Shown one piece after another: positions 1 to 64,000 of a DNA stretch of 64,000 bases (within the stretch, counting starts at the first letter, position 1; the number at the start of each line of letters is the position of its first letter). The position numbers were made by a program, and so were the translations under genes. The stretch spans positions 124,001-188,000 of the IMG/VR virus record IMGVR_UViG_3300024308_000302. One strand, given 5' to 3'. Under the pieces are notes generated by a model. The model was not told the DNA's origin. It saw nothing but the letters and a program-made list of their open reading frames with translations, and did no database searches.

Positions 1-690
1 TATAATGTAGTTGATAGAATCTGAATGGCCTTGAGGAATCAAATTATTCTGTAGATCATTGGCAAAAACAAGATGATCTGATGTTACATCCATAAAGCTT
101 TGATGTTCTTCAATGCCATTAGGGTAGTTGCATTTTCTTTGAATTCCTTCACCCCAAATAGAAATTTGTTGAACATCATCAAGTTTATCCCAATGTGGGC
201 CATCTTTAACCAAAACAGACCCCATAGAAATAACACCATCTTTCATATAGTATGAAGTAGTAGATCCACAAACATGACAATAAGTAGATGGAGCATGAGT
301 TGGCATAATTGCTTGTTTATAAAAGTAAATTGGAGCATCCATAATTTCATCACGGATTAACTCATAACTTTTTCCCTTTTTAATAGCAATATGAATATCA
401 CATACCATTGATTTTAAACATGTCATAACATTTTGTTTAATACTTTCTAGAACAAGCTTGGCCATTCTGGATTTATCATTAGCAAGATTCCCCAGAGTGT
501 AGCCTGAAAAAAGGTTGCTATTGTGCCCACCAAGATCAAGTAGAGTAGAATTGAAAGCATCATTCAATTCGTTTTGAAAAACAGAATGAGTAATAGTATG
601 TTCAGCCATAGACCAAGAAGTATCGCCAGTGGATGCCGATATGCATTTTTGGTGAATAGCTTTGATTAATTGTTCATAATTAATAATCAT
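1..690 (-). CDS. Hypothetical protein, runs off the window; paralog of 9930..11039 and 11117..12205
   Basis: Manual translation MIINYEQLIK...LNDAFNSTLLDLGGHN...CHVCG...YYMKDGVIS...YPNGI matches the motifs of the two paralogs. Confidence 0.85.
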   Translation of the reverse strand, partial: MIINYEQLIKAIHQKCISASTGDTSWSMAEHTITHSVFQNELNDAFNSTLLDLGGHNSNLFSGYTLGNLANDKSRMAKLVLESIKQNVMTCLKSMVCDIHIAIKKGKSYELIRDEIMDAPIYFYKQAIMPTHAPSTYCHVCGSTTSYYMKDGVISMGSVLVKDGPHWDKLDDVQQISIWGEGIQRKCNYPNGIEEHQSFMDVTSDHLVFANDLQNNLIPQGHSDSINYII

Positions 691-756
691 AGTTAACCTT
701 TTGGTGAAAATTAATACTTGATTATACAACAAAACAAAATATTTGTCACCAGAAAT

Positions 757-782
757 AAAAAAGACCTCCGAAGAGGTCTTTT
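757..782 (-). terminator. Intrinsic terminator with C(UUCG)G loop
   Basis: GACCTC-TTCG-GAGGTC followed by a T run on the - strand. Confidence 0.85.
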
Positions 783-786
783 AAAT

Positions 787-845
787 GTGTAGTAGGATTC
801 GAACCTAACAAATGGTTAACAAACCAAGCTCCCAACTGAGTACAC
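787..845 (-). pseudogene. Shrunken tRNA-Asn(GUU)-like element
   Basis: - strand GTGTA-CTCAGTTGGGAG-C-TTGGTTTGTTAACCA...TAGGTTCGAATCCTA-C-TACAC; 5-bp acceptor, no CCA. Confidence 0.5.
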
Positions 846-880
846 TGGCAATTATATCTAATTAGAGGAATTATTGCAAG

Positions 881-1288
881 TTAATAAGAATAAAATTTTC
901 TCATTCTAATTGATTTGTTAATGATTTTCCTAAGCTCTACTTTTTTCTGAACAACATCAGAAGTAGCTTCGATTACCTTGAAAATACGATTTTGTAAGGC
1001 TTCTACATCTTCCTGAAATTTAAAGTAGCGTGATTTAGAGAAGTCATCCATTTCTTCATTGAATTCATCATTTTTCAAGTTAACTATGTCTGTCATGTAA
1101 AGACAGGTAGCATAGTTATTCATGTCAGAATAAAAAGTGGCATTAGCTAAAGAAAGCTCATGTTTAGCCAGAGCAACCATCGAATTTACTGATCGCATTT
1201 TATCAAAAAGAACATTTCGTTTTTTAATGTATACTCGCTTGCATGCACGATAAGCACTAAAACTGTTCAAAAATGACATGGAAAACAT
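881..1288 (-). CDS. Hypothetical protein
   Basis: 135-aa ORF on the dominant strand. Confidence 0.65.
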   Translation of the reverse strand: MFSMSFLNSFSAYRACKRVYIKKRNVLFDKMRSVNSMVALAKHELSLANATFYSDMNNYATCLYMTDIVNLKNDEFNEEMDDFSKSRYFKFQEDVEALQNRIFKVIEATSDVVQKKVELRKIINKSIRMRKFYSY

Positions 1289-1418
1289 CCTATATGTATT
1301 TGAATATCTATTTTAGCAAAATACGATAAGAAAGTAAAGAAAAAAGCCACTCAATTTTCTTTTTAACTGACATATAAACTCCTGCTAAATATGTTATGTA
1401 CTTAATAAAGATAATTAA

Positions 1419-1886
1419 TCAAGTGCAAAACAGACCAGAATCTTTTGAGTATAAAATATGTTCAGCATCATTTTTAACAACGAACATAATTTGACCGGCT
1501 GATTCAACCACTTCTTTATCGTTATGGATATGAGCAAAATAAGTATCACAAGTCAAAACACCAAATGGTTCATGTGCAGTTTCTGGATACAAATCGAAAA
1601 GGACAGACAATTGAGATTTTTTCTGTTCTCCTTTCGAAAACCCAAAAAGAACAAAATCTTCGTCAGCAGTACAAACATCAATATCGAATTTGTATTTATG
1701 TGCCAGTGCAATATCAAGTGGATTATCATTGAATGAGTCCCAACCAACAGGATCGCAATCTGTAAAATCTGCCATCACCTTAGTAAGTTGGTCAGATGAC
1801 AAACTTGAAATTTTAGCCAAAGAAATAGAGTGGGATAGGCCCACAATGTCATGTACTTTAAATTGATTCTCTTGCTCATTAGACAT
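1419..1886 (-). CDS. Hypothetical protein
   Basis: Start revised to MSNEQ (ATG 1886); the longer track ORF overlaps tRNAs and a terminator. Confidence 0.75.
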   Translation of the reverse strand: MSNEQENQFKVHDIVGLSHSISLAKISSLSSDQLTKVMADFTDCDPVGWDSFNDNPLDIALAHKYKFDIDVCTADEDFVLFGFSKGEQKKSQLSVLFDLYPETAHEPFGVLTCDTYFAHIHNDKEVVESAGQIMFVVKNDAEHILYSKDSGLFCT

Positions 1887-1944
1887 GTTTGATATCCACT
1901 GTGTTAATGGATGTATTATATCAAAAAAGGATTTTAAAGTAAAT

Positions 1945-1969
1945 AAAAAACCATGCCGAAGCATGGTTT
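1945..1969 (-). terminator. Terminator ending the first tRNA operon
   Basis: AAACCATGC-TTCG-GCATGGTTT followed by T run. Confidence 0.85.
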
Positions 1970-1974
1970 CTAAG

Positions 1975-2051
1975 TGGTGCCCCCGATAGGAATCGAACCT
2001 ATGACGCGGAGTTGTCTTAACTCCCGCTCTACCTGCTGAGCTACAAGGGAC
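1975..2051 (-). tRNA. tRNA-like RNA with non-canonical anticodon loop (UAAGACA)
   Basis: Good D and T arms, encoded ACCA; loop lacks U33 and purine 37; bulged or mismatched acceptor. Confidence 0.6.
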
Positions 2052-2056
2052 TAATC

Positions 2057-2132
<76 letters not shown>

Positions 2133-2235
2133 ATAATGATTTTTTAAAAACAGTGTTTACTCACTGATGTTTTATTCAGCATAAACTGCTCTGTGTTTTT
2201 CTTCACAGTTGGATATGCCAAAAACATATCCGAAA

Positions 2236-2312
2236 TGGTTGCGGGGGTAGGATTTGAACCTACGATCTCCAGCTTATGAGACTGGTGAGTTACCGGGCTT
2301 CTCCACCCCGCG
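2236..2312 (-). tRNA. tRNA-fMet(CAU)-like
   Basis: CGCGGGG/CCCCGCA acceptor with C1:A72 mismatch, CAT anticodon; anticodon stem CCAGT/GCTGG. Confidence 0.9.
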
Positions 2313-2320
2313 TCAAAACT

Positions 2321-2533
2321 TTAAATTACTTTCAAAACTTGCCATTGTCGCTCAATGTTACTATGAACATCATCAAATTCGTCAAGCTCATCAGCAATCA
2401 ACTTGTTCTCTTGCATTCTTTCCATGCTATGAGTGATCTTCTTGCTATCTCGACCCGGAGAGCAGCAACTCAGTGCTCGCTTACCCCAATATTCATAGCC
2501 AGTAGATTTTGAACCTTTAACCGTTCTACTCAT
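2321..2533 (-). CDS. Small phage-type hypothetical protein within tRNA operon
   Basis: GAGGTG SD before ATG; MSRTVKGSKSTGYEYW. Confidence 0.75.
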   Translation of the reverse strand: MSRTVKGSKSTGYEYWGKRALSCCSPGRDSKKITHSMERMQENKLIADELDEFDDVHSNIERQWQVLKVI

Positions 2534-2566
2534 ACTACACCTCTAAATAAAGACACATTTCAAAAC

Positions 2567-2642
<76 letters not shown>

Positions 2643-2835
2643 ATTAAACGGTAACTGTTAGAATCATACAGCCATACCTTTGTTACAGATTCATATAGGC
2701 CATCGAGACAGCCTTCCACAAAGGTTTTAAGCAAGTAGGAGGGTAAGCCTTTCCTCTTTCTTCCCACGGTTCAAGCCGCTTGCTTAGGTAAATCATTTTT
2801 TAAATCTTCTTTTTGTATCTCGTCTTGATGTGCTC

Positions 2836-2864
2836 ATTATAAGCATTGGAACTAGGAATGTCAA
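2836..2864 (-). promoter_or_regulatory. Consensus sigma70 promoter for tRNA operon
   Basis: TTGACA-17 nt-TATAAT. Confidence 0.85.
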
Positions 2865-2970
2865 CATATTTTTTTAAAAAATTGGATATTTTTTTTAGAT
2901 AAAAAACAGTAAGTTATTAACATTTGTATCTAATACTGTTAAAAATGAAAATCAATATCATTTCAAAGTG

Positions 2971-3249
2971 TTAACGTTTAAAAAAATCAAATAACATTTT
3001 AGAAATGAATGTCAAAGCTAAAACTATAAATACAAAACTTGATCCCATACCTACAGCATACAAAATTTTTGAAAACTCCATATAAGAATGATATTGATCA
3101 ATTGTACCTATAAACTTCGACGGATCAGATTTTAGATCCATAAAGCGATTCGCTGAAAATAAAATAAAAATGGCAGCAGAAAAAGTAAAAAAAATAAAAG
3201 CTAATTGACTGTTACCCATATTTGCAATTCTTTTTATTGTATTTAACAT
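2971..3249 (-). CDS. Two-TM membrane protein
   Basis: Two hydrophobic segments; AGGAG SD. Confidence 0.7.
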   Translation of the reverse strand: MLNTIKRIANMGNSQLAFIFFTFSAAIFILFSANRFMDLKSDPSKFIGTIDQYHSYMEFSKILYAVGMGSSFVFIVLALTFISKMLFDFFKR

Positions 3250-3383
3250 GAATATCTCCTTTTATTTTAAAAAAGATAACAAGAAAATAAAATAAATCAA
3301 GTTAAGATTAACTATTATTTAAAGGAATATATAAAATAAAAAGCCAACAAGATGTTGGCTCTAAAGTATTAATCTCAATTAAA

Positions 3384-4055
3384 TCAGTCCGATCTGTTTA
3401 ATTGTTCAATCCGTTTCCAAGTTTCACGGTTTTTAGCTTTCAGCCCCAAAAGGTCTTCAATACTTGCGGGTTGGAATGATTCATCCAGCCACTGCTCAAA
3501 CGTTTTATTCGCATCACCAACAAATACACTTGAGTATGGAACTACAAGTTCTTTCATAGCATAATTCACCAATTTGCGAGAGTGTGTAATAACTACAATC
3601 AAACCTAGTTGCTCATGGTGTTCATTAATTTGTTGTGCGATATATTGGCCAAGAGCAGAAGAATATTCATCAGCCAAACCAAGATCTGGTTCATCAAGAA
3701 TCAACACAGAGTTGGTTTCTTCAACTGTAGCCTGAATTCCTTTGATAGCGGAACTAACACTATTCATACCTGTGCTGCTGTCAGCTTCATCACCAAAAAT
3801 CAAACGTTGCCCAAACGAACCAGAAGTCCGATTTCGCATCGAGCATGAACGTTTTGTTGCATTGGCTTCTTCTGACACATATTCTACAATTTTCCCAATA
3901 ACACTTTTTCCGCTGGCATTAGAACCAACCACAAACAAGATTTTTGAAGTGGGGTTAATATTGAAATTAACTGGAATGATTGCGTTGTTTTCATCATTAT
4001 TGAAAATTTCAGCATTTTCAAAACGGTCTTGTACAAGCTGAATAATGTTGGTCAT
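3384..4055 (-). CDS. ABC-type P-loop ATPase
   Basis: Walker A GSNASGKS, Walker B LILDEPD, H-loop VITH. Confidence 0.85.
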   Translation of the reverse strand: MTNIIQLVQDRFENAEIFNNDENNAIIPVNFNINPTSKILFVVGSNASGKSVIGKIVEYVSEEANATKRSCSMRNRTSGSFGQRLIFGDEADSSTGMNSVSSAIKGIQATVEETNSVLILDEPDLGLADEYSSALGQYIAQQINEHHEQLGLIVVITHSRKLVNYAMKELVVPYSSVFVGDANKTFEQWLDESFQPASIEDLLGLKAKNRETWKRIEQLNRSD

Positions 4056-4146
4056 TAAAGTATTCTCATCAATAAAAAGTAGGTTATCATATCGTATTTT
4101 AAGAATCGAGTCAACAAAAAATCCGACTAGAAGTCGGATTATGAAG

Positions 4147-4911
4147 TTATTTTATTAATTCTGTTTTTTGTTTAGGACAAATGGAAGCATCATCACAGGT
4201 TGCATGAGAGCCCAAAATTAATTCTTTTTGAGTGTCAGTGATAATGGCTTGTTCAAAAGGACGGTGAGATTGTTGAATATAATCAATCAAATAAGAATCA
4301 TATGTCATAACTAAACCAGCTAAAACAACAATAATTATGGCTGGAAACAATAATCCTTCTTTGATGTATTCATAAAGAGTGACAAAAATAATTACATATA
4401 AAATGATATTGAAAAAATATCCATCCTCAAAACTAGAATAATCATCTATAAAGTAAATAAAGTTATATAAAGCCCCAATAAGTGATATTACAATACCAAC
4501 TAAGACTAAAAAAAATGAAAAACCTTTAAATAACTTCTTATTTTTGACAGCATCTAATTTCTCATCAACAGATAAAGATGATGACATAACTCTTCGTAAT
4601 TGTAGAGAATAAATGATTTCTCCAATAATACTGATAGCTAATAGTGAAAATAAAAAGAATATAGAATCATAGTCTGTAACCTCTATGCCAACATCAAAGA
4701 AATATAATGCAGCAAAGTTTAAAATAAATGCAAGGCCAATAATAGAAGTAGCTTTGGATAACATTTTAGAAAGATAGGAACTAATGGATGTGTCAAGTTC
4801 AAATGCTTCATTCAATTCTTTAATCTCTTCTTTCAATTGTTGCTCAGGAGTTATAGTGTCAGTAGCATTTTTTGTTAGCTTTTTTATAACTCGTTCATTA
4901 CGTATTTTCAT
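4147..4911 (-). CDS. Multi-pass membrane protein
   Basis: About five hydrophobic segments. Confidence 0.75.
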   Translation of the reverse strand: MKIRNERVIKKLTKNATDTITPEQQLKEEIKELNEAFELDTSISSYLSKMLSKATSIIGLAFILNFAALYFFDVGIEVTDYDSIFFLFSLLAISIIGEIIYSLQLRRVMSSSLSVDEKLDAVKNKKLFKGFSFFLVLVGIVISLIGALYNFIYFIDDYSSFEDGYFFNIILYVIIFVTLYEYIKEGLLFPAIIIVVLAGLVMTYDSYLIDYIQQSHRPFEQAIITDTQKELILGSHATCDDASICPKQKTELIK

Positions 4912-5005
4912 ATAAAGTTGTATATTAATTAATTATAGTATATCAAAGAAAATAAAATATTGAATAGTGTTTTAATATTAATATAATAAATAAAACGAGG
5001 TAATT

Positions 5006-5729
5006 ATGTTAAAAAAAATAAAATCGGCATTAAAAGAAAGGAAATACATAACAGTAAAATATGGTGATGAAATGGCAGTTCATTATCCAAAAAAAAGATT
5101 TTCACCAAAAAATGGTATACATAGAAAATTTTATTTAGGTGATGAATTTTGTTCTAATAATACAGATATTAAAATAGGTTTAATGCCTTATTTAGACAAT
5201 GAATTACCAGATTTAATAATAATAGATGAAAAAACCAATCAGTTGACTGAAATGATTTATGTTGTTGATGGTTTAGGATATATCGGAAGAATAGATTGCG
5301 AAAAACCAGCAAAAATAGTAATTAAAGATGGCAAAATAATAAAAGAACAGTATGCAAGATTCGTAAGAAAAAGAGGTGAAAAGAACCATTATTCGATCAA
5401 ATCAAGGATTGCTAAATTTGGAGTAACACAATACACCATACCAGATACAGTGATATACGAAGAAGATGGAAGTATAAATGAAATAGAATCTTTTTGGAGA
5501 TTTGAAGTTGAAAAAGGAAATCAGTTATACGAATTAGATACTGAACTATTATCTTTTGAAAAATATAGATCCTTTAAATTATAAAAAATGGACACAAACA
5601 GAAAGAATATTGGTAAGTATCTATATGGATGTTGAAGTATACAAAGACATTTTTGATAAATTTGATATTGAATGCAGTATAGAAAGTTTTGAAAAAAATA
5701 AAGAACTATTTGAAATGTACTACACTTAA
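5006..5729 (+). CDS. Hypothetical protein, apparently frameshifted (ORF 5006..5584 continues in +1 frame to 5729)
   Basis: GAGG SD; +1 frame open 5538..5729 ending ...KELFEMYYT just before a terminator. Confidence 0.6.
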
Positions 5730-5760
5730 AAAAAAATCCACCCGAAGGTGGATTAGAATA

Positions 5761-5837
5761 TGGTGGATGTAGATGGATTCGAACCACCACCCCGACCCTA
5801 CACAGGCCAGTATACTACCAATTAAGATTATACACCC
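5761..5837 (-). tRNA. tRNA-like RNA with Ala-type acceptor (G3-U70, A73) and aberrant anticodon arm
   Basis: GGGTGTA/TACATCC-ACCA, T arm GGTGG-TTCGAAT-CCATC; 9-nt loop CTGTGTAGG. Confidence 0.6.
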
Positions 5838-5986
5838 ATAGTCGCAGCATTATGCCACTTGACCTTCGCCCCTAACCTACGCTTGGCCCGGATGAACCTA
5901 ATGTTCATCTCCCGTATAAATAGAGCCGGTTCACCCAACCGTTTTATTCAGACACTAAGTCCAAAGCTCTTTAAAACATAATAATT

Positions 5987-6182
5987 TGGTGCCGGAAAAA
6001 GGATTCGAACCTATACTCACCCAGTTAGCATGCCGCCTTCCAAGTAGCTCTCACTTAAATTTTCACTATGTTCAAAAGTAATCGGCCTAATTACCCATTA
6101 CAAAGCTTCCATTTAAGTTCTATGCCGTTCTGGTGATTGATCGATTCACCCACTTGCACAAACCATTGAGACTTATTCCAAC
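5987..6182 (-). ncRNA. 196-nt tRNA-like RNA with a large structured insertion in place of the anticodon arm
   Basis: GTTGGAA/TTCCGGC-ACCA acceptor, AGG-TTCGAAT-CCT T arm, nested internal helices. Confidence 0.6.
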
Positions 6183-6265
6183 ATGTAAAGTGAGAACAAC
6201 AAACAAGCTGAATTTCTTCGCCTTCACTGACGCCATTAACTAGGTCAATGTGTTCTTCTCAAAAC

Positions 6266-6344
6266 TGGTCGGAGTGGCAGGATTCGAACCTGCGACATCT
6301 TGCTCCCAAAGCAAGCGGTATAAGCCGGGCTAACCTACACTCCG
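6266..6344 (-). tRNA. tRNA-Pro(UGG)
   Basis: CGGAGTG...TT-TGG-GA...CACTCCGACCA. Confidence 0.93.
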
Positions 6345-6365
6345 TATCAACTCTTTATGGTGGCC

Positions 6366-6394
6366 ATTATAGCCTAAAACTAGTTAACCGTCAA
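6366..6394 (-). promoter_or_regulatory. Sigma70 promoter for Pro/tRNA-like operon
   Basis: TTGACG-17-TATAAT. Confidence 0.8.
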
Positions 6395-6417
6395 CACCTT
6401 TTTTTAATTATTTTCAA

Positions 6418-7260
6418 TCATTCATGACATTGGTACAAAGCAAAAACAGTATCATCAGGCATAGAAGACATAGTTGTCCAAATAGATTCCAACCAAGCAA
6501 GCTCATCAGCAATTGGAAGTGGGCCAATACAATGAGGTTTTTTATTGATTTCGCCATTAATGATGAACGCATAAGACGCAACTGAATACAGTTCACGAAG
6601 TCTTACAAACAATTCTCGTTCTGGTTCATAATCATAAATGCTTGCATACATAGGGAAAGTGCCTTTCTTCTGCTCTTCCCAAAACTCATCATGAAAAGCA
6701 TCGCCCAAATAGTTATTATGTTTTGCAGCTAACGCATAGAAGGCATCATAATGGCGACCAGCAAATTCACCAGATTCTTTAAAGATGCGTTCAAAATCGA
6801 TATCACCTTTTAAGACCATATCAGCAGTATTCGGGCGAATTACAGTGCCTTTGCGTGGAATACCAGTTTTAATACCAGTTCGACCTTCTTTAACATAATA
6901 GAATCCAGCCCATCCACCACCAAGGGTAAATCCATTGCATTCAGCAAGATCATTTTGGCGTGAAAGAACTTTTTGAACTTGACCAGTATCATCAAGAGTG
7001 TAATACCCATTGTAATGCTCACCATAAGTATCTACTTCTTGGCCGGGTTTAAGCTCATTAATGCACATGTTTTCACATTCATTCAACAAATAATCTGAAA
7101 GAAATCCTTCAAAATCTGCTGGCATTTGAATGCCCAAGTCATACGTAATATCTTTTAGTACCATATAAGGATTAGGCAGTTCTGGAACATGAACACTGGA
7201 ATATTTCAGCATTTGCTGCTCTGGATTATCACCAATCACAGTTACAATAAACGAACCCAT
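6418..7260 (-). CDS. Phage hypothetical protein
   Basis: Start revised to MGSFIVTVIGDNPE (GAGGA SD); LGGGWAG motif. Confidence 0.8.
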   Translation of the reverse strand: MGSFIVTVIGDNPEQQMLKYSSVHVPELPNPYMVLKDITYDLGIQMPADFEGFLSDYLLNECENMCINELKPGQEVDTYGEHYNGYYTLDDTGQVQKVLSRQNDLAECNGFTLGGGWAGFYYVKEGRTGIKTGIPRKGTVIRPNTADMVLKGDIDFERIFKESGEFAGRHYDAFYALAAKHNNYLGDAFHDEFWEEQKKGTFPMYASIYDYEPERELFVRLRELYSVASYAFIINGEINKKPHCIGPLPIADELAWLESIWTTMSSMPDDTVFALYQCHE

Positions 7261-7317
7261 AAGAAAATCCTCATAAAAAATTTGACTGATTATAACATAA
7301 AAATAAGCATATACCAA

Positions 7318-8187
7318 TTAAATAATATGCATATCAAACAAATCTAAATTACTAGTCAAAGTTGTTTTATCTGATGCATAATCTATCCTAAACTTATATA
7401 GAAAACCTTTAAAACCATCAAGTCCATTAATAGCTAAATCATTATATGATGGATAATCATTAAATATATCACTAAATAGATCTGGAAAATCTTCACAACA
7501 TCTCATTATATTTAAAAAACTATTTTCGAAATTCAAATAATCACTTGAATATAATTCTGGTATGTCATTCACACCAAAAATAATAGTCTTATTTGAAAAA
7601 GATGAATTACAAAAAAACTCAATATTAGTAATTGTTTTTTTGTGATCATTCATTGTCTTAACCAAAAAGATAGACGATTTATTAAGAAAGAGAGTCGTCA
7701 AATCTTTTTCTTTAACAGTAGCTGAAAAATCAAAACGTCTTTCGAAATGAGCAGACATAAAATTGAAAGATGCATCTACAGAAATAGAAACATAATTAGT
7801 ATTCATTAGTATAGTGCTTGGTATATTTGAAATATCAAATTTAAATGTTATAAGAAAACGTTGATTTTCAAAAGGCACAGTAGAGTGATATCTTTTTTGC
7901 TTTAACTCACTTTGGTCAGAATAATAATTTGTTTTATTGTCTAAAGAGATATCAACATAATTAATTGTTCCAAGATAGTTGAAATTATATATCCAACGTT
8001 TACTAGAAGAAGCATGGGGGTTATATTTAAATAAAAAATTATCCATAGGGTGCAAAGAACTTGCCGTAATATCACAAGTGAATTCCAATAATGCAAGTAA
8101 CTTTAAATTTATAAACGATTCAAAGTCATCTGCTATATCTATATCATAATGCTCTACATCACATTTTATTGCGTTAAAAATAGACAT
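7318..8187 (-). CDS. Hypothetical protein, C-terminal motif family
   Basis: 289 aa; ends LDLFDMHII. Confidence 0.75.
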   Translation of the reverse strand: MSIFNAIKCDVEHYDIDIADDFESFINLKLLALLEFTCDITASSLHPMDNFLFKYNPHASSSKRWIYNFNYLGTINYVDISLDNKTNYYSDQSELKQKRYHSTVPFENQRFLITFKFDISNIPSTILMNTNYVSISVDASFNFMSAHFERRFDFSATVKEKDLTTLFLNKSSIFLVKTMNDHKKTITNIEFFCNSSFSNKTIIFGVNDIPELYSSDYLNFENSFLNIMRCCEDFPDLFSDIFNDYPSYNDLAINGLDGFKGFLYKFRIDYASDKTTLTSNLDLFDMHII

Positions 8188-8289
8188 AAAATATCCTAAA
8201 AAATTTTGCTAATTATAACATATAACAAATGAAAAAACCATATTAAATATAGTATATCAACCATTTTAATAGAGCAAAAAAAATAAATA

Positions 8290-8496
8290 AAAAAAAGAGC
8301 TATCCATCACTGGAAGCTCTTCTTAAATTAGTGCTGGCTAGCCAGCCTAGTTCCTATTTTTTAAATTTCCCCTCGAAAGGAGCAAAAATGTGTCTACCAA
8401 TTCCACCACCTCAGCATAACTGAGAGAAGGACTCGAACCTTCAAATAAGAACAATCAGGACGTAAACGCGGGAAACAGTCTGGTTGTTGTCTTGAT
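8290..8496 (-). ncRNA. Stand-alone ncRNA containing a circularly permuted tRNA-Leu-like domain (core 8350..8452)
   Basis: Order T arm, loop-closed 7-bp acceptor, Leu-type D arm; enclosed by a 10-bp stem; promoter TTGTCT-17-TACTCT (8503..8531), terminator 8289..8320. Confidence 0.75.
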
Positions 8497-8538
8497 GCTT
8501 ATAGAGTAACAAAAACTAACTATACAGACAAGATATTT

Positions 8539-8763
8539 TTAATTTTTTATGTCCCATTTAGACGAATGGTTGTGGGTAATTTTGAATATGCTAACCATCA
8601 TAATGCAAATGATAGCCTGAACAACAGAAAAAGAAACAACATCTTTAAGAACATCTTGTTTAAATATTGCGGCAAGTCCAAATAAAATAGCAGATATTAC
8701 AACATGACCAAGCACATACATAATCAAATAACGATTAATATTTTTTGGTTCTGGAGCACTCAT
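8539..8763 (-). CDS. Small two-TM membrane protein
   Basis: Hydrophobic segments; GAGG SD. Confidence 0.7.
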   Translation of the reverse strand: MSAPEPKNINRYLIMYVLGHVVISAILFGLAAIFKQDVLKDVVSFSVVQAIICIMMVSIFKITHNHSSKWDIKN

Positions 8764-8857
8764 AATTGAAGCCTCAAAAGTTAAATAAAAAACACTTAAT
8801 CTAAATTGATACTATTATATCAAAACAGAAAAAGTGTTTCAACTGATTTACTTAGAT

Positions 8858-9343
8858 TTAAACCAAAAAGAGTTTTTTCATTTCTGTAATGCGTTCCTCA
8901 GTAAAACTTCGAGCAGAAAATTTATTAGGCTCCGATTCTTTATTTCGAATGAGTGCAGCTTGCTTTTGAAGAACCTCAATTTGCTTCTCGATTTCGTGAA
9001 GCTTGTTAGCGTCATCTATATCAAGATTACGCTGTGCTGTTTCAAATGCATTATTCAAAAATTTCTCAATAAGATGCCTATCATGAACCAAATGATAAAC
9101 AACAGATTGATCTCCAAGACACATACCATTTGCCTGACTGTATACGTCCATTGATGACCAAGACTTTTCACTTACTGGATCAAGCAACGTAACATCTTTA
9201 CTTGTGCTAAATTGATGTTCAGTAATATGCTCAACAACAGAAATTGCATTTTGCATGAATCGTTTAAAATGATAACTGTTATTCCAAAGATACATATCTT
9301 TAAGATTAACTACTTTATCACCAACTTTAAATTTAGTTTCCAT
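8858..9343 (-). CDS. Hypothetical protein
   Basis: KFKVGDKV start, C-terminal coiled coil; GAGG SD. Confidence 0.75.
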   Translation of the reverse strand: METKFKVGDKVVNLKDMYLWNNSYHFKRFMQNAISVVEHITEHQFSTSKDVTLLDPVSEKSWSSMDVYSQANGMCLGDQSVVYHLVHDRHLIEKFLNNAFETAQRNLDIDDANKLHEIEKQIEVLQKQAALIRNKESEPNKFSARSFTEERITEMKKLFLV

Positions 9344-9352
9344 AAATTAACC

Positions 9353-9871
9353 TCAAATAACAGAAAATGCTGTTTTCAGTTCTTGATTGATACCAAGCTT
9401 AGAGTGTTCTTTTAGAACATCTTTTAACCATGATTTTTTATCAATATTTTGATTTTTGATGCCAAGTTTAGCAACCTCAACAATACTTGAAATCATTTCT
9501 TTTTGGATTTCAACATAGCGTTCGCCATAAACTTCTTTTGCAACTTCGGCTGGATTGTTAATTTTTCCATATTTGTTAAACAGAACAAGAATAGAGTCAG
9601 CACGATAGCGATCAGTTACTGAATTATCGTTAGCATATTTTGAGATTTCATACTTAAAATATTTCAAAGACAGTTCATGTTTCAATGGAGTAGTAATAAA
9701 GAAATCGAGAGCTTGTCGCCAAACCCAAATACCAGTTTCTGAATGCCAAGCATCAATCTTACGATAAACCATCACGAGTTTATCTTGAATAGTAGCCGTG
9801 GCATAAGGGACTTTTTTGATTCGAGCAAATTGCTTCAATGGTTCCATAATGATACTCTCATGTTTTGTCAT
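9353..9871 (-). CDS. Hypothetical protein
   Basis: 172-aa ORF, operon with 8858..9343. Confidence 0.7.
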   Translation of the reverse strand: MTKHESIIMEPLKQFARIKKVPYATATIQDKLVMVYRKIDAWHSETGIWVWRQALDFFITTPLKHELSLKYFKYEISKYANDNSVTDRYRADSILVLFNKYGKINNPAEVAKEVYGERYVEIQKEMISSIVEVAKLGIKNQNIDKKSWLKDVLKEHSKLGINQELKTAFSVI

Positions 9872-9929
9872 AAGCTGTATTATAACAAATTTGAGTTAAC
9901 GAAACAAGAAAAATCAGCCATATGGCTGA

Positions 9930-11039
9930 TTAATCATCTACTGGTTCGATGGAAAATAACATGCCATCACCACCATTAAAGTATGTCATAATTTTATAAC
10001 GACCGGGTTTAACTTTGATAGCAATACCATCATACATCAAAACAGCTTCTTTAAATGACATATTGCAATTTTTAGCATATTCCTCAAGAACTGTACCATC
10101 AACAACTTGAACAGTAAACAGATCGTAGTCAAAAGTTCCTTTTGCTCTAAATCCATCTACATTAATAGGAAATGTTGATTTTGATTTATTCTGCCAAGAT
10201 TCAGCATAAACAGATGCAATAACTTTAGTGGTTTTATTATAAATAACAGAAGTTGGCAATCGCCCAGAATTAACACGAAGAACTCCTTTAGCCAACCAGT
10301 ATTCTTGTGTGTACAAGCGTCCAGCATCTGAATAATGAGACATTGGTAATTCAGATTTACTATCAATATAATCGTTAGCAGCAAAAATATTGAAACCAAC
10401 TAAATCATCAAAATCATTTGCAATAACAATATGTTCAGATTTAATATCAATAAATTGTTCAACAGTATTAATGCCATTTGGATAAGGGCATTCAAGGCTG
10501 TTGTCATCATGAGACATTAAGCTTTGAATACTGTTGTGTACAAAGTTCCAACTTGGATGTTGTGAATTGATTTCTGGACTTAAAGAAATAATTCCATCTT
10601 TCATATAATAGTTATTATTACGACCACAAACACGGCAAGAACCATAAGTGGAATTGAAATGAAGCATTGGAGCCAATTTAAAATGAACAGGGGCTTTCAA
10701 AATATCAGATTTGATTGCTTCATAGGACTCATTTTTAACAATTTTATTATGAACTTCTTCAATCAAACGGCCAAGTAAAGTCATAACATTTGACTTAACA
10801 GTATTGTAAAAATGTTCATTGCCAGATACATGCAATTGAGCAAGCGTTTTACCATTAAACATATTTTTATTATGACCACCAAAATCAAAGACTGTAGCAT
10901 CAAAAGCATCTTTCAAGTCATTGTTAAAAATAGTTTCTTGAACGGATTCAATAGTAGCAGCCCAATCATCATTATTATTGATTGATTTTTGGCATTGATT
11001 GTAAATTGAATCAACAAGTGCTGGATAATTTAGAAACAT
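9930..11039 (-). CDS. Hypothetical protein, CxVCG paralog family
   Basis: DFGGHN, CRVCGR, VKPGRYK motifs shared with neighbour. Confidence 0.85.
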   Translation of the reverse strand: MFLNYPALVDSIYNQCQKSINNNDDWAATIESVQETIFNNDLKDAFDATVFDFGGHNKNMFNGKTLAQLHVSGNEHFYNTVKSNVMTLLGRLIEEVHNKIVKNESYEAIKSDILKAPVHFKLAPMLHFNSTYGSCRVCGRNNNYYMKDGIISLSPEINSQHPSWNFVHNSIQSLMSHDDNSLECPYPNGINTVEQFIDIKSEHIVIANDFDDLVGFNIFAANDYIDSKSELPMSHYSDAGRLYTQEYWLAKGVLRVNSGRLPTSVIYNKTTKVIASVYAESWQNKSKSTFPINVDGFRAKGTFDYDLFTVQVVDGTVLEEYAKNCNMSFKEAVLMYDGIAIKVKPGRYKIMTYFNGGDGMLFSIEPVDD

Positions 11040-11116
11040 AGAATAATTTCCTTAAAATGATGAACAATTATAACATAATTAAAGATCAAAAACAACAAAG
11101 CCAGTAGAAACTGGCA

Positions 11117-12205
11117 TTAGATTTGTTCCATGAAGAAAAAAACAGGTCTATCGCTATATCGATGGGCACTATAGCAGGTCACTTTATATCGACCCGGTTT
11201 GACAGAAATTTTTTCTGCCCCAGCTTGACTTAATGCAAGACTCAGAGTTTTCTTTTGCTCTTTACAAACTTTTTTGAATTCTTTTAATGTCATCATTTGA
11301 ACTGCCCAAACCTCAGTAGAGACAGTCATTTTTTTAACCATATTAGAAATATCAATAGGGAATGAATACATTTTTTTAGATTTCCAAGCATCGGTATCAA
11401 TTGCTGCAATAGATCCAGTTACTTTGTCTACACAAAGATGAGGGCTTGTATTACCACTTTGGACATAAATAACATTTTTGTTATTCCAAAACTCTTGGCT
11501 GTATTTAACACCTAAATCACTGTTAATATCATTGCTATAGCCAGATTTTTCTGAAATGTATTTCGCAGATTCCATATACAATTTTGGAAATACAGAAATG
11601 ATATTATCACTGACAACTAGAGTTGTGTCATCGATATCAATTTCATACGAATATGAATCAAGACCATCTGGCAATGAACAAGTGTGTGAGTTGCGTTCAG
11701 AGAAATGCAAAGAATACAGTTTTTGTTCCATTGCTGATAAGTTATTCCAAAGAGGATGCTTCTCAGTAACATGAGCATCTTTTGAAATTACACCATCACC
11801 CATGAAATAATTTGTTCTGCGACCACAAACAAAACAATAATCATCATGAATTTGAAACATAGAAAAAACAGAAGGTTTTGACAAGAACGAGTCTTGTACA
11901 GACGTTAACGAAAGACCCTCAGAAATAAGGTGTTCAACACTGGCAATCAACATTGACAAATTAGAAACCGTTTTCTTTTTAATTGTATCAAAAAGTTCAT
12001 TTGAATGACGATATTTAGAATTCATAAGATCTTTTAAAGTTTCACCTTCAAAATCCCGTAAATTATGGCCAGAAAAATCAAGCACAGTCGATTCAAATGG
12101 TTCTTTCAAAAATCCATCAATAACACGGATTTCAAGACAATCTTTAGTGCCATTAGAGATTTCTGTAAACAACAGTTCAATTAGACTAGAGTAATTAAAA
12201 ATCAT
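11117..12205 (-). CDS. Hypothetical protein, CxVCG paralog family
   Basis: DFSGHN, CFVCGR, VKPGRYK. Confidence 0.85.
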   Translation of the reverse strand: MIFNYSSLIELLFTEISNGTKDCLEIRVIDGFLKEPFESTVLDFSGHNLRDFEGETLKDLMNSKYRHSNELFDTIKKKTVSNLSMLIASVEHLISEGLSLTSVQDSFLSKPSVFSMFQIHDDYCFVCGRRTNYFMGDGVISKDAHVTEKHPLWNNLSAMEQKLYSLHFSERNSHTCSLPDGLDSYSYEIDIDDTTLVVSDNIISVFPKLYMESAKYISEKSGYSNDINSDLGVKYSQEFWNNKNVIYVQSGNTSPHLCVDKVTGSIAAIDTDAWKSKKMYSFPIDISNMVKKMTVSTEVWAVQMMTLKEFKKVCKEQKKTLSLALSQAGAEKISVKPGRYKVTCYSAHRYSDRPVFFFMEQI

Positions 12206-12240
12206 TTTTATACCTTATAAAAAATAAGCCAACCCGAAGG

Positions 12241-12423
12241 TTAGCTAATATTTTGAGTGACTTGAAGAGCATATCGATGCTGCACAATACGATGGGTCAC
12301 ATTAGGTTCTTTTTCATCAAAGTCTTTTTTGATCTCGCGTGCTTTACGTCGAGTGAATGCACGGTCAATAACTTTTTTACTTAGACCTTGAACAATATCA
12401 TATTCATACTTAAACTGTCGCAT
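12241..12423 (-). CDS. Small hypothetical protein
   Basis: GGAGG SD; followed by UUCG terminator. Confidence 0.7.
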   Translation of the reverse strand: MRQFKYEYDIVQGLSKKVIDRAFTRRKAREIKKDFDEKEPNVTHRIVQHRYALQVTQNIS

Positions 12424-12432
12424 ATGTCCTCC

Positions 12433-13032
12433 TTAAGACTTGTCTGGATTTTGTGCTTGGAACTTTTCCCACTCTTGTTGAATGATATTTCGTGGAAGGT
12501 ATACAGAAACATCAGATTGCTCACCATCAACAAGAACTTTGACAGTAGAGTAGGCTACGTTGATACCCACTACTTCTTGTTTTGCATTAAGAACAGGTCC
12601 ACCAGACATACCACGAATAATCAGAGTTTTCACAGCACGATAATCTGTTTTATCATGAGCGTTTACCGTACCAATATCAGCACCTTGTCGAATAGTAGGT
12701 TCTTTTTGGTAAGGGCGTGGATAACCAGTCATGGAAAGGATTTCGCCTTTTTGAGCGTCTGCCCATACTGGAACTACATTCGAACGTTTTTTAACAAAAC
12801 GAACATCATAATCTTCTGAGTTGTAAGCCACCTGATGTTTTACATCGGAATGTTTTACAGTAACAGCATAATCTTTGTTCCATTGCACATAGCTGGAAGT
12901 AGCATTTCCAACAAGACCATCACGAACAAGCATTTGGCCATAAGGAGAACCAACATCAGTTTTATGGCTAGCACAACCCGTGCAAATAGCAAAAACAGCA
13001 ATCATAGCAAGAGCGATTTTTTTAGAGAACAT
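12433..13032 (-). CDS. Trypsin-like serine protease lipoprotein
   Basis: Signal peptide with lipobox-like TG-C; AVTVKH, YD, GMSGGPV catalytic motifs. Confidence 0.85.
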   Translation of the reverse strand: MFSKKIALAMIAVFAICTGCASHKTDVGSPYGQMLVRDGLVGNATSSYVQWNKDYAVTVKHSDVKHQVAYNSEDYDVRFVKKRSNVVPVWADAQKGEILSMTGYPRPYQKEPTIRQGADIGTVNAHDKTDYRAVKTLIIRGMSGGPVLNAKQEVVGINVAYSTVKVLVDGEQSDVSVYLPRNIIQQEWEKFQAQNPDKS

Positions 13033-13154
13033 TTACAACCTCATTAGTCTGTGTGTTTGATGGGATGATTATAACAAAAGTATTCTATTTAATCAAGAAA
13101 TATAATCTATTTAGGAGCAAAGAAATCTCCAAAAATAAAAAAGGGCCGAAGCCC

Positions 13155-13697
13155 TTATGAAACCTGAATCAGTGTTCGTGCATGCTCAATGTCTTGGATG
13201 CCTTGCAGATAAGTTTCAACACTAAACTCACCTTTTTTACTTTCCATCATTTCGTTGTAATTGTCTACACGTTCTTGGAGTTCATCATTTTCAATGAAAT
13301 AATGAGAGCCGTGATTGGTGAAAACAACTTTATTGCCTTCTTGAGTTTGAACAACCCAAGCAGTACCATCACAATCCCACGATTCCCACATCAAATCAAA
13401 GATGAAAATTGCTTTGTACTCAACCCCGTTCACTTTTACTGGGATTTTTAGTTGTTCTTGCATAAAAAGATATTCCATGCGATCAACACGCGATTTTTGA
13501 AACTCTGGCTCAAGAATTTGAGTGAAATTGATAATTCCTTTTCGTTCTTCCTTAGTGTAAGTTTGTTCAAGAACTTTCCACAATTCAGCAGACCACTGAG
13601 AAATATCCTGAGTTGTATTATAAAAAGAAAAATCCGTGTCTTTGACTTTGACACCAAAAACTACCAATTCTTTAACTTGCTCAACGCCAATAGTCAT
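13155..13697 (-). CDS. Hypothetical protein
   Basis: Start revised to MTIG; WESWDCDG and TNHGS motifs. Confidence 0.75.
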   Translation of the reverse strand: MTIGVEQVKELVVFGVKVKDTDFSFYNTTQDISQWSAELWKVLEQTYTKEERKGIINFTQILEPEFQKSRVDRMEYLFMQEQLKIPVKVNGVEYKAIFIFDLMWESWDCDGTAWVVQTQEGNKVVFTNHGSHYFIENDELQERVDNYNEMMESKKGEFSVETYLQGIQDIEHARTLIQVS

Positions 13698-13769
13698 TTT
13701 GATTATCTCTTTAAGATTGAGAGACAATTATATCACACTAATGAAATTGGAACAATAAAAAAAAGAGGC

Positions 13770-14012
13770 TCAAGCCTCTTTTTCTTCTACAGTGACAACC
13801 AAACCATTAACTAATTCAGCATGAGTACAAACTTTCTGCACAATAATCAAATCGAACTTCAAATCAGATTGTTTAATTTCTGGTTGACCAGTCATATACC
13901 ACACGCCTGCATTATGATAGGCCATCATAATTACAAGACCATATTGAACGGAATAATAAGTATGGTCAGTGATCTCAATATTTTGTGGATTATGGAGACG
14001 TTCTTTTGACAT
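13770..14012 (-). CDS. Hypothetical protein
   Basis: GAGG SD, own promoter-like upstream region. Confidence 0.7.
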   Translation of the reverse strand: MSKERLHNPQNIEITDHTYYSVQYGLVIMMAYHNAGVWYMTGQPEIKQSDLKFDLIIVQKVCTHAELVNGLVVTVEEKEA

Positions 14013-14080
14013 GAAAACCTCTATGATTTGTTTGGATTGACCGTATTATACAAGGTATACGGTTTTTAAACAAGAAAAAT

Positions 14081-14284
14081 TTAGTCTTCTTCTTGTTTTA
14101 CTGGTTGACGCAGTGGGAATTCAGCATAATCATAATACTGACGTTCGCCTTTTTCCTTGAGTTCATCAACCATGGCAATAGCCATTTCTGGAGTTGATAC
14201 TACATCAATAACTTGACGATCTGCAACAGTTGGGTAGTATCGGTCCCAACCATAGACCAGATAAACAAAAACTTCTTTTGACAT
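14081..14284 (-). CDS. Hypothetical protein
   Basis: GAGGA SD; GWDRYYP. Confidence 0.7.
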   Translation of the reverse strand: MSKEVFVYLVYGWDRYYPTVADRQVIDVVSTPEMAIAMVDELKEKGERQYYDYAEFPLRQPVKQEED

Positions 14285-14296
14285 AACTTATTCCTC

Positions 14297-14644
14297 TTAG
14301 AAACGAAGACTCAAAAAATCTTTAATAGTCGTTTTTTCTTCATCAGAAAGACCAATTAATTTTACATCATCCATAGAATCAAGACCAGCCCAACGAGCCA
14401 GAAAAGATGCATCAAACCAAGCTCTTTCCATACAAGTAGAATGAGCTTCTGCTTGAGATTTTTTTTCCAGAAAGTTCTTAGTCTGCCAGCAACTATTATC
14501 AAGAGAAGATGCCATCATGAATTCGTCATCAGAAATGTCAGTTCTTACAAGTCGAGTAAAAAATTGGACATTACCAGAAGACTCACACATTTTAACAATA
14601 TGAACATCAACATTAGGAAGGCGTTTTTTGACAGATTTTTTCAT
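14297..14644 (-). CDS. Hypothetical protein
   Basis: GGAG SD. Confidence 0.7.
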   Translation of the reverse strand: MKKSVKKRLPNVDVHIVKMCESSGNVQFFTRLVRTDISDDEFMMASSLDNSCWQTKNFLEKKSQAEAHSTCMERAWFDASFLARWAGLDSMDDVKLIGLSDEEKTTIKDFLSLRF

Positions 14645-14693
14645 GATACAACTCCATTAATTCAGGCAATTATAACAAAATAACTCATAGTTA

Positions 14694-14981
14694 TCAAGTA
14701 ACCTTTTTCACTTCTTTCATGGCCTGTTGAGCCAGCACACCTTTCTCAAGCTGAATAGTTGTAGGTTCATCCCAATCGGCATATTGATCATTTTTGTAAT
14801 TGTAAGGATTTCCATAGAAAAACAATGCTTTTCGGCAAATTCTAAGCACTTTATTACGAGCAACAGTTTTCTTCTTAAAAACACCAGCAATTCTAACCCA
14901 ATGGTTACGTTGCTCTGTCATCTGAGCCAATTCAGATTGAAGGCGAACTACCTCCAATTGCAGTTCTTCAATGGTTTTCAT
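14694..14981 (-). CDS. Hypothetical coiled-coil protein
   Basis: 95-aa ORF. Confidence 0.65.
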   Translation of the reverse strand: MKTIEELQLEVVRLQSELAQMTEQRNHWVRIAGVFKKKTVARNKVLRICRKALFFYGNPYNYKNDQYADWDEPTTIQLEKGVLAQQAMKEVKKVT

Positions 14982-15014
14982 AGATTTAACACCATATTAT
15001 TGAAAGGTCATCAA

Positions 15015-15275
15015 TTATAGCATATTTTTAAGCCAATTACAGAATGTATGTAATTTTGTAGGTCGATCTAGAATTTTTTTGTCTTGAATAGGAGACATCA
15101 CGACAGTGCGGGCAGACCAACCATATTGAGAGCCTTTACAAGTAACATCCAATCCGCCATTTGAATGTGCATAAGTGACAAGTGCATCATCAAACATAGA
15201 GTTATGATGATATTGACGAACTACATCACCAGCAGCAAAAGGTTGTGTAGAAGTTCGTCTTTTATTATCACTCAT
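15015..15275 (-). CDS. Hypothetical protein
   Basis: Overlaps the stop of the upstream gene; GAGG SD. Confidence 0.65.
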   Translation of the reverse strand: MSDNKRRTSTQPFAAGDVVRQYHHNSMFDDALVTYAHSNGGLDVTCKGSQYGWSARTVVMSPIQDKKILDRPTKLHTFCNWLKNML

Positions 15276-16476
15276 AAACTACCTCACTATTAAAAACAGA
15301 AAGAATATTATGTATTTTAGCATATTCTTTGTATGAAATGCGAATTAATTTAATGTCATTTTCTTGGCAATAAGTATTTTTGTATTGATCTCTATATTGG
15401 AGTTCATCAAAACCATTTTCACCACCAAAAAATGTGGTAGGTTCAAAATGTTGTCTACCATCATATTCAATGCAAGTATTAAAAGATGGCAAGTAAAAAT
15501 CAGCTCTCAAATAAGAACCAGTTTTAGGATTTTTGCAGATAGGATACTGCTCAACAAAATCAATGTTATTATCTTTGAAGAATTCTCTAATACGAGATTC
15601 ACCTTTTGAAGAACGGCAAACTGGGCAACCTTTACCAGAAGCATGACAACGTGAACGTTGCATAAAAATACCATGTTTTCTGCAATTGATGGCAACTTTT
15701 GTCTTAAAGTTAACATAAACAGTCTTGGAATAATCATACAGATCTCCATGAATCTGTTTGAATTCATCAATCAATGATTCAGTAGTAACTACAGGATAAC
15801 TTTTATTTGACTGTGCGGCTTTAATCACACCACATTTTTGACAACCAGCACCTTGTATATGATTGGTAACTCTTTGTTCAAAAGAACCATGCTCTTTACA
15901 AACAATAGTAACAACCTGTTTAATATTTTTATAAGAATGAATATTGGAATAATCATATGCATAATTATGAACAAGATTGAATTTTTCAATCAAACTATTC
16001 AGTGTATAGATAGTAGTAACTTGTTTATCAGGAACTGAAATTAATTTTTTAGGTTGGTTTTTTTTATTAGAATACTTAATTCCCGACAATATAGCCTTAA
16101 TTACACCACAATGTGGGCAACCATACCCTTGAATATGCTGATCGGCTCTTTGTTCAAAAGAACCATGTGTTTTGCAAATGATAATAACTTTAGAACGTAC
16201 ATTTTCAAAAACGACATTTGAATAATCATAGATGTTTGAATGAACAGATTCAAATTTTTCAAGCAGTGTTTCTAATGTATAGCGACGATTACTTTGAGCA
16301 CATACAGGACATCCACGGCCTTTGCAATGAGTCTCAACAGTTTTGAAGAAAGATCCATGTTTGTGACAAATGATTTCTACTTTAGCTGTATGATTTACAT
16401 AATTAACATTAGAGTAATCATAGAGATCACCATGCAATGCTTTGAAACGTTCAATGACAGATTCAGTAGTATTCAT
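15268..16476 (-). CDS. Homing-endonuclease-like protein (four DUF723-type zinc-ribbon repeats plus PD-(D/E)XK/Vsr-like nuclease)
   Basis: Four YDYS...ICxxHG...GCPxC repeats; C-terminal RADFYLP...IEYDGRQH. Confidence 0.85.
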   Translation of the reverse strand: MNTTESVIERFKALHGDLYDYSNVNYVNHTAKVEIICHKHGSFFKTVETHCKGRGCPVCAQSNRRYTLETLLEKFESVHSNIYDYSNVVFENVRSKVIIICKTHGSFEQRADQHIQGYGCPHCGVIKAILSGIKYSNKKNQPKKLISVPDKQVTTIYTLNSLIEKFNLVHNYAYDYSNIHSYKNIKQVVTIVCKEHGSFEQRVTNHIQGAGCQKCGVIKAAQSNKSYPVVTTESLIDEFKQIHGDLYDYSKTVYVNFKTKVAINCRKHGIFMQRSRCHASGKGCPVCRSSKGESRIREFFKDNNIDFVEQYPICKNPKTGSYLRADFYLPSFNTCIEYDGRQHFEPTTFFGGENGFDELQYRDQYKNTYCQENDIKLIRISYKEYAKIHNILSVFNSEVVYE

Positions 16477-16521
16477 AATAGAACCTTTGGAAAATAAAAA
16501 GGCCCGTTAAGGCCATCTTTC

Positions 16522-16619
16522 TATTGAATATTTCTTTTATTTACGTGGGCCTATTCAAGCACCACATCTCATCGATAGGCTTTCTTTTTTTTACATGGGC
16601 ATACCTTAGCACCATATCT
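16522..16619 (-). repeat. Two 50-nt-period structured repeats (putative pseudoknots)
   Basis: AGATRTGGTGCT-N7-GCCCAYGTAAAWAAAAGAAA at 16531..16569 and 16581..16619; stem covariation. Confidence 0.7.
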
Positions 16620-16627
16620 TTCAAAGC

Positions 16628-16701
16628 TGGAGCGGAATACGAGGATCGAACTCGTCTCTTTAGCTTGGAAGGCTAAGGCCCAACCACTAGACCAATTCCG
16701 C
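16628..16701 (-). tRNA. tRNA-Gly(UCC)
   Basis: GCGGAAT...CT-TCC-AA...ATTCCGCTCCA. Confidence 0.95.
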
Positions 16702-16876
16702 ATAAGTCAGCAGTAACTTTTCAGTTGCAGGTCAAAAAATCAACCTACTCCAATTAGGAAACCCGCCGAAGGTTTTAATGTTTAAATTCTAACAAACAAA
16801 TCAAAAACAGTCAAGCACAATTATCAAGAAAATTTAAAAATATGGCACACTTAAAAGCATGCCATAAGCCATCAAA

Positions 16877-17341
16877 TTAGCTACCAGTAGTCAATTCATA
16901 ATTATCATCATTATCTTTGAGATTAAAGCTTTCAATATAGATATGATGAAAATCTTCTGAACTACAAATTAGGTTCTCAGCAAATTCCCACATTTCAAGC
17001 CAAGTAACATTCTTATTAATCTCTAATGTAATTCCTGAATAAGTTAACGTGTCAACAAAACCAAATACAGCATTCATGTCTTTAACTTCATAGATAGACC
17101 AGATGCTAGTGTAGTTGTTAGCTTCTTGAATTTTGTTGAAACGGTTATAATCTGAATCAAAAGCCTTATCTGCAGCCTCAACTTCTGGCTGAATAAGCTC
17201 TTTAACAACAGCAAGAACTTCTGCAAAATCAGCCTGAATCTCTTGTGACATGTTTTGCAACTTATGTTCAAGTTGAGCCAGCTTTGGATAGACAGCAACC
17301 AGTTTGAGCAGACTTTCTTGAGTGGCATTTGCTTGAGTCAT
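16877..17341 (-). CDS. Phage hypothetical protein
   Basis: AGGTG SD; C-terminal HHIYIESF...LTTGS. Confidence 0.8.
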   Translation of the reverse strand: MTQANATQESLLKLVAVYPKLAQLEHKLQNMSQEIQADFAEVLAVVKELIQPEVEAADKAFDSDYNRFNKIQEANNYTSIWSIYEVKDMNAVFGFVDTLTYSGITLEINKNVTWLEMWEFAENLICSSEDFHHIYIESFNLKDNDDNYELTTGS

Positions 17342-17405
17342 AAATCACCTACGAATTAATAATAGACGTGTATTATAGCAATTTTTCACACATAAAGCAA
17401 ACAAG

Positions 17406-17819
17406 TCAGTCAATCTTTTTGCGTTTAATTACATGACGATTGAACTTGAATTTTTGACCAACCAAAGATTGGTACATATGACTTTTACCAACAGCATCAA
17501 CTTTCAGCAAGGTAACATGAGGATTATGAGGACGTTCTTCAACGGCTCCATAACCTTTCAATACAGAGTTAATATAGAAACTCCAATCGCAATCCTCCAT
17601 TTCAGCGACAATATAAACACCGCCACGTACAGGCCATTCAGTAACTGCTTTAACTACTGCAGTCTTAGGCTGGAATCCATATTGTGGAATATCAAGAATG
17701 GAGCCTGATAGATCAAGACAAGTAGTCAGATGAAAATCTTCTTTTTCAAGGCCAAGTGCTTTAATCAAATCATTTGATTCAGGGTCAAGATAAGCAGCAG
17801 CGAAAGCAACTTCTCGCAT
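17406..17819 (-). CDS. 2H phosphoesterase, Acb1/T4 57B-like (candidate anti-CBASS nuclease)
   Basis: Two HxT motifs (FHLTTC, PHVTL), 137 aa. Confidence 0.7.
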   Translation of the reverse strand: MREVAFAAAYLDPESNDLIKALGLEKEDFHLTTCLDLSGSILDIPQYGFQPKTAVVKAVTEWPVRGGVYIVAEMEDCDWSFYINSVLKGYGAVEERPHNPHVTLLKVDAVGKSHMYQSLVGQKFKFNRHVIKRKKID

Positions 17820-17885
17820 AGAATACTCCTTCTAATGATGCCTCAATTATACAAGGTGAAGAAAAAAATGCAAATGAAAGTCAAA

Positions 17886-18140
17886 TTAACAAGATTGTTT
17901 AAGAGAATCAGCCCATTCACCAATCATAACGTTATCTGCTTCAATCTGTTCAAGCTCACTAATAGCCTTATGAGCTTCTGAAATAAGTTCTGTAAGACAT
18001 TCTTTACTCATAGACTGACCACAACTCATCAGGGTTTGTTTAATAGAGGCCAGATGAGATTTAGTGCCATAAATGGTCATACGAATATTACTGGATTTTT
18101 GATTGATTTCTTTCAATGCCATTTCTTCAATTTTTTTCAT
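17886..18140 (-). CDS. Hypothetical protein
   Basis: GGAG SD. Confidence 0.65.
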   Translation of the reverse strand: MKKIEEMALKEINQKSSNIRMTIYGTKSHLASIKQTLMSCGQSMSKECLTELISEAHKAISELEQIEADNVMIGEWADSLKQSC

Positions 18141-18253
18141 CGCACAACTCCAAGTTGAGAATAAATTAATAGGATATGATTATATCAAAAAACAGAATTG
18201 ATGTCACTGGATTTTTATTCAATTGTAAATAGAATATTAGAAAAGGAGTCAAA

Positions 18254-18610
18254 ATGATAAATAGACAAGAGATCTTAGATTATGTGGAAAAACGCTACAA
18301 CACCAAACCTGAACAGCTATTTGCGAAACATCCTACTTATTCTGTGTTAAGAAATGAAAAATCTAAAAAATGGTATGGAATTGTAATGAATATCGAAAAA
18401 AGGAAAATTGGTATTAATGAAGAAGGTAACACTGATATTATCAATATAAAAGGAAATCCAGAATTTAATAGCATATTAAGAAGTCAAAGTTACATATTGC
18501 CAGCTTATCATATGAATAAAAAACATTGGATAACTGTAGTATTAAATAATGATTGTAAAAAAGAAGAATTATTTGAATTAATAGATTGGAGTTATCAATT
18601 GACGAAATGA
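18254..18610 (+). CDS. MmcQ/YjbR family protein
   Basis: KKWYG...INIK...PAYHMNKKHWITV...LIDWSY. Confidence 0.9.
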   Translation: MINRQEILDYVEKRYNTKPEQLFAKHPTYSVLRNEKSKKWYGIVMNIEKRKIGINEEGNTDIINIKGNPEFNSILRSQSYILPAYHMNKKHWITVVLNNDCKKEELFELIDWSYQLTK

Positions 18611-18631
18611 AAAAACCGCCCGAAGGCGGTT
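18610..18631. terminator. Terminator between convergent genes
   Basis: AACCGCC-CGAA-GGCGGTT. Confidence 0.75.
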
Positions 18632-18644
18632 AGTTGTTTCTATC

Positions 18645-19997
18645 TTAATTTGTAATTACTGCGTGAATCTTCTTCTTTTCAACATTTTCTGGATTTTCAT
18701 GGTCATGTTTTTCTGCTTCAACATGAGCATTATTTGGGTCTTCATCTTTATCAAACAAGAGATTAACCAACTTACCAACAGTCAAACCTTGAATCAGAAT
18801 GGAACCCAGTACAATCACATAAGTCAGCGGAAGCAGAATGTCTTTTTCAGGGCTTGGCGGAAGTGCCAGAACAAGAGCAATCGACACGCCACCACGTAGA
18901 CCACCCCAAGCCAACAATGCTGCACTACCTTTGCCAAAGCCTGTTTCTTTACGAATGCCTTTCATGACAGCCAAAGGCGGAATAACAGTAAGAAGACGGC
19001 TCAGAACCAGCACCACAAAGAGAGTTATAGCAATAACAACATGCAGAACCCCAAACTGTACAACCAAAAGTTCAAGACCAATCAGAGCGAACAACACCCC
19101 GTTCAAGAATTCATCAATTACATGCCAGAAACTATCAACTACACGGTGTGTATCGTCATTCATATGTTTGAATGGCTTGTAACCAAGGCAAAGACCAGCA
19201 ACAACAATTGCCAATGGAGAAGATACATGAATGAAGCTTGCAAGAGTAGCACCACCAACAACCATCATCAAAGTAACCATTACAGCAATGTGTGCTTCAT
19301 GAATAGTTTTAAGCAATCCAACAGTCAACATACCAAGAGCAAGACCATAAGCAATACCACCAACAGCTTCTTGCAAGAACAACATAGATACAGAGCTAAG
19401 GGTTGGTTCACCACCAGAAACAATCAAAGCGAACAAGATAGTAAAGGCAACGATAGCAGTACCATCATTAAACAGTGATTCACCTACAATCGTCACACGA
19501 AGGTTCTTAGGAGCACCAGCTTTGCGAAGAATACCCATAACAGCAATAGGGTCAGTAGGGCTAATCAATGCACCAAACAGGAAGCAATAAAGAATGTTAA
19601 CCTTGAAGTTAAGAGCAGTCAGAACCTGATACGTACAAAAGCCAATGACAACAGTTGCAATCAGAACACCCAAAGTAGCCAAGCCTGCAATAGCCCATTT
19701 ATGAGTTTTCAAATCACTTACGTTAACTGTCAAACATCCTGCAAAAAGCAATGCAGGCAGAATCCAGACCATCAACAATTCATGAAAATTAATCTTGGAA
19801 ATCATGTCAATTGCAGCTTCTTCCAAGAATGGATATCCAAGTTTGCTGGCAGTAAGGATGACAACACTCATCATCAGAGAGCCAAACATCACACCAATGG
19901 CATGTGGTAGTTTGAAAAATTTGTAATTTAGATATGTCATGAGAGTAGTAATGCTCATAAAGACAGCCACAACTGTCAACATTTGATCTGGTTTCAT
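18645..19997 (-). CDS. nhaP: Na+/H+ antiporter, CPA1 family
   Basis: LPALLFAG, ISPTDPIAV, GESLFNDG, WGGLRGGVSIAL; many TM segments. Confidence 0.92.
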   Translation of the reverse strand: MKPDQMLTVVAVFMSITTLMTYLNYKFFKLPHAIGVMFGSLMMSVVILTASKLGYPFLEEAAIDMISKINFHELLMVWILPALLFAGCLTVNVSDLKTHKWAIAGLATLGVLIATVVIGFCTYQVLTALNFKVNILYCFLFGALISPTDPIAVMGILRKAGAPKNLRVTIVGESLFNDGTAIVAFTILFALIVSGGEPTLSSVSMLFLQEAVGGIAYGLALGMLTVGLLKTIHEAHIAVMVTLMMVVGGATLASFIHVSSPLAIVVAGLCLGYKPFKHMNDDTHRVVDSFWHVIDEFLNGVLFALIGLELLVVQFGVLHVVIAITLFVVLVLSRLLTVIPPLAVMKGIRKETGFGKGSAALLAWGGLRGGVSIALVLALPPSPEKDILLPLTYVIVLGSILIQGLTVGKLVNLLFDKDEDPNNAHVEAEKHDHENPENVEKKKIHAVITN

Positions 19998-20125
19998 ATG
20001 TAGTCCTATTTAAGTGGTCGATTGATTTATAGGTAAATTATACAAAATGTGATTTCGCAATGCAACACTTTTTTGTCGCAGTTATAGAAAAATATTATAT
20101 TAAAATTTGCAATAATAGAAGAAAA

Positions 20126-20320
20126 TTACACCTTTTCTTCAACAATCCTGATAGGTATATCAAGGAACACCCAAGAACCATTAACAGACTTGATCCAAAC
20201 TGGTGCATCTGTACACATTTCATCGATTTCATCTTGTGTCATTTCGAGAAATGCTGGAGGTAAGCCAACCATATCTTCGTGGTTAGAAATGTATTCAACA
20301 TACTCATGATAAATGCTCAT
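20126..20320 (-). CDS. Small hypothetical protein
   Basis: GGGG SD, 64 aa. Confidence 0.6.
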   Translation of the reverse strand: MSIYHEYVEYISNHEDMVGLPPAFLEMTQDEIDEMCTDAPVWIKSVNGSWVFLDIPIRIVEEKV

Positions 20321-20510
20321 AAAACCCCCTACATAGTCAATAATAACATTTTATCAAATACGAGAAAAATAAGCAACAAAATTTCTCAAAGTGACTTTAT
20401 AATGTTATAATAGTTCTTAAAATGTAAAAAATAAAACATGACAACAAAATGTAATTAAAGACAAGTTGAATTAAAAATAAAAAAGCCTTGATTACTCAAG
20501 GCTTCTTTTT

Positions 20511-20759
20511 TTAGACCTTACGAATGACAATGTAGTCGTCGTAATCACCAGCGTCATAGAGGTCATAGGTGAGACAGCGAGTATGAATCTTCTCGGCCTC
20601 AATCACAATGTCTTCAAAATTGGTGTCAGCACCCCACTTTTCTTTAGTAAGCTCAATGATTTGAGCAAGAGAGTAGTTGGCAGAAGATAACAGATACATT
20701 GTGTTCGCATCATTGTCTGGTTCATAGTTAGTAATCGAACCATTGCGAGTATAACCCAT
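20511..20759 (-). CDS. Phage hypothetical protein
   Basis: Start revised to MGYTR; IHTRCLTYDLYD. Confidence 0.75.
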   Translation of the reverse strand: MGYTRNGSITNYEPDNDANTMYLLSSANYSLAQIIELTKEKWGADTNFEDIVIEAEKIHTRCLTYDLYDAGDYDDYIVIRKV

Positions 20760-20825
20760 TTTATAAGCTTCCTGTTTGGTTTGTGTGTGAGAATTATACC
20801 TGAAAATCAAACTATCATCAAGCTT

Positions 20826-21428
20826 TTAAAACACCATCATTTTAAAAATCTCAAGACGTTCTGTAAATGACTCTGAATTGAAATCATACACACCGTATTC
20901 AAAAAATTCAGGAAACAACTGTCCAACATCATCGTTTTTACTACTGGTGTATAATTTTGCATACAAAAATAAGATTTCGTTACCAGTAAAATCAAAATTG
21001 TGAAAATCAGAGCCATAAGAAGTTACAAAATCTTGTTTAGTCACTTCAAAATTAGCATTCATTTCTGTTCTTGAAATGAGATATGGAGGCTTATTGACTG
21101 GAGTTAAATTTGAAAAAAACAAATAAGTTGGTTCAAAATCATTAATGAACTTTATTGTCATCTTCGCACTTGGAGTGTCCATAAACTTCAAAGGATTAAA
21201 GTTGACTTTAAACCTTAATGGTTCTTTAGGAACAGCATTGACTTTTGGACAAGCAGGGCGATTAAAGTGGCTGAAAATTCGTTCAGCCGCTTCATTGTTT
21301 TTTGAAATAATATATTCATCGACATAAGAAATTGATTCAACAGAATCAGAATCTTGCTCATGATAGGAAGATATTGCCTGAGTTAGTGAACGATTGGAAT
21401 TATCCCAATACATATCAGTGAGCCTCAA
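20826..21428 (-). CDS. Hypothetical protein, C-terminal motif family
   Basis: Ends FPEFFEYGVYDF...LEIFKMMVF. Confidence 0.75.
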   Translation of the reverse strand: MRLTDMYWDNSNRSLTQAISSYHEQDSDSVESISYVDEYIISKNNEAAERIFSHFNRPACPKVNAVPKEPLRFKVNFNPLKFMDTPSAKMTIKFINDFEPTYLFFSNLTPVNKPPYLISRTEMNANFEVTKQDFVTSYGSDFHNFDFTGNEILFLYAKLYTSSKNDDVGQLFPEFFEYGVYDFNSESFTERLEIFKMMVF

Positions 21429-21751
21429 AGTTTTCGAAAATCATTAAAAGTAAATTCTTGTTTTGCATCATTCCCAATTGTAACCGAAAGGATTTCATCA
21501 GAAAAATCGCAGAAATAAGATGCAACACGGACACTATTTTCGTCACGAATAGTCAAACTTGCCCAAGAAATCTCATCACTAAAATCTTTAAATTCGAAAG
21601 AATTCTTTTTTTCTGGGCAGAGATAAGTTTTAATGTTACTTTCAAGACCAGCAATGAATGGATGATTAGCATTGTGATAACGAGCAACAGCTTCTTTCAG
21701 TGACTGAATAAAATCATTCATCGAAGCTTGATTGGTATGTACACTGTCCAT
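21425..21751 (-). CDS. Hypothetical protein
   Basis: GAGG SD. Confidence 0.7.
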   Translation of the reverse strand: MDSVHTNQASMNDFIQSLKEAVARYHNANHPFIAGLESNIKTYLCPEKKNSFEFKDFSDEISWASLTIRDENSVRVASYFCDFSDEILSVTIGNDAKQEFTFNDFRKL

Positions 21752-21827
21752 TGCTTAAACCTCAACTGTTTTAAAGTAGATTGATTTTAGCAAAAAAGTC
21801 AAAATAAAGCAAGCCATTTTGAGAAGA

Positions 21828-22472
21828 CTAATAATTAGCGAATCTCAACAATTCAAGTCTCTGTTGTATATCATTACTCTCAAATACCCAAGCACCATGA
21901 TTATGATATTCTGGAAAAATCTCTTTCATGAATGGATTGTTATAATTAACAAATAGTTCAATAAGTATTAACTCATCTTTAAAATTGGCAATCATAGACT
22001 GATCTTTTGTCAATAAAAAATTAAAAACAGAATCAGTTGAATATTCACGCCTCCAATATCGATAAGAAATAGAAATCAAATTACATTTTGAATCGAATTC
22101 TAAACATAAAGGTTGACGAATATAGCATAAACTATTTTCAAAAGATACTATAGTTGAAATTGAATAAGTATTTACTTCATCATTTTTAATAAATACTTTA
22201 TGTTCATTGTTAATTAGACCAAAAGACTCAATAACTGGAATTATATTTGGTGGACTTTTCAATATATATGAAGAACCAACATCAGAAGAGTTAATTATAA
22301 GTGGCAATCGATAATCAAATTTATCACAAAAAGAAATTTGATATCGGTCAGAAAATTTAATATGAAAATCTTTTATAAGATCAATGGCTTTGAAAGAATT
22401 ATTTAACTCTTTTGGCGGTATATTATGCACAGATTTTTTATATTTCTGATACATAGAAGAAATAGTTAGCAT
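21828..22472 (-). CDS. Hypothetical protein, C-terminal motif family
   Basis: Ends FPEYHNHGAWVF...LELLRFANY, TAG stop. Confidence 0.75.
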   Translation of the reverse strand: MLTISSMYQKYKKSVHNIPPKELNNSFKAIDLIKDFHIKFSDRYQISFCDKFDYRLPLIINSSDVGSSYILKSPPNIIPVIESFGLINNEHKVFIKNDEVNTYSISTIVSFENSLCYIRQPLCLEFDSKCNLISISYRYWRREYSTDSVFNFLLTKDQSMIANFKDELILIELFVNYNNPFMKEIFPEYHNHGAWVFESNDIQQRLELLRFANY

Positions 22473-22607
22473 ATTAAGCCCTTTAAATTTCTATTAAAAT
22501 ATTATAAAAATAGTGATTATAGCACCATATATCAAAAAAATAAAGTGCCATCATAGAAAAATAAAAAATATGTGTTATGATTACTGCAAGTAATTGGAGG
22601 ATTAATC

Positions 22608-22886
22608 ATGAATAAATGTGTAGCAATCAGAATGTTTATTGATAAGGATGATCAATCTAAATTAAATGTCTACAATAGTAATGGAAACTTATATTGCATA
22701 GACAAAGAAAATAGAGTCCATAAATTAAGGGCTGAAAAACATAGTTCCTATGTTGAAGAGGAACTGAGAGAACTTGCAATAAAACATAACTTACGTGAAA
22801 TTGGCACAAGAGTTGTTGATGTTAAGATTTTAAATGAATGTGATGGAAAAGAATATAATCTTGTTGATTACTTAGATCAAATTTAA
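22608..22886 (+). CDS. Hypothetical protein
   Basis: GGAGG SD; terminator downstream. Confidence 0.75.
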   Translation: MNKCVAIRMFIDKDDQSKLNVYNSNGNLYCIDKENRVHKLRAEKHSSYVEEELRELAIKHNLREIGTRVVDVKILNECDGKEYNLVDYLDQI

Positions 22887-22977
22887 AATATAAGTAAAGA
22901 AACAAAAGACGCTGAAGCGTCTTTTTTAATTTGCAGTAAATAAGTGCAATGATACAATTGAAAAAAATGGAGAAATT

Positions 22978-23583
22978 ATGTTTATCAAAAGTATATTGAG
23001 AAGTGTAATAATAGTATCAAGTTTAATGACACAAATAGCATATGCAGATAATAGCATCAAATCAGGAACCTATGAATTTGTTAAATTAGTAGTAACACCA
23101 GAGAAAAAAATACAAGGTGTGTTTCTTGAAGAATTTGGAGTAGGAGTGAACATAAGCTGTAGTTTCAATTTTGAAGGTCAGCTAACAGATAAGAAAGTAA
23201 CCAAATTAAGAACATGGGGCAGTGAAGACATAGACGGATCTATTGAAAGAGTAGGCGACGGCATTGTTAAATTAAAAGTAAATGGTGATCACCCCGGCTG
23301 TATGGGCTTGTCTGGAAACTTCTTGAAAGAAGGCATGGACATTAAACTAGATGAAAGTAAGAAATGGATACGATTTGCTGCTATAAGCAAAGATAAAGTC
23401 TATTTAAGCAAAGCAGATAATAAAGATATCAAAAGTAAAGTCTACATTATAAAAGATAATGTCTTTGCAATATTGAAAGAAGAAGGTGATAAAGTGTTTA
23501 TTGAATATATAAATCATAATGCCAAATCATTTAAAGGCTGGATAAATAAATCTGACTATAAAGATTTTAAAGACTCAATATAA
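22978..23583 (+). CDS. Secreted protein with C-terminal SH3b-like GWI motif
   Basis: Signal peptide ending AYA; FKGWI. Confidence 0.7.
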   Translation: MFIKSILRSVIIVSSLMTQIAYADNSIKSGTYEFVKLVVTPEKKIQGVFLEEFGVGVNISCSFNFEGQLTDKKVTKLRTWGSEDIDGSIERVGDGIVKLKVNGDHPGCMGLSGNFLKEGMDIKLDESKKWIRFAAISKDKVYLSKADNKDIKSKVYIIKDNVFAILKEEGDKVFIEYINHNAKSFKGWINKSDYKDFKDSI

Positions 23584-23643
23584 GAAAAATAAAAGGAGCT
23601 TCGGCTCCTTTTTTAATATCAAGAATATAAAGATATATCCTCT

Positions 23644-24393
23644 TTAAAGAAGAGCCATTTCAACAATATCTGAATACATAGAAATATTTTCATTATTCAA
23701 TTCATAAAGTGGAAAATCAATATCAGAGTAACTTGAATTATTGATTAGAGACATAATATCTGGATAAAGATAATATTGTAATACAAGCCAGAATGCTTTG
23801 TTCCAATAAGTTTTAGAAAATTTACTTAAATGAATCGAAACTTTGTGTTGAGAATTTAAATTAAAGACAACATCTTTTAAATTGAAGTTTAAATCAAAAA
23901 TAAAATCATAGTCAACATATACATTATGAGGCTGAGTAGGTCTAAATTTCATGCATATAATTGAATCTGTTGGTTTCATATAAACAACAAAACTTGTCAC
24001 TGTTGAATTATAAGCCAATTGATTTAGAATATTATCATCAAATTCTTTAAACATATTATTGCGACATTTTATGAACCAATCATGTTTCAAAAAACAATAA
24101 TAATTTTGATTTTTAAAATCTTCAAAGCGAACAAGTGCTTTATAGATAAATGAAATATGATGGCTGACATTCAAAACAAATGATGATTCGCCATTAGGAT
24201 CAATATAATGTTTAAATAGAATTCTTTTAACAGAACTCTTGTCAAAACAAATCTTATCATTCTGAATATAAATGAGCCTTGACGATTCTTCAAATTTTTC
24301 TGGTGTAACAGAAGACTTTATCGCTGAATATAAATCATACACCAGTGGTTTATTAAGCTCATAAATAGCTTTTGCAGATAGCTTCTTTGTCAT
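23644..24393 (-). CDS. Hypothetical protein, C-terminal motif family; paralog of 24461..25189
   Basis: VKRILFK...NGE...HDWFIK...FDLNFN; ends DIVEMALL. Confidence 0.78.
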   Translation of the reverse strand: MTKKLSAKAIYELNKPLVYDLYSAIKSSVTPEKFEESSRLIYIQNDKICFDKSSVKRILFKHYIDPNGESSFVLNVSHHISFIYKALVRFEDFKNQNYYCFLKHDWFIKCRNNMFKEFDDNILNQLAYNSTVTSFVVYMKPTDSIICMKFRPTQPHNVYVDYDFIFDLNFNLKDVVFNLNSQHKVSIHLSKFSKTYWNKAFWLVLQYYLYPDIMSLINNSSYSDIDFPLYELNNENISMYSDIVEMALL

Positions 24394-24460
24394 AGTGATA
24401 ACCTAAATTTGATCTTTCAAATATATATCAAAATAAAAATTTATTTATATCGGATATAAA

Positions 24461-25189
24461 TCAACAACTTTTGTTCATACCAACAAGTTCATAACAGTCA
24501 GACAAATTGGTATCTTTAATGTATTCTCTAAAAGGTACTTCATTAGTAGAGATAGCTTCATCTAAAGCCATCTTAACATCAACATCTGTATAATAATTAA
24601 ACAAAACATAGAATGCTTGAATTCTGTTTTCAACTGTGAACTTTTTTAAATCTTCAATTTGATAACGATCATTATGAAATGGAGCTTGAAATTCAACATC
24701 AATGTAATTGAAATCCAAATCAAATTTAACTTGATAATGAACATTACGCTTCGAAACATATGAGTGCTTAGAGAAACACATAACAATATTTTGAGTAGTA
24801 TCATTCATTCGAATATAGAAATCAATAAGAACAGAAGTCATCATTTCTTCGAGAAGAAATGCACCTAACTGGTCTTTCATCTTTTTCCGACCTGATTTAA
24901 ACCAAGGATGCTGCAGCACAAACTTCTCATCATCAGTCAAATTTGAAAAATCAGAACGAATTAAAACCGCACAAAAATTATGCTTGCTTTTTTCGATATC
25001 AAGGCCAAAACAAGCATCACCATTATGTGCAGCAACATACTTAAATAAAGTTCGTTCAACATTATTTTGTTTAAAAAGAATGGTATTTCGTTTCATGAAA
25101 ATATTTGGATGACCATCATCAGAGTCAATTGATGCAACAATTGTGTCATACAATGTTTTAGCAAATGTTTTATTTTTCATGATAAACAC
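24461..25189 (-). CDS. Hypothetical protein, C-terminal motif family
   Basis: VERTLFK...NGD...HPWFK...FDLDFN; ends ELVGMNKSC. Confidence 0.78.
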   Translation of the reverse strand: MFIMKNKTFAKTLYDTIVASIDSDDGHPNIFMKRNTILFKQNNVERTLFKYVAAHNGDACFGLDIEKSKHNFCAVLIRSDFSNLTDDEKFVLQHPWFKSGRKKMKDQLGAFLLEEMMTSVLIDFYIRMNDTTQNIVMCFSKHSYVSKRNVHYQVKFDLDFNYIDVEFQAPFHNDRYQIEDLKKFTVENRIQAFYVLFNYYTDVDVKMALDEAISTNEVPFREYIKDTNLSDCYELVGMNKSC

Positions 25190-25227
25190 CCTATAAATTT
25201 TACCTATTATATCATAAATACAATAAA

Positions 25228-25986
25228 TTATAAAGAATTATTAGGAATAATATCTTCAATATTAACTTCAATAAGCTGTTCATCAACTACATTATAAATA
25301 GTTTTGATGTAACTGCTAAGATGCTCAAGATCATGGTAAAACTCAACAACATACCAGTCTGGTTTGGGTACATCCTTTGCAACTCTATTGATTTGGTCAA
25401 TGCAGTATTTCATTTCTCGATGATGCTGAAAACTGTAAGTGTTACATTTATAAAGGTTGGCATGTTTTTTATTGCCTTCACGTTTTAACTCGTGAACAAG
25501 ATTATCTCTTGAAGTGACTGCCATTTGAAGTTCACAATATTTACCATCAATCGTATATTTATTATTTTCTTCATCAGGTGTGAATTTCAAATAAATAGTA
25601 GACGCTTTTTTAGGATTAAATGTTTCTCCAAAGAACAAAGAAGCAAAGAAAAGACCTTCATAGGAGTTTTTAAAAGTAAAATCAGCTAGAAAAGTTTTAA
25701 GATTATCAATGTCTCTCTGAGATAATCCATCTTCTAAATATGTACTATCTGAGTCTTTCCAAGAATCACGCCAAAATGGATTGGTAAAATCGAAAACAAT
25801 GCTTTTGAAAGAATAACGTGGGTTTTTCGTATCAATAAAAAGAGAAAAACGATTGGAAGTAGACTGAGCAAAATAACAATCTACAATGTTGCTTTCTGGA
25901 TGGTTGATGATTTCTTTCAAACGGGATAGAAATTCATGATGTTTAGTTAAATCAGTATAAAAAGAAACGCGGTTGTCAGAATACAT
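25228..25986 (-). CDS. Hypothetical protein
   Basis: Start revised to MYSDN (GAGGTG SD). Confidence 0.75.
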   Translation of the reverse strand: MYSDNRVSFYTDLTKHHEFLSRLKEIINHPESNIVDCYFAQSTSNRFSLFIDTKNPRYSFKSIVFDFTNPFWRDSWKDSDSTYLEDGLSQRDIDNLKTFLADFTFKNSYEGLFFASLFFGETFNPKKASTIYLKFTPDEENNKYTIDGKYCELQMAVTSRDNLVHELKREGNKKHANLYKCNTYSFQHHREMKYCIDQINRVAKDVPKPDWYVVEFYHDLEHLSSYIKTIYNVVDEQLIEVNIEDIIPNNSL

Positions 25987-26255
25987 AATAACACCTCTTA
26001 ATAATAATTGAATAATAATACAAAAGTTGCTAAATTTTGTCAAATGATATGAGATTAAGAGCTTGAATGTTATTTAGATAAAAGAGAAATCAATAAAAAA
26101 TCATTTTCAAAACATTTTTTTCGCAATTATAATAATCATGAATGTTTAAAATAAAACGAGATAAAGTTTTAAATTTAAAAAAAGTAAACATATTTGACAA
26201 CAATTAAAACAAAAGATATTTTATAAAAGTTTACTTAATAAATAATGGAGAATTT

Positions 26256-26726
26256 ATGTTAAAAACAATACTGGCTACAACATTATCAATATTAGCTTTA
26301 TCATCACATGCTGACACAGTAATATCACCAAAACCTGAAAATATTTATCTTTTTGATATTAAAGATAAAGAAAAGACTTTTGAAGGGACATATGCAATAG
26401 GTTTAGACGAAAATGTATTATTAAAATGCGACAATAAGAACAAAGTACCAGATGAAATTGATTATAGTTGTAAATTTGATTTAAAAACTGACAATAATTT
26501 TAATATAAACAATGAAGCTATAACAGGAGTTCAAATATTATTGATACCAACAGTGATTGAAAAAGATGTATTAAGAACTAACATTGTATATAGACAAAGG
26601 ATTGATCAAACACATTCCATAAATTCTGTTATGGTAGACCAACAATTGAAATTAAACAAAAAGAATGAAATAAAATTAACAGATGATAATAATCTTTACA
26701 TTACTGTTAAAAAAGAAAAATATTAA
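26256..26726 (+). CDS. Secreted hypothetical protein
   Basis: Signal peptide ending SHA; GGAG SD. Confidence 0.75.
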   Translation: MLKTILATTLSILALSSHADTVISPKPENIYLFDIKDKEKTFEGTYAIGLDENVLLKCDNKNKVPDEIDYSCKFDLKTDNNFNINNEAITGVQILLIPTVIEKDVLRTNIVYRQRIDQTHSINSVMVDQQLKLNKKNEIKLTDDNNLYITVKKEKY

Positions 26727-26774
26727 TATAAAAAAAGCACCATCAAGGTGCTTTGTTATACAGCGAAGAATACT

Positions 26775-27542
26775 TTAAATTTTGGACATATCCAGTAAAT
26801 CAACCAAATCTTTAAAGCTCATACCTTTACCATCAAATGCTTCTCTATTTTTTTGCTCGATCAACATTGAAAGAAAGTCATTCAGATAAGCATCCAATTG
26901 GGTATCAAGTTTCAATACAGCATTCTTTTCAAAGAAATCATTATAACTGTTAGATGCATCAGTAACAATATTCGCAACTTTATTGTCAACATCAAAACCA
27001 ACTGCAAAACGAACTTGTTGTCTACTGGAAAGACAAAGAGCAATCAAACCTTTCAGTTTGGTATTATCTGATTCATCTTCAAAGTGCCAGTCAAACTGAA
27101 TACCACAGCTAAAAGACTTTTTGCTAAATTTTGGCTGCATGACAAACGATACAGAGTCTTCAACTTCATATTCACCAGAAGGCTCATGAAGATCAGGTTT
27201 CAAAATGCTTTCAAAGCTGACAGGTTTGATAGGTTCGAACAACTCCTTGAATGAAGGATGTTCGTTAACTTCGAGCAGGAAGTCATTCAGCATTTCAAAT
27301 TGAGCACGATTGACATTATCAAGACCAAAAATTGGTGCAATCGTTTCGTAGTGCTCTTTGTTGATGGTAAGACGATAGATCGAAGTACCCACAACGTTAA
27401 AAATAAGTTTAGAATTTTTTTCTTCACCAACAGTCACATAAAAATCACTACAGTAATCTTTGAACGTGTGTTCATCGTTAGGAAAATGGAAATTCAAGAA
27501 ATCCTGAATTCGTGCTTTGAATTTTTCTTGATGTTCGTTCAT
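26775..27542 (-). CDS. Hypothetical protein, C-terminal motif family
   Basis: Ends VDLLDMSKI. Confidence 0.78.
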   Translation of the reverse strand: MNEHQEKFKARIQDFLNFHFPNDEHTFKDYCSDFYVTVGEEKNSKLIFNVVGTSIYRLTINKEHYETIAPIFGLDNVNRAQFEMLNDFLLEVNEHPSFKELFEPIKPVSFESILKPDLHEPSGEYEVEDSVSFVMQPKFSKKSFSCGIQFDWHFEDESDNTKLKGLIALCLSSRQQVRFAVGFDVDNKVANIVTDASNSYNDFFEKNAVLKLDTQLDAYLNDFLSMLIEQKNREAFDGKGMSFKDLVDLLDMSKI

Positions 27543-27723
27543 AACAATTTACCATTGATGGATAGGAATGGCAGTATTATACCAAAAAAAGGGTTCGTAG
27601 ACAAGTTAATTTGTGACAAATGATAATTTGAAAATCTTGATTATGTTTTTTAATGACTTATAGTCACACTATAACGAGAAAGAAAAAAGAGGCTGGTGCC
27701 TCTTTTATTAGTAAAAACTTTAT

Positions 27724-28470
27724 TTAAGGAATTTTAAAGATGTCTAAATAATTTGAAATAACAATATCATCTGAAATAATCACATCACCATTTGAAAGAT
27801 CAATAAATAGTTCTTTGTCAGAACTTGTTTTTCCAAAATTAAACTTTGTAGTAACAGAATTATTTATCGTTCTTAAATAATCAAAGCCATAAATAAAATC
27901 AATGGTATCACAATATTTAATATTCTTATAAACATAAGTAATATGTATATGGTTAATACCATATTTAACAATACTCAAAAAATCAGCCAAAATTGGACTG
28001 TTAATATGATTAAGCGAACAGATTTCGTTATCAGTAAACTTAAATATGACACATTCATCATCTTCGTCATTTTCTGACAGACAGTTAATTAACTCTGAAA
28101 GAGGCATAGATAGTTCAGAAAAATGATAGAAGTTTATTTCACCACAATAATAAACTAATCCAGTGTCAGCATTAAAAACAAAATAATCGCCGCCAATGTC
28201 TGTTGCAAAAATAAAAGAATTATTAGGCATTGATGGAAGTTTATCACGCAATATTTGTGTTTGATATGATTTTGTCTCTTTTAGTATAGATTTAGCATTT
28301 AAAATCTCATAAACAGAAACAATATTTTCTTTGGCATTAAAAACAAAACTAATGTCAGGACTTAAATAATAGCCTGAATTCATTTTGTTAAAGATTTTCT
28401 CATCATCTACATTAATTGAAATATTAAGAGATTTTTTAATTTTATCTAATTTAATCAAATTTTCCACCAT
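27724..28470 (-). CDS. SMI1/KNR4 (SUKH) immunity protein, probably duplicated domain
   Basis: NSGY...FATDIGGDYFVFN...GLVYY; overlaps the toxin stop codon. Confidence 0.75.
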   Translation of the reverse strand: MVENLIKLDKIKKSLNISINVDDEKIFNKMNSGYYLSPDISFVFNAKENIVSVYEILNAKSILKETKSYQTQILRDKLPSMPNNSFIFATDIGGDYFVFNADTGLVYYCGEINFYHFSELSMPLSELINCLSENDEDDECVIFKFTDNEICSLNHINSPILADFLSIVKYGINHIHITYVYKNIKYCDTIDFIYGFDYLRTINNSVTTKFNFGKTSSDKELFIDLSNGDVIISDDIVISNYLDIFKIP

Positions 28471-29116
28471 TATTAAAAACTGCTTGACCACCAGTATGTT
28501 TTACTTCATCATGTATCTTTCGAGGTACTAATTGCATAGTTTTACCATTTTCATGATGATGCCACGTATAACCTTTTGGAGTTTTCGAAAAACCAGCTTG
28601 CTTGTTTGCAAGAGCAAAGTCTTTAGCTCTAACACCTGTCAGTTGAATATCAACTTGCTTAATTGAAACTTTAGAAAAATCAGGAAAACCTTGTGGTGTA
28701 AATTTTATACCACTTGGATGAACTTGTCCAGCATATTTACTATTTATTGGAGCACGTCCACCAATAGTCGGAATAAGAGACGGAGGGCCAGTTGCAGGCG
28801 GTTTTGTTACTATTGTTTTAGGAACATTAATATTCTGAACTTTAGAAAGAAATTGCTGAGATTCATTTTTTAAATTCGCATATTTTGGATTAGCAACTAT
28901 TTTTGATAAATTATCAACTGCTTTTTGTTTTAAAGCAGGATTTTTAATAATGTTATTAACAACAGTTGATTGTAATTTAGGATTCTTAATTGCCGAAACA
29001 AGAATTTTAGTACCAACCAATAATGCAATTTTACTTTTAATACCAGCCTCTGCTAAACTCATATTCAGAATAAGCAAAGAAGATAAAAAACTTGCTATTA
29101 ATAATTTAAATTTCAT
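28451..29116 (-). CDS. Secreted HNH/EndoVII-fold nuclease toxin, WHH family
   Basis: Signal peptide; GFPDFS...DFALAN...GYTWHHHENGKTMQLVPRKIH...HTGG. Confidence 0.88.
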   Translation of the reverse strand: MKFKLLIASFLSSLLILNMSLAEAGIKSKIALLVGTKILVSAIKNPKLQSTVVNNIIKNPALKQKAVDNLSKIVANPKYANLKNESQQFLSKVQNINVPKTIVTKPPATGPPSLIPTIGGRAPINSKYAGQVHPSGIKFTPQGFPDFSKVSIKQVDIQLTGVRAKDFALANKQAGFSKTPKGYTWHHHENGKTMQLVPRKIHDEVKHTGGQAVFNNGGKFD

Positions 29117-29179
29117 AGTATCCCTTAATAAAATATTAGAATAATACTGTAAAAAGGGGGAATGTCAACTGATGAAAAT

Positions 29180-29204
29180 AAAAAAAGAGGCCGAAGCCTC
29201 TTTT
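29180..29204 (-). terminator. Intrinsic terminator
   Basis: AAAAGAGGC-TTCG-GCCTCTTTTTT. Confidence 0.85.
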
Positions 29205-29218
29205 ATGAAATCTGGAAT

Positions 29219-29428
29219 TTAATCCAGTTTGATTTTTTTGAACAGCAACGAAGTGCTGACGCTCATGATTCGACCCATTCCCTTGATGGTCAAAGCCTCA
29301 GTATCGAGTAGGGCGACCATGTAAACACTCAGACTTTGAAAGTGCTGATGTGCTTTCGATGGTTCATTCTCATGCTTGATAGCGTTGAGGAAAGAACGAA
29401 TACGTTTACGGCAAGTTTGGTTGGCCAT
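29219..29428 (-). CDS. Hypothetical protein
   Basis: Start revised to MANQ (GGAG SD). Confidence 0.7.
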   Translation of the reverse strand: MANQTCRKRIRSFLNAIKHENEPSKAHQHFQSLSVYMVALLDTEALTIKGMGRIMSVSTSLLFKKIKLD

Positions 29429-29554
29429 TCTCAAATCTCCATTATTGGCAAACAAAATTGTTAAAAATGATTAGGAAGCATCGCTAGACATAATGTTGTC
29501 TCCTTATTCTATTAAGCAAAGTGTACTATAAATGAACATCAAAAACAAGCTATT

Positions 29555-29884
29555 TCAACGAATTAAACGGCTCAAATCAGTGAAAAACGCCGCTTTCTTT
29601 TCATAGTTCAATTGAGCATTATCAAAGAGAGCTTTCAATTCTCTTTCAATTTTTTTATAATTATCATCAATTTCTGGATTAAACATCAAATAAAGACGAT
29701 TAAGGAATTTAAGCATAATATCATGCAGAGCAAAAAACTCAACAAATGCCCGTCTATTTTGAATTCTCTGAACAGATGAATAGGACTCTTTATAAATCTT
29801 CACCAAATTAACAAACACAATCGATTGATGAACAGTTACATCCAAATTTTCCAGTTTTGCGAGTGCTTCATTAATGATAGTCAT
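29555..29884 (-). CDS. Hypothetical protein
   Basis: 109-aa ORF. Confidence 0.65.
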   Translation of the reverse strand: MTIINEALAKLENLDVTVHQSIVFVNLVKIYKESYSSVQRIQNRRAFVEFFALHDIMLKFLNRLYLMFNPEIDDNYKKIERELKALFDNAQLNYEKKAAFFTDLSRLIR

Positions 29885-29886
29885 AT

Positions 29887-30132
29887 TTATTTTACCTTTT
29901 TGAAACCACAGTCATAAGAAGTGTTTGCATAACGATGGTACTGACCTTTGTTGATACGCTGAGCATAAAGTTCAGCCAACCAACGGGACTTGAATTTATA
30001 CTTCACTTTAAAACCAGTGCTCACAGTACGAATATCGGCTGTTTCAAATTCCCCGCTGAAATAAACTCTTACGGTACGGAAAAGGCGTTTGGTGAATACT
30101 TTGAAAATAAGACCTGTAAAACCATAGCTCAT
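29887..30132 (-). CDS. Hypothetical protein
   Basis: GAGG SD. Confidence 0.65.
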   Translation of the reverse strand: MSYGFTGLIFKVFTKRLFRTVRVYFSGEFETADIRTVSTGFKVKYKFKSRWLAELYAQRINKGQYHRYANTSYDCGFKKVK

Positions 30133-30195
30133 GGTAAAGCCCTCGGGTGTTTTAAAGCTGAATTATAGCATCATTAAGAAAAATGAGCAAGATAT

Positions 30196-31323
30196 TTAAG
30201 AAATCTTATTTTTGATTTTGCTGGTTTTAAAGAGTTGTTTTAAATCAGTTCTACTAACTTTACCAACTTGCTCTAACTGATGTATTTCTTGTATTTTAGA
30301 TAAAAGATGAGCATGCACTGAATCATAATTGTCCGCATTAAGATTGGCATTGATATAATCTGATGTAAATGGTAAATATGAGTTTTTAAGAACAGGAACT
30401 TTATCTGCATTTTTTAACATGTAATCATGCATTTTTGACTTCAAATAAAGACTGCCATCATCAGTAAATTGAGAACTTTCATAGAAGTATTTTTTATCTG
30501 CACAATAGTCAATAATAGAATTTGATACCATTGTTCCTAAATTCTGTCCTCTAAAATCATAATTGACAGCAATGAATCCTAAATATTTAAATTTGTCTAC
30601 ATGATGAGAAGGGCTAACAAAAGGATTTTTCATAATAGAACCTATTGCAGCAATGTCTTCATCATTATGATAAATAAACCATGTATCATTTTCTTGCTTT
30701 TCCATATTAACAAAAGTTAAACCATTATTGAGATTTAAATAATGTTCTAACCCAGCGTTAGAAGCAAAAGATTGTTCTTTAATCAAATTTGAAATTGATT
30801 CAAGCGAAATATCACCTTCAATAATGGAAAATTGAAGATCATTTTTTGATTTCAAATGTAGTTGTTGTTTTAATGGATTTTTCTCAAACAACTTAGCGTA
30901 ATAAGGATCATTACAGAGATCATTAATGATAGATAAAACTTCTGGTGTATGTTCTGTAACTTCTTTTATCTTGTGACTAAAAAAATCACTGCTATCTATT
31001 ATTTTTTTGACAAATAATCCATTTTGAATGTGATAGTTGAAACGTTCATTAAGCTTATGCTCTTCCAAAACACGTAAATCTTTTTGAAAAGGTGAAGAGA
31101 TATAGGTAAAAGAAACACCATCATCAGTAGCAGATTCAAACAATTTGAAACCCTGATATTTTTTATCAAAATAATAAGACTGTGTTATAGCATGTAATAC
31201 CGTATTACAAACATGAGAAGCTACCGACAAGGAATTAATATCATTTTCATTGATTATGCCATAATTATCTTCATAAGATTTTTTAATAGCATTTTCAAAA
31301 TTAGAAAAATAGTAATGAGACAT
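30196..31323 (-). CDS. GNAT-family acetyltransferase domain protein
   Basis: IAVNYDFRGQNLGT acetyl-CoA motif A. Confidence 0.7.
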   Translation of the reverse strand: MSHYYFSNFENAIKKSYEDNYGIINENDINSLSVASHVCNTVLHAITQSYYFDKKYQGFKLFESATDDGVSFTYISSPFQKDLRVLEEHKLNERFNYHIQNGLFVKKIIDSSDFFSHKIKEVTEHTPEVLSIINDLCNDPYYAKLFEKNPLKQQLHLKSKNDLQFSIIEGDISLESISNLIKEQSFASNAGLEHYLNLNNGLTFVNMEKQENDTWFIYHNDEDIAAIGSIMKNPFVSPSHHVDKFKYLGFIAVNYDFRGQNLGTMVSNSIIDYCADKKYFYESSQFTDDGSLYLKSKMHDYMLKNADKVPVLKNSYLPFTSDYINANLNADNYDSVHAHLLSKIQEIHQLEQVGKVSRTDLKQLFKTSKIKNKIS

Positions 31324-31430
31324 GTTTATAAGTAAGTGTTATATACTAATTATTATACTACATATTTAAAATAAAAAAAGTATTAATAAAAAATCAACTT
31401 ATAAAAAAAGCCCACTGATGTGGGCATTAT

Positions 31431-32402
31431 TTAAGCGAACTTATGAAGCTTGTTAACTAAAGTTTTCAAATTTTCTTTATACTCAGCAGTTACAATGCTG
31501 TTAACCAGACCAGCCATTTGTGGAATACTGATATAGTGAATGTCATCAACTTTTTGAGAAAACTGTCTGAAAGAGTCAATAACACCATCAGATTTGTAAC
31601 CACAAACCTTTTGAACAATAGATGATTGAAGTACCACATTATCATCAACAATCACATAAGGGATAACATCAGAACCAATAATGATTACAGATTTATCTTT
31701 ATCAATATTAACAACTGCAGCTTTACGTGGAGTATTGCGGTTAAAACTGTTAAATAGTGTTACCAATTTTTTAGCATAAGTCTGATTGTTCATTTCGCTT
31801 GCAATAAGCGGGAACTTACTGAGAGGAATAAAGTTTGAAATACCATTCTTTGTTTTAAGTTTAACAGAAAATTCTTGAAAGTTATCACGAACTTTTAGAT
31901 TCTTATAACCACAATAACGCAAAATATCAGTTGCTTTAACAACAATCTCACCAGAATTAGTTGCTACAGAGAAGTAGTGTTTATTAACTTCAATAAAATC
32001 TTCAAGGTCATCTTCAATGGCAACTTCTTTTCGATTTTTGATAGCAGTCATAAAATTACGCAAAAGCCCAGCAACAGCGGCATTCAAAAGAGAGTGGTGA
32101 TTTTGATTGTTAGACAACACACCTACTACATAAGGCAGGTTTTTGATAGCATCAACTGGAATAAAAGAAGCTGATGGATAAAGCTCAATGAAGCTTTTGA
32201 GTTTCAATCGAGCATCATAACGCTTGACCAGATCTCTGTTTACACTACCATTGTCATCCAATTTATAATTCAAGATAGCCATCATGTCATCAAAACAGAA
32301 ATAGGATTTATTGCTTTCAGTTTCATAGACAATACGAATGTCTTGCTTGAGCATTGTGAAGGTGGTAAACAGGTAATTTTTGTATTTGGACCAAGTATGC
32401 AT
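31431..32402 (-). CDS. Bro-N-like repeated DNA-binding domain protein
   Basis: IRIV...YFCFDDMMAILNY; ATDILRYCGYK and VQKVCGYK repeats. Confidence 0.5.
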   Translation of the reverse strand: MHTWSKYKNYLFTTFTMLKQDIRIVYETESNKSYFCFDDMMAILNYKLDDNGSVNRDLVKRYDARLKLKSFIELYPSASFIPVDAIKNLPYVVGVLSNNQNHHSLLNAAVAGLLRNFMTAIKNRKEVAIEDDLEDFIEVNKHYFSVATNSGEIVVKATDILRYCGYKNLKVRDNFQEFSVKLKTKNGISNFIPLSKFPLIASEMNNQTYAKKLVTLFNSFNRNTPRKAAVVNIDKDKSVIIIGSDVIPYVIVDDNVVLQSSIVQKVCGYKSDGVIDSFRQFSQKVDDIHYISIPQMAGLVNSIVTAEYKENLKTLVNKLHKFA

Positions 32403-32488
32403 TAAGAGAAAACCTTACAAATTTAAGATGGGGTAATTATAACAAAGAAACAGGCGTTAAACAAGAAAAAAAGGCATAAAAATATGCC

Positions 32489-32812
32489 TTAAACGAAAAC
32501 AACATCTGAACGAGTTCTTGGCGTGAACTCAAGAGGATAACCAGCAGAGACACCCATTTGAATAAGGTTATCAGTGACAAATTCAACCAAAACACAGTCA
32601 ACATCAAAATCAAAAGAACTCTGGCCTTTGTCATAAACCATAAAATCAGAGCTAATAGAGTGATTTGATCTTTTTAAACTGATTTCAAAATCTTCATAAT
32701 CACTATTCGAGTGATATTTTGAATAATAAGCGGCTTTAACAGAAGGACCAAACATATCTTTAAAAAACTTGGTAAGACCTTCATTCAGAATTGCATATTG
32801 AATAGAAGACAT
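32489..32812 (-). CDS. Hypothetical protein
   Basis: Start revised to MSSIQ (GGAGG SD). Confidence 0.7.
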   Translation of the reverse strand: MSSIQYAILNEGLTKFFKDMFGPSVKAAYYSKYHSNSDYEDFEISLKRSNHSISSDFMVYDKGQSSFDFDVDCVLVEFVTDNLIQMGVSAGYPLEFTPRTRSDVVFV

Positions 32813-32850
32813 GATTAAACCTCCAAAAAATAAAGGCACATTGCTGTGCC

Positions 32851-32976
32851 TTAGTATTGTTCCTTTAGATGGGCACGCTTATCGCGGCCTTTCTTTTCCT
32901 TGCGTTTTTTGTCCACCTGAACAGAAGATTTGTTGTAGGTGTTCATGTGTTTTGCAACAAAGTTGTTTTTCATCAT
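32851..32976 (-). CDS. 41-aa basic phage protein (not in ORF track)
   Basis: MMKNNFVAKHMNTYNKSSVQVDKKRKEKKGRDKRAHLKEQY; GAGG SD, own promoter and terminator. Confidence 0.75.
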   Translation of the reverse strand: MMKNNFVAKHMNTYNKSSVQVDKKRKEKKGRDKRAHLKEQY

Positions 32977-33047
32977 AAAACCCTCAATAAGTTTGGAATG
33001 CGAGCATTATACACAAAATCCAAACTAAAATCAAGGATTTTGCGAGT

Positions 33048-33380
33048 TTACTTCACCTGACGTAGTTCTTGTGCCAGATTTGGATGATGCAGATTTTGCA
33101 GCAAGATGTTACGAATAAATGCACCATGTTTGTAAAGACTGATTTTAGTTACATGACCATCAGCACCATGACTGATAACCAATTTAAAATGGTCACCTAC
33201 TAATGAAACCTGAATATTTTTGCGGTCAGCAACTACTGAAACTTCATCACCAAAGCCACATGATTTATGGACCTTATCAAGCTCTTTTTGAGCATTACTG
33301 ATAAAAGCCCGAAGCAAATCTTTGGTGGTATGGTCAATAAACTGATTTTCAAATTTATTCAGAGAACTCATAGCAATCAC
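33048..33380 (-). CDS. Hypothetical protein
   Basis: 110-aa ORF. Confidence 0.65.
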   Translation of the reverse strand: MIAMSSLNKFENQFIDHTTKDLLRAFISNAQKELDKVHKSCGFGDEVSVVADRKNIQVSLVGDHFKLVISHGADGHVTKISLYKHGAFIRNILLQNLHHPNLAQELRQVK

Positions 33381-33437
33381 CCGAAGTTAGTTAAAGAAAA
33401 TCCAGAAACCCTATTAGAATCTCTGGAGGTAATGAAT

Positions 33438-33497
33438 TGGAGGTGCGTATGGAATTTTACCACGGATGTTGCAACTGGATTTTATAGTCTCCGCACC
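33438..33497 (-). ncRNA. 60-nt reduced tRNA-Cys-like RNA
   Basis: GGTGCG/CGCACC-TCCA acceptor (U73), TTGCAA; own promoter TTTACA-17-TATACT at 33553..33581. Confidence 0.5.
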
Positions 33498-33587
33498 TAC
33501 AGACCACCAGCATCCCCTTTCGTTTGGCCAAAACTTTCACATCAACGGAGCAAGTATATCAAAAAAACACACCGCTGTAAAGCCTTT

Positions 33588-34037
33588 TCAATCTTTTAAA
33601 GAGAAATTTTTAACAGTGTTTTTACCATTTTCAACGGTATGGATTTGTACAGATTCATTGTATACAATAATAACAGACATTTGTGTATTTTTTATATCAT
33701 TGACCATATCAAGAGAAGTATAACCACTTGAGAAAGAACATTCAGCAGATGAACATTCTGTAAAAAAATCACTAATGATATCTTTAATTTTTTTGACAAA
33801 GTTCAAATGAAGCTCTTCATCAAAATAATCACCTTTACGGGTAACAAAATTGATCGATTCGTGAACTCGTTTTGGCATTGTATAAAAAGAAGATTCTAAA
33901 TTGGAAATAAAAAGGTCAAGCGAAGCTTTATTATTCGCTTTCTGTAAAATGGTGTTAAGTTCTTCATCGGTTCCCTGCCAACCACCTACAGCAAGAAGGC
34001 CACGAACGTAATCAAGATTATATTCAGCAATGTTCAT
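33588..34037 (-). CDS. Hypothetical protein
   Basis: AGGA SD. Confidence 0.7.
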   Translation of the reverse strand: MNIAEYNLDYVRGLLAVGGWQGTDEELNTILQKANNKASLDLFISNLESSFYTMPKRVHESINFVTRKGDYFDEELHLNFVKKIKDIISDFFTECSSAECSFSSGYTSLDMVNDIKNTQMSVIIVYNESVQIHTVENGKNTVKNFSLKD

Positions 34038-34081
34038 AGTTAATCCTATTATATAAAGATATTTATTATACCATGATAATG

Positions 34082-35125
34082 CTAAATTTCAATCATTTCA
34101 AGCAGAGCAACATCCTCTTTTGTAAGTGTATTTGTTTCAAAAGGGATATCTAATAGGCTTTTCACTTCTCTAGTTGGCATATACATTAAAGTTAATTGTT
34201 TAATATAATCTAAAAAATATATTCTATAATATTGAAAGCTTAAATCACAATTTAAATTATTAAAATCGATCTTTAATTCAATTGATTCATCAAATAAAAC
34301 ATTGCAATCATGTTCCTCATGATAATTTATAACGACTGTTTCAATGAAACTTGTTTGCAAATTAGAATCAATGTGCCACATAATATTGATAAATGACTCA
34401 AAACCAATATGGCTTGCAGTAGTGTTGATTTTAAAATATAAGATAAAAGAGCTTTTTGATACAGATTCTAATAAAAGAGGTTTATCAATAATGAATTTCC
34501 CATGTCTTTTGAGATTACCTACTTCAGAATCAGTCCACTGCAAAACTTGTTCAATATAACGAATTAAAGATAAAGCCTTGCAACTGTCATCTGTAAATTT
34601 CAATTCATTTGAAATATGGCCTGCATTTTTATAAGCATCATCTTTATACGTGCCAATTAGTAAAGATGTCTTTTCATTGTTGTAACAAATAAAATAAGTA
34701 TGTAAATTAAAATAATGTTTGTTTTTTCTTAGATTAAAATTATCAAGATCTCCATAAACAATAGTTTCAATAGATGGAAGCATTTTTGAAAATACATAAC
34801 TATCAAGTTGCTTATAATAAATGAAATTTTTATACATGTAATTGTAAATGAATTTCTTTTTTGAAAACTTAAAGCTATCAGGTAAAATTGAATGATTATT
34901 AGCAACTAAGGCATCATTAAAAAGAACATAAGTATGACAAAAGGTAGTAGATATATCAGACTGCTTAATAAAACTTAGAAAAATATCAAACCCATTAACA
35001 TGATAAGAATAAGTTTCATAGTACATAGCAGAAGCTGTCGAAATAGTTTTAGTGATTTTTTTGTTATCGATGATTAAAGAATGAAAATTTAGATTGTTCT
35101 TAACATAACGAATAATATTAAACAT
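34082..35125 (-). CDS. Hypothetical protein, C-terminal motif family
   Basis: Ends VALLEMIEI, TAG stop. Confidence 0.75.
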   Translation of the reverse strand: MFNIIRYVKNNLNFHSLIIDNKKITKTISTASAMYYETYSYHVNGFDIFLSFIKQSDISTTFCHTYVLFNDALVANNHSILPDSFKFSKKKFIYNYMYKNFIYYKQLDSYVFSKMLPSIETIVYGDLDNFNLRKNKHYFNLHTYFICYNNEKTSLLIGTYKDDAYKNAGHISNELKFTDDSCKALSLIRYIEQVLQWTDSEVGNLKRHGKFIIDKPLLLESVSKSSFILYFKINTTASHIGFESFINIMWHIDSNLQTSFIETVVINYHEEHDCNVLFDESIELKIDFNNLNCDLSFQYYRIYFLDYIKQLTLMYMPTREVKSLLDIPFETNTLTKEDVALLEMIEI

Positions 35126-35217
35126 AATTTAGTCCTGTAGTCAAAAAAGTATAGGCTAAAAATATTTAATGTCAAAAAAAAACCGCCCGAAGGCGGTTGT
35201 AATGAACTGTCAAACAG

Positions 35218-36126
35218 TTATTGAATTTTCCCTTCGTGTGAAAGGATGATGAATCGAGCAACTTTAACAGCGTCTTCAATGCTGCCTTTGAAGAAGGTCA
35301 AGAAACCACTTTTATGGCAGAACCACAGACCTTCAATACCAGATACTTTCACCAATTCATCTTCTTTCAGTCCCCGCCAAGCCATTGGTGTTGGCGATTT
35401 CTGAGAGAAATCATTACGTGGGTCAGATGGAACAGTTTTAATGGCCCAAGTACCATTGCTATGTGGGTAGATAACCATTTTCTTGTCAGTCAATTTAGCC
35501 ACACGTTTTGTAGCATCCTTCACGTTGCTTTCGCAGACAACAACATCTGGATAAATTTCACTTTTCTTGATTGCTTTCACAATTTCTTTATCAGCCTTGA
35601 TGTTACCACGCACATAAGTAAAGAAGTTGATGAAGTAATCAACAGCAGCACGCAAAGCACGCTTGAACTGACGATCTTGTGCCGAAGGATCATCTGGTTT
35701 ACGGTTGTACATGACCAAGAAAATCAATTCAGACATTTTTTCAAGACCATTATCGTGCATATCAACACGACGAATCAGGTCATTTTCAATAACATCCATA
35801 GTATCTTCGTTCATGTGCTGATGAAGTTTCTTATTTTCACGCAGCCATTTCCAAACGATGCCGCAAGAAGACATAGGAAGGCCGTCTTTCCAACGCAAAG
35901 AATCATCGTTTTGGTGATGGTCGAAGTTACGCATTTCTGGGTCATAAACACCACCAACATCGACTACAAAGGTGTCTTTGTCAGCACGAGCAGCAGCAAG
36001 AATTTTTTCGTCACGGGTACGAATGAGTTCAACTTTTTCATCTTTAGCAGTAAAGTAGGTTTCCAAAAGAGCGATTGCGATCAATTCGTCAATGTGGAAT
36101 TGTTGAGAGTGAGTAACGACTTTCAT
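35218..36126 (-). CDS. MYG1 family (DHH-related) exonuclease/hydrolase
   Basis: VTHSQQFHIDE, IRTRD, VDVGGVYDP...FDHHQ, DMHDNG, FCHKSGF. Confidence 0.9.
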   Translation of the reverse strand: MKVVTHSQQFHIDELIAIALLETYFTAKDEKVELIRTRDEKILAAARADKDTFVVDVGGVYDPEMRNFDHHQNDDSLRWKDGLPMSSCGIVWKWLRENKKLHQHMNEDTMDVIENDLIRRVDMHDNGLEKMSELIFLVMYNRKPDDPSAQDRQFKRALRAAVDYFINFFTYVRGNIKADKEIVKAIKKSEIYPDVVVCESNVKDATKRVAKLTDKKMVIYPHSNGTWAIKTVPSDPRNDFSQKSPTPMAWRGLKEDELVKVSGIEGLWFCHKSGFLTFFKGSIEDAVKVARFIILSHEGKIQ

Positions 36127-36300
36127 TTCATTAGTCCTTGTTTATTTGATGAGGCTATTATACACAAAAAACTGAATAGAAGCAAGAAAATTAATAATTG
36201 AAAAAACTGAGATACAAACCATATTATGTACAATCATTTTAATAGCACAAAAAATGTGTTACAATATTACCATAAACAAAACAAAACAAAAAGGAAAGAT

Positions 36301-36837
36301 ATGTTGTTATTCAAAAAATCATTGGCTGATAAATTAGAAGCAAAAATAATCGAATTATCAACAGAATTCAGGGATGAATATCAAAAAAGACACAACCAGA
36401 ATTATTTGGATGGATTAGAGCAAAAAGTAAAATCAAACAAATTTAAAGCTGCTGCTGGTTTTGTTGGTGCAACAGTTGCAGGAGTTGCTAGCATCGGTGG
36501 AGTATTTGGCGTTGCAGCAGGTGCAATAGCCACAACAGCAATTATCCCAGTTGTAGGTGTCAGTACAGTGATAGGTATCACAGCACTTGGGTATGCAGGG
36601 ATAAAAAAATTGGTAGCTGATAAGGCAAATAAAGAATTGTTAGACAACTACGATCCAGTAGTAGGACATAAGCTTGAGAATAAATTTGAAAGTAAATTAA
36701 GAAAATTATTATCAAAAACTGGTGATTCAATGAGTGAGCAATTAAACCAGATAAAAGATGCAATAAAAAATAATGATATGAACAGCTATGAAAAAGCAAT
36801 TAATGATGTAAAAAAGGCTGCCAAAAATAAAATTTGA
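36301..36837 (+). CDS. Membrane protein with Gly/Ala-rich hairpin
   Basis: Start revised to MLLFKK (AGGA SD); long Gly/Ala hydrophobic segment. Confidence 0.7.
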   Translation: MLLFKKSLADKLEAKIIELSTEFRDEYQKRHNQNYLDGLEQKVKSNKFKAAAGFVGATVAGVASIGGVFGVAAGAIATTAIIPVVGVSTVIGITALGYAGIKKLVADKANKELLDNYDPVVGHKLENKFESKLRKLLSKTGDSMSEQLNQIKDAIKNNDMNSYEKAINDVKKAAKNKI

Positions 36838-36908
36838 AATAATTTAAAAATAAAAAAGAAGCTGAAGCTTCTTTTTTTAACAATTAATTTCTGTATGTTA
36901 TTAAATTT

Positions 36909-37367
36909 TTAGGAATTTTTATTTAATTCAACAGCTTGAAGTGTCTTTGCGTTCTTAATTTGATCATGAAGAATACCAATAAAAAATACAAGAAAGAAAC
37001 AATAAAACATGGGTAAAATACTAAAAAAGAAAGAAAGGAGTAATCCAAAAGAGATCGGTAATATTGAGATATTACGTAAAACTAAAAAACTTTTAAGATC
37101 ATCTTCTTTAACTTGTAAAAACGTTAATGTCCACCAAGCCATATATAATAACCAAGATATGCTAACATATACTAGATATTTATCAACAAAATGAATTAAA
37201 GGTCCGAGCGTGTAATCATAGATAAATTTTAATGTATCATATATATAACCTGACTGACTGACTAAACTTTGAAGAGTTATTGTTATAACGCTCAAAATTA
37301 AAATAATACCAACAAGTTGTAAGAAAGATTTAAACATAACAGAGCATAATTTTTTATTTTGTATCAT
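36909..37367 (-). CDS. Membrane protein
   Basis: Several hydrophobic segments. Confidence 0.65.
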   Translation of the reverse strand: MIQNKKLCSVMFKSFLQLVGIILILSVITITLQSLVSQSGYIYDTLKFIYDYTLGPLIHFVDKYLVYVSISWLLYMAWWTLTFLQVKEDDLKSFLVLRNISILPISFGLLLSFFFSILPMFYCFFLVFFIGILHDQIKNAKTLQAVELNKNS

Positions 37368-37514
37368 AATATATCCTTTATATAAGCTAAATAATAAAAT
37401 AACAAAAATAGAATACCATTCAAAAATACAAAATCAACAATTAACTAAGTAGTATTTAAATTTTAAAAATCAAAAAAAACCGCCTAAGCGGTTTAGTTGT
37501 GTCGAACATAAGCT

Positions 37515-38126
37515 CTATTGAAGTAAATTCGCAAGATTTTTAAGTTTTTCTGCAACTTCTGGAGAAATTGTTGGTAAGAACTTCTTTTGAATATCTTTTA
37601 ATTTTTTAAATTGCTCAAAATGCATAGGATAAGTCCAATCATCAACAGAATGCCCTGAACAATTGTTTTTACAGTATTCATTTCTAAGAACAATAATGGA
37701 AACATCAGTAAGATCAACTACAGCTTTTTTCCAACTACTTTCAATATTTTCTGGCAAGTTAAATAGCAAAGAATAATTATTCAGAGAATGTAAATCAGTA
37801 GTTGTAAATGGTTTTTCAAATTCCATAGTATTAGCAACAACAAAATCAAAATTTTCTTCAATAATTTTAAGCTTTGAAACAATAATCTGATTAGTAATTG
37901 ATTGATTTGATTTCAAGCCACTAATAGGGAAATCAGTTAGATCAATTTTTCCAGCAGGATCATCTTCAAGTGAAATTTTACGTGAAAGAATAGTACCATC
38001 AGGAAGCCATTCTGATTCAGGATCACGGATAAGTACATGTTTCAAAACATCCATTCGGCTTTGAAAAAGGAGTGGATATTTGATAATGTGATTTTTGATA
38101 TTAATTTCTGCTGGAGCTAAAGGCAT
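37515..38126 (-). CDS. Hypothetical protein
   Basis: GAGGA SD; KYPLLF...RMDVLKH. Confidence 0.75.
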   Translation of the reverse strand: MPLAPAEINIKNHIIKYPLLFQSRMDVLKHVLIRDPESEWLPDGTILSRKISLEDDPAGKIDLTDFPISGLKSNQSITNQIIVSKLKIIEENFDFVVANTMEFEKPFTTTDLHSLNNYSLLFNLPENIESSWKKAVVDLTDVSIIVLRNEYCKNNCSGHSVDDWTYPMHFEQFKKLKDIQKKFLPTISPEVAEKLKNLANLLQ

Positions 38127-38203
38127 GACTGTATCCTCTAAATAATTAGATAATTATAGCATAGACCAATATAATAAACAATAAAAAAGCACCCGAAGGT
38201 GCT

Positions 38204-38428
38204 TTAATCCAATTCTACTGCATATAACATGTCATAATAAACAAAAACAATTTTGTTATGTTCAACAGAAACATTTTTGATTCTTTTCTTTTGTAAACTA
38301 CGACCTGATTTTTTTAGAAACTGAGCATGAGCAATTTCAATGAGTTCTGGTTCAAGTACAGACAGTTCTTTTTTGAGTGCTTCAAATCGTGAAAATTTTT
38401 CTTTAATTTCATCTGAAACGAGTTGCAT
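38204..38428 (-). CDS. Hypothetical protein
   Basis: AGGA SD; UUCG terminator follows. Confidence 0.7.
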   Translation of the reverse strand: MQLVSDEIKEKFSRFEALKKELSVLEPELIEIAHAQFLKKSGRSLQKKRIKNVSVEHNKIVFVYYDMLYAVELD

Positions 38429-38508
38429 ATTTTTTCCTTATAGATAATGTTAAAACAGGAACCTACCTGTTTCAAGCCAATTATATAGTAATATATAGTA
38501 AATGTCTA

Positions 38509-38955
38509 CTACATTTTTTTACCATCAAAAATGACAGTTTCATCAGGATCAAATCGAATGGCTGCACATATGACAATAGATTTGTCATAGTCCAATTCAT
38601 AATTCATATGTGTGCTTGGCTCAAGACTTCTAAGACTACGAATTAGAGCATCAGACCTATCATGAGTGATTAAAGAAGCAATAATTTGCAATTGGCCATA
38701 ATTGACGATGTTGCGAATAACAATCCTCAAAGACGATTTATCTTGAGAAATAGAAGCTGGTCTGGCATAAATAACTTCTTTTTTGCAGAGAAGTTCAATG
38801 GATTTGTCATCATATAGCATGAATTCCAAACATCGATCTGGCTGTAATGAGCGTGCTTTATCAACACGATCCTTAGTTTTGATGAATGTACCCAAGACAT
38901 TAAAATCTGCTGGCGTAGCAAATCCTTGGGCTACTAAAAAATTTGTATGTGCCAT
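38509..38955 (-). CDS. Hypothetical protein
   Basis: GAGG SD. Confidence 0.7.
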   Translation of the reverse strand: MAHTNFLVAQGFATPADFNVLGTFIKTKDRVDKARSLQPDRCLEFMLYDDKSIELLCKKEVIYARPASISQDKSSLRIVIRNIVNYGQLQIIASLITHDRSDALIRSLRSLEPSTHMNYELDYDKSIVICAAIRFDPDETVIFDGKKM

Positions 38956-39040
38956 AATAGAAACCTCATTAATGCAAAAACTATATCACTAATACTTAAA
39001 AAATACAAATAAAAAAACCGCTCGAAAGCGGTTTAGTGTT

Positions 39041-39117
39041 TGGTACAGTCAGGAGGATTTGAACCTCCAACCTTCCTCGGCAAAATGAGGATGCTCCACC
39101 CATTGAGCTACAACTGT
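39041..39117 (-). tRNA. tRNA-like RNA with 8-nt anticodon loop (AUUUUGCC), identity undetermined
   Basis: ACAGTTG/TGACTGT-ACCA, intact D and T arms, stem TCCTC/GAGGA. Confidence 0.65.
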
Positions 39118-39130
39118 AGAAATTAGGTCA

Positions 39131-39213
39131 GGGATGGAGAAACCTCTCAACATCCCCTAGTGACACGCCCCGCGACACCGCTGTCACCTCGCACCCTTTA
39201 GCGGATGCCCCAC
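39131..39213 (-). ncRNA. Structured three-hairpin RNA, copy 1
   Basis: Homologous to 59608..59694 with compensatory changes. Confidence 0.75.
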
Positions 39214-39282
39214 AAGTCTTTCATGTTCTGTATGTTGCTTATAATATCAAACTTTGAAGCTTTAGTCAACATCTTTTTAATT

Positions 39283-39356
39283 AGGCTCCGTGGTCTGGAT
39301 TCGAACCAGAGACTCCCCCTAATCGCGGAGTTGTTTTACCACTAAACTACCACGAA
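39283..39356 (-). pseudogene. Atypical tRNA (loop GCGAUUA, 3' end GCCU)
   Basis: TTCGTGG/CCACGGA acceptor, good D and T arms, no U33 and no encoded CCA. Confidence 0.55.
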
Positions 39357-39652
39357 ATAACATCTTGTTTCAATGTGTGTATAATATCAAAAAATAGAAA
39401 ATAAGTAAAGATATTTATTATAAAAAATATCTAACAACATATCAATTATAATAGTTTTTTTTAATTTAAAATCATGGAAATAATTTAATAAAATTTATGA
39501 TAAAGTATAGATTATGCTTAAAAAATAAAATTTTATTTTGTGTCATGGTGGTTTCTTTACTTATATAAAAAATGCTTTTAAATCAATTTAATTTAATTTG
39601 ATTTATTTTAAAAGTATATTAAAATATAAATATAACAACATCTAATATAAGC

Positions 39653-40192
39653 ATGAAAAAGAAAATAATAAAAATAATAAGTACATTTAGTTTAATAATT
39701 GTAAGCAACCATGTTATAGCAAAAGACTATTATATGCATATACCTCTTGAGAAAGACCAAATAATAATTGGAAATGAAAATGAAAATAGTCAGGAAGGTA
39801 ATAATGGAGTTGGACAAGAACCGGGAGAAACTTGTTCCAATAGTTTTGCCTATGTAGGAAAAGAATCTTTCGATATAACATATAGTGCAGGAATGATAGT
39901 TTTTACATTAAAAAATACAACTGGTTATGATTCATATACATCAATGATTGGTAAAAGTTTTGTAAAATTATTAGTTGTTACAGAATTACAGGGAATATCA
40001 AGTCATACTGCTGGAGCATTATTAGTGGAAGGGACTCCATTACAGTACACAGTTCGTTCTGGAGAATCAATCAAGATGACAATAACACCTAAATCATACA
40101 ATATGGAAACATTTGAAGAGTGTGCAAGCGGAATACCAGTAGAAGTTATTAATGCAACATATGATCAAATAACAAATTTGCCGTCTAATTAA
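39653..40192 (+). CDS. Secreted protein, K(I/V)PLE family (divergent)
   Basis: Signal peptide then KDYYMHIPLE..QIIIG. Confidence 0.75.
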   Translation: MKKKIIKIISTFSLIIVSNHVIAKDYYMHIPLEKDQIIIGNENENSQEGNNGVGQEPGETCSNSFAYVGKESFDITYSAGMIVFTLKNTTGYDSYTSMIGKSFVKLLVVTELQGISSHTAGALLVEGTPLQYTVRSGESIKMTITPKSYNMETFEECASGIPVEVINATYDQITNLPSN

Positions 40193-40228
40193 AAAGGAAG
40201 CATAAGCTTCCTTTTTTTAATTAAGGAA

Positions 40229-40912
40229 TTAAGAGTTGTAGCCTCGTAGCTGTTCAAACCCAGCTTTGAAACCTTTTTTAACAAAGTCTTTTGCATCAAT
40301 TTTGTTAATGAAACGTTGTCCATAGCTTAAATTATCAGTGCCAAGGAACAAAACAACCCAATCAAGACCTTTAATGTTCTCATCTGTGTCTGTATCAAAA
40401 AAATGCCCTTTTCTTTCCATAATAAAAACTGGAACATAAGCTTTTTTATTGTCATTAACAAAAGACATATAAGAAAGCTGGCAATAATTAGATAAAATTT
40501 GATGATTATATGAATTAGGTACTTCAATATATCCTACAAAACTACCATCAAAATAGGAACTAAAATCAGAACCCCAATCTTTCAAATCAGCAACATCATT
40601 ATTACAAAGTTCAAGAGGAATGCCAGAGTTTTTAGTCAAAGACTCAATATCTTCATTTGTAATAGTTTTAACACTATCCATAAATGATTGAAGATTTTTT
40701 GTGTCAGTATAATTGGGTTCTCGCAAAATATTGCCCACTTTTCGCTCAACCCGTTGACCTAACATATCTACAACTTCACACACAACAGATTTATCATTCT
40801 CAAGAAGAATACCAGTACGCTCAAAGAAATCTTCTGATGATTCAGCAAGGATTTCAACAGCAACAACGTGCTTGCCCCAGTTCATATAAACCTTACGACC
40901 AATAACTTGCAT
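40229..40912 (-). CDS. Hypothetical protein
   Basis: Start revised to MQVIG (GAGG SD). Confidence 0.75.
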   Translation of the reverse strand: MQVIGRKVYMNWGKHVVAVEILAESSEDFFERTGILLENDKSVVCEVVDMLGQRVERKVGNILREPNYTDTKNLQSFMDSVKTITNEDIESLTKNSGIPLELCNNDVADLKDWGSDFSSYFDGSFVGYIEVPNSYNHQILSNYCQLSYMSFVNDNKKAYVPVFIMERKGHFFDTDTDENIKGLDWVVLFLGTDNLSYGQRFINKIDAKDFVKKGFKAGFEQLRGYNS

Positions 40913-40990
40913 AATTAAAACCTCATAGGAGTTTGAGAATATGAGTATATTATAGCAAAAAAACATTGCTATTGGAAGCTATTGTTTAGA

Positions 40991-41725
40991 TTAAAATTCT
41001 GCCATTTCAAGGACAGACATATCTGTTTTCAACAAATTTAAGTTTTCACCATACGTATTCATCCAATTTAATAAAAATTTAACAAAACTAACAATATCTT
41101 GATTTACAATTGATGGATGACTTCCCTCAAAAACCTGATAAAAACTATCATTAGCCCTATGATATTTTGACATAAAATAATTGAAGTAATAATGAACATC
41201 TTTGTTATAAACAAAAAATTGTGATAATTCTGGAAGTTTATTAAGTTTGAATTTTATTAATGGATCTTCTGCAATATGCCAATACATCAGAATAGAAAGA
41301 TGGGCGTCTTTATCAAACGAATAATGAATATCTATACAACTTAGTGCAAAATTATCATGAGAATGTTGAACACCACCAATAGTATAGCTATTTTTAGCAA
41401 TTGCTGATAAATAGTTAAAATTATTATCAACATTGATAGTGACATTATAAAAGAATGAATTAATTCCTTTAAATAAGTTATCATGATCGAAGTTAAAAGA
41501 AACTTGTAAATTGTCTTCATAGAGAAGAACAATTACATAACCATAAGGATATTCATATTCTAATCCATAGTTGCTATGGGCACAATTAAATGAAAAATCT
41601 TTTGAACAAACATCAATAGAACAAACCTTATTGAGTAAAAATGAAAGTTGTTGCCTGATAAACTTGTGATGCTCACCAGACAACTTTAGATTATTTCTTT
41701 TGAAATCAGAAAACAGTGACATCAA
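40991..41725 (-). CDS. Hypothetical protein, C-terminal motif family
   Basis: Ends MSVLEMAEF. Confidence 0.72.
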   Translation of the reverse strand: MMSLFSDFKRNNLKLSGEHHKFIRQQLSFLLNKVCSIDVCSKDFSFNCAHSNYGLEYEYPYGYVIVLLYEDNLQVSFNFDHDNLFKGINSFFYNVTINVDNNFNYLSAIAKNSYTIGGVQHSHDNFALSCIDIHYSFDKDAHLSILMYWHIAEDPLIKFKLNKLPELSQFFVYNKDVHYYFNYFMSKYHRANDSFYQVFEGSHPSIVNQDIVSFVKFLLNWMNTYGENLNLLKTDMSVLEMAEF

Positions 41726-42136
41726 TTAACTCACATAAATACAACGACTTTGTAATGCCAAAAATTCATTTGGAATAAAGCCCGGATATGTATAACAATC
41801 ACAAATCAAAATTAGAGGACATGGTTTATTAACTACAAGATCATAAATAACTTTGAATTGTGATTCATTAGAAAAATTAACATTAGAAAGTATTAACATA
41901 GCATTTGAATGGCTCTTAATTAAATCATTAATAAAATCAAGGTCAAAATTGACATCAAAATTAGAGGCCCTTGTATAAATTGAGTCAGCATTTGGATGTT
42001 TTGCATCAAGCAACATGATAGTTGCATCGCTATGCTCACGAGCAATATGTGCAAGATCGGTTTCGCCTAGAGTTTTAACCATCAAAGGAATATTAGAAGA
42101 AACAAAAGATTTAAAAGCGTCTATTTTATTCATCAT
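41726..42136 (-). CDS. Hypothetical protein
   Basis: AGGTG SD. Confidence 0.7.
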   Translation of the reverse strand: MMNKIDAFKSFVSSNIPLMVKTLGETDLAHIAREHSDATIMLLDAKHPNADSIYTRASNFDVNFDLDFINDLIKSHSNAMLILSNVNFSNESQFKVIYDLVVNKPCPLILICDCYTYPGFIPNEFLALQSRCIYVS

Positions 42137-42197
42137 TTATCACCTAATTGTTTGAAAAAATGATTATAACACGAATCAAAAAAAGAAACAAGAATAA

Positions 42198-42449
42198 TCA
42201 AGTGTCTTCAGTACCTAATGCATCATCCAAAACACGTTCACAAATACCCAATAAAGACTCAAATTGTTCTTTTACATGAGATTTTTCCAACAGTACAGCC
42301 TGTTCTTCTTGAGAAAGCTTAGAAATGTCAATATTTGCTACAGTGTTAATCTTTTTAGAACACCCTAGCAATGGTGTTTGCTGAACAGAAGGAATAATAA
42401 CATGTTCTGGAGGATCTTGTTTCTTCAAATTATCTAATTTATGTTCCAT
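42198..42449 (-). CDS. Hypothetical protein
   Basis: 83-aa ORF. Confidence 0.6.
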   Translation of the reverse strand: MEHKLDNLKKQDPPEHVIIPSVQQTPLLGCSKKINTVANIDISKLSQEEQAVLLEKSHVKEQFESLLGICERVLDDALGTEDT

Positions 42450-42460
42450 TGATCAATCAC

Positions 42461-42841
42461 TTATTCATCTGGAAAAATAATTGAATTATCTTTGATTTCA
42501 GACCAAAGCACACGAATGTCATCACCTTTAGTGTAATCATAGATACCTTCAAAACCAATACAGTCATCTAATACAAGATAGCGATCATCATGACCATAAC
42601 CACAAACTTGCCAGTGATCAGACCAAAACATATGCTCTACCAAGTCTTTGAGATTAGGATAAGTTTTACGCATCACATCCCAACTCGAAGCTTCAACACG
42701 GTCAGAAATGTCTTGATCAGGAGCATCAGCATCTTCTGCAATAACAACACATTTGAAGTGTTCAGTGCCACGAATACGCTCTTCTTTAAAAACAAGATTA
42801 ATCGTGCAAATTTCTGCTGATACGGCTACTTGTTGAGACAT
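42461..42841 (-). CDS. Hypothetical protein, YPxLK paralog family
   Basis: EERIRGT...SW...YPNLKDL...GFEGIYDY shared with 44085 and 55981. Confidence 0.8.
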   Translation of the reverse strand: MSQQVAVSAEICTINLVFKEERIRGTEHFKCVVIAEDADAPDQDISDRVEASSWDVMRKTYPNLKDLVEHMFWSDHWQVCGYGHDDRYLVLDDCIGFEGIYDYTKGDDIRVLWSEIKDNSIIFPDE

Positions 42842-42860
42842 TCAGAATTCTCCAATTAGT

Positions 42861-43331
42861 TTAAAAACAAGTGAAACGTTTGGTGATTTCGCGGGCTTCT
42901 TCTTGTGTACAAGGCCCAATACCGAGGCCAGTAATAATCAACTGCCCATTAAAATGTGGTGGATAAATATGCCCTCGATCAACAACAATGGCACAAGGAA
43001 TACCCGCTTTACGTGCCAAATTGTAAGCTTTGACAAGTTGATTACTATTTTTTGCCTTCATTGCAACTTTGGCACCACCATTATAAGCATCATTATGCTC
43101 ATTACACCAAACACGATACGCTTGAGCAACTTCTGGTTTATGATGTTCAGCAGAACGCAAAGCATCAGTATAGGCGTGACCAGCCTGCGGAAGAAGTTTG
43201 CCAGTTTCCATCACAATATCAGTACGCAAAATAGCATACTGATAATAATAAGGCTTATCATCTGGCCGACTATTGGCAAGAGCTTGTGCCAAAATATCTT
43301 CTTCGGTCAAATCAATAATATCAAGGCTCAT
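42861..43331 (-). CDS. pth2: Peptidyl-tRNA hydrolase, Pth2 type
   Basis: ILRTDIVMETGKLLPQAGHA...KVAMK...VVDRG...TGLGIGP. Confidence 0.85.
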   Translation of the reverse strand: MSLDIIDLTEEDILAQALANSRPDDKPYYYQYAILRTDIVMETGKLLPQAGHAYTDALRSAEHHKPEVAQAYRVWCNEHNDAYNGGAKVAMKAKNSNQLVKAYNLARKAGIPCAIVVDRGHIYPPHFNGQLIITGLGIGPCTQEEAREITKRFTCF

Positions 43332-43360
43332 AGGGCATCCTAAATTATGTATGTTAAAAA

Positions 43361-43678
43361 TTATTTGATGATGGTCAGTTCGTCAAGACCCATTTTACTC
43401 ATCAACATGACACCAGATTCAGTATCAAATTGCCATTCAACAATTTTACCACTTGTGAAGACAACAATGCAAGTGTGTTCAAAATTCAAGCCAACAATAC
43501 CTTGTCGAAAATCTTTGAACTCTTCTTCAAGATCGGCATTGATAGCACGAAACTGAGTCAGATCATAATCATCATCTGCCGTAACAGCCAGATAAACTTG
43601 ATCAACAACATTACCAAAGAATTGATAAAAAACATCAGTCAGTGCATTGTTAGCAATAGCAAAGTTTTTGATGGACAT
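43361..43678 (-). CDS. Hypothetical protein
   Basis: 105-aa ORF. Confidence 0.7.
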   Translation of the reverse strand: MSIKNFAIANNALTDVFYQFFGNVVDQVYLAVTADDDYDLTQFRAINADLEEEFKDFRQGIVGLNFEHTCIVVFTSGKIVEWQFDTESGVMLMSKMGLDELTIIK

Positions 43679-43742
43679 GATACTGTACCTATTGGTTTAA
43701 AGTATCCTATTATAACACAATGAAGGTTGCATGAAAACCTTT

Positions 43743-44063
43743 TTATCTTAAATATCCAAAACATGAGTGTTTTTCAATATCGTTTACATTAAGATGAACA
43801 GATTTAATACCATTTATTTGATGAACAATTTGTTCAACCACTACAATTGAACCTACATTTATAACATTATTACATTTTTCTGGAATTGATAGTTTTTCAA
43901 ATATAAGACCATCATTAGATTTCAAATTCAAATAATTATTTCCAGTATCATCCTGATATTTTGCAGTTACACTCCACAAAGCGGGCCTAACATCCGTTTT
44001 TTCGTGATAAAATGTACATCCACTAATAATTAGCAAAACAAAAATAAAAAGAATATTTTTCAT
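43743..44063 (-). CDS. Putative lipoprotein
   Basis: Lipobox ISG-C. Confidence 0.7.
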   Translation of the reverse strand: MKNILFIFVLLIISGCTFYHEKTDVRPALWSVTAKYQDDTGNNYLNLKSNDGLIFEKLSIPEKCNNVINVGSIVVVEQIVHQINGIKSVHLNVNDIEKHSCFGYLR

Positions 44064-44084
44064 AATAAAATTCCCAATAGTTAA

Positions 44085-44435
44085 CTATGATTGATTATAG
44101 TTAGCCCAGAATGATTTAACTTCTGGCCAAGAAACTTCAATTGTATCTGATTTATTAAATTCATAAATACCATCATGTCCAATAACAGAATTAACAAAAA
44201 GAACATTATGTTGATCAACAGCAAATATAGGATGCCAACTATCTGTTTCAAATAAATCAATTAAGACTTCTTTTAATGTGGGATATGCAGATTTAAAATC
44301 TTCCCAACTTTGAAGAACAATTTCCTCTTGCTTATCGTAATCATTTTTTTGGATTGCCACCAAAGTACAAATTTTTTTATCTGAACCTCTAACATTAGAT
44401 TCAATGAATTCTAAGTTTAAACCAATTCTTTCCAT
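44085..44435 (-). CDS. Hypothetical protein, YPxLK paralog family
   Basis: ESNVRGS...SWEDFKSAYPTLKEVL...GHDGIYEF. Confidence 0.8.
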   Translation of the reverse strand: MERIGLNLEFIESNVRGSDKKICTLVAIQKNDYDKQEEIVLQSWEDFKSAYPTLKEVLIDLFETDSWHPIFAVDQHNVLFVNSVIGHDGIYEFNKSDTIEVSWPEVKSFWANYNQS

Positions 44436-44471
44436 TCTCTAATCCTTTTAATGTTAAATAAAAAAAGACGC

Positions 44472-44726
44472 CTAAGCGTCTTTAATTTCGAAAGTTTCTC
44501 CTACATAGTATAGGATACTATGATGGCCTTTATCTCTGGCATAATCAATGCCCACAGTGTCTAGCCAATCATTGTATGAACCTGAATACGCTCTGATTGT
44601 ATTATCACCATTTGGGTAATCAGGATCACTCCAAATGAAATTGCCACAAGTTGTTTCAATGAAAAACTCATGTCCAAAAGACCAAAAAAAATGGCCATCA
44701 AGCAACAACAATTCTTCTTTTTTCAT
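44472..44726 (-). CDS. Hypothetical protein
   Basis: AGGAG SD; FFWSFG...WSDPDY. Confidence 0.75.
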   Translation of the reverse strand: MKKEELLLLDGHFFWSFGHEFFIETTCGNFIWSDPDYPNGDNTIRAYSGSYNDWLDTVGIDYARDKGHHSILYYVGETFEIKDA

Positions 44727-44811
44727 CTTTATTTCTCCTTGGTTGAAAGCTTTAAAGTAATTAGTAGGAAATATAAATAAAGATAAAGAAAAACATTACG
44801 TTAGTAAAAGC

Positions 44812-44895
44812 TGGTGCCCGGAGCCGGACTCGAACCGGCACGGCTTTCGCCGGAAGATTTTAAGTCTTCTGTGTCTACCATTTCACCATCCGGGC
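44812..44895 (-). tRNA. tRNA-Leu(UAA) copy 1
   Basis: GCCCGGA...CT-TAA-AA, long variable arm, ACCA. Confidence 0.95.
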
Positions 44896-44963
44896 ATAAA
44901 CAAAGATAACTCTTTGTTAACGGATATATTTTAAAAGATTTAAGTTAAATAATCAAGTTTTAA

Positions 44964-45278
44964 TTAATTATTTTTTGTCATTCTCGCTTTTAAAGTCTCT
45001 GCACCGAAAATAAAAGAATCAAACATCATTTTGAATTCTTCAATAAGTGTGTCTTCTGGAACTGAAAGAATACGTTCGTAAATTACTCGAAAAGCATGAT
45101 ACTGACCACAGCCAAGCTTTTGGTGCAGCAAAAAAGATTCTTTAAAACATGCAATTTTAAAATCACCCGGAGCAAGCTCAACCAAGCGACCAGACATATC
45201 AGAAAATTTTTCTTCAATGTCATCTGCAACAGAATTGACAAAAACAAGATCAGAAACAGAAAGTGGTGACATATTCAT
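44964..45278 (-). CDS. Hypothetical protein
   Basis: HQKLGCG motif. Confidence 0.7.
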   Translation of the reverse strand: MNMSPLSVSDLVFVNSVADDIEEKFSDMSGRLVELAPGDFKIACFKESFLLHQKLGCGQYHAFRVIYERILSVPEDTLIEEFKMMFDSFIFGAETLKARMTKNN

Positions 45279-45308
45279 TTTTTAGACCTTTTCTAATATT
45301 AAGAAATT

Positions 45309-45393
45309 TGGTGCCCGGTGCCAGACTCGAACTGGCACGGATTTCGCCGGAAGATTTTAAGTCTTCTGTGTCTACCAATTTCACCAACAGGGC
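45309..45393 (-). tRNA. tRNA-Leu(UAA) copy 2 (one acceptor mismatch)
   Basis: GCCCTGT/ACCGGGC; CT-TAA-AA. Confidence 0.9.
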
Positions 45394-45399
45394 ATAATT

Positions 45400-45476
45400 T
45401 GGCCCATGCGGCAGGACTCGAACCTGCGACCATCCGCTTAGAAGGCGGATGCTCTATCCAACTGAGCTACGCACGG
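45400..45476 (-). tRNA. tRNA-Arg(UCU)
   Basis: CCGTGCG...CT-TCT-AA...CGCATGGGCCA. Confidence 0.95.
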
Positions 45477-45485
45477 ATGTTTGTC

Positions 45486-45614
45486 TTAGGCGTCCTGATG
45501 ACGATTGCGGCGTTTGTCACGGAATTTACGGTCATTTTTCGCAAAATTGCGGGTTTCTTTGTCACGACCCTTGGAAGTGAATTTTTCGGTCATATCGCGG
45601 TGAGAACCTTGCAT
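45486..45614 (-). CDS. 42-aa basic peptide, paralog of 47022..47156
   Basis: MQGSHRDMTEKF...KRRNRHQDA; AAGGA SD. Confidence 0.75.
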   Translation of the reverse strand: MQGSHRDMTEKFTSKGRDKETRNFAKNDRKFRDKRRNRHQDA

Positions 45615-45770
45615 TTCGTATTTCCTTGTATGTTTCGTTTTGATGGCTCCATTATAGAGAAATTGGTACTGCATGTAAAGCATTATTTTCGTTTTTTCTA
45701 AATTGTTTTTGATTGATTTTAAACAATAAATTAAAATAAACCAGAGGGCAGATTTAATAGAACCTGAAAA

Positions 45771-46106
45771 CTACAGGTTCATAGCTGACAACTTATGCCG
45801 AGCGAATTCTAAGACTTCTGCAAGTTCAAAACCATCCAAATCACCAAGATGAGCCACAACATGTGGATTGCGAGATGCCCACAGATCACCTTCTTTTTTA
45901 ATCACTGTAGTGCCTTCTGTAGCTCCCCAACCAGCAATCACCGTGCCACGGCAAGCAAAGCCTGTATGACAAACACTGGAACTGCCATCAGCAAAAATGA
46001 TTTCTTTGGGTTCATCAGACATAATAACACCCCAAACATTTTTACTGCAGAGAGCTAGAGCATATTTTTTAATTGTCAGACTTGTGATGTTTTTTACTTG
46101 AGTCAT
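45771..46106 (-). CDS. Hypothetical protein
   Basis: 111-aa ORF. Confidence 0.7.
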   Translation of the reverse strand: MTQVKNITSLTIKKYALALCSKNVWGVIMSDEPKEIIFADGSSSVCHTGFACRGTVIAGWGATEGTTVIKKEGDLWASRNPHVVAHLGDLDGFELAEVLEFARHKLSAMNL

Positions 46107-46247
46107 GTGAAAATACCTATATATCGTTGATTTAATAAAGTAATTTTGGTAAAAATTAGAATTTGAAGCAAGAAGTTTGAATTATACCATATTGAATAAT
46201 CGTAAGCAAAAAAAATCTGGCTAAAACCAGATCTTTAAATTATTGAT

Positions 46248-46610
46248 TTAGGTTACTGCAATTTGATTTGTATATTTTCGTTGATTTTTATAAATGTCAT
46301 TCGCCTTTTCTTCACTGATTTGAACAAGATTGATAAGGGGAGCGTTTTCAAAGACATTATAAAACCAATCAGAAACAGCCTGAGTATAAGTATATCCGGG
46401 GACACAAGAAACTCTTTTAAATTTCAGAATAGGACGGCCACGACCATCAACAACTACGCTCTTAGAAATATACAAAGGAGAGTCTTTTCCTGCATCAGCA
46501 TCAACAAAGAAAGTTGAACCAATGTAAGGATTATTGTTATAACAGATGAACACATAACAAAAACAACCCAAAAGGAATAGAGCACACACAATAAAAATCA
46601 ATGTTGGCAT
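46248..46610 (-). CDS. Membrane-anchored hypothetical protein
   Basis: N-terminal TM; GAGGA SD. Confidence 0.7.
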   Translation of the reverse strand: MPTLIFIVCALFLLGCFCYVFICYNNNPYIGSTFFVDADAGKDSPLYISKSVVVDGRGRPILKFKRVSCVPGYTYTQAVSDWFYNVFENAPLINLVQISEEKANDIYKNQRKYTNQIAVT

Positions 46611-46905
46611 AATTTAATCCTCTTATTGTTCAATTTTTTAAATGTTATAAAGCTAAACTGATATTCAAGAGTATGGTAAAATTTACAAAAGTTGAATGAA
46701 CAGTTGCGAGAGGTTTATTTTATCAAAAAATGACACAAAATACAACAATAAGTGATGAATTCACACAAAAATTAAATAACAAAAAACCCCTTCTAAGAGG
46801 GGCTGTTCAATCTCTATTAATTAGTTTTCTATAAGTAACTTACTGAATGGATAGCTTACATTTTGAACGTTCATTAATTATCAGTAGTTTTATTGTAGTT
46901 GAATT

Positions 46906-46989
46906 TGGTGCCCGAAGCCAGACTCGAACTGGCACGGCTCTCGCCGGAAGATTTTAAGTCTTCTGTGTCTACCATTCCACCATTCGGGC
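46906..46989 (-). tRNA. tRNA-Leu(UAA) copy 3
   Basis: GCCCGAA...CT-TAA-AA...TTCGGGCACCA. Confidence 0.95.
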
Positions 46990-47021
46990 TTAAAAATGGT
47001 CTACCGTAGTAGACCTGTTAA

Positions 47022-47156
47022 TCAGTCTGCGTCTTTATGACGGTTTCGGCGTTTATTGCGTCGGTTACGATCTTCTCGATGAGCACGAGCTTTTTCTGGA
47101 TCTTTTTGTTTACGGCCACTGAAACGTTCTGTTGCATCACCATAAGAACCTTGCAT
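47022..47156 (-). CDS. 44-aa basic peptide (not in ORF track)
   Basis: MQGSYGDATERFSGRKQKDPEKARAHREDRNRRNKRRNRHKDAD; GAGGA SD. Confidence 0.75.
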   Translation of the reverse strand: MQGSYGDATERFSGRKQKDPEKARAHREDRNRRNKRRNRHKDAD

Positions 47157-47247
47157 TTTTTACATCCTCTTTTTTGGGTAATCTTTGTAACTTTGTAGCT
47201 TTATATTATCAACGTTTTTTTAAATGTGCAAGCTTTTTTTTGCAATT

Positions 47248-47466
47248 TTAAGTCAATTTTTGTGCAGCATCGTAGGCAAGTGCAAATGTACGGAAAGCGT
47301 CAATCTCAACAGCTTCACCACCATGAGTTGGAATCTCAAAAAGATGGAAAAGACCACCATCACGGATTTCAATATACCACCCATCATCAATATATGGGGC
47401 ATTTTGAACAATCATATGGCCAGTTGACGGATCAAAAAAAGAAAAAAGCGGAATATTAGTAGACAT
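47248..47466 (-). CDS. Hypothetical protein
   Basis: GAGGTG SD; LFEIPTHGG. Confidence 0.75.
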   Translation of the reverse strand: MSTNIPLFSFFDPSTGHMIVQNAPYIDDGWYIEIRDGGLFHLFEIPTHGGEAVEIDAFRTFALAYDAAQKLT

Positions 47467-47554
47467 AAATCACCTCATAATTTAAACCTATAATAGCATA
47501 AAACACTATAAATTCAAGAAAAAAATTTTGGTGAGGTCTTTATTGTGTTTGAAA

Positions 47555-48550
47555 TTAAATAGAATACATACTGAGCAACATTAAAGTGTCTTCTGACAGT
47601 GGCAATGCAGGTGAAATATCAATCTCTTTTAACATTCTAATCGTTTGCATTGATGGGTATCTTGATAAACAATAATTATATCTGGACATGTAAACTTTTT
47701 TAAATTTATTTACATAGTCAATATAATCATTATTGAGGTACTGTTTATATTGAATAGATAATGTACCAGACTCATATGTTATAATCATGAATCTATCATA
47801 AGATTTAACAGAAGAGTCTGACTTATCACTATCAGATGGATGATGTTCAACAATAAGCTCATACTTTCGTCCATTTTTATACAACAAACATGGATTGTAG
47901 TCATTTTTAAGAATTCTAACTTTTTTTGTATCAATGTATTTTTCAAAACTAATAGCTATATCACGCACAGCTTCCATTGATGTAAAATCACTGAATCGGC
48001 CAACTTCAAAAATCAACTTATCAGCAATATAAAAGTGAGCTTTATTTAAGATGGAACCTGTTTTTGAAAGTAGACAAAAAGAGATACGCTCAACACCAGT
48101 AACAACTGTTTTTTGTAATATTTTAATTTCTGGATAATAATTTTCATCTAAAGTAAGTAAGTTAGGGACTTTAGATAAACTTTGAGAATCGTTGCCTGTC
48201 AATAAGTCCATTAAATCTGGATGATTGTTAAACACGCCTACATAACGATTTTTTAAATAAGGAAAAACAGAAGAATCCATTGTTAAAAGTATGTTTTTAT
48301 TAATACATTCCATAATGAAATCTTGATGATTTAAAGATGATTCATACTTCATACAATAATCCATAGAAACTTGACTAACAAAATCTTTTATACTTAAAAA
48401 TAAGAAGCCATCTAAAAATGTAGCGTTAGCTAATAGATTATTATTTAATTTCAATGAATAGGAATTATTAGTAAATTCTTTAATAGAAGATACAACTGAA
48501 TCTACGTCCTCTTTTTTCTTGAAATAATCCTTTAACTTATTTAAAAACAT
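47555..48550 (-). CDS. Hypothetical protein, C-terminal motif family; paralog of 57692..58852
   Basis: Ends PS...PLSEDTLMLLSMYSI. Confidence 0.75.
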   Translation of the reverse strand: MFLNKLKDYFKKKEDVDSVVSSIKEFTNNSYSLKLNNNLLANATFLDGFLFLSIKDFVSQVSMDYCMKYESSLNHQDFIMECINKNILLTMDSSVFPYLKNRYVGVFNNHPDLMDLLTGNDSQSLSKVPNLLTLDENYYPEIKILQKTVVTGVERISFCLLSKTGSILNKAHFYIADKLIFEVGRFSDFTSMEAVRDIAISFEKYIDTKKVRILKNDYNPCLLYKNGRKYELIVEHHPSDSDKSDSSVKSYDRFMIITYESGTLSIQYKQYLNNDYIDYVNKFKKVYMSRYNYCLSRYPSMQTIRMLKEIDISPALPLSEDTLMLLSMYSI

Positions 48551-48661
48551 AATAATATTAAATGTGCATGATTATAGTATGCAACATAATAATACTTTTT
48601 CAAATAAAAAAGCCAACATTGAATGCTGGCTTATTAATGGAATTATTTAATTAGAAAAGTG

Positions 48662-48913
48662 TTAAATTCTTGATATAAGTAGACAAATTATGAAAGTAAT
48701 AATATAAGCAGAAAGCCAAATAACTTTAAAAGGTCTGGTTTTAATTTTGGTTGCAAAAGGTGTAACACGTTCAACCATTTGAACAACAATTGGATATGAG
48801 GCCAATAACTCTTGTTCACATTTAATAAGAATGTGATTATTTGGACTATGATAACGTTCAAGCAATATAGTAGGTATCAGACAACAACTTACAAACAAAA
48901 AAATAAATAGCAT
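48662..48913 (-). CDS. Small membrane protein
   Basis: Two hydrophobic segments. Confidence 0.6.
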   Translation of the reverse strand: MLFIFLFVSCCLIPTILLERYHSPNNHILIKCEQELLASYPIVVQMVERVTPFATKIKTRPFKVIWLSAYIITFIICLLISRI

Positions 48914-48922
48914 TACACATAC

Positions 48923-49159
48923 CTAATAAATAATAGTAACAAGATGTGAAACACCATTTTTAAGAATAACATCTCTTTTTTCAACTTTTGTTTGAACATT
49001 TTTACCATTATTCCCACAATCAACAGAAACTACAGTATTGAGTGCAGATGCAATGCAAGCATCAGGTAGAATAACCAAGCGAACTTCAATATAGCCAGTC
49101 ATTGTGCCAGCATGCACACTGAATGGAATCAACAACAAAGGCAATATCTTTTTCCACAT
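48923..49159 (-). CDS. Small secreted protein
   Basis: Signal peptide ending VHA; two Cys. Confidence 0.65.
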   Translation of the reverse strand: MWKKILPLLLIPFSVHAGTMTGYIEVRLVILPDACIASALNTVVSVDCGNNGKNVQTKVEKRDVILKNGVSHLVTIIY

Positions 49160-49185
49160 GATTATTTTACCTGTACTGGATGATT

Positions 49186-49524
49186 TTAATTAGGTTTAAT
49201 CAATGAAAGAGAGAATTTGAAAGCTTCATACATGCTTACATATTCTTCACGCACTTTAGTTTCATTGAATGAGCAAACCATAGAGCGGAAATAACGATAA
49301 GCTGGATAAGCTTTAATTCCATCTTGTTTGAGTTCTGCTTTGATAGCTTCTGCAAAGCAAGCAGAAATGAAAATGCCATGACTAACAGAACCTCGACCAG
49401 TAATATCAAAACATTTAAAATCAATATCATCAAAGCTAGCTCGCAATGATTCAATTTGTGCATCACTCAGATCATGAGTAGTTTGCTTAGTGTTATCAAT
49501 AGCATTGTGCATATGCATCTCCAT
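49186..49524 (-). CDS. Hypothetical protein
   Basis: 112-aa ORF. Confidence 0.65.
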   Translation of the reverse strand: MEMHMHNAIDNTKQTTHDLSDAQIESLRASFDDIDFKCFDITGRGSVSHGIFISACFAEAIKAELKQDGIKAYPAYRYFRSMVCSFNETKVREEYVSMYEAFKFSLSLIKPN

Positions 49525-50165
49525 TAGATAAGAATCATTTTTAAGGCTTCAATTTTATCATTTAACATATGTTTTTGCAATGCAACTTTGAAATCTTTTT
49601 CCTGAAATATTTCAAAAAAGGCATCTGGTCTTTTATAAGCTATGTAGCTGAGTCTTATTGTTTCAAGAATTTCATTATAATCAAGAGTATCGTTCACAAT
49701 TTCTACGATACTATTATTTTCAATGTAAAAATCCTTAAAGTATGACAAATAGTTAGACTTTGTATAATATTCAAACCTATTTTCAAGGTGGTATAAATCA
49801 ACTCCAGCAGAGTAAATATGATTTTCATTAAGAATAAAACAACTCCAAGATTCTCTATCAACAGTAAATTGAGATGAAATTTTCATGTTATAATTAGTAT
49901 TAAATGGCAATTTAAGTAAGTAACTAGAAGGTAAGCGAATTTCAAACCCCAGAAATCCACTTTTACCATAAGCCACGTTCAATGTGGCAATTACTGATTG
50001 TTTAAAAGAAAATTCAAATTGTTCATAATCAGCACAATAAACATGAACTACACCGTTATTAATAAGTTGAAACTTATCATTAATAATTTTGAAAAGCTTA
50101 ACAATGGTTTCCTTCTCAACTTTTGGATACCATTGATCTTGATTAACTAATAAGAAATCAATCAT
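49524..50165 (-). CDS. Hypothetical protein, C-terminal motif family
   Basis: Ends IEALKMILI. Confidence 0.72.
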   Translation of the reverse strand: MIDFLLVNQDQWYPKVEKETIVKLFKIINDKFQLINNGVVHVYCADYEQFEFSFKQSVIATLNVAYGKSGFLGFEIRLPSSYLLKLPFNTNYNMKISSQFTVDRESWSCFILNENHIYSAGVDLYHLENRFEYYTKSNYLSYFKDFYIENNSIVEIVNDTLDYNEILETIRLSYIAYKRPDAFFEIFQEKDFKVALQKHMLNDKIEALKMILI

Positions 50166-50166
50166 G

Positions 50167-50682
50167 TTAGATTTCCAGATTTAAATGCATACGCATAAGG
50201 TGTCTAACTCTTGAGATCTCTTCAATAATCCAATCATATTGAGGAACAGTAATGATTTTTGCATTTTGCTGATCTTTACCAAAATAATAATAATGAACAA
50301 GAGGCAATGTTGAATAGGTCAATTCTTTAAGGATATCTTTATTTTGACGAAGTTTACAACGAATGGCTTCACAAACGTCTTCTTTGAAATAATAAGAAAA
50401 AATACCAGAACTGTCATCGTCTTTTACAGGAAGAAGTTTACGACCTAATTCTTTTGCAGCAAGTCCATAGGTCAATTTGATTTCTTCTGAATCAATGCCA
50501 TGTTCCAAAAGAAGACGGAAATACCAAAAGGCTTCTACTGATGCAAATTTACCATATTTGGGATGAACAAAATAACTACGATTAAAGTTAGTTAGCTTTT
50601 TGCCAAGAGCAGTTTTACCACGACTAAACACATTGATGTGATCGACGCCATCATTCAAGGGCGAAAGGATTATGTTTGTCAT
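50167..50682 (-). CDS. NADAR-like protein
   Basis: LTNF...FASVEAFWY...AAKELGR...IRCKLRQNKDILKEL pattern. Confidence 0.6.
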   Translation of the reverse strand: MTNIILSPLNDGVDHINVFSRGKTALGKKLTNFNRSYFVHPKYGKFASVEAFWYFRLLLEHGIDSEEIKLTYGLAAKELGRKLLPVKDDDSSGIFSYYFKEDVCEAIRCKLRQNKDILKELTYSTLPLVHYYYFGKDQQNAKIITVPQYDWIIEEISRVRHLMRMHLNLEI

Positions 50683-50745
50683 AATTAGCTCCTTGTCAAA
50701 TCAGAATTATAACATAATATCAATCGAAAATAAAGAAAAACCCGC

Positions 50746-51318
50746 TTAGAGCGGGTTATCATTCACTTCAACTACACAAGGTTTAATGATGCCTGAATCA
50801 AGCAAAATATCAAGTTCAGTTTTACCAGTGCCTGCCCAAGCAGCAGTTCGAAGATTTTTCGGAGCATCAGGGGTCATGTGAACCACAACAAGACCAGAGC
50901 TTTCAACGCGACCATGATAGCTGGAACATGCTTTCATACGGAGTTCATACAGTTCATCTACCGAAACTTTACAAGCGTAAAGGTGAGTATTTTGAGTAAG
51001 GCGTTTTCCAGTCATATGATGAGAACAAATTAGGGTAAGGTCTTCTGCATTTGGTGTATGCCCAATTTCTTCACCAGACTCACGAAGTGCAGCAGTAATG
51101 AGGTCTTCACCTTCATCTACCTGACCACCCACAAAGCCCATACTACCATCCCAACGAACCATAACACCAAGCAGAGAAACTTTAGCAAACCATGCACCTT
51201 CACCCCATTTGCGGCAGTCTGGGTTAGTTTGATACAGGTGGGTTGGGTCAGCATAAAATGCAATGAACACAGAGTTTTTGTCAGCCATAGTGCCATTAGG
51301 AACGCGGGATACTTGCAT
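50746..51318 (-). CDS. Nudix hydrolase, NUDT16-like
   Basis: MVRWDGSMGFVGGQVD...ALRESGEEIG Nudix box; THLYA. Confidence 0.85.
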   Translation of the reverse strand: MQVSRVPNGTMADKNSVFIAFYADPTHLYQTNPDCRKWGEGAWFAKVSLLGVMVRWDGSMGFVGGQVDEGEDLITAALRESGEEIGHTPNAEDLTLICSHHMTGKRLTQNTHLYACKVSVDELYELRMKACSSYHGRVESSGLVVVHMTPDAPKNLRTAAWAGTGKTELDILLDSGIIKPCVVEVNDNPL

Positions 51319-51372
51319 GGTAAATCCTCAATGATTAATGTAGATCTATTATAATATATCCTGAATAATCAA

Positions 51373-52164
51373 TCAACACCTATTTGGGGATTTTGATTCA
51401 TGCAGGCCATATTTGACAACAAAATCACAAAAGTCAGCATAAGTGATTGAGCCACCTTTTGAGAATAGCTGATTCAAATCTTCTGAAAACGAACGATGGA
51501 GAACAGTCAGATCAACTGGATAGATTTTATTGATGTTTATATTTTGCATATAGCGAGTAGTTTTTTCTAAATTATGCTCAAATTCAAGCTCAATACTTTC
51601 TGCAATCTTAATAATATCATTTTTTCCAATGTGGTGAATACCACTAAACATAGCACCAGATTCAAAGATCCAATGACGTTCAATCAACTTATCTCGATAT
51701 TTCTTACAAGACAACTCAATAACATCTTTCATATCAGACAAGGCATCAAAAATATTTTTTATATCACCATCTTTTACAGCACTATTAAAACCATCAACTT
51801 CATAAGAATCATTAGTATTAAAATCAATGCAATCCATAACGTCAGATTCATGGTCGCATCCATAGACAAGATTATGTAGGAGAGCCACTGTAAATTGATG
51901 ATGCAGTTGAGATTTTAATTCCATTTCAGCTAGCCTCATCTTATAGGTGTTAGATGTTTCTACCAAAACATCATAATTGATAGTCTCAACAAATTTTGGC
52001 ATAAAAGTTTTTACAAAATTATCAAAATCTGGGCCAATAAGATATAAAGGATCATGTGTATTATAGCTATCTACCCAAAAATAAGTAGCACGAGCAGCGA
52101 CTACACCAGACATAAGGTATAGCTGAGGATTGGTCAAAGAACAAATATCAGTAACTCTTGTCAT
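51373..52164 (-). CDS. Hypothetical protein
   Basis: 263-aa ORF. Confidence 0.75.
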   Translation of the reverse strand: MTRVTDICSLTNPQLYLMSGVVAARATYFWVDSYNTHDPLYLIGPDFDNFVKTFMPKFVETINYDVLVETSNTYKMRLAEMELKSQLHHQFTVALLHNLVYGCDHESDVMDCIDFNTNDSYEVDGFNSAVKDGDIKNIFDALSDMKDVIELSCKKYRDKLIERHWIFESGAMFSGIHHIGKNDIIKIAESIELEFEHNLEKTTRYMQNININKIYPVDLTVLHRSFSEDLNQLFSKGGSITYADFCDFVVKYGLHESKSPNRC

Positions 52165-52292
52165 AGATAACCTTTATTAAATTAAAATGGTTGAATTTTC
52201 AATATTCAACCAATTTGGTTGTTAAAAAAAACAATAAAATTTTACTTTTGTCAAGTTTAAAATAGAATTTTTATTCAAATAATTCAATTATT

Positions 52293-52502
52293 TTAAAGAT
52301 CTGTGAATCCACCATAGCCATTTTGCGGATAATGGTCATTTTCAAGCTTGCTCAACGCTGCCTTACGTTTTTGTTCGATAAATGCGGTCGATGAAAAAAT
52401 GGACTTGTTTTTTAATTCATTATCGTATGTTTGATTGATTTGCTGTTTTTCACTACGATAATGATCTTGTGCAGAATAACCAGAATCAGAATTGCTCATC
52501 AT
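52293..52502 (-). CDS. Small hypothetical protein
   Basis: AGGAG SD. Confidence 0.6.
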   Translation of the reverse strand: MMSNSDSGYSAQDHYRSEKQQINQTYDNELKNKSIFSSTAFIEQKRKAALSKLENDHYPQNGYGGFTDL

Positions 52503-52600
52503 ATAATAAATACTCCTTAAACAATAAAAATAATATCAAATAAATAAAAAAAAGGCAATAAAAAAGCCATCATTAGATGGCCTTTTAAACAACCTACATA

Positions 52601-52915
52601 TTAACTTTCGAAAAGCTCACCAATTTTGAGAGCCATCATCATATCTCCTTCGATACGGAGCTTACCACTCATGAAAGCCTGCATACCGTCAAGTTCACCA
52701 GTAGACATAGCATACAGGGTGTCTGAATCAGCTACAAAGGTAGTAGTCGATTCCTTTGGAGCAGTTTCAACAACAGTACAGGCAGAATTTTTAATTTGCA
52801 AGTAGAAGTCTTTGTCATCAGGAACATTGAAATGATAAATCAGATCAAGACCAGAAGCCGCTTCTGCGTTGAATTTAGCAATGAAATTGGTTTGTGCTTG
52901 TGCTGTTTTAGACAT
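52601..52915 (-). CDS. SCP2 sterol/lipid carrier domain protein
   Basis: KFN...GLDL...GELDGMQAFMSGKLRIEGDMMMALKI. Confidence 0.9.
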   Translation of the reverse strand: MSKTAQAQTNFIAKFNAEAASGLDLIYHFNVPDDKDFYLQIKNSACTVVETAPKESTTTFVADSDTLYAMSTGELDGMQAFMSGKLRIEGDMMMALKIGELFES

Positions 52916-52936
52916 ATTGTTTCTCCACGATTAATT

Positions 52937-53023
52937 TGGTGCCCAAAGCCAGACTCGAACTGGCACTCCGATTAAGGAAAGGGATTTTAAGTCCCCCGCG
53001 TCTACCGATTTCACCATTTGGGC
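52937..53023 (-). tRNA. tRNA-Leu(UAA) copy 4
   Basis: GCCCAAA...CT-TAA-AA...TTTGGGCACCA. Confidence 0.95.
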
Positions 53024-53065
53024 GTGCGACTATTCTAATAAAGAATATTAAAACAGTCAATACTT

Positions 53066-53305
53066 TTATGATTTTTCTTGAGATTTTTTGAGTTGATGTT
53101 CTGCATCAAGCTCACGAATAGCAATATCCATTCTCATTCGATCAAGAACAGTGCTCTTTGCAATATCATTAGCATCAGCAATTTGATAAGGATTCAAAAA
53201 AGTTTCAAGATAAGCTAATGCTGTATTCCGGTCAGCCTCATTCATGAAACTCAACATCAATTGGCCACGGTTGAGGTCCAATTCAGTCTTGTCAATTTCA
53301 AGCAT
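53066..53305 (-). CDS. Hypothetical protein
   Basis: GAGG SD. Confidence 0.7.
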   Translation of the reverse strand: MLEIDKTELDLNRGQLMLSFMNEADRNTALAYLETFLNPYQIADANDIAKSTVLDRMRMDIAIRELDAEHQLKKSQEKS

Positions 53306-53439
53306 AATAACCTCTACACCTTATCCGTTGATTGGATGTGTAGTATAACAATATTCTGAAACATGGTCAATCATTAATGATGCGGATTATAGCAAAATTT
53401 TCTCAAAGTTAGCAAGTTAATTCTGTGATTTTGGAGCAG

Positions 53440-54051
53440 TCATTTGTATCGATAGGAAGTCACACGCTGACCTTGGACAAAATGATAAATATCAGTAACA
53501 ACAGAATCTACATATTCAACATAATGTATGCCAAGTGTATTAATGCTTTTGTTATTATATTGTCTGGTATGGATTTGTTTTATCTTGTCATCAATATAAA
53601 TATAAGATGCATACCAATAACCTTTATTTTTATCAACTTTTAAAGATTCCATAATTCGACCATTAACACAAATAACTTCTGATATTGAATAAACCCCATA
53701 ATTTAAATCTAAATCTACTTCAAAAATAGAATCATTCTCTTTAAAATAATAAATAGTATTTGTTTGAACTTGCTGCTTATCAGTAATTGTAATTTGAGCA
53801 ATGAAATCATCAATCATACGATGTTCATACAATGAAGTATATGTAAGAGGCTTAACTCTCAGATATTTAGAATGTTTCACATCCACTAACTCAAGCCCTA
53901 ATGGCTCAAGAGAATAGGTTAAATCTTTAGACCAGAATATTCTGTTGAAAGTAGTTGGTGCTTCATTAATAACTTTTTTAATAAATTCTGGATCTTTTAT
54001 TTTTAAAGAGAAATCATCTATTTTATGTTTAATATCATTCACTGTTAGCAT
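53440..54051 (-). CDS. Hypothetical protein
   Basis: 203-aa ORF. Confidence 0.7.
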   Translation of the reverse strand: MLTVNDIKHKIDDFSLKIKDPEFIKKVINEAPTTFNRIFWSKDLTYSLEPLGLELVDVKHSKYLRVKPLTYTSLYEHRMIDDFIAQITITDKQQVQTNTIYYFKENDSIFEVDLDLNYGVYSISEVICVNGRIMESLKVDKNKGYWYASYIYIDDKIKQIHTRQYNNKSINTLGIHYVEYVDSVVTDIYHFVQGQRVTSYRYK

Positions 54052-54204
54052 AATTATAATGTAATCATTTTGATATTAGTTTAAGTGAAAAGAATGAAAA
54101 AATCAAATATCAAAACAATACATTACAAAAAATATCATATAACAAATTGTATTATTTTAAAATAGATATATAATGATAAATATATATAATAATTTGGGTG
54201 CGAC

Positions 54205-54972
54205 ATGAATAAATCAAAATTAAGTTTCCCAGCAATAGTTGTTTGTATGTTAAGTTACAATGCTTCAAATGCAGCATATGTAGCAAAAGTTCCATTAGAG
54301 ATTCCACAAGGTGGATCGCTACCATATAATAGTATAATAATTGGTTCAGGTAATAAAGAATTAGATTTCGATCCACCTGATCCATTACCCACAGATGATG
54401 GTGTTGTATGCGAATACAATCTAACCAATTCTCCTAATATATCTGTTTATACAGATGGAATAATGAAGAGTCCTGATAATGAATGGATATCCTATAAGGA
54501 GATTTATTATCAAGGACAAAAAGTAATCAATGCTTTTAAAGGCAAAGAAATATTTAGACAAAATGATGAAATGTATAATATAGGTTACTATGAAGTATGT
54601 ATACAAGGTTCTCCATTATATAGTAATCAAAATAATGAAGTAGAAAATCAAGAATGGGATCAAGATGATTGTAGATATAATAACGAAACGGGAACTCAAT
54701 ATTCTTGGACTACCACCACTACAAGTGATGGTAGATATGCATTCCTGAATGCAAGTCTAGGAAGCTTTGGATATGTTACAGCAAATAGTAGTAATATAAT
54801 ATTCCCAGTAGGTACTATAACTGTACCAGAGGGAAAAATATTACCAGAAGGAAAGCAAAGAATAATAATAGGGAACACTGCATTTGATAGAGGTAACTAT
54901 TATGGATCTGTAAATATAGGTAATAATGTTTTCCAAAGCAAATATGAAGTATGTAAAAAAACAGGAAAATAA
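54205..54972 (+). CDS. Secreted protein, K(I/V)PLE family
   Basis: Signal peptide then AYVAKVPLEIPQGGSLPYNSIIIG; two C..YN..YEVC modules. Confidence 0.8.
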   Translation: MNKSKLSFPAIVVCMLSYNASNAAYVAKVPLEIPQGGSLPYNSIIIGSGNKELDFDPPDPLPTDDGVVCEYNLTNSPNISVYTDGIMKSPDNEWISYKEIYYQGQKVINAFKGKEIFRQNDEMYNIGYYEVCIQGSPLYSNQNNEVENQEWDQDDCRYNNETGTQYSWTTTTTSDGRYAFLNASLGSFGYVTANSSNIIFPVGTITVPEGKILPEGKQRIIIGNTAFDRGNYYGSVNIGNNVFQSKYEVCKKTGK

Positions 54973-55004
54973 AAAAAGCCATCAAAAGATGGCTTTCTTA
55001 TTAA

Positions 55005-55358
55005 TCATGTTTCGTTATCTTTTAAAATTTGACATAGCCAGCTTGATGCATCATTAAGATGAGATTCACCAGCGTCAATTTCATCCAGAAGCTTTCGGAA
55101 AGTATCAATATCGTTACAGCGTTCTTTTCGTGTATTTGTAAGCAGTTCAATAGCATCCGCTTTACCAGTTAGATCATCTGGTGATGAACTAAGCGTTGTC
55201 AGAACTCGATCAATACTAATTAAGTCATCACGAACTTTTTTGTAAAGCTTATCAATTGTTTGTCGAATTTCATATAATTTGAAATTAGATTTACCAACAA
55301 GATCATTTGATTCTTTAATAGCTTTTAGTACAAGTTTTTGCATGAATGATAACTCCAA
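55005..55358 (-). CDS. Hypothetical helical protein
   Basis: 117-aa ORF. Confidence 0.65.
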   Translation of the reverse strand: MELSFMQKLVLKAIKESNDLVGKSNFKLYEIRQTIDKLYKKVRDDLISIDRVLTTLSSSPDDLTGKADAIELLTNTRKERCNDIDTFRKLLDEIDAGESHLNDASSWLCQILKDNET

Positions 55359-55574
55359 TTAAATAATAGTCTCAAATCTATCAGAAATGTGATAACCATT
55401 AAGTTTAAGCCAATGTTTAATTTTCCCAGAGTCGTGCTCATGAAAAGTTTGTAATTGCTTGGTTCTCTCAGCATCCCAAAGAATAAAAAGACCTGAGCCG
55501 TATGAAGCAAGATATTCCAGACAAGCTGGTGTTGTGATTGGTTTTGAAAAAATAGATAGGAATTTTTTAAACAT
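55359..55574 (-). CDS. Hypothetical protein
   Basis: Start revised to MFKKF (AGGAG SD); the track extension overlaps tRNA-Leu(CAA). Confidence 0.7.
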   Translation of the reverse strand: MFKKFLSIFSKPITTPACLEYLASYGSGLFILWDAERTKQLQTFHEHDSGKIKHWLKLNGYHISDRFETII

Positions 55575-55609
55575 ATTTATTGAAACTCCTTTAGGTATTA
55601 TTTGAAAAT

Positions 55610-55693
55610 TGGTGCCCAAGGTCGGACTCGAACCGACACGTCTTTCGACAGAGGATTTTGAATCCACCGCGTCTACCATTCCACCACTCGGGC
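55610..55693 (-). tRNA. tRNA-Leu(CAA)
   Basis: GCCCGAG...TT-CAA-AA...CTTGGGCACCA. Confidence 0.93.
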
Positions 55694-55839
55694 TAAAAAT
55701 TCTACCCGCTGCGTAAGCTAAAAGCGTCCTCACACTGAAACACAAGTGTTAATGGCGATTTTGCTATTAACTTGCAACACACTAGTCAATTCGGTGTCCA
55801 ATGAGATTGGATTCAGCAAATTGAACGGCGTAGAAAAAC

Positions 55840-55914
55840 TGGTGCTAAGGACGGGATTCGAACCCGTGACCATCGGATTTAGAGGCCGTTGCTCTGCCGC
55901 TGAGCTACCAAAGC
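55840..55914 (-). tRNA. Amber suppressor-type tRNA(CUA), copy 1
   Basis: Loop CT-CTA-AA; acceptor GCTTTGG/CCTTAGC, ACCA. Confidence 0.85.
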
Positions 55915-55980
55915 ATGTTATTACTATCACTTGTTTTGTTGAGCCATTATACAACAAGACCCAACAAGAAACAAGTATTT

Positions 55981-56328
55981 TTATCGTTTAATTGCGACTT
56001 CCGTATCCCAATCCACTTCAACTCGCTGATTTTCATCGAAATCATAAAGACCTTCATGTCCAGATATTGATTCAATGTAAAGAGTTCGTTCACCACCTCG
56101 CCAACGAGCACTCCAGCTATCAGTATCAAAAATATCAATCAGAATATCTTTTAATGTAGGATACTTTTGTTTAAAAGACTTCCAACTCTTGTCAATCAGG
56201 ATTTCATCAACATGACCACCATTATTACCGAGTTCGGTGGCCCTCATGATACATTGATATTTTTTTGTGCCACGAATTCTGGTTTCTTCAAAGGTTATAT
56301 CTAAACCAATTTCTTCATTCAGAGCCAT
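55981..56328 (-). CDS. Hypothetical protein, YPxLK paralog family
   Basis: EETRIRGT...SWKSFKQKYPTLKDIL...GHEGLYDF. Confidence 0.8.
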   Translation of the reverse strand: MALNEEIGLDITFEETRIRGTKKYQCIMRATELGNNGGHVDEILIDKSWKSFKQKYPTLKDILIDIFDTDSWSARWRGGERTLYIESISGHEGLYDFDENQRVEVDWDTEVAIKR

Positions 56329-56351
56329 AGCAAAATCTCCATGTATAAATT

Positions 56352-56428
56352 TGGTGGGACTTGTAGGACTTGAACCTACGACCTGCCGATTATGAGTCGG
56401 ACGCTCTAACCAACTGAGCTAAAGTCCC
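56352..56428 (-). tRNA. tRNA(CAU), probably Ile2 (lysidine, reads AUA)
   Basis: GGGACTT acceptor; CGA-CTCATAA-TCG and TTCAAG resemble ileX. Confidence 0.85.
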
Positions 56429-56434
56429 GTAATT

Positions 56435-56845
56435 TTACATCAAACTATCAGCATAAAGCTTTTTGTGTTGATCTACAACACAACCAAAAGAATCTTCATA
56501 CAGATAAACAGATGATTTAATGGTTTCAATTGGTCTTGCCAACTCTGAATACATCAAAGTGTCAACACGATATCCACCACGCCCATTTTTACCTTTCCAA
56601 AGCTCCCAAACAAGTACAGCAAGCGTACCAATTTTGAAAACTTTTTCAGGTTTAAAGCTGCTCACATAATCTACACAACCAAAACCAGCAGCTATATGAA
56701 CTTTAATACCTTTTGGATTAACCTTTACTACAGTGCCAGAACATAACGAATAATCAATTAAGACTTTAACATCATCACCAATAGACAATGTTTTAGTTTC
56801 AATAATTTGTTTGATATGTTCTTCATATAGCATAATGTTATCCAT
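56435..56845 (-). CDS. Hypothetical protein
   Basis: WELWKGKNGRGGYR motif. Confidence 0.75.
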   Translation of the reverse strand: MDNIMLYEEHIKQIIETKTLSIGDDVKVLIDYSLCSGTVVKVNPKGIKVHIAAGFGCVDYVSSFKPEKVFKIGTLAVLVWELWKGKNGRGGYRVDTLMYSELARPIETIKSSVYLYEDSFGCVVDQHKKLYADSLM

Positions 56846-56848
56846 AAT

Positions 56849-56923
56849 TGGTGTTAAGGGTGGGATTCGAACCCACGACCATCGGCTTTAGAGGCCGCTG
56901 CTCTACCGCTGAGCTACCAAAAC
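56849..56923 (-). tRNA. Amber suppressor-type tRNA(CUA), copy 2
   Basis: Loop CT-CTA-AA; acceptor GTTTTGG/CCTTAAC, ACCA. Confidence 0.88.
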
Positions 56924-56968
56924 ATTTATTCTATAAATAAGATACAATTAAAGCATATTTATATAAAC

Positions 56969-57053
56969 TGGTGCCCGGTGCCAGACTCGAACTGGCACGA
57001 CTTTCGCCGGAAGATTTTAAGTCTTCTGTGTCTACCGATTTCACCAACCGGGC
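56969..57053 (-). tRNA. tRNA-Leu(UAA) copy 5
   Basis: GCCCGGT/ACCGGGC; CT-TAA-AA. Confidence 0.95.
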
Positions 57054-57331
57054 GTAAAAAATGAATTAAAAATTTGCGTGTGTCGAACTTAACTTTACAA
57101 CACAATCTGATTTACCCAGAGCCTTAGCTAGCCCTGTCTTCACAAGAAGAAAACACACCTAACTCTACAAGAAGTCAGATTTGGTAACTGAATACCTGTG
57201 AAACCATATTGTTGTAAAATAATATCCTTTTTTTCAACCCCTTCGTTTGGGCTGTCAACGTAACATCCGCTGAATAACACCTATATACCTGCAACTGGAT
57301 ATAGTTACAACTTTTTAACTCATTGCAAAAC

Positions 57332-57417
57332 TGGTGCCCGAAGCCGGACTCGAACCGGCACTCCGATTAAGGAAAGGGATTTTAAGTCCCCCGCGTCTAC
57401 CATTTCACCACTCGGGC
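57332..57417 (-). tRNA. tRNA-Leu(UAA) copy 6
   Basis: GCCCGAG...CT-TAA-AA...TTCGGGCACCA. Confidence 0.95.
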
Positions 57418-57586
57418 TTAAATAAAACATCAATATGGTCTACTCTATTTATGTTCGCACCGAGTAGTTTTCCATACTTACAAGCTATATTGGCAACCGA
57501 AGCTGTTATTCCAAAACAAGCCACTTGTAAGAAGTGCTGTTTCATTGCTGCAAGATTTTGTATCTCCGTTTCGTCTTGATGGGCCT

Positions 57587-57615
57587 ATTATAAAGAAGGT
57601 GACATACAAGGTCAA
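57587..57615 (-). promoter_or_regulatory. Sigma70 promoter for Leu/amber tRNA operon
   Basis: TTGACC-17-TATAAT; leader CATCAAGACG shared with the promoter at 2836. Confidence 0.8.
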
Positions 57616-57691
57616 GTGTTTTTTTTGTTTATTTTTCAAATATTTATCGAAAAAATCTTTGACAAAATCTTAAAGAATATGTTAAGGATAA

Positions 57692-58852
57692 TCAAACAAC
57701 AAACATGTCCACGACCATTAAATCATCTTGATTCAAAGGTGTATCTGTTGAAAGTCCCAAATTATCTAATTTTTCTAGGACAGAAAAAGATGGATGAAAT
57801 GACTTGAAATAGTCAAGTTTATTCACAATGACATTATTAATTGACATTTCATGCTCTTTAACCATATCCAAAGTAAATTTTGAAGACGATTTTTTTAATT
57901 TTCCGTAAAAATAAGTATAAGTAACTAATCTATCATTCTTATATCTAATCAAAGGTGTTTCTTTATTCAAAAGACTTTGCCGGAAATTTGAATAGCTGGG
58001 GCTTTCATCAAGAGCACTGGTGTATTCATTAAATTTTGTAATATAGCTTACAGAAAAAACACGATTTGTTTTTCTAAATAAGCAATATTGATTATCTAAC
58101 GTTTTTAAAACCCGAATATTCTCAAGATTTAAATGCTTCAAATAAAACTCTTTTTTACCTTTTAATTGATCGTTAATACCTTCACGAGTATCCACATCAG
58201 CTAAAAATGAAAAAGGACTTGAAACTATCGTTGATGTAAAGAATGATTCAAAATCACTCAGATGAAAAATATTATTATCAACATAATAATAAACAACAGG
58301 ATCAGTTTTTACTTGATCATTATCATATATAGAATAAAAACTATATTTGAAAATATTTTTTAAAATTTTTTTTCTTTTGAAATAAATAATCTGATATTTT
58401 TTATGTTCCCGATAAATATGTGAATGATATTTATCAAAATCATATCTTTTATGAAATTTAGTTGTTTTTTTCACCAATTGATACATATGTTTAAGATGAT
58501 TATCAAAAGGAGTTTGATGAAAAGACTTAAAAAAACCATTATGGAAATTAACAAAGTCAATTAAATTTCTTTTTGGGATTTTAAATAGAATATTATTTTT
58601 AATGGTATCAACAACAAAATCATCTAAAGATAGTTGACTATCATCCATAGGAGTTGCATAGTTTATTTTTAGAAGTTTTCCTAGCTCATCATGTTGGATT
58701 GTGACATACATAATACGATCATCAAAATCAATAAATGCTTTCAAACCATTATTTGCATTGACATCGTAACGACAGTCACCCAGTTGAGTCACAAAAAAAT
58801 CTGGCTCACTGTATAAACAAATATTTAAAAAGTTAATAAGTTTATGGAGCAT
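57692..58852 (-). CDS. Hypothetical protein, C-terminal motif family
   Basis: Ends PS...PLNQDDLMVVDMFVV. Confidence 0.75.
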   Translation of the reverse strand: MLHKLINFLNICLYSEPDFFVTQLGDCRYDVNANNGLKAFIDFDDRIMYVTIQHDELGKLLKINYATPMDDSQLSLDDFVVDTIKNNILFKIPKRNLIDFVNFHNGFFKSFHQTPFDNHLKHMYQLVKKTTKFHKRYDFDKYHSHIYREHKKYQIIYFKRKKILKNIFKYSFYSIYDNDQVKTDPVVYYYVDNNIFHLSDFESFFTSTIVSSPFSFLADVDTREGINDQLKGKKEFYLKHLNLENIRVLKTLDNQYCLFRKTNRVFSVSYITKFNEYTSALDESPSYSNFRQSLLNKETPLIRYKNDRLVTYTYFYGKLKKSSSKFTLDMVKEHEMSINNVIVNKLDYFKSFHPSFSVLEKLDNLGLSTDTPLNQDDLMVVDMFVV

Positions 58853-58919
58853 AATAGATCCCAAAAATTAAATTTATAGAACCTTCATGATATCATAATT
58901 TTTGTAGGCTTACTAGATA

Positions 58920-59198
58920 TTAATCGCCACGAAAAACAAAATTGCTTGGTGGTAAAGATTTAGAAGGGCCTTCTTTATCAGCCAATGGTTGAATGGTGTA
59001 TAAAACGGTATCCCAGCTTTGATACTGAGTGTTAAACATATAGAGTTTTTTTGTTCTCATGTTCTGTTTGTAATTTTGATTATTGTGGTTATCAATGAAA
59101 TAAACAAAACCATCATAGATATAAGTACATTGAAGCGTTGATTTCGCTTTGTTTTCAACGGTTAAAAGATAAAGAGAGCCTTCATTATATGTTGTCAT
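58920..59198 (-). CDS. Hypothetical protein
   Basis: AAGGA SD. Confidence 0.7.
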   Translation of the reverse strand: MTTYNEGSLYLLTVENKAKSTLQCTYIYDGFVYFIDNHNNQNYKQNMRTKKLYMFNTQYQSWDTVLYTIQPLADKEGPSKSLPPSNFVFRGD

Positions 59199-59328
59199 TC
59201 CTTATACTCCATTAGAAAGGTTACAGGCAATTTGAAGATCAATCGCCTACATTTACATTATATAAAGATTCATATTTTTTACAAGGCCGTTTCAACAATA
59301 AATAAAATAAAAATTGTTTTTAGAAAAA

Positions 59329-59436
59329 GATAAACCTCTTCAAACTTACTTACACACATTAACATTAATAGAGCTGCTACCTTCCGGTCCTGACTCGGTT
59401 TTCAATGCAATGTTATAAGGGCCGAAGAGGTCTATC
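59329..59436 (-). ncRNA. ffs: Bacterial small SRP RNA (4.5S)-like gene
   Basis: 108-nt rod with 15-bp terminal helix and domain IV GAG-TCAGGACC-GGAA-GGTAGCAG-CTC. Confidence 0.9.
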
Positions 59437-59523
59437 ATTACAACAACAATAATAACAGAGATTCTAAAATATGCAAGCAAAAAAATAAAAAAAGCCACCA
59501 CAAGGTGACTTTATTTTTTAAGT

Positions 59524-59600
59524 TGGCCCAGCCAGCAGGAATCGAACCTGCAACCGTCCGCTTAGAAGGCGGATGCTCTATCCAATTGAGCTATGGCTGG
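59524..59600 (-). tRNA. tRNA-Arg(UCU)
   Basis: CCAGCCA...CT-TCT-AA...TGGCTGGGCCA. Confidence 0.95.
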
Positions 59601-59607
59601 ATAAGTT

Positions 59608-59694
59608 TGGAGCGGAGAAAACTTTCTCAACACTCCATCAGTGACACACCCCGCGACACCGCTGTCACCTTGTATCCTTTAGCGGATACCCCAC
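59608..59694 (-). ncRNA. Structured three-hairpin RNA, copy 2
   Basis: Homologous to 39131..39213. Confidence 0.75.
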
Positions 59695-59735
59695 TTGTTC
59701 TATTAATATAATCTCATAATCTAAATTAAAAATTC

Positions 59736-59956
59736 TTACTGCATTGGAAGCTCACCTCTGGCACTTATCAACTTTAATGAAATGTGAATTAAATTACTGA
59801 TTTTTACAGGTCATCATGTTCGTCTTTCATAGTAACACCTCTTTTTTAAATATCGTCAAATTCTTCTTTCATTATTTTATCCTCAATATGCTAAATCAAA
59901 ATAGTATCTAATAATATATTAGTGCTGCATTACTGGCTCACCTCCGAGCACCTATC
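59736..59956 (-). other. Cluster of four SD-led minigenes: MQH (59919..59930), MKEEFDDI (59846..59872), MKDEHDDL (59804..59830), MQ (59736..59744)
   Basis: Each ATG has GAGG(TG/A) a few nt upstream and an early TAA. Confidence 0.55.
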
Positions 59957-59983
59957 TAATTTTTTACTTCGTTTGTGTCATCT

Positions 59984-60012
59984 ATTCTAATTTATTCAAT
60001 ATTTGGTGTCAA
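59984..60012 (-). promoter_or_regulatory. Sigma70 promoter upstream of the minigene/ncRNA/tRNA-Arg unit
   Basis: TTGACA-17-TAGAAT. Confidence 0.8.
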
Positions 60013-60121
60013 TCATTTTTTTTATGCGAGAGCTATGATATTTTTCCTTATTTTTCAATTGTTTATCTTGTCTTGTTGATGAGAAGTATACAAAAAACAG
60101 GCATAGGCGTCAAGCATTTTT

Positions 60122-60535
60122 TTATGAGTTTTCAAATATTTTTATGCTTTCTAAAACTAACCACTCAACGAAGTGTTTAGTTTGTTTTTTTGACAGATTA
60201 ATAGAAATGTTTGTATTGGCTGGGAATGTCAAAAATGTGATTTTAGTATCATTATTAGATAGCTTCCAATGAAAAATGTTGTTTTCAATATTAATGCCTA
60301 ACACACCACCTTGCAAAAAATGAAGTCTTAAATCATAGCCATACATATCTTTATCAACACAAGGCTCGCCAACAACAAAGCAATTTGGATTATAATATTT
60401 TTTAATCGAAATGATTTCAACAGAGGCAAAGTGATCTTTTATACAATAAGCGGCATCATTTTCATTATACGCATAGATAGGTGTCTCATATTGAACATTA
60501 TCTACAATATATCTGGCATAGAAATAAGAAAACAT
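60122..60535 (-). CDS. Hypothetical protein, paralog of 60652..61122
   Basis: MFSYF...FVVGEP...YGYDLR..F..G. Confidence 0.75.
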   Translation of the reverse strand: MFSYFYARYIVDNVQYETPIYAYNENDAAYCIKDHFASVEIISIKKYYNPNCFVVGEPCVDKDMYGYDLRLHFLQGGVLGINIENNIFHWKLSNNDTKITFLTFPANTNISINLSKKQTKHFVEWLVLESIKIFENS

Positions 60536-60651
60536 AAATATACCTCAATTTTATACTTTCTATATTACATGGAATATAGCAATATAGCAAAACATAATAA
60601 TTAAAAACGACAAAAGGAGCCGAAGCCCCCTTTTATATCGATTAAAATATA

Positions 60652-61122
60652 TTAAACTGTTACTGCTATTGTTGAATGGAGTTTAATGATAGCTGCACTC
60701 AGGCGATCAATAAGGTGTGATTCATCAATTTCTTCAAGAACAATACTTGAAATTTCATTTTGCTCAATATCATGAACAATGGCTTTACCAATTTCAGTAA
60801 TTTCAAACTCATCCTCAAGACGAATAACTTTTTCAGGATAAGGTTGATACTCAAAAACATAGGTGCTTTCAAAAACATCAACACCGATCAAGCCTTTATT
60901 GAAAAACTGTTGACGTACATTGTATCCATGCAGTCCTTTTTCAACCTTCAACGGCTCTACAACAAAAAATTGAAGATCTGGATATTCAATAACATCTAAG
61001 ATTTCTGCATCAGGTTCTTTATTTTTGAATTCAATGCCAACATCCTTAGCATTAAAGCCAACAACGACAGTGGCTGCTGATTCACCATTCAAATTGTATT
61101 TAATTAAAAAATAAGGAAACAT
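60652..61122 (-). CDS. Hypothetical protein
   Basis: MFPYF...FVVEP...HGYNVR..F..G. Confidence 0.75.
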   Translation of the reverse strand: MFPYFLIKYNLNGESAATVVVGFNAKDVGIEFKNKEPDAEILDVIEYPDLQFFVVEPLKVEKGLHGYNVRQQFFNKGLIGVDVFESTYVFEYQPYPEKVIRLEDEFEITEIGKAIVHDIEQNEISSIVLEEIDESHLIDRLSAAIIKLHSTIAVTV

Positions 61123-61134
61123 ATAGAACTCCTA

Positions 61135-61461
61135 TTATTCCGAAAAGATAACAACATCAACAGCAGAAGTTGAAAAAATGAGGTTCCATTGCTGAAAGTC
61201 ATGTTCACTATTAAAATCATTTTGACTAAGTTTGCGAACAGCAGCCGCATAATCTTTGAAAAATGCAAGTGCTTTTGTTTGGTCCAGATCTTGAAGGTTC
61301 ACAATAGCACCAGAAGGAATTTCCTTAAAGGTAGTACCTACAAGAACAGTCTGTTCCTCTTCATCAAGCGTCCAAACTTTAACACAATCTGGGGCTTGTT
61401 TTGCAAAAAAAGTCCAACTGTCAGTTACAACACCTACCGCGATAATGGTTTTGGAAGTCAT
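61135..61461 (-). CDS. Hypothetical protein
   Basis: GGAG SD. Confidence 0.7.
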   Translation of the reverse strand: MTSKTIIAVGVVTDSWTFFAKQAPDCVKVWTLDEEEQTVLVGTTFKEIPSGAIVNLQDLDQTKALAFFKDYAAAVRKLSQNDFNSEHDFQQWNLIFSTSAVDVVIFSE

Positions 61462-61466
61462 AAAGA

Positions 61467-61916
61467 TTACTCCGAAAAATAGAATTTTGAGATAGCTGAG
61501 TAAACATCATCTGCTTTCTGTTTAGAAAAGAATTGTACCACAATTGGTTTATATTTGGAATGGAATTTTACAGAGAAAGTGTAAAATTCAATACGAGAAC
61601 CAGACCCAAAATAACAGTAGAAAAGATCTTCACTTTTGAGGATATTAGCAAATTCATCAGACAAAGAGACATCGTTTAGATCAATAAAGTCATTTTGAAG
61701 ATTAGAGATAAAAGAAATATTTTTTCTTGAAACCTTCATAGAAAAATCAACAAAATCTTCAACCATTTTATTTAATGGGTTAATAAAAAGACATTGATTT
61801 TCAATGACAAATGTATCAGATGGCAGAACAAAATCATTAGACTGATTATAATTTCTGCTCAAAACATTAGGAGGAATCATAAAATGAACAATATTAGAAG
61901 ATTCGTGATTTTTCAT
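61467..61916 (-). CDS. Hypothetical protein
   Basis: 149-aa ORF. Confidence 0.65.
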   Translation of the reverse strand: MKNHESSNIVHFMIPPNVLSRNYNQSNDFVLPSDTFVIENQCLFINPLNKMVEDFVDFSMKVSRKNISFISNLQNDFIDLNDVSLSDEFANILKSEDLFYCYFGSGSRIEFYTFSVKFHSKYKPIVVQFFSKQKADDVYSAISKFYFSE

Positions 61917-61972
61917 AAAATAATCTCATTGATTTGAAGCCATATGATAACAAAATAAAGAAGAAAAAACAA

Positions 61973-61995
61973 GAAAAACCTCCGAAGAGGTTTTC
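61973..61995 (-). terminator. Intrinsic terminator
   Basis: AAAACCTC-TTCG-GAGGTTTTT. Confidence 0.8.
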
Positions 61996-62008
61996 TAAAA
62001 GAGAGTTA

Positions 62009-62464
62009 TTAACGGTTCCAATAATTTTCACTATCAACCCAACTGCCGGGTTCAGGTGCTACAGTAGGATATGAATTCAAGTCTTTTGAACAAATTTCAA
62101 AAATATCAGTAGTTCCTTGCGTGATTACATGGTTGCCTTTTTGTATACCTGCTGGCATGTTAGTTGGAAAACCATATAAATTATAGCCAATTATAGATCC
62201 ATTTAATTGAGCTATCACATTACCCTTTTTATAAGGATATGTATCAGCATTATATTCAGCATAAAAAGTAGTTGAATTAAACGTGCATGGAACAGGTTCT
62301 TCTGGGATTACAGGAGTTTCAGTCTCTAAACTTGAAATAATGATTGCATTATTAGGTAAATGTCCACCACGATCAAGTTCTAATGGGATTTTCATTACAA
62401 AATCGGCAAAAACAAGCGGGCTTAAAAACAATAATGTTAATGTAAATAGCGATGTCTTTTTCAT
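62009..62464 (-). CDS. Secreted protein, K(I/V)PLE family
   Basis: Signal peptide then DFVMKIPLELDRGGHLPNNAIII. Confidence 0.8.
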   Translation of the reverse strand: MKKTSLFTLTLLFLSPLVFADFVMKIPLELDRGGHLPNNAIIISSLETETPVIPEEPVPCTFNSTTFYAEYNADTYPYKKGNVIAQLNGSIIGYNLYGFPTNMPAGIQKGNHVITQGTTDIFEICSKDLNSYPTVAPEPGSWVDSENYWNR

Positions 62465-62571
62465 AATCTTAAAATAGTTATCCTAATAATATTATACACT
62501 ATAATATATATATAACAAATAAAAAACCATCATAAGATGGTAATTATTAAGACAACATATAATTAATATAG

Positions 62572-63207
62572 TTACAATGCTATATTAACGCCAACAGATT
62601 CAAACTCTTGAATGATACCACTATTCCAATCATCACTTGGATTATGAACATCCGCCATACAATTACCATTGCTGGACATATAATACAAATTAGTAACAGT
62701 AGCTCCATAACTTGAAGCAATGCCATCAACTGTACTTCTTTTATCCAAGCAAGCAGTTTCAGCAGCATTATCATTACCACCCCATAATGGATGATTTAAT
62801 ACTGGTTTAGTATTTAAATTGTCACCACATATTTGATAATAGTTTGCTTGCATAATTGAATTCATTAATTTACCACGCTTAACACCAGAAGGAATCTGTT
62901 GAGGATAACCAGCTAAATTATAGCCAATGAGATCACCATTGTAATAATATTCTGTATCGCCAACAGTATAAGGAGTTTCTGGTTTTCCAAGTTTAACAAC
63001 GACAATAAAATCACCATTGTCAGGATTGAAAAGACAATTAGAATCATTATCTGGGTTGCTTTCATTACCGTTACCAATGATAATACTATTATCTGGTAAA
63101 CGACCACCATTAAGAACTTCCAAAGGAACTTTAGCAGTATAAGTAGCTGCAAAAGATAATGGTGTTATCAATACAGTGAGAAGCATTATTTGTTTTGTTA
63201 TATTCAT
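62572..63207 (-). CDS. Secreted protein, K(I/V)PLE family
   Basis: Signal peptide then TYTAKVPLEVLNGGRLPDNSIIIG; start revised to MNITK. Confidence 0.8.
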   Translation of the reverse strand: MNITKQIMLLTVLITPLSFAATYTAKVPLEVLNGGRLPDNSIIIGNGNESNPDNDSNCLFNPDNGDFIVVVKLGKPETPYTVGDTEYYYNGDLIGYNLAGYPQQIPSGVKRGKLMNSIMQANYYQICGDNLNTKPVLNHPLWGGNDNAAETACLDKRSTVDGIASSYGATVTNLYYMSSNGNCMADVHNPSDDWNSGIIQEFESVGVNIAL

Positions 63208-63296
63208 AAAAGAAAAGATATAATTATTCAATAATATTTTAATATATCACAAAGGATAGTCAATAAAAAAACATCCGAAGATGTTTTTATTTTTGA

Positions 63297-63908
63297 TTAC
63301 ATACCAATACCAATACCAATTTCATTAAAATCATGTACAATACCATCCCAACCACCTTCTGGATACCTAACATCTGCCATACAATTACCACTGATGTAAT
63401 ATAACCCAGTAACAATCGTTCCATAATTTGCAGCAATAGCATCAGCTTCTGATCTCTTATTTAGACAAGCTTGTTGTTGAGGATCTGACGGAATACTTGG
63501 AAGCCCAGGTGGTGGTACGGCAGGATAGCTACCTAAGTTATCACCACAAATCTCATAAAGTTCACCATATTCATCAGTTGACATGAATTTACCAGCAGAT
63601 AGACCTGCTGGAACATTAACACCATCTTCTGTTGAATAACCAATGAGGTTAGAATTATATGAATAATAAGTTCCACTCTCTTCTATAATGACAAAAGTAC
63701 CAGAATTTTCATCATAATTATATTCACAATTACCTAATTCTGGAGTAGTTGGTTTAGGCGATGAAACATCACCAATGATAATGCTATTGTTTGGTAATCT
63801 GCCACCATTATTGACTTCTAATGGAATTTTAGCAATATAATCAGCAAAAGAAAAGTTTAAAGAAGCTATTAATGCAGCAAATAGAAGAGGTTTTTTTATA
63901 TTTATCAT
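63297..63908 (-). CDS. Secreted protein, K(I/V)PLE family
   Basis: Signal peptide then DYIAKIPLEVNNGGRLPNNSIIIG. Confidence 0.8.
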   Translation of the reverse strand: MINIKKPLLFAALIASLNFSFADYIAKIPLEVNNGGRLPNNSIIIGDVSSPKPTTPELGNCEYNYDENSGTFVIIEESGTYYSYNSNLIGYSTEDGVNVPAGLSAGKFMSTDEYGELYEICGDNLGSYPAVPPPGLPSIPSDPQQQACLNKRSEADAIAANYGTIVTGLYYISGNCMADVRYPEGGWDGIVHDFNEIGIGIGM

Positions 63909-64000
63909 TATATAAGTAATTGTTTTAATTAAATAATACTATGAGTTACATACAAGTCAATATATTTACAAAAATAAAAAAGCCCCGAAGGGCCATTTTA

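What the first reader, a model, noticed from the sequence alone, without database searches (positions are those of the whole stretch)
55840..56923. Two amber (CUA) tRNAs with conserved tandem U-U mismatches in the acceptor stem
Seen: both have a canonical CU-CUA-AA loop, A73 and encoded CCA. Their acceptors GCUUUGG/CCUUAGC and GUUUUGG/CCUUAAC covary at 2:71, and the T stems covary (ACGGG/CCCGU vs GUGGG/CCCAC). The U4-U69 and U5-U68 mismatches are retained in both, which argues for selection rather than decay. TAG still acts as a stop here: 21828 and 34082 end in TAG exactly at the family C-terminal motif, so the window is not globally recoded. Inference: a distinct identity element for a phage-encoded synthetase, timed readthrough of selected late genes, or interference with host RF1 termination.
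Basis: partly seen in the sequence, partly recalled or inferred. Interest (0 to 1): 0.78.

Follow-up and report, generated by a model that had tools for sequence, protein, structure and literature searches.

The report
Conserved amber-suppressor tRNAs with U-U pairs
Two real, conserved tRNA genes that read the UAG stop codon and share an odd weak spot in one stem sit in a tRNA cluster of a giant AT-rich mobile element that still uses UAG as a stop; this is a known kind of puzzle (stop-codon readers in large, normally coded phage-like genomes) with one new structural detail.

Summary
Both genes (minus strand, 55840-55914 and 56849-56923) are canonical tRNAs with a CU-CUA-AA loop, A73 and encoded CCA. 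Both have U4.U69 and U5.U68, with compensatory changes at 2:71, 49:65 and 50:64. The refutation test fails: five related replicons (neighbour protein 59-86% identical) carry a syntenic CUA tRNA, and the two U.U positions are unchanged in all 8 distinct sequences.

UAG is not recoded in the 290-kb record or about 40 kb of flank. It is a rare stop (32/474), and paralogs and Pfam domains confirm it as a true stop. No release factor, GlnRS, LysRS or TrpRS/TyrRS gene was found.

The "phage" label is weak. The record is an IMG/VR provirus call cut from a 1.54-Mb contig, has no terminase or capsid hit, and lies next to IncI/Dot-Icm conjugation genes.

Tandem pyrimidine mismatches in the acceptor stem recur in unrelated viral CUA tRNAs (9/240 clusters against 14/1162 for sense tRNAs, p about 0.01).

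Best reading: host-charged (Gln and/or Lys) amber suppressors in a standard-code element, as in phage XacN1. This is the state proposed to precede TAG recoding. The role of the U.U pairs is not shown.

The parts
55840..55914 (-). tRNA(CUA) copy 1 (type A): acceptor GCUUUGG/CCUUAGC with U4.U69 and U5.U68, A27.A43, C31.U39, T stem ACGGG/CCCGU, A73, CCA
   Evidence: ARAGORN; Rfam 57.5 bits; sequence; type-A orthologs in L230, L231, L233, L234 and L236
56849..56923 (-). tRNA(CUA) copy 2 (type B): acceptor GUUUUGG/CCUUAAC with U4.U69 and U5.U68, G27.A43, C31-G39, T stem GUGGG/CCCAC, A73, CCA
   Evidence: ARAGORN; Rfam 64.7 bits; sequence; the cloverleaf is the minimum-energy fold; type-B ortholog in L230
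56435..56845 (-). ORF of 136 aa between copy 2 and tRNA-Met; function unknown. It was used as the synteny anchor to find relatives.
   Evidence: weak ProQ_C hit below the Pfam cut-off; homologs P0001-P0013 on contigs up to 1.85 Mb; ESM Atlas gives leads only
56352..56428 (-). tRNA-Met(CAU), elongator or Ile2 type, between the two CUA tRNAs; 97-100% conserved in relatives
55981..56328 (-). ORF of 115 aa between tRNA-Met and copy 1. It belongs to a small paralog family scattered among the tRNA genes (also 42461-42841 and 44085-44435).
55610..55693 (-). tRNA-Leu(CAA), downstream end of the array
56969..57053 (-). tRNA-Leu(UAA), directly upstream of copy 2
57332..57417 (-). tRNA-Leu(UAA), first gene of the co-oriented array
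57587..57615 (-). Sigma-70-like promoter match (TTGACC, 17 nt, TATAAT; 11 of 12) upstream of the array, with no terminator-like site inside it. Co-transcription is inferred, not shown.
   Evidence: the number of promoter-like sites in the region is not above the shuffled expectation

Best explanation
These are two paralogous, functional amber-suppressor tRNA genes. They sit in a co-oriented tRNA array (Leu-UAA, Leu-UAA, CUA, ORF, Met, ORF, CUA, Leu-CAA) of a giant AT-rich (32% GC) mobile replicon that uses the standard code.

Shown: the tRNA architecture and an anticodon loop of the kind found in efficient amber suppressors; purifying selection on structure; conservation of the gene, the CUA anticodon and the two U.U positions in related replicons; UAG as a rare but real stop; and no synthetase or release factor in the 290 kb examined.

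Inferred: the tRNAs are charged by host synthetases, most likely GlnRS and/or LysRS. Both enzymes accept U35 amber tRNAs; A73 favours Lys, and C31-G39 (copy 2 only) shifts acceptance from Lys towards Gln. They then read UAG at some level. In a low-GC element where UAG is already the rarest stop, this would buffer amber nonsense mutations and extend the few UAG-terminated proteins by a median of 14 residues. This is the 'suppressor acquired before recoding' state of the Borges et al. model, and the same situation as phage XacN1.

The U4.U69/U5.U68 tandem is an inherited weakening of the acceptor helix, from about -9 to -14 kcal/mol down to about -3 to -5. It is tolerated and may be selected. 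My preferred guess is that it makes the acceptor end easier to open for GlnRS-type charging, or tunes suppressor activity down. That step is speculation.
For: The tRNAs are real and canonical. The paralogs differ at 9 positions: 6 form three compensatory pairs, 1 restores 31:39, and none breaks a pair. Syntenic CUA tRNAs occur in relatives whose neighbour protein is 59-86% identical; 4:69 and 5:68 are non-standard in 8/8 distinct sequences, while 27:43 and 31:39 flip between mismatch and pair. For the standard code: TAG ends 32/474 ORFs; treating TAG as sense gains less coverage than the TGA control; extensions after TAG (median 14 codons) match those after TAA and TGA (13); fused-ORF candidates are not enriched. 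TAG-ending ORFs have paralogs ending in TAA or TGA at the same C-terminus, and Pfam domains end at the C-terminus. No RF-1 domain, tRNA-synt_1c, tRNA-synt_2 or tRNA-synt_1b was found in a six-frame search, and none among the 123 ORFs scanned. Literature: XacN1 has two CUA tRNAs, the standard code and no targets found (PMC5852040). Low GC, TAG depletion, then suppressor acquisition is the model of 10.1101/2021.08.26.457843. U35 amber tRNAs take Lys or Gln, A73 favours Lys, and a weakened 1-72 pair gives Gln insertion (PMC9976931). C31-G39 lowers Lys and raises Gln acceptance (PMC1483225).
Against: There is no evidence of expression, charging or suppression; the RNA-run contigs were uninformative. 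Only about 330 kb of a replicon of at least 1.54 Mb could be read, so recoded genes, a synthetase or a release factor elsewhere cannot be excluded. One related lineage (L233, L239-L241) has C33 instead of the near-universal U33, and most copies have only 3-4 Watson-Crick pairs in the anticodon stem. Both features are odd for an efficient decoder. The CUA tRNA evolves faster than the neighbouring tRNA-Met (93% against 99% mean identity). After a TAG stop, the next in-frame stop is TAG again in about 6 of 32 cases, so there is no sign of selection against readthrough.
Confidence: 0.5

Rival explanations
1. The replicon is partly recoded. Genes outside the 290-kb record, such as a late or structural module, carry in-frame TAG, and the CUA tRNAs are the code-switch device, as in code-15 phages.
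For: In recoded phages the in-frame stops are concentrated in structural and lysis genes, while early genes keep the standard code. The record has no terminase and no capsid hit, so such a module, if it exists, was not examined. TAG is already depleted here (6.8% of stops; 0 of 34 in the flank).
Against: About 330 kb was inspected, including full-length conserved genes for FtsZ, the type IV secretion and pilus systems, PepA, a Na/H exchanger and RNA ligase. None has an in-frame TAG. TAG is a working stop in 32 ORFs. No RF2 or RF1 gene was found. Gene calls in relatives around the tRNAs are intact and of equal length.
Confidence: 0.15
2. The selected role is not decoding. The CUA tRNAs would act as decoys, antidotes or spare parts in a conflict over tRNA cleavage, for instance against anticodon nucleases aimed at U35 tRNAs (Lys, Gln, Glu), alongside the element's other tRNA-related genes.
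For: The element carries a T4 Rnl1-type RNA ligase, PTH2 and a colicin-DNase/WHH nuclease. Relatives have a PBECR5 nuclease-domain protein directly beside the array. tRNA-Leu(UAA), Arg(UCU) and Met are present in many copies. One lineage has C33, and the anticodon stems are weak.
Against: The CU-CUA-AA loop, A73 and CCA are exactly what a working suppressor needs. The anticodon itself is invariant in all relatives. No nuclease is known to target a CUA tRNA. The redundancy of the other tRNAs is explained more simply as supply for AT-rich codons.
Confidence: 0.15
3. One reading: the U.U tandem is an identity element that makes the tRNA the private substrate of an element-encoded synthetase (an orthogonal pair).
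For: The U.U pairs are invariant across the family. Only these two of the record's 35 tRNAs have them. About 1.2 Mb of the replicon was not searched.
Against: No synthetase domain is present in 290 kb. Similar tandem pyrimidine mismatches occur in CUA tRNAs, and some sense tRNAs, of unrelated phages with different GC content and no shared genes. That fits a general structural effect better than a private code.
Confidence: 0.07
4. They are decaying or neutral passenger genes: mutated copies of a sense tRNA with no function.
For: Both the acceptor and anticodon stems have mismatches. The gene evolves faster than the neighbouring tRNA-Met.
Against: There are three compensatory double changes and no pair-breaking changes between the paralogs. 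Presence, anticodon, D arm and T arm are conserved in replicons whose neighbour protein has diverged to 59% identity. Both paralog types are kept in the window and in L230.
Confidence: 0.05

Closest known systems
The two tRNA(CUA) 'tRNA-Sup' genes of Xanthomonas jumbo phage XacN1 (Yoshikawa et al. 2018, PMC5852040)
   Same: A pair of CUA tRNAs sits inside a large tRNA cluster of a very large element that uses the standard code. In-silico readthrough of amber stops reveals no targets (here). XacN1 copy B has the same 5' acceptor strand start, GCUUU.
   Different: Both XacN1 acceptor stems are fully paired. XacN1 is a proven virion-forming phage. Here the phage status is not established, and the U.U tandem is conserved across the family.
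Suppressor tRNA(CUA) of TAG-recoded (code 15) phages such as crAss-like and Lak (Ivanova 2014; Borges et al., 10.1101/2021.08.26.457843)
   Same: A mobile element encodes a CUA tRNA. The genome is low in GC with TAG the rarest stop. Charging is presumed to be by host GlnRS.
   Different: No in-frame TAG was seen in any gene, TAG is a working stop, and there is no RF2 gene. At most this is the proposed pre-recoding stage.
Laboratory E. coli amber suppressors of the U35 class (supE; su7 from tRNA-Trp; engineered tRNA(CUA) genes of Normanly, Kleina and Miller)
   Same: They share the CU-CUA-AA loop. Identity is expected to be set by U35, the discriminator base, the stability of the acceptor end and the 31:39 pair, giving Gln or Lys.
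   Different: Those arise by anticodon mutation of a chromosomal sense tRNA. These are stand-alone conserved genes with a tandem U.U in the acceptor stem, which none of the classical suppressors has (own knowledge).
CUA tRNAs with tandem pyrimidine mismatches in other huge phages: Sinorhizobium phage Phosso (U.U at 3:70 and 4:69), Pectobacterium phage CBB (U.C at 4:69, U.U at 5:68), and IMG/VR contigs L141 and L389 (U.U at 4:69 and 5:68) and L061 (5:68 and 6:67)
   Same: The same kind of defect occurs at the same or adjacent acceptor positions in an otherwise canonical CUA tRNA.
   Different: The flanks are unrelated, the GC contents are different and higher (38-51%), and there is no detectable protein similarity. 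The feature is recurrent rather than inherited from a common element.

Membership tests
Bacterial-type elongator tRNA (Rfam RF00005) | Cloverleaf with U8, A14, G18G19, a T-loop UUCGAAU, a 7-nt anticodon loop with U33 and a purine at 37, and a score above the gathering threshold | tested here: met
   57.5 and 64.7 bits against 29; ARAGORN cloverleaves; sequences. One related lineage has C33.
Amber-suppressor tRNA | Anticodon CUA in register at positions 34-36 | tested here: met
   invariant in 8 distinct family sequences
Amber-suppressor tRNA | Is aminoacylated and reads UAG on the ribosome | not testable with these tools
   Needs a reporter assay with mass spectrometry, or a charging assay. 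The RNA-run contigs were uninformative.
tRNA-Pyl (ARAGORN's default label for CUA) | Atypical body: 3-nt variable loop, 6-bp anticodon stem, small D loop without G18G19, no T-loop consensus, and an accompanying pylS | tested here: not met
   The body is canonical, with G18G19, a 5-nt variable loop, a 5-position anticodon stem and the T-loop consensus. No synthetase domain was found among the scanned ORFs. The features of tRNA-Pyl are from my own knowledge.
Code-15 (TAG to Gln) recoded phage system | In-frame TAG codons in genes, and coding density that rises when TAG is read as sense | tested here: not met
   Coverage goes from 0.849 to 0.864 for TAG as sense, against 0.876 for the TGA control; there is no excess of TAG-joined ORFs; TAG is confirmed as a stop. 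This holds only for the roughly 330 kb read.
Code-15 (TAG to Gln) recoded phage system | Accessory code-change genes (RF2, a synthetase) | tested here: not met
   (290-kb record only)
Standard-code jumbo-phage suppressor tRNA (XacN1 type) | CUA tRNA or tRNAs inside a tRNA cluster of a genome that uses TAG as a stop | tested here: met
Standard-code jumbo-phage suppressor tRNA (XacN1 type) | The carrier is a bacteriophage (capsid, terminase, portal) | tested here: inconclusive
   IMG/VR calls it a provirus at 96% CheckV completeness. However, there is no Terminase_6N or 6C, and only one partial 'virion structural protein' PHROG hit among the 98 largest ORFs. The sequence lies in a 1.54-Mb contig next to IncI/Dot-Icm conjugation genes.

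The most novel reading that the evidence does not exclude
Tandem pyrimidine-pyrimidine mismatches in the middle of the acceptor stem are a convergent, selected signature of virus-borne amber-suppressor tRNAs. They would control who charges the tRNA, or how well: for example by loosening the acceptor end so that host GlnRS accepts a G1-C72/A73 tRNA, or by escaping host tRNA surveillance. In this element the two paralogs (C31.U39 against C31-G39) would then insert different amino acids (Lys against Gln) at UAG.
Probability: 0.15. Interest if true: 0.7.

Novelty: new variant of a known kind. Interest (0 to 1): 0.45.

Why it matters
Suppressor tRNAs in large mobile genomes that have not changed their code remain unexplained: XacN1's authors found no targets. 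They are also the proposed first step towards stop-codon reassignment. This family gives a clean case of that state. It has two conserved paralogs, a standard code and several diverged relatives. It adds one concrete, testable structural feature, the U4.U69/U5.U68 tandem, which appears about three times more often in viral CUA tRNAs than in sense tRNAs. If the mismatch sets charging identity or efficiency, it would explain how a mobile element can install a stop-codon reader using only host enzymes. It could also be a useful design element for orthogonal suppressors. If the mismatch does nothing, this is an ordinary further example of a known oddity.

Tried and rejected
- An exact-pattern search for the D-arm-to-variable-loop sequence found nothing in IMG/VR or GTDB genomes. 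Close relatives were reached only through homologs of the neighbouring ORF.
- tblastn of two large ORFs against GenBank phages, and the search for related loci with the 633-aa ORF in IMG/VR, found nothing. DNA similarity to phages is limited to tRNA genes (PA5oct group).
- Kin search by 'relatives' or by record handles is not available for this record.
- Recoding was rejected for the sequence in hand.
- A tRNA-Pyl identity was rejected on structure.
- No theta/HDV-like ribozyme or other Rfam family lies next to the tRNAs, even at E up to 1.
- RNA-labelled runs mostly gave chimeric tRNA-like contigs from other organisms. One metatranscriptome contig joins a tRNA-Met and a CUA tRNA with an 82-nt spacer, but DNA carry-over cannot be excluded.
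- The ancestry of the tRNA body stays ambiguous (Lys-like, Trp-like or Arg-like). Nearest-neighbour labels are dominated by other CUA tRNAs because of how the sample was drawn.
- ESM Atlas look-ups of the two flanking small ORFs gave only sub-threshold leads to phage proteins.
- The sample and run accessions appear in no held paper.
- Walking about 40 kb beyond the record's start showed conjugation and pilus genes and ORFans, but nothing that settles plasmid versus chromosome.
Full report
**1. The observation**

ARAGORN reports 20 tRNA genes in the window, all on the minus strand. Two have anticodon CUA, at 55840-55914 and 56849-56923. Rfam's tRNA model scores them 57.5 and 64.7 bits against a gathering score of 29.

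Read from the sequence and from ARAGORN's cloverleaves, both have:
- U8, A14, G18G19 and a 5-nt variable loop UGGUC;
- the T loop UUCGAAU;
- the anticodon loop C32-U33-C34-U35-A36-A37-A38;
- A73 and an encoded CCA.

The acceptor stems are GCUUUGG/CCUUAGC and GUUUUGG/CCUUAAC. U4 faces U69 and U5 faces U68 in both, and 2:71 covaries (C-G against U-A). The T stems covary at 49:65 and 50:64.

I add two points. Position 27:43 is mismatched in both copies. Position 31:39 is C.U in copy 1 and C-G in copy 2.

Copy 2's minimum-energy fold is the cloverleaf. Copy 1's cloverleaf lies 4 kcal/mol above an alternative fold. The acceptor helices are weak: about -5.4 and -3.0 kcal/mol, against -9 to -14 for other tRNAs of the element or for a U-A version.

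Among the 35 tRNAs of the whole record, only these two have a tandem acceptor mismatch.

**2. The carrier**

The window is positions 124001-188000 of a 290,157-bp record with 32% GC. The tools describe it as an IMG/VR provirus with 96% CheckV completeness. It has no terminal repeat, and it begins and ends exactly at gene boundaries.

Gene content:
- About 474 ORFs, mostly small (mean 173 aa, maximum 633 aa), with 386 on one strand.
- Among the 98 largest ORFs and 35 small ORFs near the tRNAs, Pfam and PHROGs find no terminase, capsid, portal, polymerase, synthetase or release factor.
- The hits are homing/HNH endonucleases, TnpB, a T4 Rnl1-type RNA ligase, a metallophosphoesterase, an M17 peptidase, a Na/H exchanger, PTH2, a colicin-DNase/WHH nuclease, NUDIX, and one partial 'virion structural protein' match.
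- Six-frame searches for Terminase_6N and Terminase_6C found nothing.

The same DNA, 100% identical over 6.4 kb, lies in a JGI contig of 1,539,155 bp. Just outside the record's start are FtsZ, an SLT transglycosylase and an SSB-like gene. Next comes an IncI/Dot-Icm-type conjugation and thin-pilus region with PilS, DotD, TraI, two to three T2SSE ATPases, IcmT, a PilN-type secretin, T2SSF, DotM and an ankyrin protein. This flank has the same 31% GC, and its stops are TAA 32, TGA 2, TAG 0.

The FtsZ is at most 56% identical to any species genome searched. Near-identical DNA occurs in subsurface, soil, freshwater, food, silage, plant and wastewater runs.

So the carrier is a giant AT-rich replicon with phage-like dark matter and conjugation genes. 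I could not decide whether it is a phage, a megaplasmid or a chromosome.

**3. The genetic code**

- With code 11, non-overlapping ORFs of at least 60 aa cover 84.9% of the record. Their stops are TAA 334, TGA 108 and TAG 32.
- Reading TAG as sense raises coverage to 86.4%. That is less than the same trick with TGA (87.6%) or TAA (89.3%).
- After a TAG stop, the in-frame open stretch has a median of 14 codons, against 13 after TAA and TGA. Extensions of at least 30 codons are no more frequent: 5/32 for TAG, 60/334 for TAA and 14/108 for TGA.
- ORF pairs joined by a single TAG are not enriched over those joined by TGA.
- TAG-terminated ORFs have paralogs that end in TAA or TGA at the same alignment position, for example 389 aa against 362 aa, 214 against 215, and 116 against 115.
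- A TnpB and a NAGPA protein end their Pfam domains at the TAG-defined C-terminus.

UAG is therefore a rare but genuine stop in everything I could read. No RF-1 domain, tRNA-synt_1c (Glu/Gln), tRNA-synt_2 (Lys/Asp/Asn) or tRNA-synt_1b (Trp/Tyr) is encoded in the record.

**4.

The 136-aa ORF between copy 2 and tRNA-Met has homologs at 86, 74, 64, 62, 60 and 59% identity. They lie on contigs up to 1.85 Mb. Every locus fetched has a CUA tRNA in the same array, and the closest relative (L230) has both paralog types.

The family gives 8 distinct CUA tRNA sequences:
- G1-C72, U3-A70, G6-C67 and G7-C66 never vary.
- 2:71, 49:65 and 50:64 covary.
- 4:69 and 5:68 are U.U in 8 of 8.
- 27:43 is a mismatch in six sequences and U-A in two.
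- 31:39 is C.U, C.A, C-G or U-A.

Two cautions apply. First, the whole tRNA is 93% conserved, so four invariant columns alone do not prove selection for the mismatch. The contrast with 27:43 and 31:39, which do get 'repaired' in some lineages, is suggestive only. Second, the CUA tRNA evolves faster than the adjacent tRNA-Met (93% against 99%), and one lineage has C33 in place of U33.

**5. Is the mismatch special to this family?**

It is not. Among GenBank phages, CUA tRNAs differ:
- XacN1 (two copies), RAS14 and DLP_5 have fully paired acceptors.
- Phosso has U.U at 3:70 and 4:69.
- CBB has U.C at 4:69 and U.U at 5:68.

I also sampled IMG/VR with four anticodon-loop plus T-loop patterns. This gave 291 unique CUA tRNAs and 1,294 unique sense tRNAs from the same loci.

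| Measure | CUA tRNAs | Sense tRNAs | Statistic |
|---|---|---|---|
| Tandem mismatch at acceptor positions 2-7 | 10 (3.4%) | 14 (1.1%) | Fisher p = 0.006 |
| Tandem U.U | 4 | 7 | p = 0.13 |
| After clustering at 85% identity: clusters with tandem mismatch | 9/240 | 14/1162 | p = 0.01, odds ratio 3.2 |
| After clustering: pyrimidine-pyrimidine tandems | 8/240 | 10/1162 | p = 0.006 |

The overall rate of any acceptor mismatch does not differ between the classes (10.3% against 8.6%).

The carriers of such tRNAs (L141, L061, Phosso, CBB) share no detectable genes with this element and have different, higher GC contents. The feature is therefore recurrent and modestly enriched in the CUA class. 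The sample was pattern-selected and the test is post hoc, so I treat this as a lead.

**6. Mechanism**

The loop CU-CUA-AA is that of efficient amber suppressors (own knowledge: Yarus's extended anticodon, supF).

With a short variable arm, U35 and A73, the likely chargers in a proteobacterial host are LysRS and GlnRS:
- U35 amber tRNAs insert Lys or Gln, and A73 favours Lys.
- Weakening the 1-72 pair turned tRNA-Asn amber derivatives into Gln inserters (PMC9976931).
- A C31-G39 pair lowers Lys and raises Gln acceptance in a 'seesaw' (PMC1483225).

The two window paralogs differ exactly at 31:39, so they may differ in the residue they insert.

The tandem U.U leaves only three pairs above an internal loop. 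That could ease opening of the acceptor end by a class I enzyme such as GlnRS, or it could simply lower the tRNA's activity or stability. Both ideas are inference.

At the level of the element, the picture matches XacN1: two CUA tRNAs, the standard code and no targets found (PMC5852040). It also matches the evolutionary model in which low GC depletes TAG and a suppressor is acquired before in-frame TAGs accumulate (10.1101/2021.08.26.457843).

**7. What remains open**

Expression is not shown. A strong sigma-70-like match lies upstream of the array and no terminator lies inside it. The RNA-labelled public runs gave only fragments.

About 1.2 Mb of the replicon could not be read.

The element's RNA ligase, PTH2 and nuclease genes, and the PBECR5 nuclease beside the array in relatives, keep a tRNA-conflict role alive (rival 2).

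**8. Verdict**

The specific mechanisms it proposed lack support.

This is a new variant of a known kind. Its interest is moderate and rests mainly on the recurrent acceptor-stem mismatch and on the unusual carrier.

Noticed in passing
whole record G000 (window = 124001-188000); flank loci L144, L225, L226, L526: The 'virus record' is a 290-kb provirus call inside a 1,539,155-bp contig, and relatives sit on 1.84-1.85-Mb contigs. It has no terminase or capsid hit. It is flanked by FtsZ, SLT and SSB genes and an IncI/Dot-Icm-type conjugation plus thin-pilus region of the same 31% GC. Near-identical DNA occurs in soil, subsurface, freshwater, food, silage, plant and wastewater runs. This giant AT-rich replicon of unclear nature may be more interesting than the tRNAs.
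   Followed up: partly
window 59334-59429 (-): A full-length bacterial small SRP (4.5S) RNA, 58.7 bits against a gathering score of 40, lies inside the tRNA-rich region between an ORF and tRNA-Arg(UCU).
   Followed up: no
window 39041-39117 (-): A tRNA with an 8-nt anticodon loop (AUUUUGCC), which ARAGORN reads as the four-base anticodon UUUG (Lys or Gln type). It could be a frameshift-suppressor-like or nuclease-evading variant. A second odd tRNA with a 6-nt loop lies at G000 35401-35477, outside the window.
   Followed up: no
whole record; window 44812-59600: The tRNA set is highly redundant: 10 Leu(UAA), 4-5 Arg(UCU), 4 elongator-type Met/Ile2(CAU) and 3 initiator-like Met with a 1:72 mismatch. 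These are scattered among small ORFs, with repeated Leu-Arg units about 94% identical at G000 36.5 kb and 169.3 kb.
   Followed up: partly
window 42861-43331 (-): An archaeal/eukaryotic-type peptidyl-tRNA hydrolase (PTH2, 63 bits) is encoded among the tRNA genes.
   Followed up: partly
window 28451-29116 (-); G000 236134-236235: A protein with a colicin-DNase/WHH nuclease domain (57.5 bits), plus a second weak copy elsewhere in the record.
   Followed up: no
G000 66183-67316 (-), outside the window: A T4 Rnl1-type RNA ligase (PF09511, 92.7 bits; phrog_562), the enzyme family T4 uses to repair cleaved tRNA. A metallophosphoesterase (phrog_1649) lies at G000 10423-11178.
   Followed up: no
L233 5580-5655; L239, L240 and L241 likewise: In one related lineage the CUA tRNA has C33 instead of the near-universal U33, together with U31-A39 and one extra D-loop base. 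The acceptor U.U pairs are unchanged.
   Followed up: partly
L231, L233, L234, L236 and L239, about 3245-4740: In relatives, a 494-497-aa protein with a PBECR5 domain (Barnase/EndoU/colicin E5-D/RelE-like nuclease) sits directly upstream of the tRNA-Arg, ORF, tRNA-Met, tRNA(CUA) array. The window's 390-aa ORF at 57692-58864 in the matching place has no Pfam hit.
   Followed up: no
window 44085-44435, 45771-46106, 48923-49159; G000 264692-266449: Four TAG-terminated ORFs are followed by long in-frame open stretches (113, 94, 86 and 62 codons). For the first, equal-length paralogs show that the TAG is the true end. The others were not tested by homology.
   Followed up: partly
G000 251501-253717 (-), outside the window: Two ORFs of about 360-370 aa lie in the same frame, separated by a single TGA.
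   Followed up: no
window 55835-56409, run X18: A 288-nt contig from a wastewater metatranscriptome joins a tRNA-Met and a CUA tRNA of this family with only 82 nt between them, with no intervening ORF and base changes at 55867-55868. This fits a transcribed relative, but DNA carry-over cannot be excluded.
   Followed up: no

What the first reader, a model, noticed from the sequence alone, without database searches (positions are those of the whole stretch)
59329..59436. Element-encoded 4.5S SRP RNA
Seen: the - strand folds into a 108-nt rod. The terminal helix is GAUAGACCUCUUCGG/UUGAAGAGGUUUAUC, inner helices are CUUAUA/UGUAAG and ACAUU/AAUGU, and the cap is GAG-UCAGGACC-GGAA-GGUAGCAG-CUC. Known: this cap is the Ffh-binding domain IV of bacterial SRP RNA (E. 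coli GG-UCAGGUCC-GGAA-GGAAGCAG-CC), here with a compensatory U-A to A-U swap. The flanking helices are AU-rich like the rest of this genome, so it is not a recently captured host fragment. A distal bulged G is kept, but the GUGCCG distal motif recalled from E. coli is altered. Inference: the phage either supplies its own SRP RNA to keep membrane targeting going after host RNA decay (the window has many membrane and secreted proteins), or uses it as an Ffh decoy.
Basis: partly seen in the sequence, partly recalled or inferred. Interest (0 to 1): 0.9.

Follow-up and report, generated by a model that had tools for sequence, protein, structure and literature searches.

The report
SRP RNA on a megabase phage-like replicon
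The window really does encode a canonical bacterial 4.5S-type signal recognition particle RNA, but its carrier is not a 290 kb phage: it is a closed 1.54 Mb circular replicon full of unknown genes and tRNAs, and whether that is a giant phage-like element (which would be remarkable) or an odd undescribed bacterium (which would be ordinary) is still open.

Summary
Observation confirmed. Window 59329-59436 (-) is a full-length match to Rfam RF00169, Bacteria_small_SRP (58.7 bits, gathering 40, E 2.5e-10). It folds as a 108-nt rod (z -5.6) with an intact Ffh-binding core, GGAA tetraloop and distal GUGUG loop.

Interpretation partly supported. The IMG/VR 'viral contig' (290 kb) is a slice of a 1,539,155 bp replicon, recovered twice at identical length but rotated, so closed and circular.

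I sampled 207 kb contiguously plus three remote 21 kb pieces:
- About 20% of proteins have Pfam hits; mean ORF length is 231 aa; strand bias is strong.
- The 207 kb holds 25 tRNAs, including 9 Leu-UAA and 2 amber suppressors.
- Recognisable cargo: homing endonucleases, NAD-salvage genes, RNA ligases.
- None of the sampled DNA has rRNA, ribosomal-protein operons or virion genes.
- Shine-Dalgarno sites and intrinsic terminators show bacterial expression.
- The replicon is absent from GTDB, and there is no compositional step at the IMG/VR boundary.

No phage above 1 Mb is known, so its nature stays unresolved.

Independently, a ~500 kb lineage collinear with a deposited Caudoviricetes genome (Rctr197k) also carries an SRP RNA inside its tRNA array. 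I found no paper reporting this. Element-encoded SRP RNA therefore looks real and undescribed; for this window I rate it about 0.6.

The parts
59329..59436 (-). Small (4.5S-type) SRP RNA gene, a 108-nt rod
   Evidence: RF00169 58.7 bits (GA 40), model 1-97/97, at 59334-59429. MFE rod -38.3 kcal/mol, z -5.6. Identical in three independent assemblies.
59371..59396 (-). Domain IV core GAGUCAGGACCGGAAGGUAGCAGCUC (Ffh M-domain binding loops plus the GGAA tetraloop at 59382-59385)
   Evidence: All positions invariant across 7 aligned SRP RNAs, including E. coli ffs, are kept. Coordinates.
59412..59415 (-). 5' side (UAAC) of the distal internal loop
   Evidence: Aligns with E. coli CAAC. A at RNA position 24 is invariant.
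59352..59357 (-). 3' side (GUGUGU) of the distal internal loop. RNA position 82 aligns with E. coli G83.
   Evidence: Alignment A5. G82 is invariant in all 7 sequences. The role of G83 in GTPase activation is from the literature as I recall it.
59324..59328 (-). U-tract directly after the rod (a possible intrinsic termination or 3' end signal)
   Evidence: The sequence read shows ...GGUUUAUC UUUUU C. Inference only.
59449..59476 (-). Weak promoter-like hexamers TTGCAT-16-TATTAT (alternative -10 TAGAAT at 59461-59466) between the upstream terminator and the RNA
   Evidence: Read from the sequence. Below the threshold of the consensus scan, so tentative.
59491..59512 (-). Intrinsic terminator that closes the upstream tRNA-Arg unit and so separates it from the SRP RNA unit
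   Evidence: 9-bp stem, 4 GC pairs, T-run.
59524..59600 (-). tRNA-Arg(UCU), the nearest neighbour on the same strand
   Evidence: ARAGORN. Rfam tRNA 71.6 bits.
1975..59600 (-). tRNA-rich arm in which the SRP RNA sits: 20 tRNA genes, all on the - strand, including 7 Leu(UAA), 2 Arg(UCU) and 2 with CUA (amber suppressor) anticodons

Best explanation
Window 59329-59436 (-) is a genuine and probably functional 4.5S-type SRP RNA gene. It forms its own small transcription unit. An intrinsic terminator ends the upstream tRNA-Arg unit, weak AT-rich promoter-like hexamers follow, and the rod is followed by a U-tract.

The RNA keeps every element needed for a full targeting cycle:
- the two domain IV loops that bind the Ffh M domain;
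- the GGAA tetraloop that docks FtsY;
- the distal GUGUG loop that activates GTP hydrolysis.

It would therefore assemble with an Ffh protein into an active SRP rather than act as a dead-end decoy.

Its carrier is not a 290 kb phage. It is a closed, compositionally uniform, 1.54 Mb circular replicon expressed by bacterial machinery. Everywhere it was sampled it consists of short unknown ORFs, redundant tRNAs, homing endonucleases and cargo typical of jumbo phages. I consider it most likely a giant phage-like or other extrachromosomal element. On that reading it supplies its own SRP RNA, alongside its tRNAs, to work with the host's Ffh.

Shown here: the RNA's identity, its anatomy, and the nature of the DNA sampled. 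Inferred: expression, Ffh binding, and the non-cellular status of the replicon.
For: RNA:
- RF00169, 58.7 bits, full length; rod with z -5.6.
- Core and distal loop conserved against E. coli ffs; 12 of 18 consensus pairs show double-sided compensatory changes.
- Upstream terminator.

Carrier:
- Window is 100% identical to IMG/VR UViG_3300024308_000302, which lies inside JGI contig Ga0247725_1000001 of 1,539,155 bp.
- A second record has the same length but is rotated and reversed, so the genome is closed and circular. An 811 kb ENA contig also carries it.
- Shine-Dalgarno core upstream of 39% of ORFs against 4.8% background.
- 207 kb contiguous (record 373-580 kb), with 188 kb merged exactly. 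In that 188 kb: 219 ORFs, mean 231 aa, 177 on one strand. Few Pfam families: 18 among 84 ORFs, 21 among 74.
- PHROG hits are HNH/homing endonucleases, RNA ligase, NUDIX, MazG, NAMPT, ATPase and DNA polymerase exonuclease.
- 25 tRNAs in the 207 kb with heavy redundancy, and 2 CUA suppressors.
- No rRNA, RNase P RNA, tmRNA or second ffs in any stretch scanned.
- A remote sample at 1.25 Mb on the same replicon, and two samples on a related 1.86 Mb contig, look the same.
- Not among GTDB r232 species; best M17 peptidase match is 41-46% identical, in mixed phyla.
- No GC or GC3 step at the IMG/VR boundary.

Precedent:
- L002/L005, a ~500 kb lineage, has a full-length SRP RNA (57.7 bits) in a tRNA array.
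- That lineage recurs at 0.2-1 Mb and never above 1 Mb.
- It shares 5 collinear genes at 45-61% aa identity with Caudoviricetes 'Virus Rctr197k', which has head-morphogenesis and terminase-like genes.
Against: - No capsid, portal, terminase or tail gene was found in about 270 kb sampled. The only such hit is a weak tape-measure PHROG match (3.6e-07).
- 1.54 Mb is more than twice the largest described phage, and no duplodnavirus above 1 Mb is known (PMC7162821; PMC13598248).
- The sampled DNA includes cell-like genes. On this replicon: bacterial-type pyrH (9e-91), pepA, HMG-CoA reductase, UbiA, a PEP-utilising enzyme, a Na+/H+ exchanger and polymorphic-toxin/SUKH domains. The samples pooled in A4 (same replicon at 1.25 Mb plus the 1.86 Mb relative) add an MCP chemoreceptor, whose source locus was not resolved.
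- Only about 15% of the replicon was seen, and the remote samples were reached through TnpB copies, which favour dispensable regions.
- No ffh or ftsY was seen, so the protein partner is unknown.
- No consensus-grade promoter was found, and there are no expression data.
- All assemblies are one near-clonal population, so there is no within-lineage covariation.
Confidence: 0.55

Rival explanations
1. Ordinary chromosomal ffs. The 1.54 Mb circle is the chromosome of an undescribed, AT-rich, reduced-genome bacterium (for example a symbiont or parasite of a deep lineage), and this is its single housekeeping SRP RNA gene. IMG/VR merely mis-called an ORFan-rich 290 kb region as provirus.
For: - The size and closed circular form are typical of a small bacterial genome.
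- Bacterial SD sites and terminators.
- Only one SRP RNA in the DNA seen.
- Bacterial-type pyrH, pepA, HMG-CoA reductase, UbiA and a Na+/H+ exchanger on this replicon, and an MCP chemoreceptor among the distant samples.
- Uniform composition across the 'provirus' boundary.
- No virion genes seen.
- No phage above 1 Mb is known.
Against: - 207 kb contiguous, plus remote samples, contain no ribosomal-protein, rRNA, RNA polymerase, aminoacyl-tRNA synthetase, replication or cell-envelope operon. A reduced genome should have roughly one core gene every few kb.
- Only about 20% of proteins have Pfam hits, and mean ORF length is 231 aa.
- 9 copies of tRNA-Leu(UAA) and 2 amber-suppressor tRNAs are not what reduced cellular genomes carry.
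- Many homing endonucleases.
- No relative closer than 46% identity in 185,579 GTDB species.
- A true chromosomal ffs neighbourhood looks quite different.
Confidence: 0.3
2. Ffh decoy. The element makes an SRP RNA look-alike that sequesters host Ffh (or FtsY) and shuts down host membrane-protein targeting.
For: The Ffh-binding core is perfectly conserved. No cognate ffh was seen near it. Takeover of host processes is a common phage strategy (general knowledge).
Against: A decoy only needs domain IV. Here the GGAA tetraloop, the full-length rod and the distal GUGUG loop with the G83 equivalent are all retained, and the stems are kept by compensatory changes. That is the signature of selection for the complete catalytic cycle. 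The isolated 44-nt domain IV hairpin in L010 shows what a minimal binder would look like, and this RNA is not that.
Confidence: 0.07
3. Captured host fragment or att-site remnant. Some temperate phages integrate into ffs and carry part of it, so the sequence could be a non-functional piece left by integration or transduction.
For: Phage phiEf11 uses a 27-nt core inside ffs as attB (PMC12540744). Several IMG/VR hits are SRP RNAs at contig ends, or duplicated on one 18 kb contig (L003 and L013), consistent with att duplications. A 9 kb 'Escherichia phage' record contains a 100% identical E. coli ffs.
Against: The gene is full length (model 1-97/97), single copy, and internal to a huge replicon. 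It is AT-adapted (41% GC) like its surroundings and lies among same-strand tRNAs. No integrase or recombinase family appears among the Pfam or PHROG hits reported for its neighbourhood.
Confidence: 0.03

Closest known systems
E. coli 4.5S RNA (ffs) and the Rfam family RF00169 Bacteria_small_SRP
   Same: Same architecture and length class (108 against 114 nt). Identical domain IV loops, GGAA tetraloop, and distal AAC/GUGUG loop with the G83 equivalent. Full-length covariance-model match.
   Different: 41% GC with AU-rich stems. The longest exact run shared with E. coli ffs is 8 nt, so blastn finds nothing. C86 and C87 are replaced by U and A, with compensating changes. The genomic context is ORFans and tRNAs instead of housekeeping genes.
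Translation-related RNAs of huge phages (tRNA arrays, tmRNA; Al-Shayeb et al. 2020, PMC7162821)
   Same: A host-type stable RNA of the translation and targeting apparatus, embedded in a same-strand tRNA-rich region of a very large, ORFan-rich, phage-like genome with homing endonucleases and suppressor tRNAs.
   Different: That paper does not mention SRP RNA (0 occurrences), and my literature searches found no report of it in phages. The carrier here is 1.54 Mb, beyond any described phage.
SRP RNA of the ~500 kb IMG/VR lineage (UViG_3300017971_000185 / Ga0310068_1000001; L002, L005, L109)
   Same: Full-length small SRP RNA (57.7 bits), on the same strand and inside a tRNA array of a huge element. 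It has the same A-U variant next to the tetraloop.
   Different: 58% GC. No shared genes with the window's replicon. That lineage is demonstrably related to a tailed phage (Rctr197k), whereas the window's replicon has no such anchor.
ffs as a phage attachment site (phiEf11; PMC12540744)
   Same: A link between phages and the ffs locus. It explains most small IMG/VR contigs that carry SRP RNA sequence.
   Different: There the phage carries only a 27-nt core and the functional gene is the host's. Here there is a complete, single, internal gene with no integrase nearby.

Membership tests
Rfam RF00169 Bacteria_small_SRP (4.5S RNA) | Covariance-model score at or above the curated gathering threshold over the full model | tested here: met
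   58.7 bits against 40; model 1-97/97; E 2.5e-10.
Rfam RF00169 Bacteria_small_SRP (4.5S RNA) | Domain IV: conserved symmetric and asymmetric internal loops capped by a GNRA (GGAA) tetraloop | tested here: met
   GUCAGG-A-CC-GGAA-GG-U-AGCAGC at 59371-59396. All columns invariant in 7 SRP RNAs are kept.
Rfam RF00169 Bacteria_small_SRP (4.5S RNA) | Single extended hairpin of about 100-115 nt with paired 5' and 3' ends and no Alu domain | tested here: met
   108-nt rod, z -5.6. The best clan match is the small model, not the large (RF01854) model.
Rfam RF00169 Bacteria_small_SRP (4.5S RNA) | Distal internal loop (E. coli CAAC/GUGUGC, with G83) that activates the Ffh-FtsY GTPase | tested here: met
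   UAAC/GUGUGU. The G83 equivalent is invariant. Its functional role is from the literature as I recall it and was not tested.
Rfam RF00169 Bacteria_small_SRP (4.5S RNA) | Expressed as a stable RNA that binds Ffh | not testable with these tools
   Needs RNA-seq or Northern data and binding assays.
Tailed-phage (Caudoviricetes) genome as carrier | Virion and packaging hallmark genes (HK97-fold capsid, portal, large terminase, tail) on the same replicon | tested here: inconclusive
   None among about 280 ORFs scanned against PHROGs and Pfam. Only about 15% of the replicon was accessible.
Tailed-phage (Caudoviricetes) genome as carrier | Genome size within the range known for phages | tested here: not met
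   1,539,155 bp, against a maximum of 735 kb (PMC7162821). No duplodnavirus above 1 Mb is known (PMC13598248).
Integrated prophage in a host chromosome | Discrete boundaries: a compositional step, integrase, and att repeats or a tRNA at the edge | tested here: not met
   No GC or GC3 step. The boundary genes are ORFans followed by HMG-CoA reductase and UbiA, and ORFans resume beyond them. No integrase among the Pfam hits listed for the boundary genes.
Bacterial chromosome as carrier | rRNA operons, ribosomal-protein and other core housekeeping operons | tested here: inconclusive
   None in 207 kb contiguous plus the remote sample of this replicon. The remaining ~85% was not seen.
Bacterial chromosome as carrier | The genome or close relatives are present among catalogued bacterial species | tested here: not met
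   GTDB r232 scan with the M17 peptidase: no self hit; best 41-46% identity, in mixed phyla.
ffs att-site remnant (phiEf11 type) | Partial ffs copy adjacent to an integrase, duplicated at the two ends of an insert | tested here: not met
   Full-length single copy. No integrase family among the reported hits.

The most novel reading that the evidence does not exclude
The 1.54 Mb circle, and its 1.86 Mb relative Ga0308158_10000001, are bacterial viruses or virus-like extrachromosomal elements with megabase genomes, larger than any known phage. Like the unrelated ~500 kb Rctr197k-like huge phages, they encode their own SRP RNA next to their tRNAs. That would extend viral takeover of the host translation apparatus to co-translational membrane targeting.
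Probability: 0.4. Interest if true: 0.9.

Novelty: new member of a known kind. Interest (0 to 1): 0.66.

Why it matters
The RNA itself is a textbook 4.5S SRP RNA, so the interest lies in who carries it.

If the carrier is a mobile element, SRP RNA joins tRNAs, tmRNA and translation factors among the host-type components that huge phages bring along. That would point to membrane-protein targeting as a step worth controlling or safeguarding during infection, and it can be tested directly with the well-developed E. coli Ffh/FtsY assays.

The independent case in a ~500 kb lineage related to a deposited tailed phage suggests this has been overlooked, because huge-phage annotation used only tRNA and tmRNA finders.

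Separately, a closed 1.54 Mb replicon expressed by bacterial machinery and made almost entirely of unknown genes deserves attention whatever it turns out to be.

If the replicon is instead a cell, the ffs gene is ordinary. The lesson is then that this IMG/VR 'provirus' is a mis-call.

Tried and rejected
- Eukaryotic giant virus. I considered this because of the size, the many tRNA-Leu(UAA) genes and eukaryote-flavoured Pfams (PTH2, Nudt16-like, MYG1, SCP2, NAGPA). I rejected it on Shine-Dalgarno usage (39% against 4.8%) and canonical intrinsic terminators.
- Alternative genetic code. The CUA-anticodon tRNAs suggested TAG recoding. Standard-code ORFs already give 81% coding density, and TAG recoding adds little. 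TAG is simply the rarest stop (11 of 219).
- Close phage relatives. Megablast of 5 kb around the RNA against 50,697 phage records hits only tRNAs. Five different ORFs used as queries in IMG/VR found only the source contig.
- SRP RNA in deposited phages and plasmids. blastn with the window RNA, the L002 RNA and E. coli ffs found only chance matches, host fragments and mislabelled chromosomes. blastn sensitivity for this RNA is poor, so this is not a full survey.
- Rctr197k. No SRP RNA at the syntenic site.
- Profile search with a 5-member paralogue family. The TnpB gene was used instead.
- Organism names from protein clusters. Only generic names came back, and the clusters are tiny.
- Literature look-up of sample and contig identifiers. 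Nothing found.
- Within-lineage covariation. Impossible, because the independent assemblies are 99.9-100% identical.
- One plasmid search failed on a length limit.

Full report
1. The observation

The - strand of window 59329-59436 encodes a bacterial small SRP RNA. A scan of the whole window against all 4227 Rfam models finds RF00169 (Bacteria_small_SRP) at 59334-59429. The score is 58.7 bits against a gathering score of 40, E is 2.5e-10, and the match covers model positions 1-97 of 97. A sensitive rescan of 321 nt gives the same hit and no competing family. The 108-nt stretch folds into one rod of -38.3 kcal/mol, against -20.8 +/- 3.1 for dinucleotide shuffles (z -5.6).

2. Anatomy of the RNA

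I fetched E. coli K-12 ffs and aligned it with the window RNA and five other small SRP RNAs.
- Domain IV. The 22-nt core GUCAGG-N-CCGGAAGG-N-AGCAGC is invariant.
- Covariation. 12 of 18 consensus pairs are maintained through changes on both sides.
- Distal loop. The G aligned with E. coli G83 is one of only three invariant nucleotides outside domain IV. From the literature as I recall it, G83 is the base that activates the Ffh-FtsY GTPase. The helix beneath the loop changed by paired substitutions (CCCG/CGGG to CUUA/UAAG).
- Composition. The RNA is 41% GC and shares no exact run longer than 8 nt with E. coli ffs, so blastn finds nothing.
- Transcription signals. A canonical intrinsic terminator (59512-59491) closes the preceding tRNA-Arg unit. 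Only weak promoter-like hexamers (TTGCAT-16-TATTAT, or TAGAAT) lie between it and the RNA. A U-tract follows the rod.

Together these features indicate a complete, selected SRP RNA. They do not fit a fragment or a minimal Ffh binder.

3. What carries it

The window has about 32% GC. Nearly all genes are on the - strand, and there are 20 tRNA genes on that strand, including 7 Leu(UAA), 2 Arg(UCU) and 2 with CUA anticodons.

The window is 100% identical to IMG/VR UViG_3300024308_000302, a 290,157 bp entry. An exact protein look-up shows the same DNA inside JGI contig Ga0247725_1000001 of 1,539,155 bp. A second JGI record, Ga0310131_000001, has exactly the same length but a different start and the opposite orientation. 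That is what a closed circular genome looks like. An 811 kb ENA contig and several Logan contigs also carry it. All are 99.9-100% identical. So the IMG/VR 'virus' is a slice, roughly record 268-558 kb, of a megabase replicon.

4. Is the replicon a eukaryotic giant virus, a bacterium, a prophage or something else?

Expression system. A Shine-Dalgarno core lies at -20..-4 in 39% of ORFs against 4.8% of random positions, and there are intrinsic terminators. The DNA is therefore expressed by bacterial machinery. This excludes a eukaryotic giant virus, despite several eukaryote-flavoured domains (PTH2, Nudt16-like, MYG1, SCP2, NAGPA).

Walking along the contig. I walked outward with exact look-ups and IMG/VR scans and merged 187,836 bp exactly. 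With the left flank, this gives 207 kb of contiguous sequence (record 373-580 kb).
- The merged 188 kb has 219 ORFs of at least 100 aa, mean 231 aa, 177 of them on one strand, with 81% coding density under the standard code. TAG is the rarest stop, at 11 of 219.
- Only 18 Pfam families match among 84 window ORFs.
- PHROG hits are accessory functions: HNH and homing endonucleases, NUDIX, RNA ligase, MazG, kinase, transposase.
- No capsid, portal, terminase or tail gene was found. The only such hit is a weak tape-measure PHROG match.
- No ribosomal, RNA polymerase, aminoacyl-tRNA synthetase or replication-core gene was found.
- Isolated cell-like genes do occur: bacterial-type pyrH (9e-91), pepA, a Na+/H+ exchanger, and a small cluster of HMG-CoA reductase, UbiA, a PEP-utilising enzyme and an acyl-CoA ligase.
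- That cluster sits at the IMG/VR boundary and probably caused it. ORFans resume beyond it. There is no GC or GC3 step and no integrase among the Pfam hits listed there. A discrete 290 kb prophage is therefore not supported.
- Rfam finds only tRNAs elsewhere (25 in the 207 kb): no rRNA, RNase P RNA, tmRNA or second SRP RNA.

Remote samples. An ENA contig appears to end inside a TnpB gene, which suggests a multicopy repeat. Using that gene as a query in the metagenome collection gave a second copy 727 kb away on the same replicon (L114), and two copies on a related 1,859,102 bp contig (L113, L115). The 74 ORFs around them match only 21 Pfam families. Those include NAPRTase, NADAR, a VWA/AAA pair, DEDDh exonuclease and one MCP chemoreceptor. 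PHROG hits again include HNH, RNA ligase, NAMPT and DNA polymerase exonuclease. Seven of the 74 have homologues in the window region.

Catalogue check. A GTDB r232 scan with the M17 peptidase found no self hit. The best matches are 41-46% identical and spread over unrelated phyla.

Assessment. A normal bacterial chromosome is very unlikely for the DNA seen. A whole-replicon phage-like or extrachromosomal element fits the gene content, the tRNA redundancy and the suppressor tRNAs. Against it, 1.54 Mb exceeds every described phage (735 kb in PMC7162821), and a September 2026 review says genomes above 1 Mb remain confined to Nucleocytoviricota (PMC13598248). No virion gene was seen. I could examine only about 15% of the replicon, and the remote samples are biased towards IS-tolerant regions. 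My estimate is about 0.55-0.6 for a non-cellular element and about 0.3 for an unusual cell.

5. Do phages carry SRP RNAs at all?

IMG/VR. Exact-motif scans of 2.9 million IMG/VR contigs found only 19 loci. Most are SRP RNAs at the ends of small contigs, or two copies on one 18 kb contig (L003 and L013). Those fit host flanks or att duplications, as described for phiEf11, which integrates into ffs (PMC12540744).

The ~500 kb lineage. One lineage stands out. L002 (497 kb contig) and L005 (372 kb), both 58% GC, carry a full-length small SRP RNA (57.7 bits) on the same strand inside an array of 14-16 tRNAs.
- The lineage recurs in 23 contigs. In 17 index blocks the longest contig is 0.2-1 Mb, and none exceeds 1 Mb. 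It encodes EF-Tu, DNA ligase and HNH.
- Five collinear genes leading up to the tRNA/SRP array are 45-61% identical to those of 'Virus Rctr197k' (KX853510.1, Caudoviricetes). That genome has head-morphogenesis and terminase-like genes.
- Rctr197k itself lacks the SRP RNA at the syntenic site.
- The lineage shares no genes with the window's replicon.

A minimal version. A 46 kb viral contig (L010) has an isolated 44-nt domain IV hairpin between two tRNAs.

Deposited records. Deposited phage genomes and PLSDB plasmids gave only chance hits, host fragments or mislabelled chromosomes.

Literature. Four searches found no report of a phage-encoded SRP RNA. The main huge-phage paper annotated RNAs only with tRNAscan and ARAGORN and never mentions SRP.

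6. Mechanism

Most likely (inferred) sequence of events:
1. The RNA is transcribed as its own short unit.
2. It is trimmed at the ends, as 4.5S precursors are.
3. It binds an Ffh M domain through domain IV.
4. It recruits FtsY through the GGAA tetraloop.
5. It triggers GTP hydrolysis at the distal loop.

That makes it a working SRP RNA. If the carrier is an element, Ffh would be the host's, and the RNA would be supplied together with the element's tRNAs. Why an element needs its own copy is unknown. A pure decoy is disfavoured, because features needed only for the catalytic cycle are conserved.

7. Verdict

The RNA is a new member of a known family. The 'phage-encoded' reading is plausible but unproven for this window, and it is independently supported in another huge-phage lineage. 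The decisive test is a marker, rRNA and virion-gene census of the full 1.54 Mb sequence, which these tools could not reach.

Noticed in passing
whole window; JGI Ga0247725_1000001 (record = window + 392,254); L113 and L115 on Ga0308158_10000001: The window belongs to a closed 1,539,155 bp circular replicon, and a 1.86 Mb relative exists. Both are made almost entirely of short unknown ORFs with bacterial expression signals, are absent from GTDB, and show no virion or ribosomal genes in the ~15% sampled. The IMG/VR 290 kb 'provirus' is an arbitrary slice of it. This may be more interesting than the SRP RNA itself.
   Followed up: partly
window 55840-55914 (-) and 56849-56923 (-): Two strong tRNA genes (57.5 and 64.7 bits) have CUA anticodons, so they are amber suppressors. 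TAG is the rarest stop in the region (11 of 219 ORFs), but there is no sign of TAG recoding in the genes seen.
   Followed up: partly
window 44812-57417 (-) and merged position 139245-139328: Nine copies of tRNA-Leu(UAA), 84-98% identical to each other, are scattered among small ORFs, along with duplicated Arg(UCU), Pro(UGG) and Met(CAU). Two odd tRNAs also occur: a 76-nt 'Ser(AGA)' at 1975-2050, and one with an ambiguous 4-base anticodon call at 39041-39117. All inspected tRNAs encode their 3' CCA.
   Followed up: partly
window ~59601-59694 (-) and ~39118-39213 (-): A GC-rich three-hairpin element of about 90 nt is duplicated immediately upstream of two different tRNAs (75.8% identity over 178 nt including the tRNA). 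Substitutions in two hairpins look compensatory. There is no Rfam match. A near-consensus promoter (TTGACA-17-TAGAAT, 60012-59984) lies upstream of the first copy. This is a candidate new structured RNA or tRNA-leader element.
   Followed up: partly
L002:8566-8658, L005:520-612, L109 ~15949: A ~500 kb, 58% GC huge-phage lineage, collinear with GenBank Caudoviricetes 'Virus Rctr197k', carries a full-length small SRP RNA inside its tRNA array. Rctr197k lacks it at the syntenic site.
   Followed up: yes
L010:642-685: A 46 kb IMG/VR contig has an isolated 44-nt SRP domain IV hairpin (GGAA loop and both internal loops) between two tRNAs. It could be a minimal Ffh-binding RNA.
   Followed up: partly
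L003 and L013 (same 18.4 kb UViG_3300024309_000099); L004, L009, L011, L014-L016, L124, L125: Two SRP RNA copies on one small viral contig, and many SRP RNAs at contig ends. This suggests that integration into ffs (as in phiEf11) is a recurrent att choice.
   Followed up: no
GenBank CAKLQF020000006.1, OR845144.1; PLSDB NZ_AP026896.1: Database mislabels. An 'Acinetobacter phage MD-2021a' contig is bacterial chromosome (bamA-lpxD-fabZ-lpxA ... ffs ... recA). A 9 kb 'Escherichia phage EC22.5-2' record contains a 100% identical E. coli ffs. A 4.9 Mb Aeromonas 'plasmid' is a chromosome.
   Followed up: partly
merged 85584-88924 and 106593-109972 (L026:4420-7760; L099:3046-6425): Paralogous two-gene modules (633+480 aa and 612+498 aa) with no Pfam or PHROG match. 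A dispersed 5-member family of ~355-375 aa, 22-36% identical, also occurs. These are lineage-specific expanded families of unknown function.
   Followed up: no
window 27724-28491 (-) and unresolved neighbouring ORFs: A SUKH/SMI1 immunity-like protein. The window's bulk Pfam scan also hit WHH and Colicin-DNase nuclease domains, which suggests a polymorphic toxin-immunity pair. The nuclease ORF was not pinpointed.
   Followed up: no
L105:1378-3075 (merged 140692-142389); L114; L120:13093-14163: TnpB/Cas12f1-like genes occur in several copies (96% identical copy 727 kb away). By my coordinate arithmetic an 811 kb ENA contig breaks inside one of them.
   Followed up: partly

Follow-up and report, generated by a model that had tools for sequence, protein, structure and literature searches.

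Conserved arrays of Shine-Dalgarno-led minigenes in a large virus-classified element: candidate decoys for the translation apparatus

Four very short open reading frames (ORFs), each preceded by a Shine-Dalgarno (SD) sequence, lie in tandem on the minus strand of the window, the 64,000 nt stretch of DNA analysed here, which represents genome positions 124001-188000 of a 290,157 bp IMG/VR record. Comparison of the outer two ORFs, A1 and A2, with copies elsewhere in this record and in related elements identifies both as members of a conserved family of strong initiation-site modules. The reading of these arrays that we favour, at a probability of roughly 0.45, is that they are bar-like minigenes borne on a decoy RNA, which would act in trans by engaging ribosomes and initiator tRNA as well as release factors and RRF.

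The minus-strand unit in which the ORFs are found runs from two promoters, through the four mini-ORFs and a structured RNA, to a tRNA-Arg gene and a terminator (Table 1). The minigenes, translated as MQH, MKEEFDDI, MKDEHDDL and MQ, read exactly as they had been written in an earlier note on this DNA, which was also right both in placing promoter P2 upstream of the array and in describing the outer two ORFs as lying within repeats; these are in direct orientation, ~31-32 nt long and ~75% identical. Both are matched by a family model, R1, at genome 183905-183965 (A1, E=4.4e-12) and genome 183717-183771 (A2, E=9.9e-13). When the region was shuffled 5000 times with dinucleotide composition preserved, four SD-led ORFs of nine codons or fewer never arose, the maximum being three, in three shuffles; on the whole 64 kb minus strand there are just five such ORFs, four of which are those at 59736-59956. 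At the level of the sequence, the four mini-ORFs are real SD-led minigenes and not chance ORFs.

Table 1. Features of the minigene locus (window coordinates) and distribution of family copies in the record (genome coordinates, where so marked)
Feature	Position	Strand	Description
Promoter P1	60085..60113	minus	sigma-70-like, TTGACG-17-TATACT
Promoter P2	59984..60012	minus	sigma-70-like, TTGACA-17-TAGAAT, 11/12 matches
Module A1	59919..59956	minus	GAUAGGUGCUCGGAGGUGAGC-CAGUA-AUG CAG CAC UAA (MQH)
A1 mini-ORF	ATG 59930-59928, stop 59921-59919	minus	GGAGGTGA, 7 nt, ATG CAG CAC TAA
8-mer 1	59846..59884, ORF 59872-59846	minus	SD GAGGA, 7 nt, MKEEFDDI
8-mer 2	59804..59841, ORF 59830-59804	minus	SD GAGGTG, 5 nt, MKDEHDDL
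Module A2	59736..59769	minus	GAUAAGUGCCAGAGGUGAGC-UUCCA-AUG CAG UAA (MQ)
A2 mini-ORF	59744-59736	minus	GAGGTGA, 7 nt, ATG CAG TAA
Three-hairpin structured RNA (~95 nt)	59601..59694	minus	directly 5' of tRNA-Arg(UCU)
tRNA-Arg(UCU)	59524..59600	minus	71.6 bits; co-transcribed with mini-ORF leader
Intrinsic terminator	59491..59512	minus	closes the transcription unit
Small bacterial SRP RNA gene	59334-59429	minus	RF00169, 58.7 bits; separate from the array unit
Family copies, present locus			two (A1, A2)
Family copies, stand-alone array	genome 58958-59429		five
Family copies, tRNA-linked	genome 36346-36505		two, directly after a tRNA-Arg/tRNA-Leu pair
Family copy, single	genome 32774-32825		one, before a terminator

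The 380 nt leader was found to fold no better than its shuffles (z=-0.93). The three-hairpin RNA preceding tRNA-Arg(UCU) has no match in Rfam, and the 21-mer at its core is absent across IMG/VR; a paralogue 85% identical in sequence, in which a U-A pair is replaced by C-G in a compensatory change, is present at window 39118-39213 on the minus strand and likewise precedes a tRNA. The neighbouring SRP RNA gene, which is unaccompanied by RNA-library contigs, has a promoter-like site of its own, within an element classified as a virus.

The modules conform to the consensus aaGUGCC-N1-2-GAGGUGA(G/A)C-N5-AUG-C(A/C)G-stop, which spans ~28 nt. Ten copies are found in the record, all on the same strand; with those from AT-rich metagenome contigs and from five IMG/VR records of related elements, 152-437 kb in size, the family totals 46 distinct copies. 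The further copies came from pattern scans, in which matches in GC-rich genomes and contigs, lying inside genes or at ordinary gene starts, were judged to be chance and excluded from the 46; L045 and L061, each marking the start of a real ORF, are examples of these. AGGUG, AUG and the 13 nt register from SD to AUG are invariant (46/46 copies), the SD being GAGGUGA or GGAGGUGA followed by a fixed 7 nt gap and the AUG; the 5 nt spacer and all sequence beyond ~28 nt are unconstrained. Each RNA has 2-5 units with a period of ~100 nt, such that the ~28 nt cores are split by unconserved spacers of ~70-80 nt. The earlier note had named conservation among relatives as a check, and for the outer two ORFs the SD, start and stop are indeed strongly conserved. 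A blastn search of 50,697 phage records returned matches to tRNA alone, and no close cultured phage was found among them.

No conserved structure was detected in these modules. RNAalifold gave a consensus energy of -0.59 kcal/mol, essentially no fold at all, and Rfam searches of the window and eight related loci, both at the gathering score and at E<=10, recovered only tRNA and SRP RNA, with nothing on the arrays. A conserved secondary structure or riboswitch was rejected on the basis of this near-zero energy and the unexceptional folding of the leader. The latter also counts against a leader-peptide attenuator, as do the lack of a downstream protein gene and the distance of ~45 nt between stop codon and terminators. 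Type III antitoxin arrays are composed of head-to-tail repeats of ~36 nt adjoining an endoribonuclease toxin gene; the separation of the short cores by ~70-80 nt, and the lack of Pfam hits in the flanking ORFs, led to the dismissal of a ToxI-like array. The GUGCCAG 5' flank is identical to the 5' T-stem strand of the adjacent tRNA-Leu(UAA) (genome 36530-36614), probably by coincidence: an origin from degenerate tRNAs was considered on this account and rejected, as the arrays have no tRNA-like score.

What is conserved, beyond the initiation site itself, is the closure of the reading frame. The first in-frame stop is reached 0-2 sense codons past the AUG in 43 of 45 copies, with equally early stops found in the +1 and +2 frames of only 4/45 and 2/45 copies respectively. 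Stop usage is 39 TAA, 4 TGA and 2 TAG, and near-identical copies exhibit switches from one stop to another (CAGAACTAA/CAGAACTGA; CAGTAA/CAGTGA/CAGTAG); it is therefore a stop codon that is maintained, rather than a sequence. The invariance of the AUG implies that translation is no mere accident in need of neutralisation. The aligned copies show selection to be frame-specific, acting on the start, the spacing and the immediate stop. The SD of the modules ranks with the strongest in the element, one of comparable strength being found at just 31 ORFs of at least 40 codons in 290 kb.

The predicted products of the family are M, MQ, MQH, MQN, MQI, MP, MPY and similar peptides. Three distinct members (genome 59411; G002/G004; G003) are start-stop units, in which a stop comes directly after the AUG, an arrangement seen in none of the mini-ORFs at the present locus. 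Second codons are CAG (33 copies) or CCG (six copies) in 39/45, whereas in this position in the 286 long ORFs of the element CAG occurs once and CCG never. The last sense codon of the three-codon members varies between His, Asn, Ile, Tyr, Phe, Ser, Leu and Cys. The third codon of these members is mostly NAY (His/Asn/Tyr, 18/26), as read by queuosine-family tRNAs, a bias that may reflect the shared ancestry of subfamilies.

Near-identical sequence was detected in many public runs. In three that are labelled or presumed to be RNA, two of the three being merely presumed so, short contigs span window 59604-60064, with flanks that are empty or much lower, although these are assembled contigs and not a transcript map. 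One contig from an RNA-labelled run stops exactly at 59694, the 5' edge of the structured RNA, and another RNA-library contig at 59604, beside the 5' end of the tRNA. The contigs from the RNA runs extend to 60042-60064, further upstream than transcripts from P2 would be expected to start, hence P1 is probably in use. Of the paralogous five-unit array, three units are covered in two of these runs, with word depths of ~40 and 5 and flanks of 0-6. The array RNAs, which carry no other coding capacity, appear to be selectively abundant in RNA libraries. The runs with sequence near-identical to window 59300-60100 include several from single organisms, besides those labelled as metagenomes of subsurface, freshwater, food, plant, silage, wastewater and invertebrate origin; therefore the element or its host is widespread, or else is a common contaminant.

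Same-strand tRNAs are located within 300 nt of 13 of 24 arrays, and there are at least five instances of a cassette in which tRNA-Leu(UAA) is followed after ~47 nt by an MQH unit, then by another unit and a terminator. In stand-alone arrays, a single strong promoter precedes 3-5 units, with a conserved 3' element and a terminator after them and no tRNA; that each unit might have a promoter was rejected, a single promoter-like site being found ahead of the five-unit array. The 3' element seen in relatives (L013:1790-1900; L012, reverse complement, ~590-690; L091:1720-1840) reads CGGUGYGG, a U-run and AAGUGRCAAUUUAACGYCCUCCACC ahead of the terminator, and holds a CCUCC anti-SD-like core; it is duplicated in one relative. 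An RRF gene (PF01765, 4.7e-50) lies 0.55-4 kb downstream of an array in four relatives, a synteny drawn from related elements that are not independent evidence. One of these four was found through RRF homology alone, its three-unit array being detected afterwards. A gene for a class I (W/Y-type) aminoacyl-tRNA synthetase is directly upstream of the array in one relative. No RRF was found in the window's own record or in the 437 kb relative.

The record is contained within a 1.54 Mb metagenome contig, and its relatives within contigs of 0.44-1.86 Mb. It has 35 tRNA genes, all on one strand, including ten tRNA-Leu(UAA), seven tRNA-Met(CAU) and five tRNA-Arg(UCU). No ORF in it exceeds 667 aa, the length of the largest, and most of the ORFs tested have no match in Pfam or PHROG. 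A search of all six records for Terminase_6N found none, and PHROG gave no structural or packaging hit for the record's eight largest ORFs, one of which matched transposase families; the element is viral by its IMG/VR classification, which is not confirmed. Similar suites of translation genes, with RRF among them, have been described in huge phages and large plasmid-like elements (PMC7162821). Among the other features of the window is a tRNA with an 8 nt anticodon loop at 39041-39117 on the minus strand (ARAGORN anticodon 'tttg'; Rfam 51.8 bits), which may be of a quadruplet or frameshift-suppressor type, or else a variant tRNA-Gln or tRNA-Lys. Two further minus-strand tRNAs, at 55840-55914 and 56849-56923, have the CUA anticodons of amber suppressors. 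TAG terminates 17 of the 286 long ORFs, and reading it as sense lengthens ORFs only modestly, hence recoding of the whole genome is not evident. A 450 aa Na+/H+ exchanger (18645-19997, minus strand; PF00999, 1e-59) is an unusual cargo for a virus-like element.

We propose that each module captures a 30S or 70S ribosome with initiator tRNA, and that the stop would be reached whilst the SD/anti-SD helix is still able to hold the ribosome. Because of this timing the ribosome would cycle or idle on the RNA, which could thereby work in trans as a decoy mRNA, in the manner of a lambda bar-like minigene array. Such an RNA would tie up ribosomes, fMet-tRNA and release and recycling factors, with the members of 2-3 codons additionally yielding short peptidyl-tRNAs, and would throttle or re-route the translation apparatus of the host; ribosome occupancy, action in trans and a physiological effect are all things that we infer. 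A decoy acting in trans is favoured because what the members share is a strong start site and early closure of the frame, not one elongator tRNA. When experimental minigenes are cut from 8 to 2 codons, peptidyl-tRNA drop-off rises and termination falls, and the shorter minigenes are accompanied by greater re-use of the same mRNA, without its leaving the 30S subunit (PMC2490762). SD-led start-stops have themselves been shown to bind ribosomes (bioRxiv 10.1101/520783). The net benefit to the element is unclear, as a ribosome held by the decoy is lost to its own mRNAs too. The decoy model also leaves the conservation of the GUGCC flank and the C(A/C)G second codon unaccounted for, these features being outside what any of the models considered here explains. 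The broader proposal that the arrays constitute 'ribosome treadmill' decoy mRNAs, a viral class that has co-evolved with the tRNAs and RRF of such elements and re-programmes host initiation, termination and recycling in trans, is possible, yet we regard it as doubtful.

A role in cis is suggested by the spatial association with tRNAs, often at the fixed distance of ~47 nt, and by the array at the present locus being the leader of tRNA-Arg. STAB-SD elements are known 5' stabilisers, and ribosomes bound to the modules might similarly shield the linked tRNAs and structured RNA, for instance from Rho or a 5'-exonuclease, or help to process them. The strong SD is indeed present. However, the units are repeated, are either internal or 3' of tRNAs and have a conserved AUG and stop; trailer arrays 3' of a tRNA would be unable to block 5' attack, whilst the stand-alone arrays, with their own promoter and terminator, have no tRNA to protect. 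Nor does a stabiliser require an invariant AUG, a fixed second codon, an immediate stop or 3-5 copies, and we consider such a shield unlikely. It is less plausible still that the core functions independently of ribosomes, either as a sponge or operator for CsrA/RsmA or another RNA-binding protein, or as a pairing partner, with the resemblance to an SD being incidental. GUGCC and the G/A-C following the SD are conserved beyond the needs of an SD, and a 3 bp helix around it, (A/G)G(U/C) with (G/A)C(U/C), partly covaries, with 10 double changes, but also nine broken pairs. Frame-specific stops, switches between stop codons and an invariant AUG have no explanation in terms of RNA binding, and the energy of the consensus fold is close to zero. 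The RsmA/CsrA sponge raised in the earlier note fares poorly in particular: the GGA that CsrA requires is found in ~6/46 copies, and the GCUC/GAGC hairpin then described in 3-4, with no consensus structure.

The earlier note had further pointed to a Pth2 gene, which is indeed present on the minus strand at 42861-43331 (PF01981, E=2.9e-17), and had envisaged a ribosome or tRNA sink. In its specific form, drop-off of fMet-Gln-tRNA(Gln) would starve the host of its CAG-reading tRNA, with Pth2 relieving or timing the effect. Lengths of 2-3 codons are those giving the most drop-off (PMC2490762), and in the element's own genes CAG accounts for only 22% of Gln codons and CCG for 5% of Pro codons, each being the rare choice among synonyms. 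However, no elongator tRNA is used by the start-stop members, and three-codon members end in differing sense codons, which does not fit a sink for a specific tRNA-Gln. The coupling to Pth2 is also unsupported, as the gene is 16.4 kb from the array and searches of four array-bearing relatives, among them the 98%-complete 437 kb record, detected no Pth2 and no Pth1. Homologues of Pth2 recur among cultured jumbo phages, and its presence therefore requires no explanation through minigenes; overall, starvation for one tRNA seems improbable. The second codon is open to a different interpretation, in which an initiating ribosome displays C(A/C)G in its empty A site as a decoy or sensor for a RelE-type nuclease. 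RelE was first reported to be specific for CAG, UCG and UAG, and profiling showed a preference for cleavage sites with C on the 5' side and G on the 3' side; its preferred substrates include CAG and NC|G (PMC5224514), and CAG or CCG is what the great majority of copies have. So far this is a coincidence of sequence only, there being no toxin gene linked to the arrays; the start-stop members do not have the codon, and a substrate is poorly suited to titrating an enzyme, making this interpretation a very remote one. A similarly low probability is given to the idea that the inner two ORFs encode functional acidic octapeptides, for instance mimics of acidic protein tails. The two are paralogous, as the earlier note had it, with direct reading of the sequences giving 20/27 identical nucleotides; they are better conserved than the regions upstream of them, and three of the seven differences are synonymous, with the amino acid changes including the conservative substitutions E/D and I/L. 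However, there are just two sequences, both at this locus, and the synonymous excess is not significant. No homologue of either 8-mer was found in any relative or elsewhere in the data analysed, and model R1 has no match at either ORF. They may instead be array units in which the stop has shifted downstream.

Returning to the decoy reading, the closest known analogue of these SD-led minigenes is lambda bar, as anticipated by the earlier note: barI and barII (AUG AUA stop) are phage-borne, have 2-3 codons and end in an in-frame stop. To our knowledge, minigenes since lambda bar have remained a curiosity of the laboratory, with a toxicity confined to cells defective in Pth and no natural role that is known. 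The likeness extends to short length and a strong SD, the properties that maximise drop-off and re-use of the mRNA (PMC2490762). Unlike bar, the present family is conserved and multi-copy, is arranged in arrays with ~100 nt spacing on dedicated non-coding RNAs, is linked to tRNA and RRF genes, and has a variable last codon, start-stop members and conserved GUGCC and C(A/C)G. The start-stops of E. coli detected by Ribo-RET (yecJ, hslR) share with three family members the arrangement of an SD-like sequence, AUG and immediate stop, but are found inside genes, where they act in cis on the host ORF, whereas the family units are in non-coding arrays. CsrB and RsmZ are also non-coding RNAs with repeated SD-like motifs, although their GGA-in-hairpin-loop repeats are absent here. 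The species 1 and 2 RNAs of T4 and the RtT RNA of the E. coli tyrT operon, the latter derived from repeated trailer units, are small, stable and abundant RNAs released from tRNA operons, with no assigned function; the arrays are comparable in being tied to tRNA genes, and match no such Rfam family. The translation suites of huge phages and plasmid-like elements likewise bring together tRNAs, aminoacyl-tRNA synthetases, RRF and further translation genes, and have been interpreted as a means of intercepting host translation (PMC7162821). Those descriptions cover proteins, tRNAs and tmRNAs, but no RNA composed of mini-ORF arrays (PMC7162821), and our search of the literature brought to light no account of conserved arrays of minigenes carried by dedicated RNAs.

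The family makes the question of what minigenes are for directly testable, being multi-copy, seemingly highly expressed and under visible selection for its SD, start, second codon and immediate stop. The module is, in addition, a small part of natural origin with which ribosomes might be held on RNA. If the treadmill decoy reading were true, minigenes would have a conserved function in nature for the first time, and it would bring an RNA component into the interception of host translation that has been proposed for huge phages.
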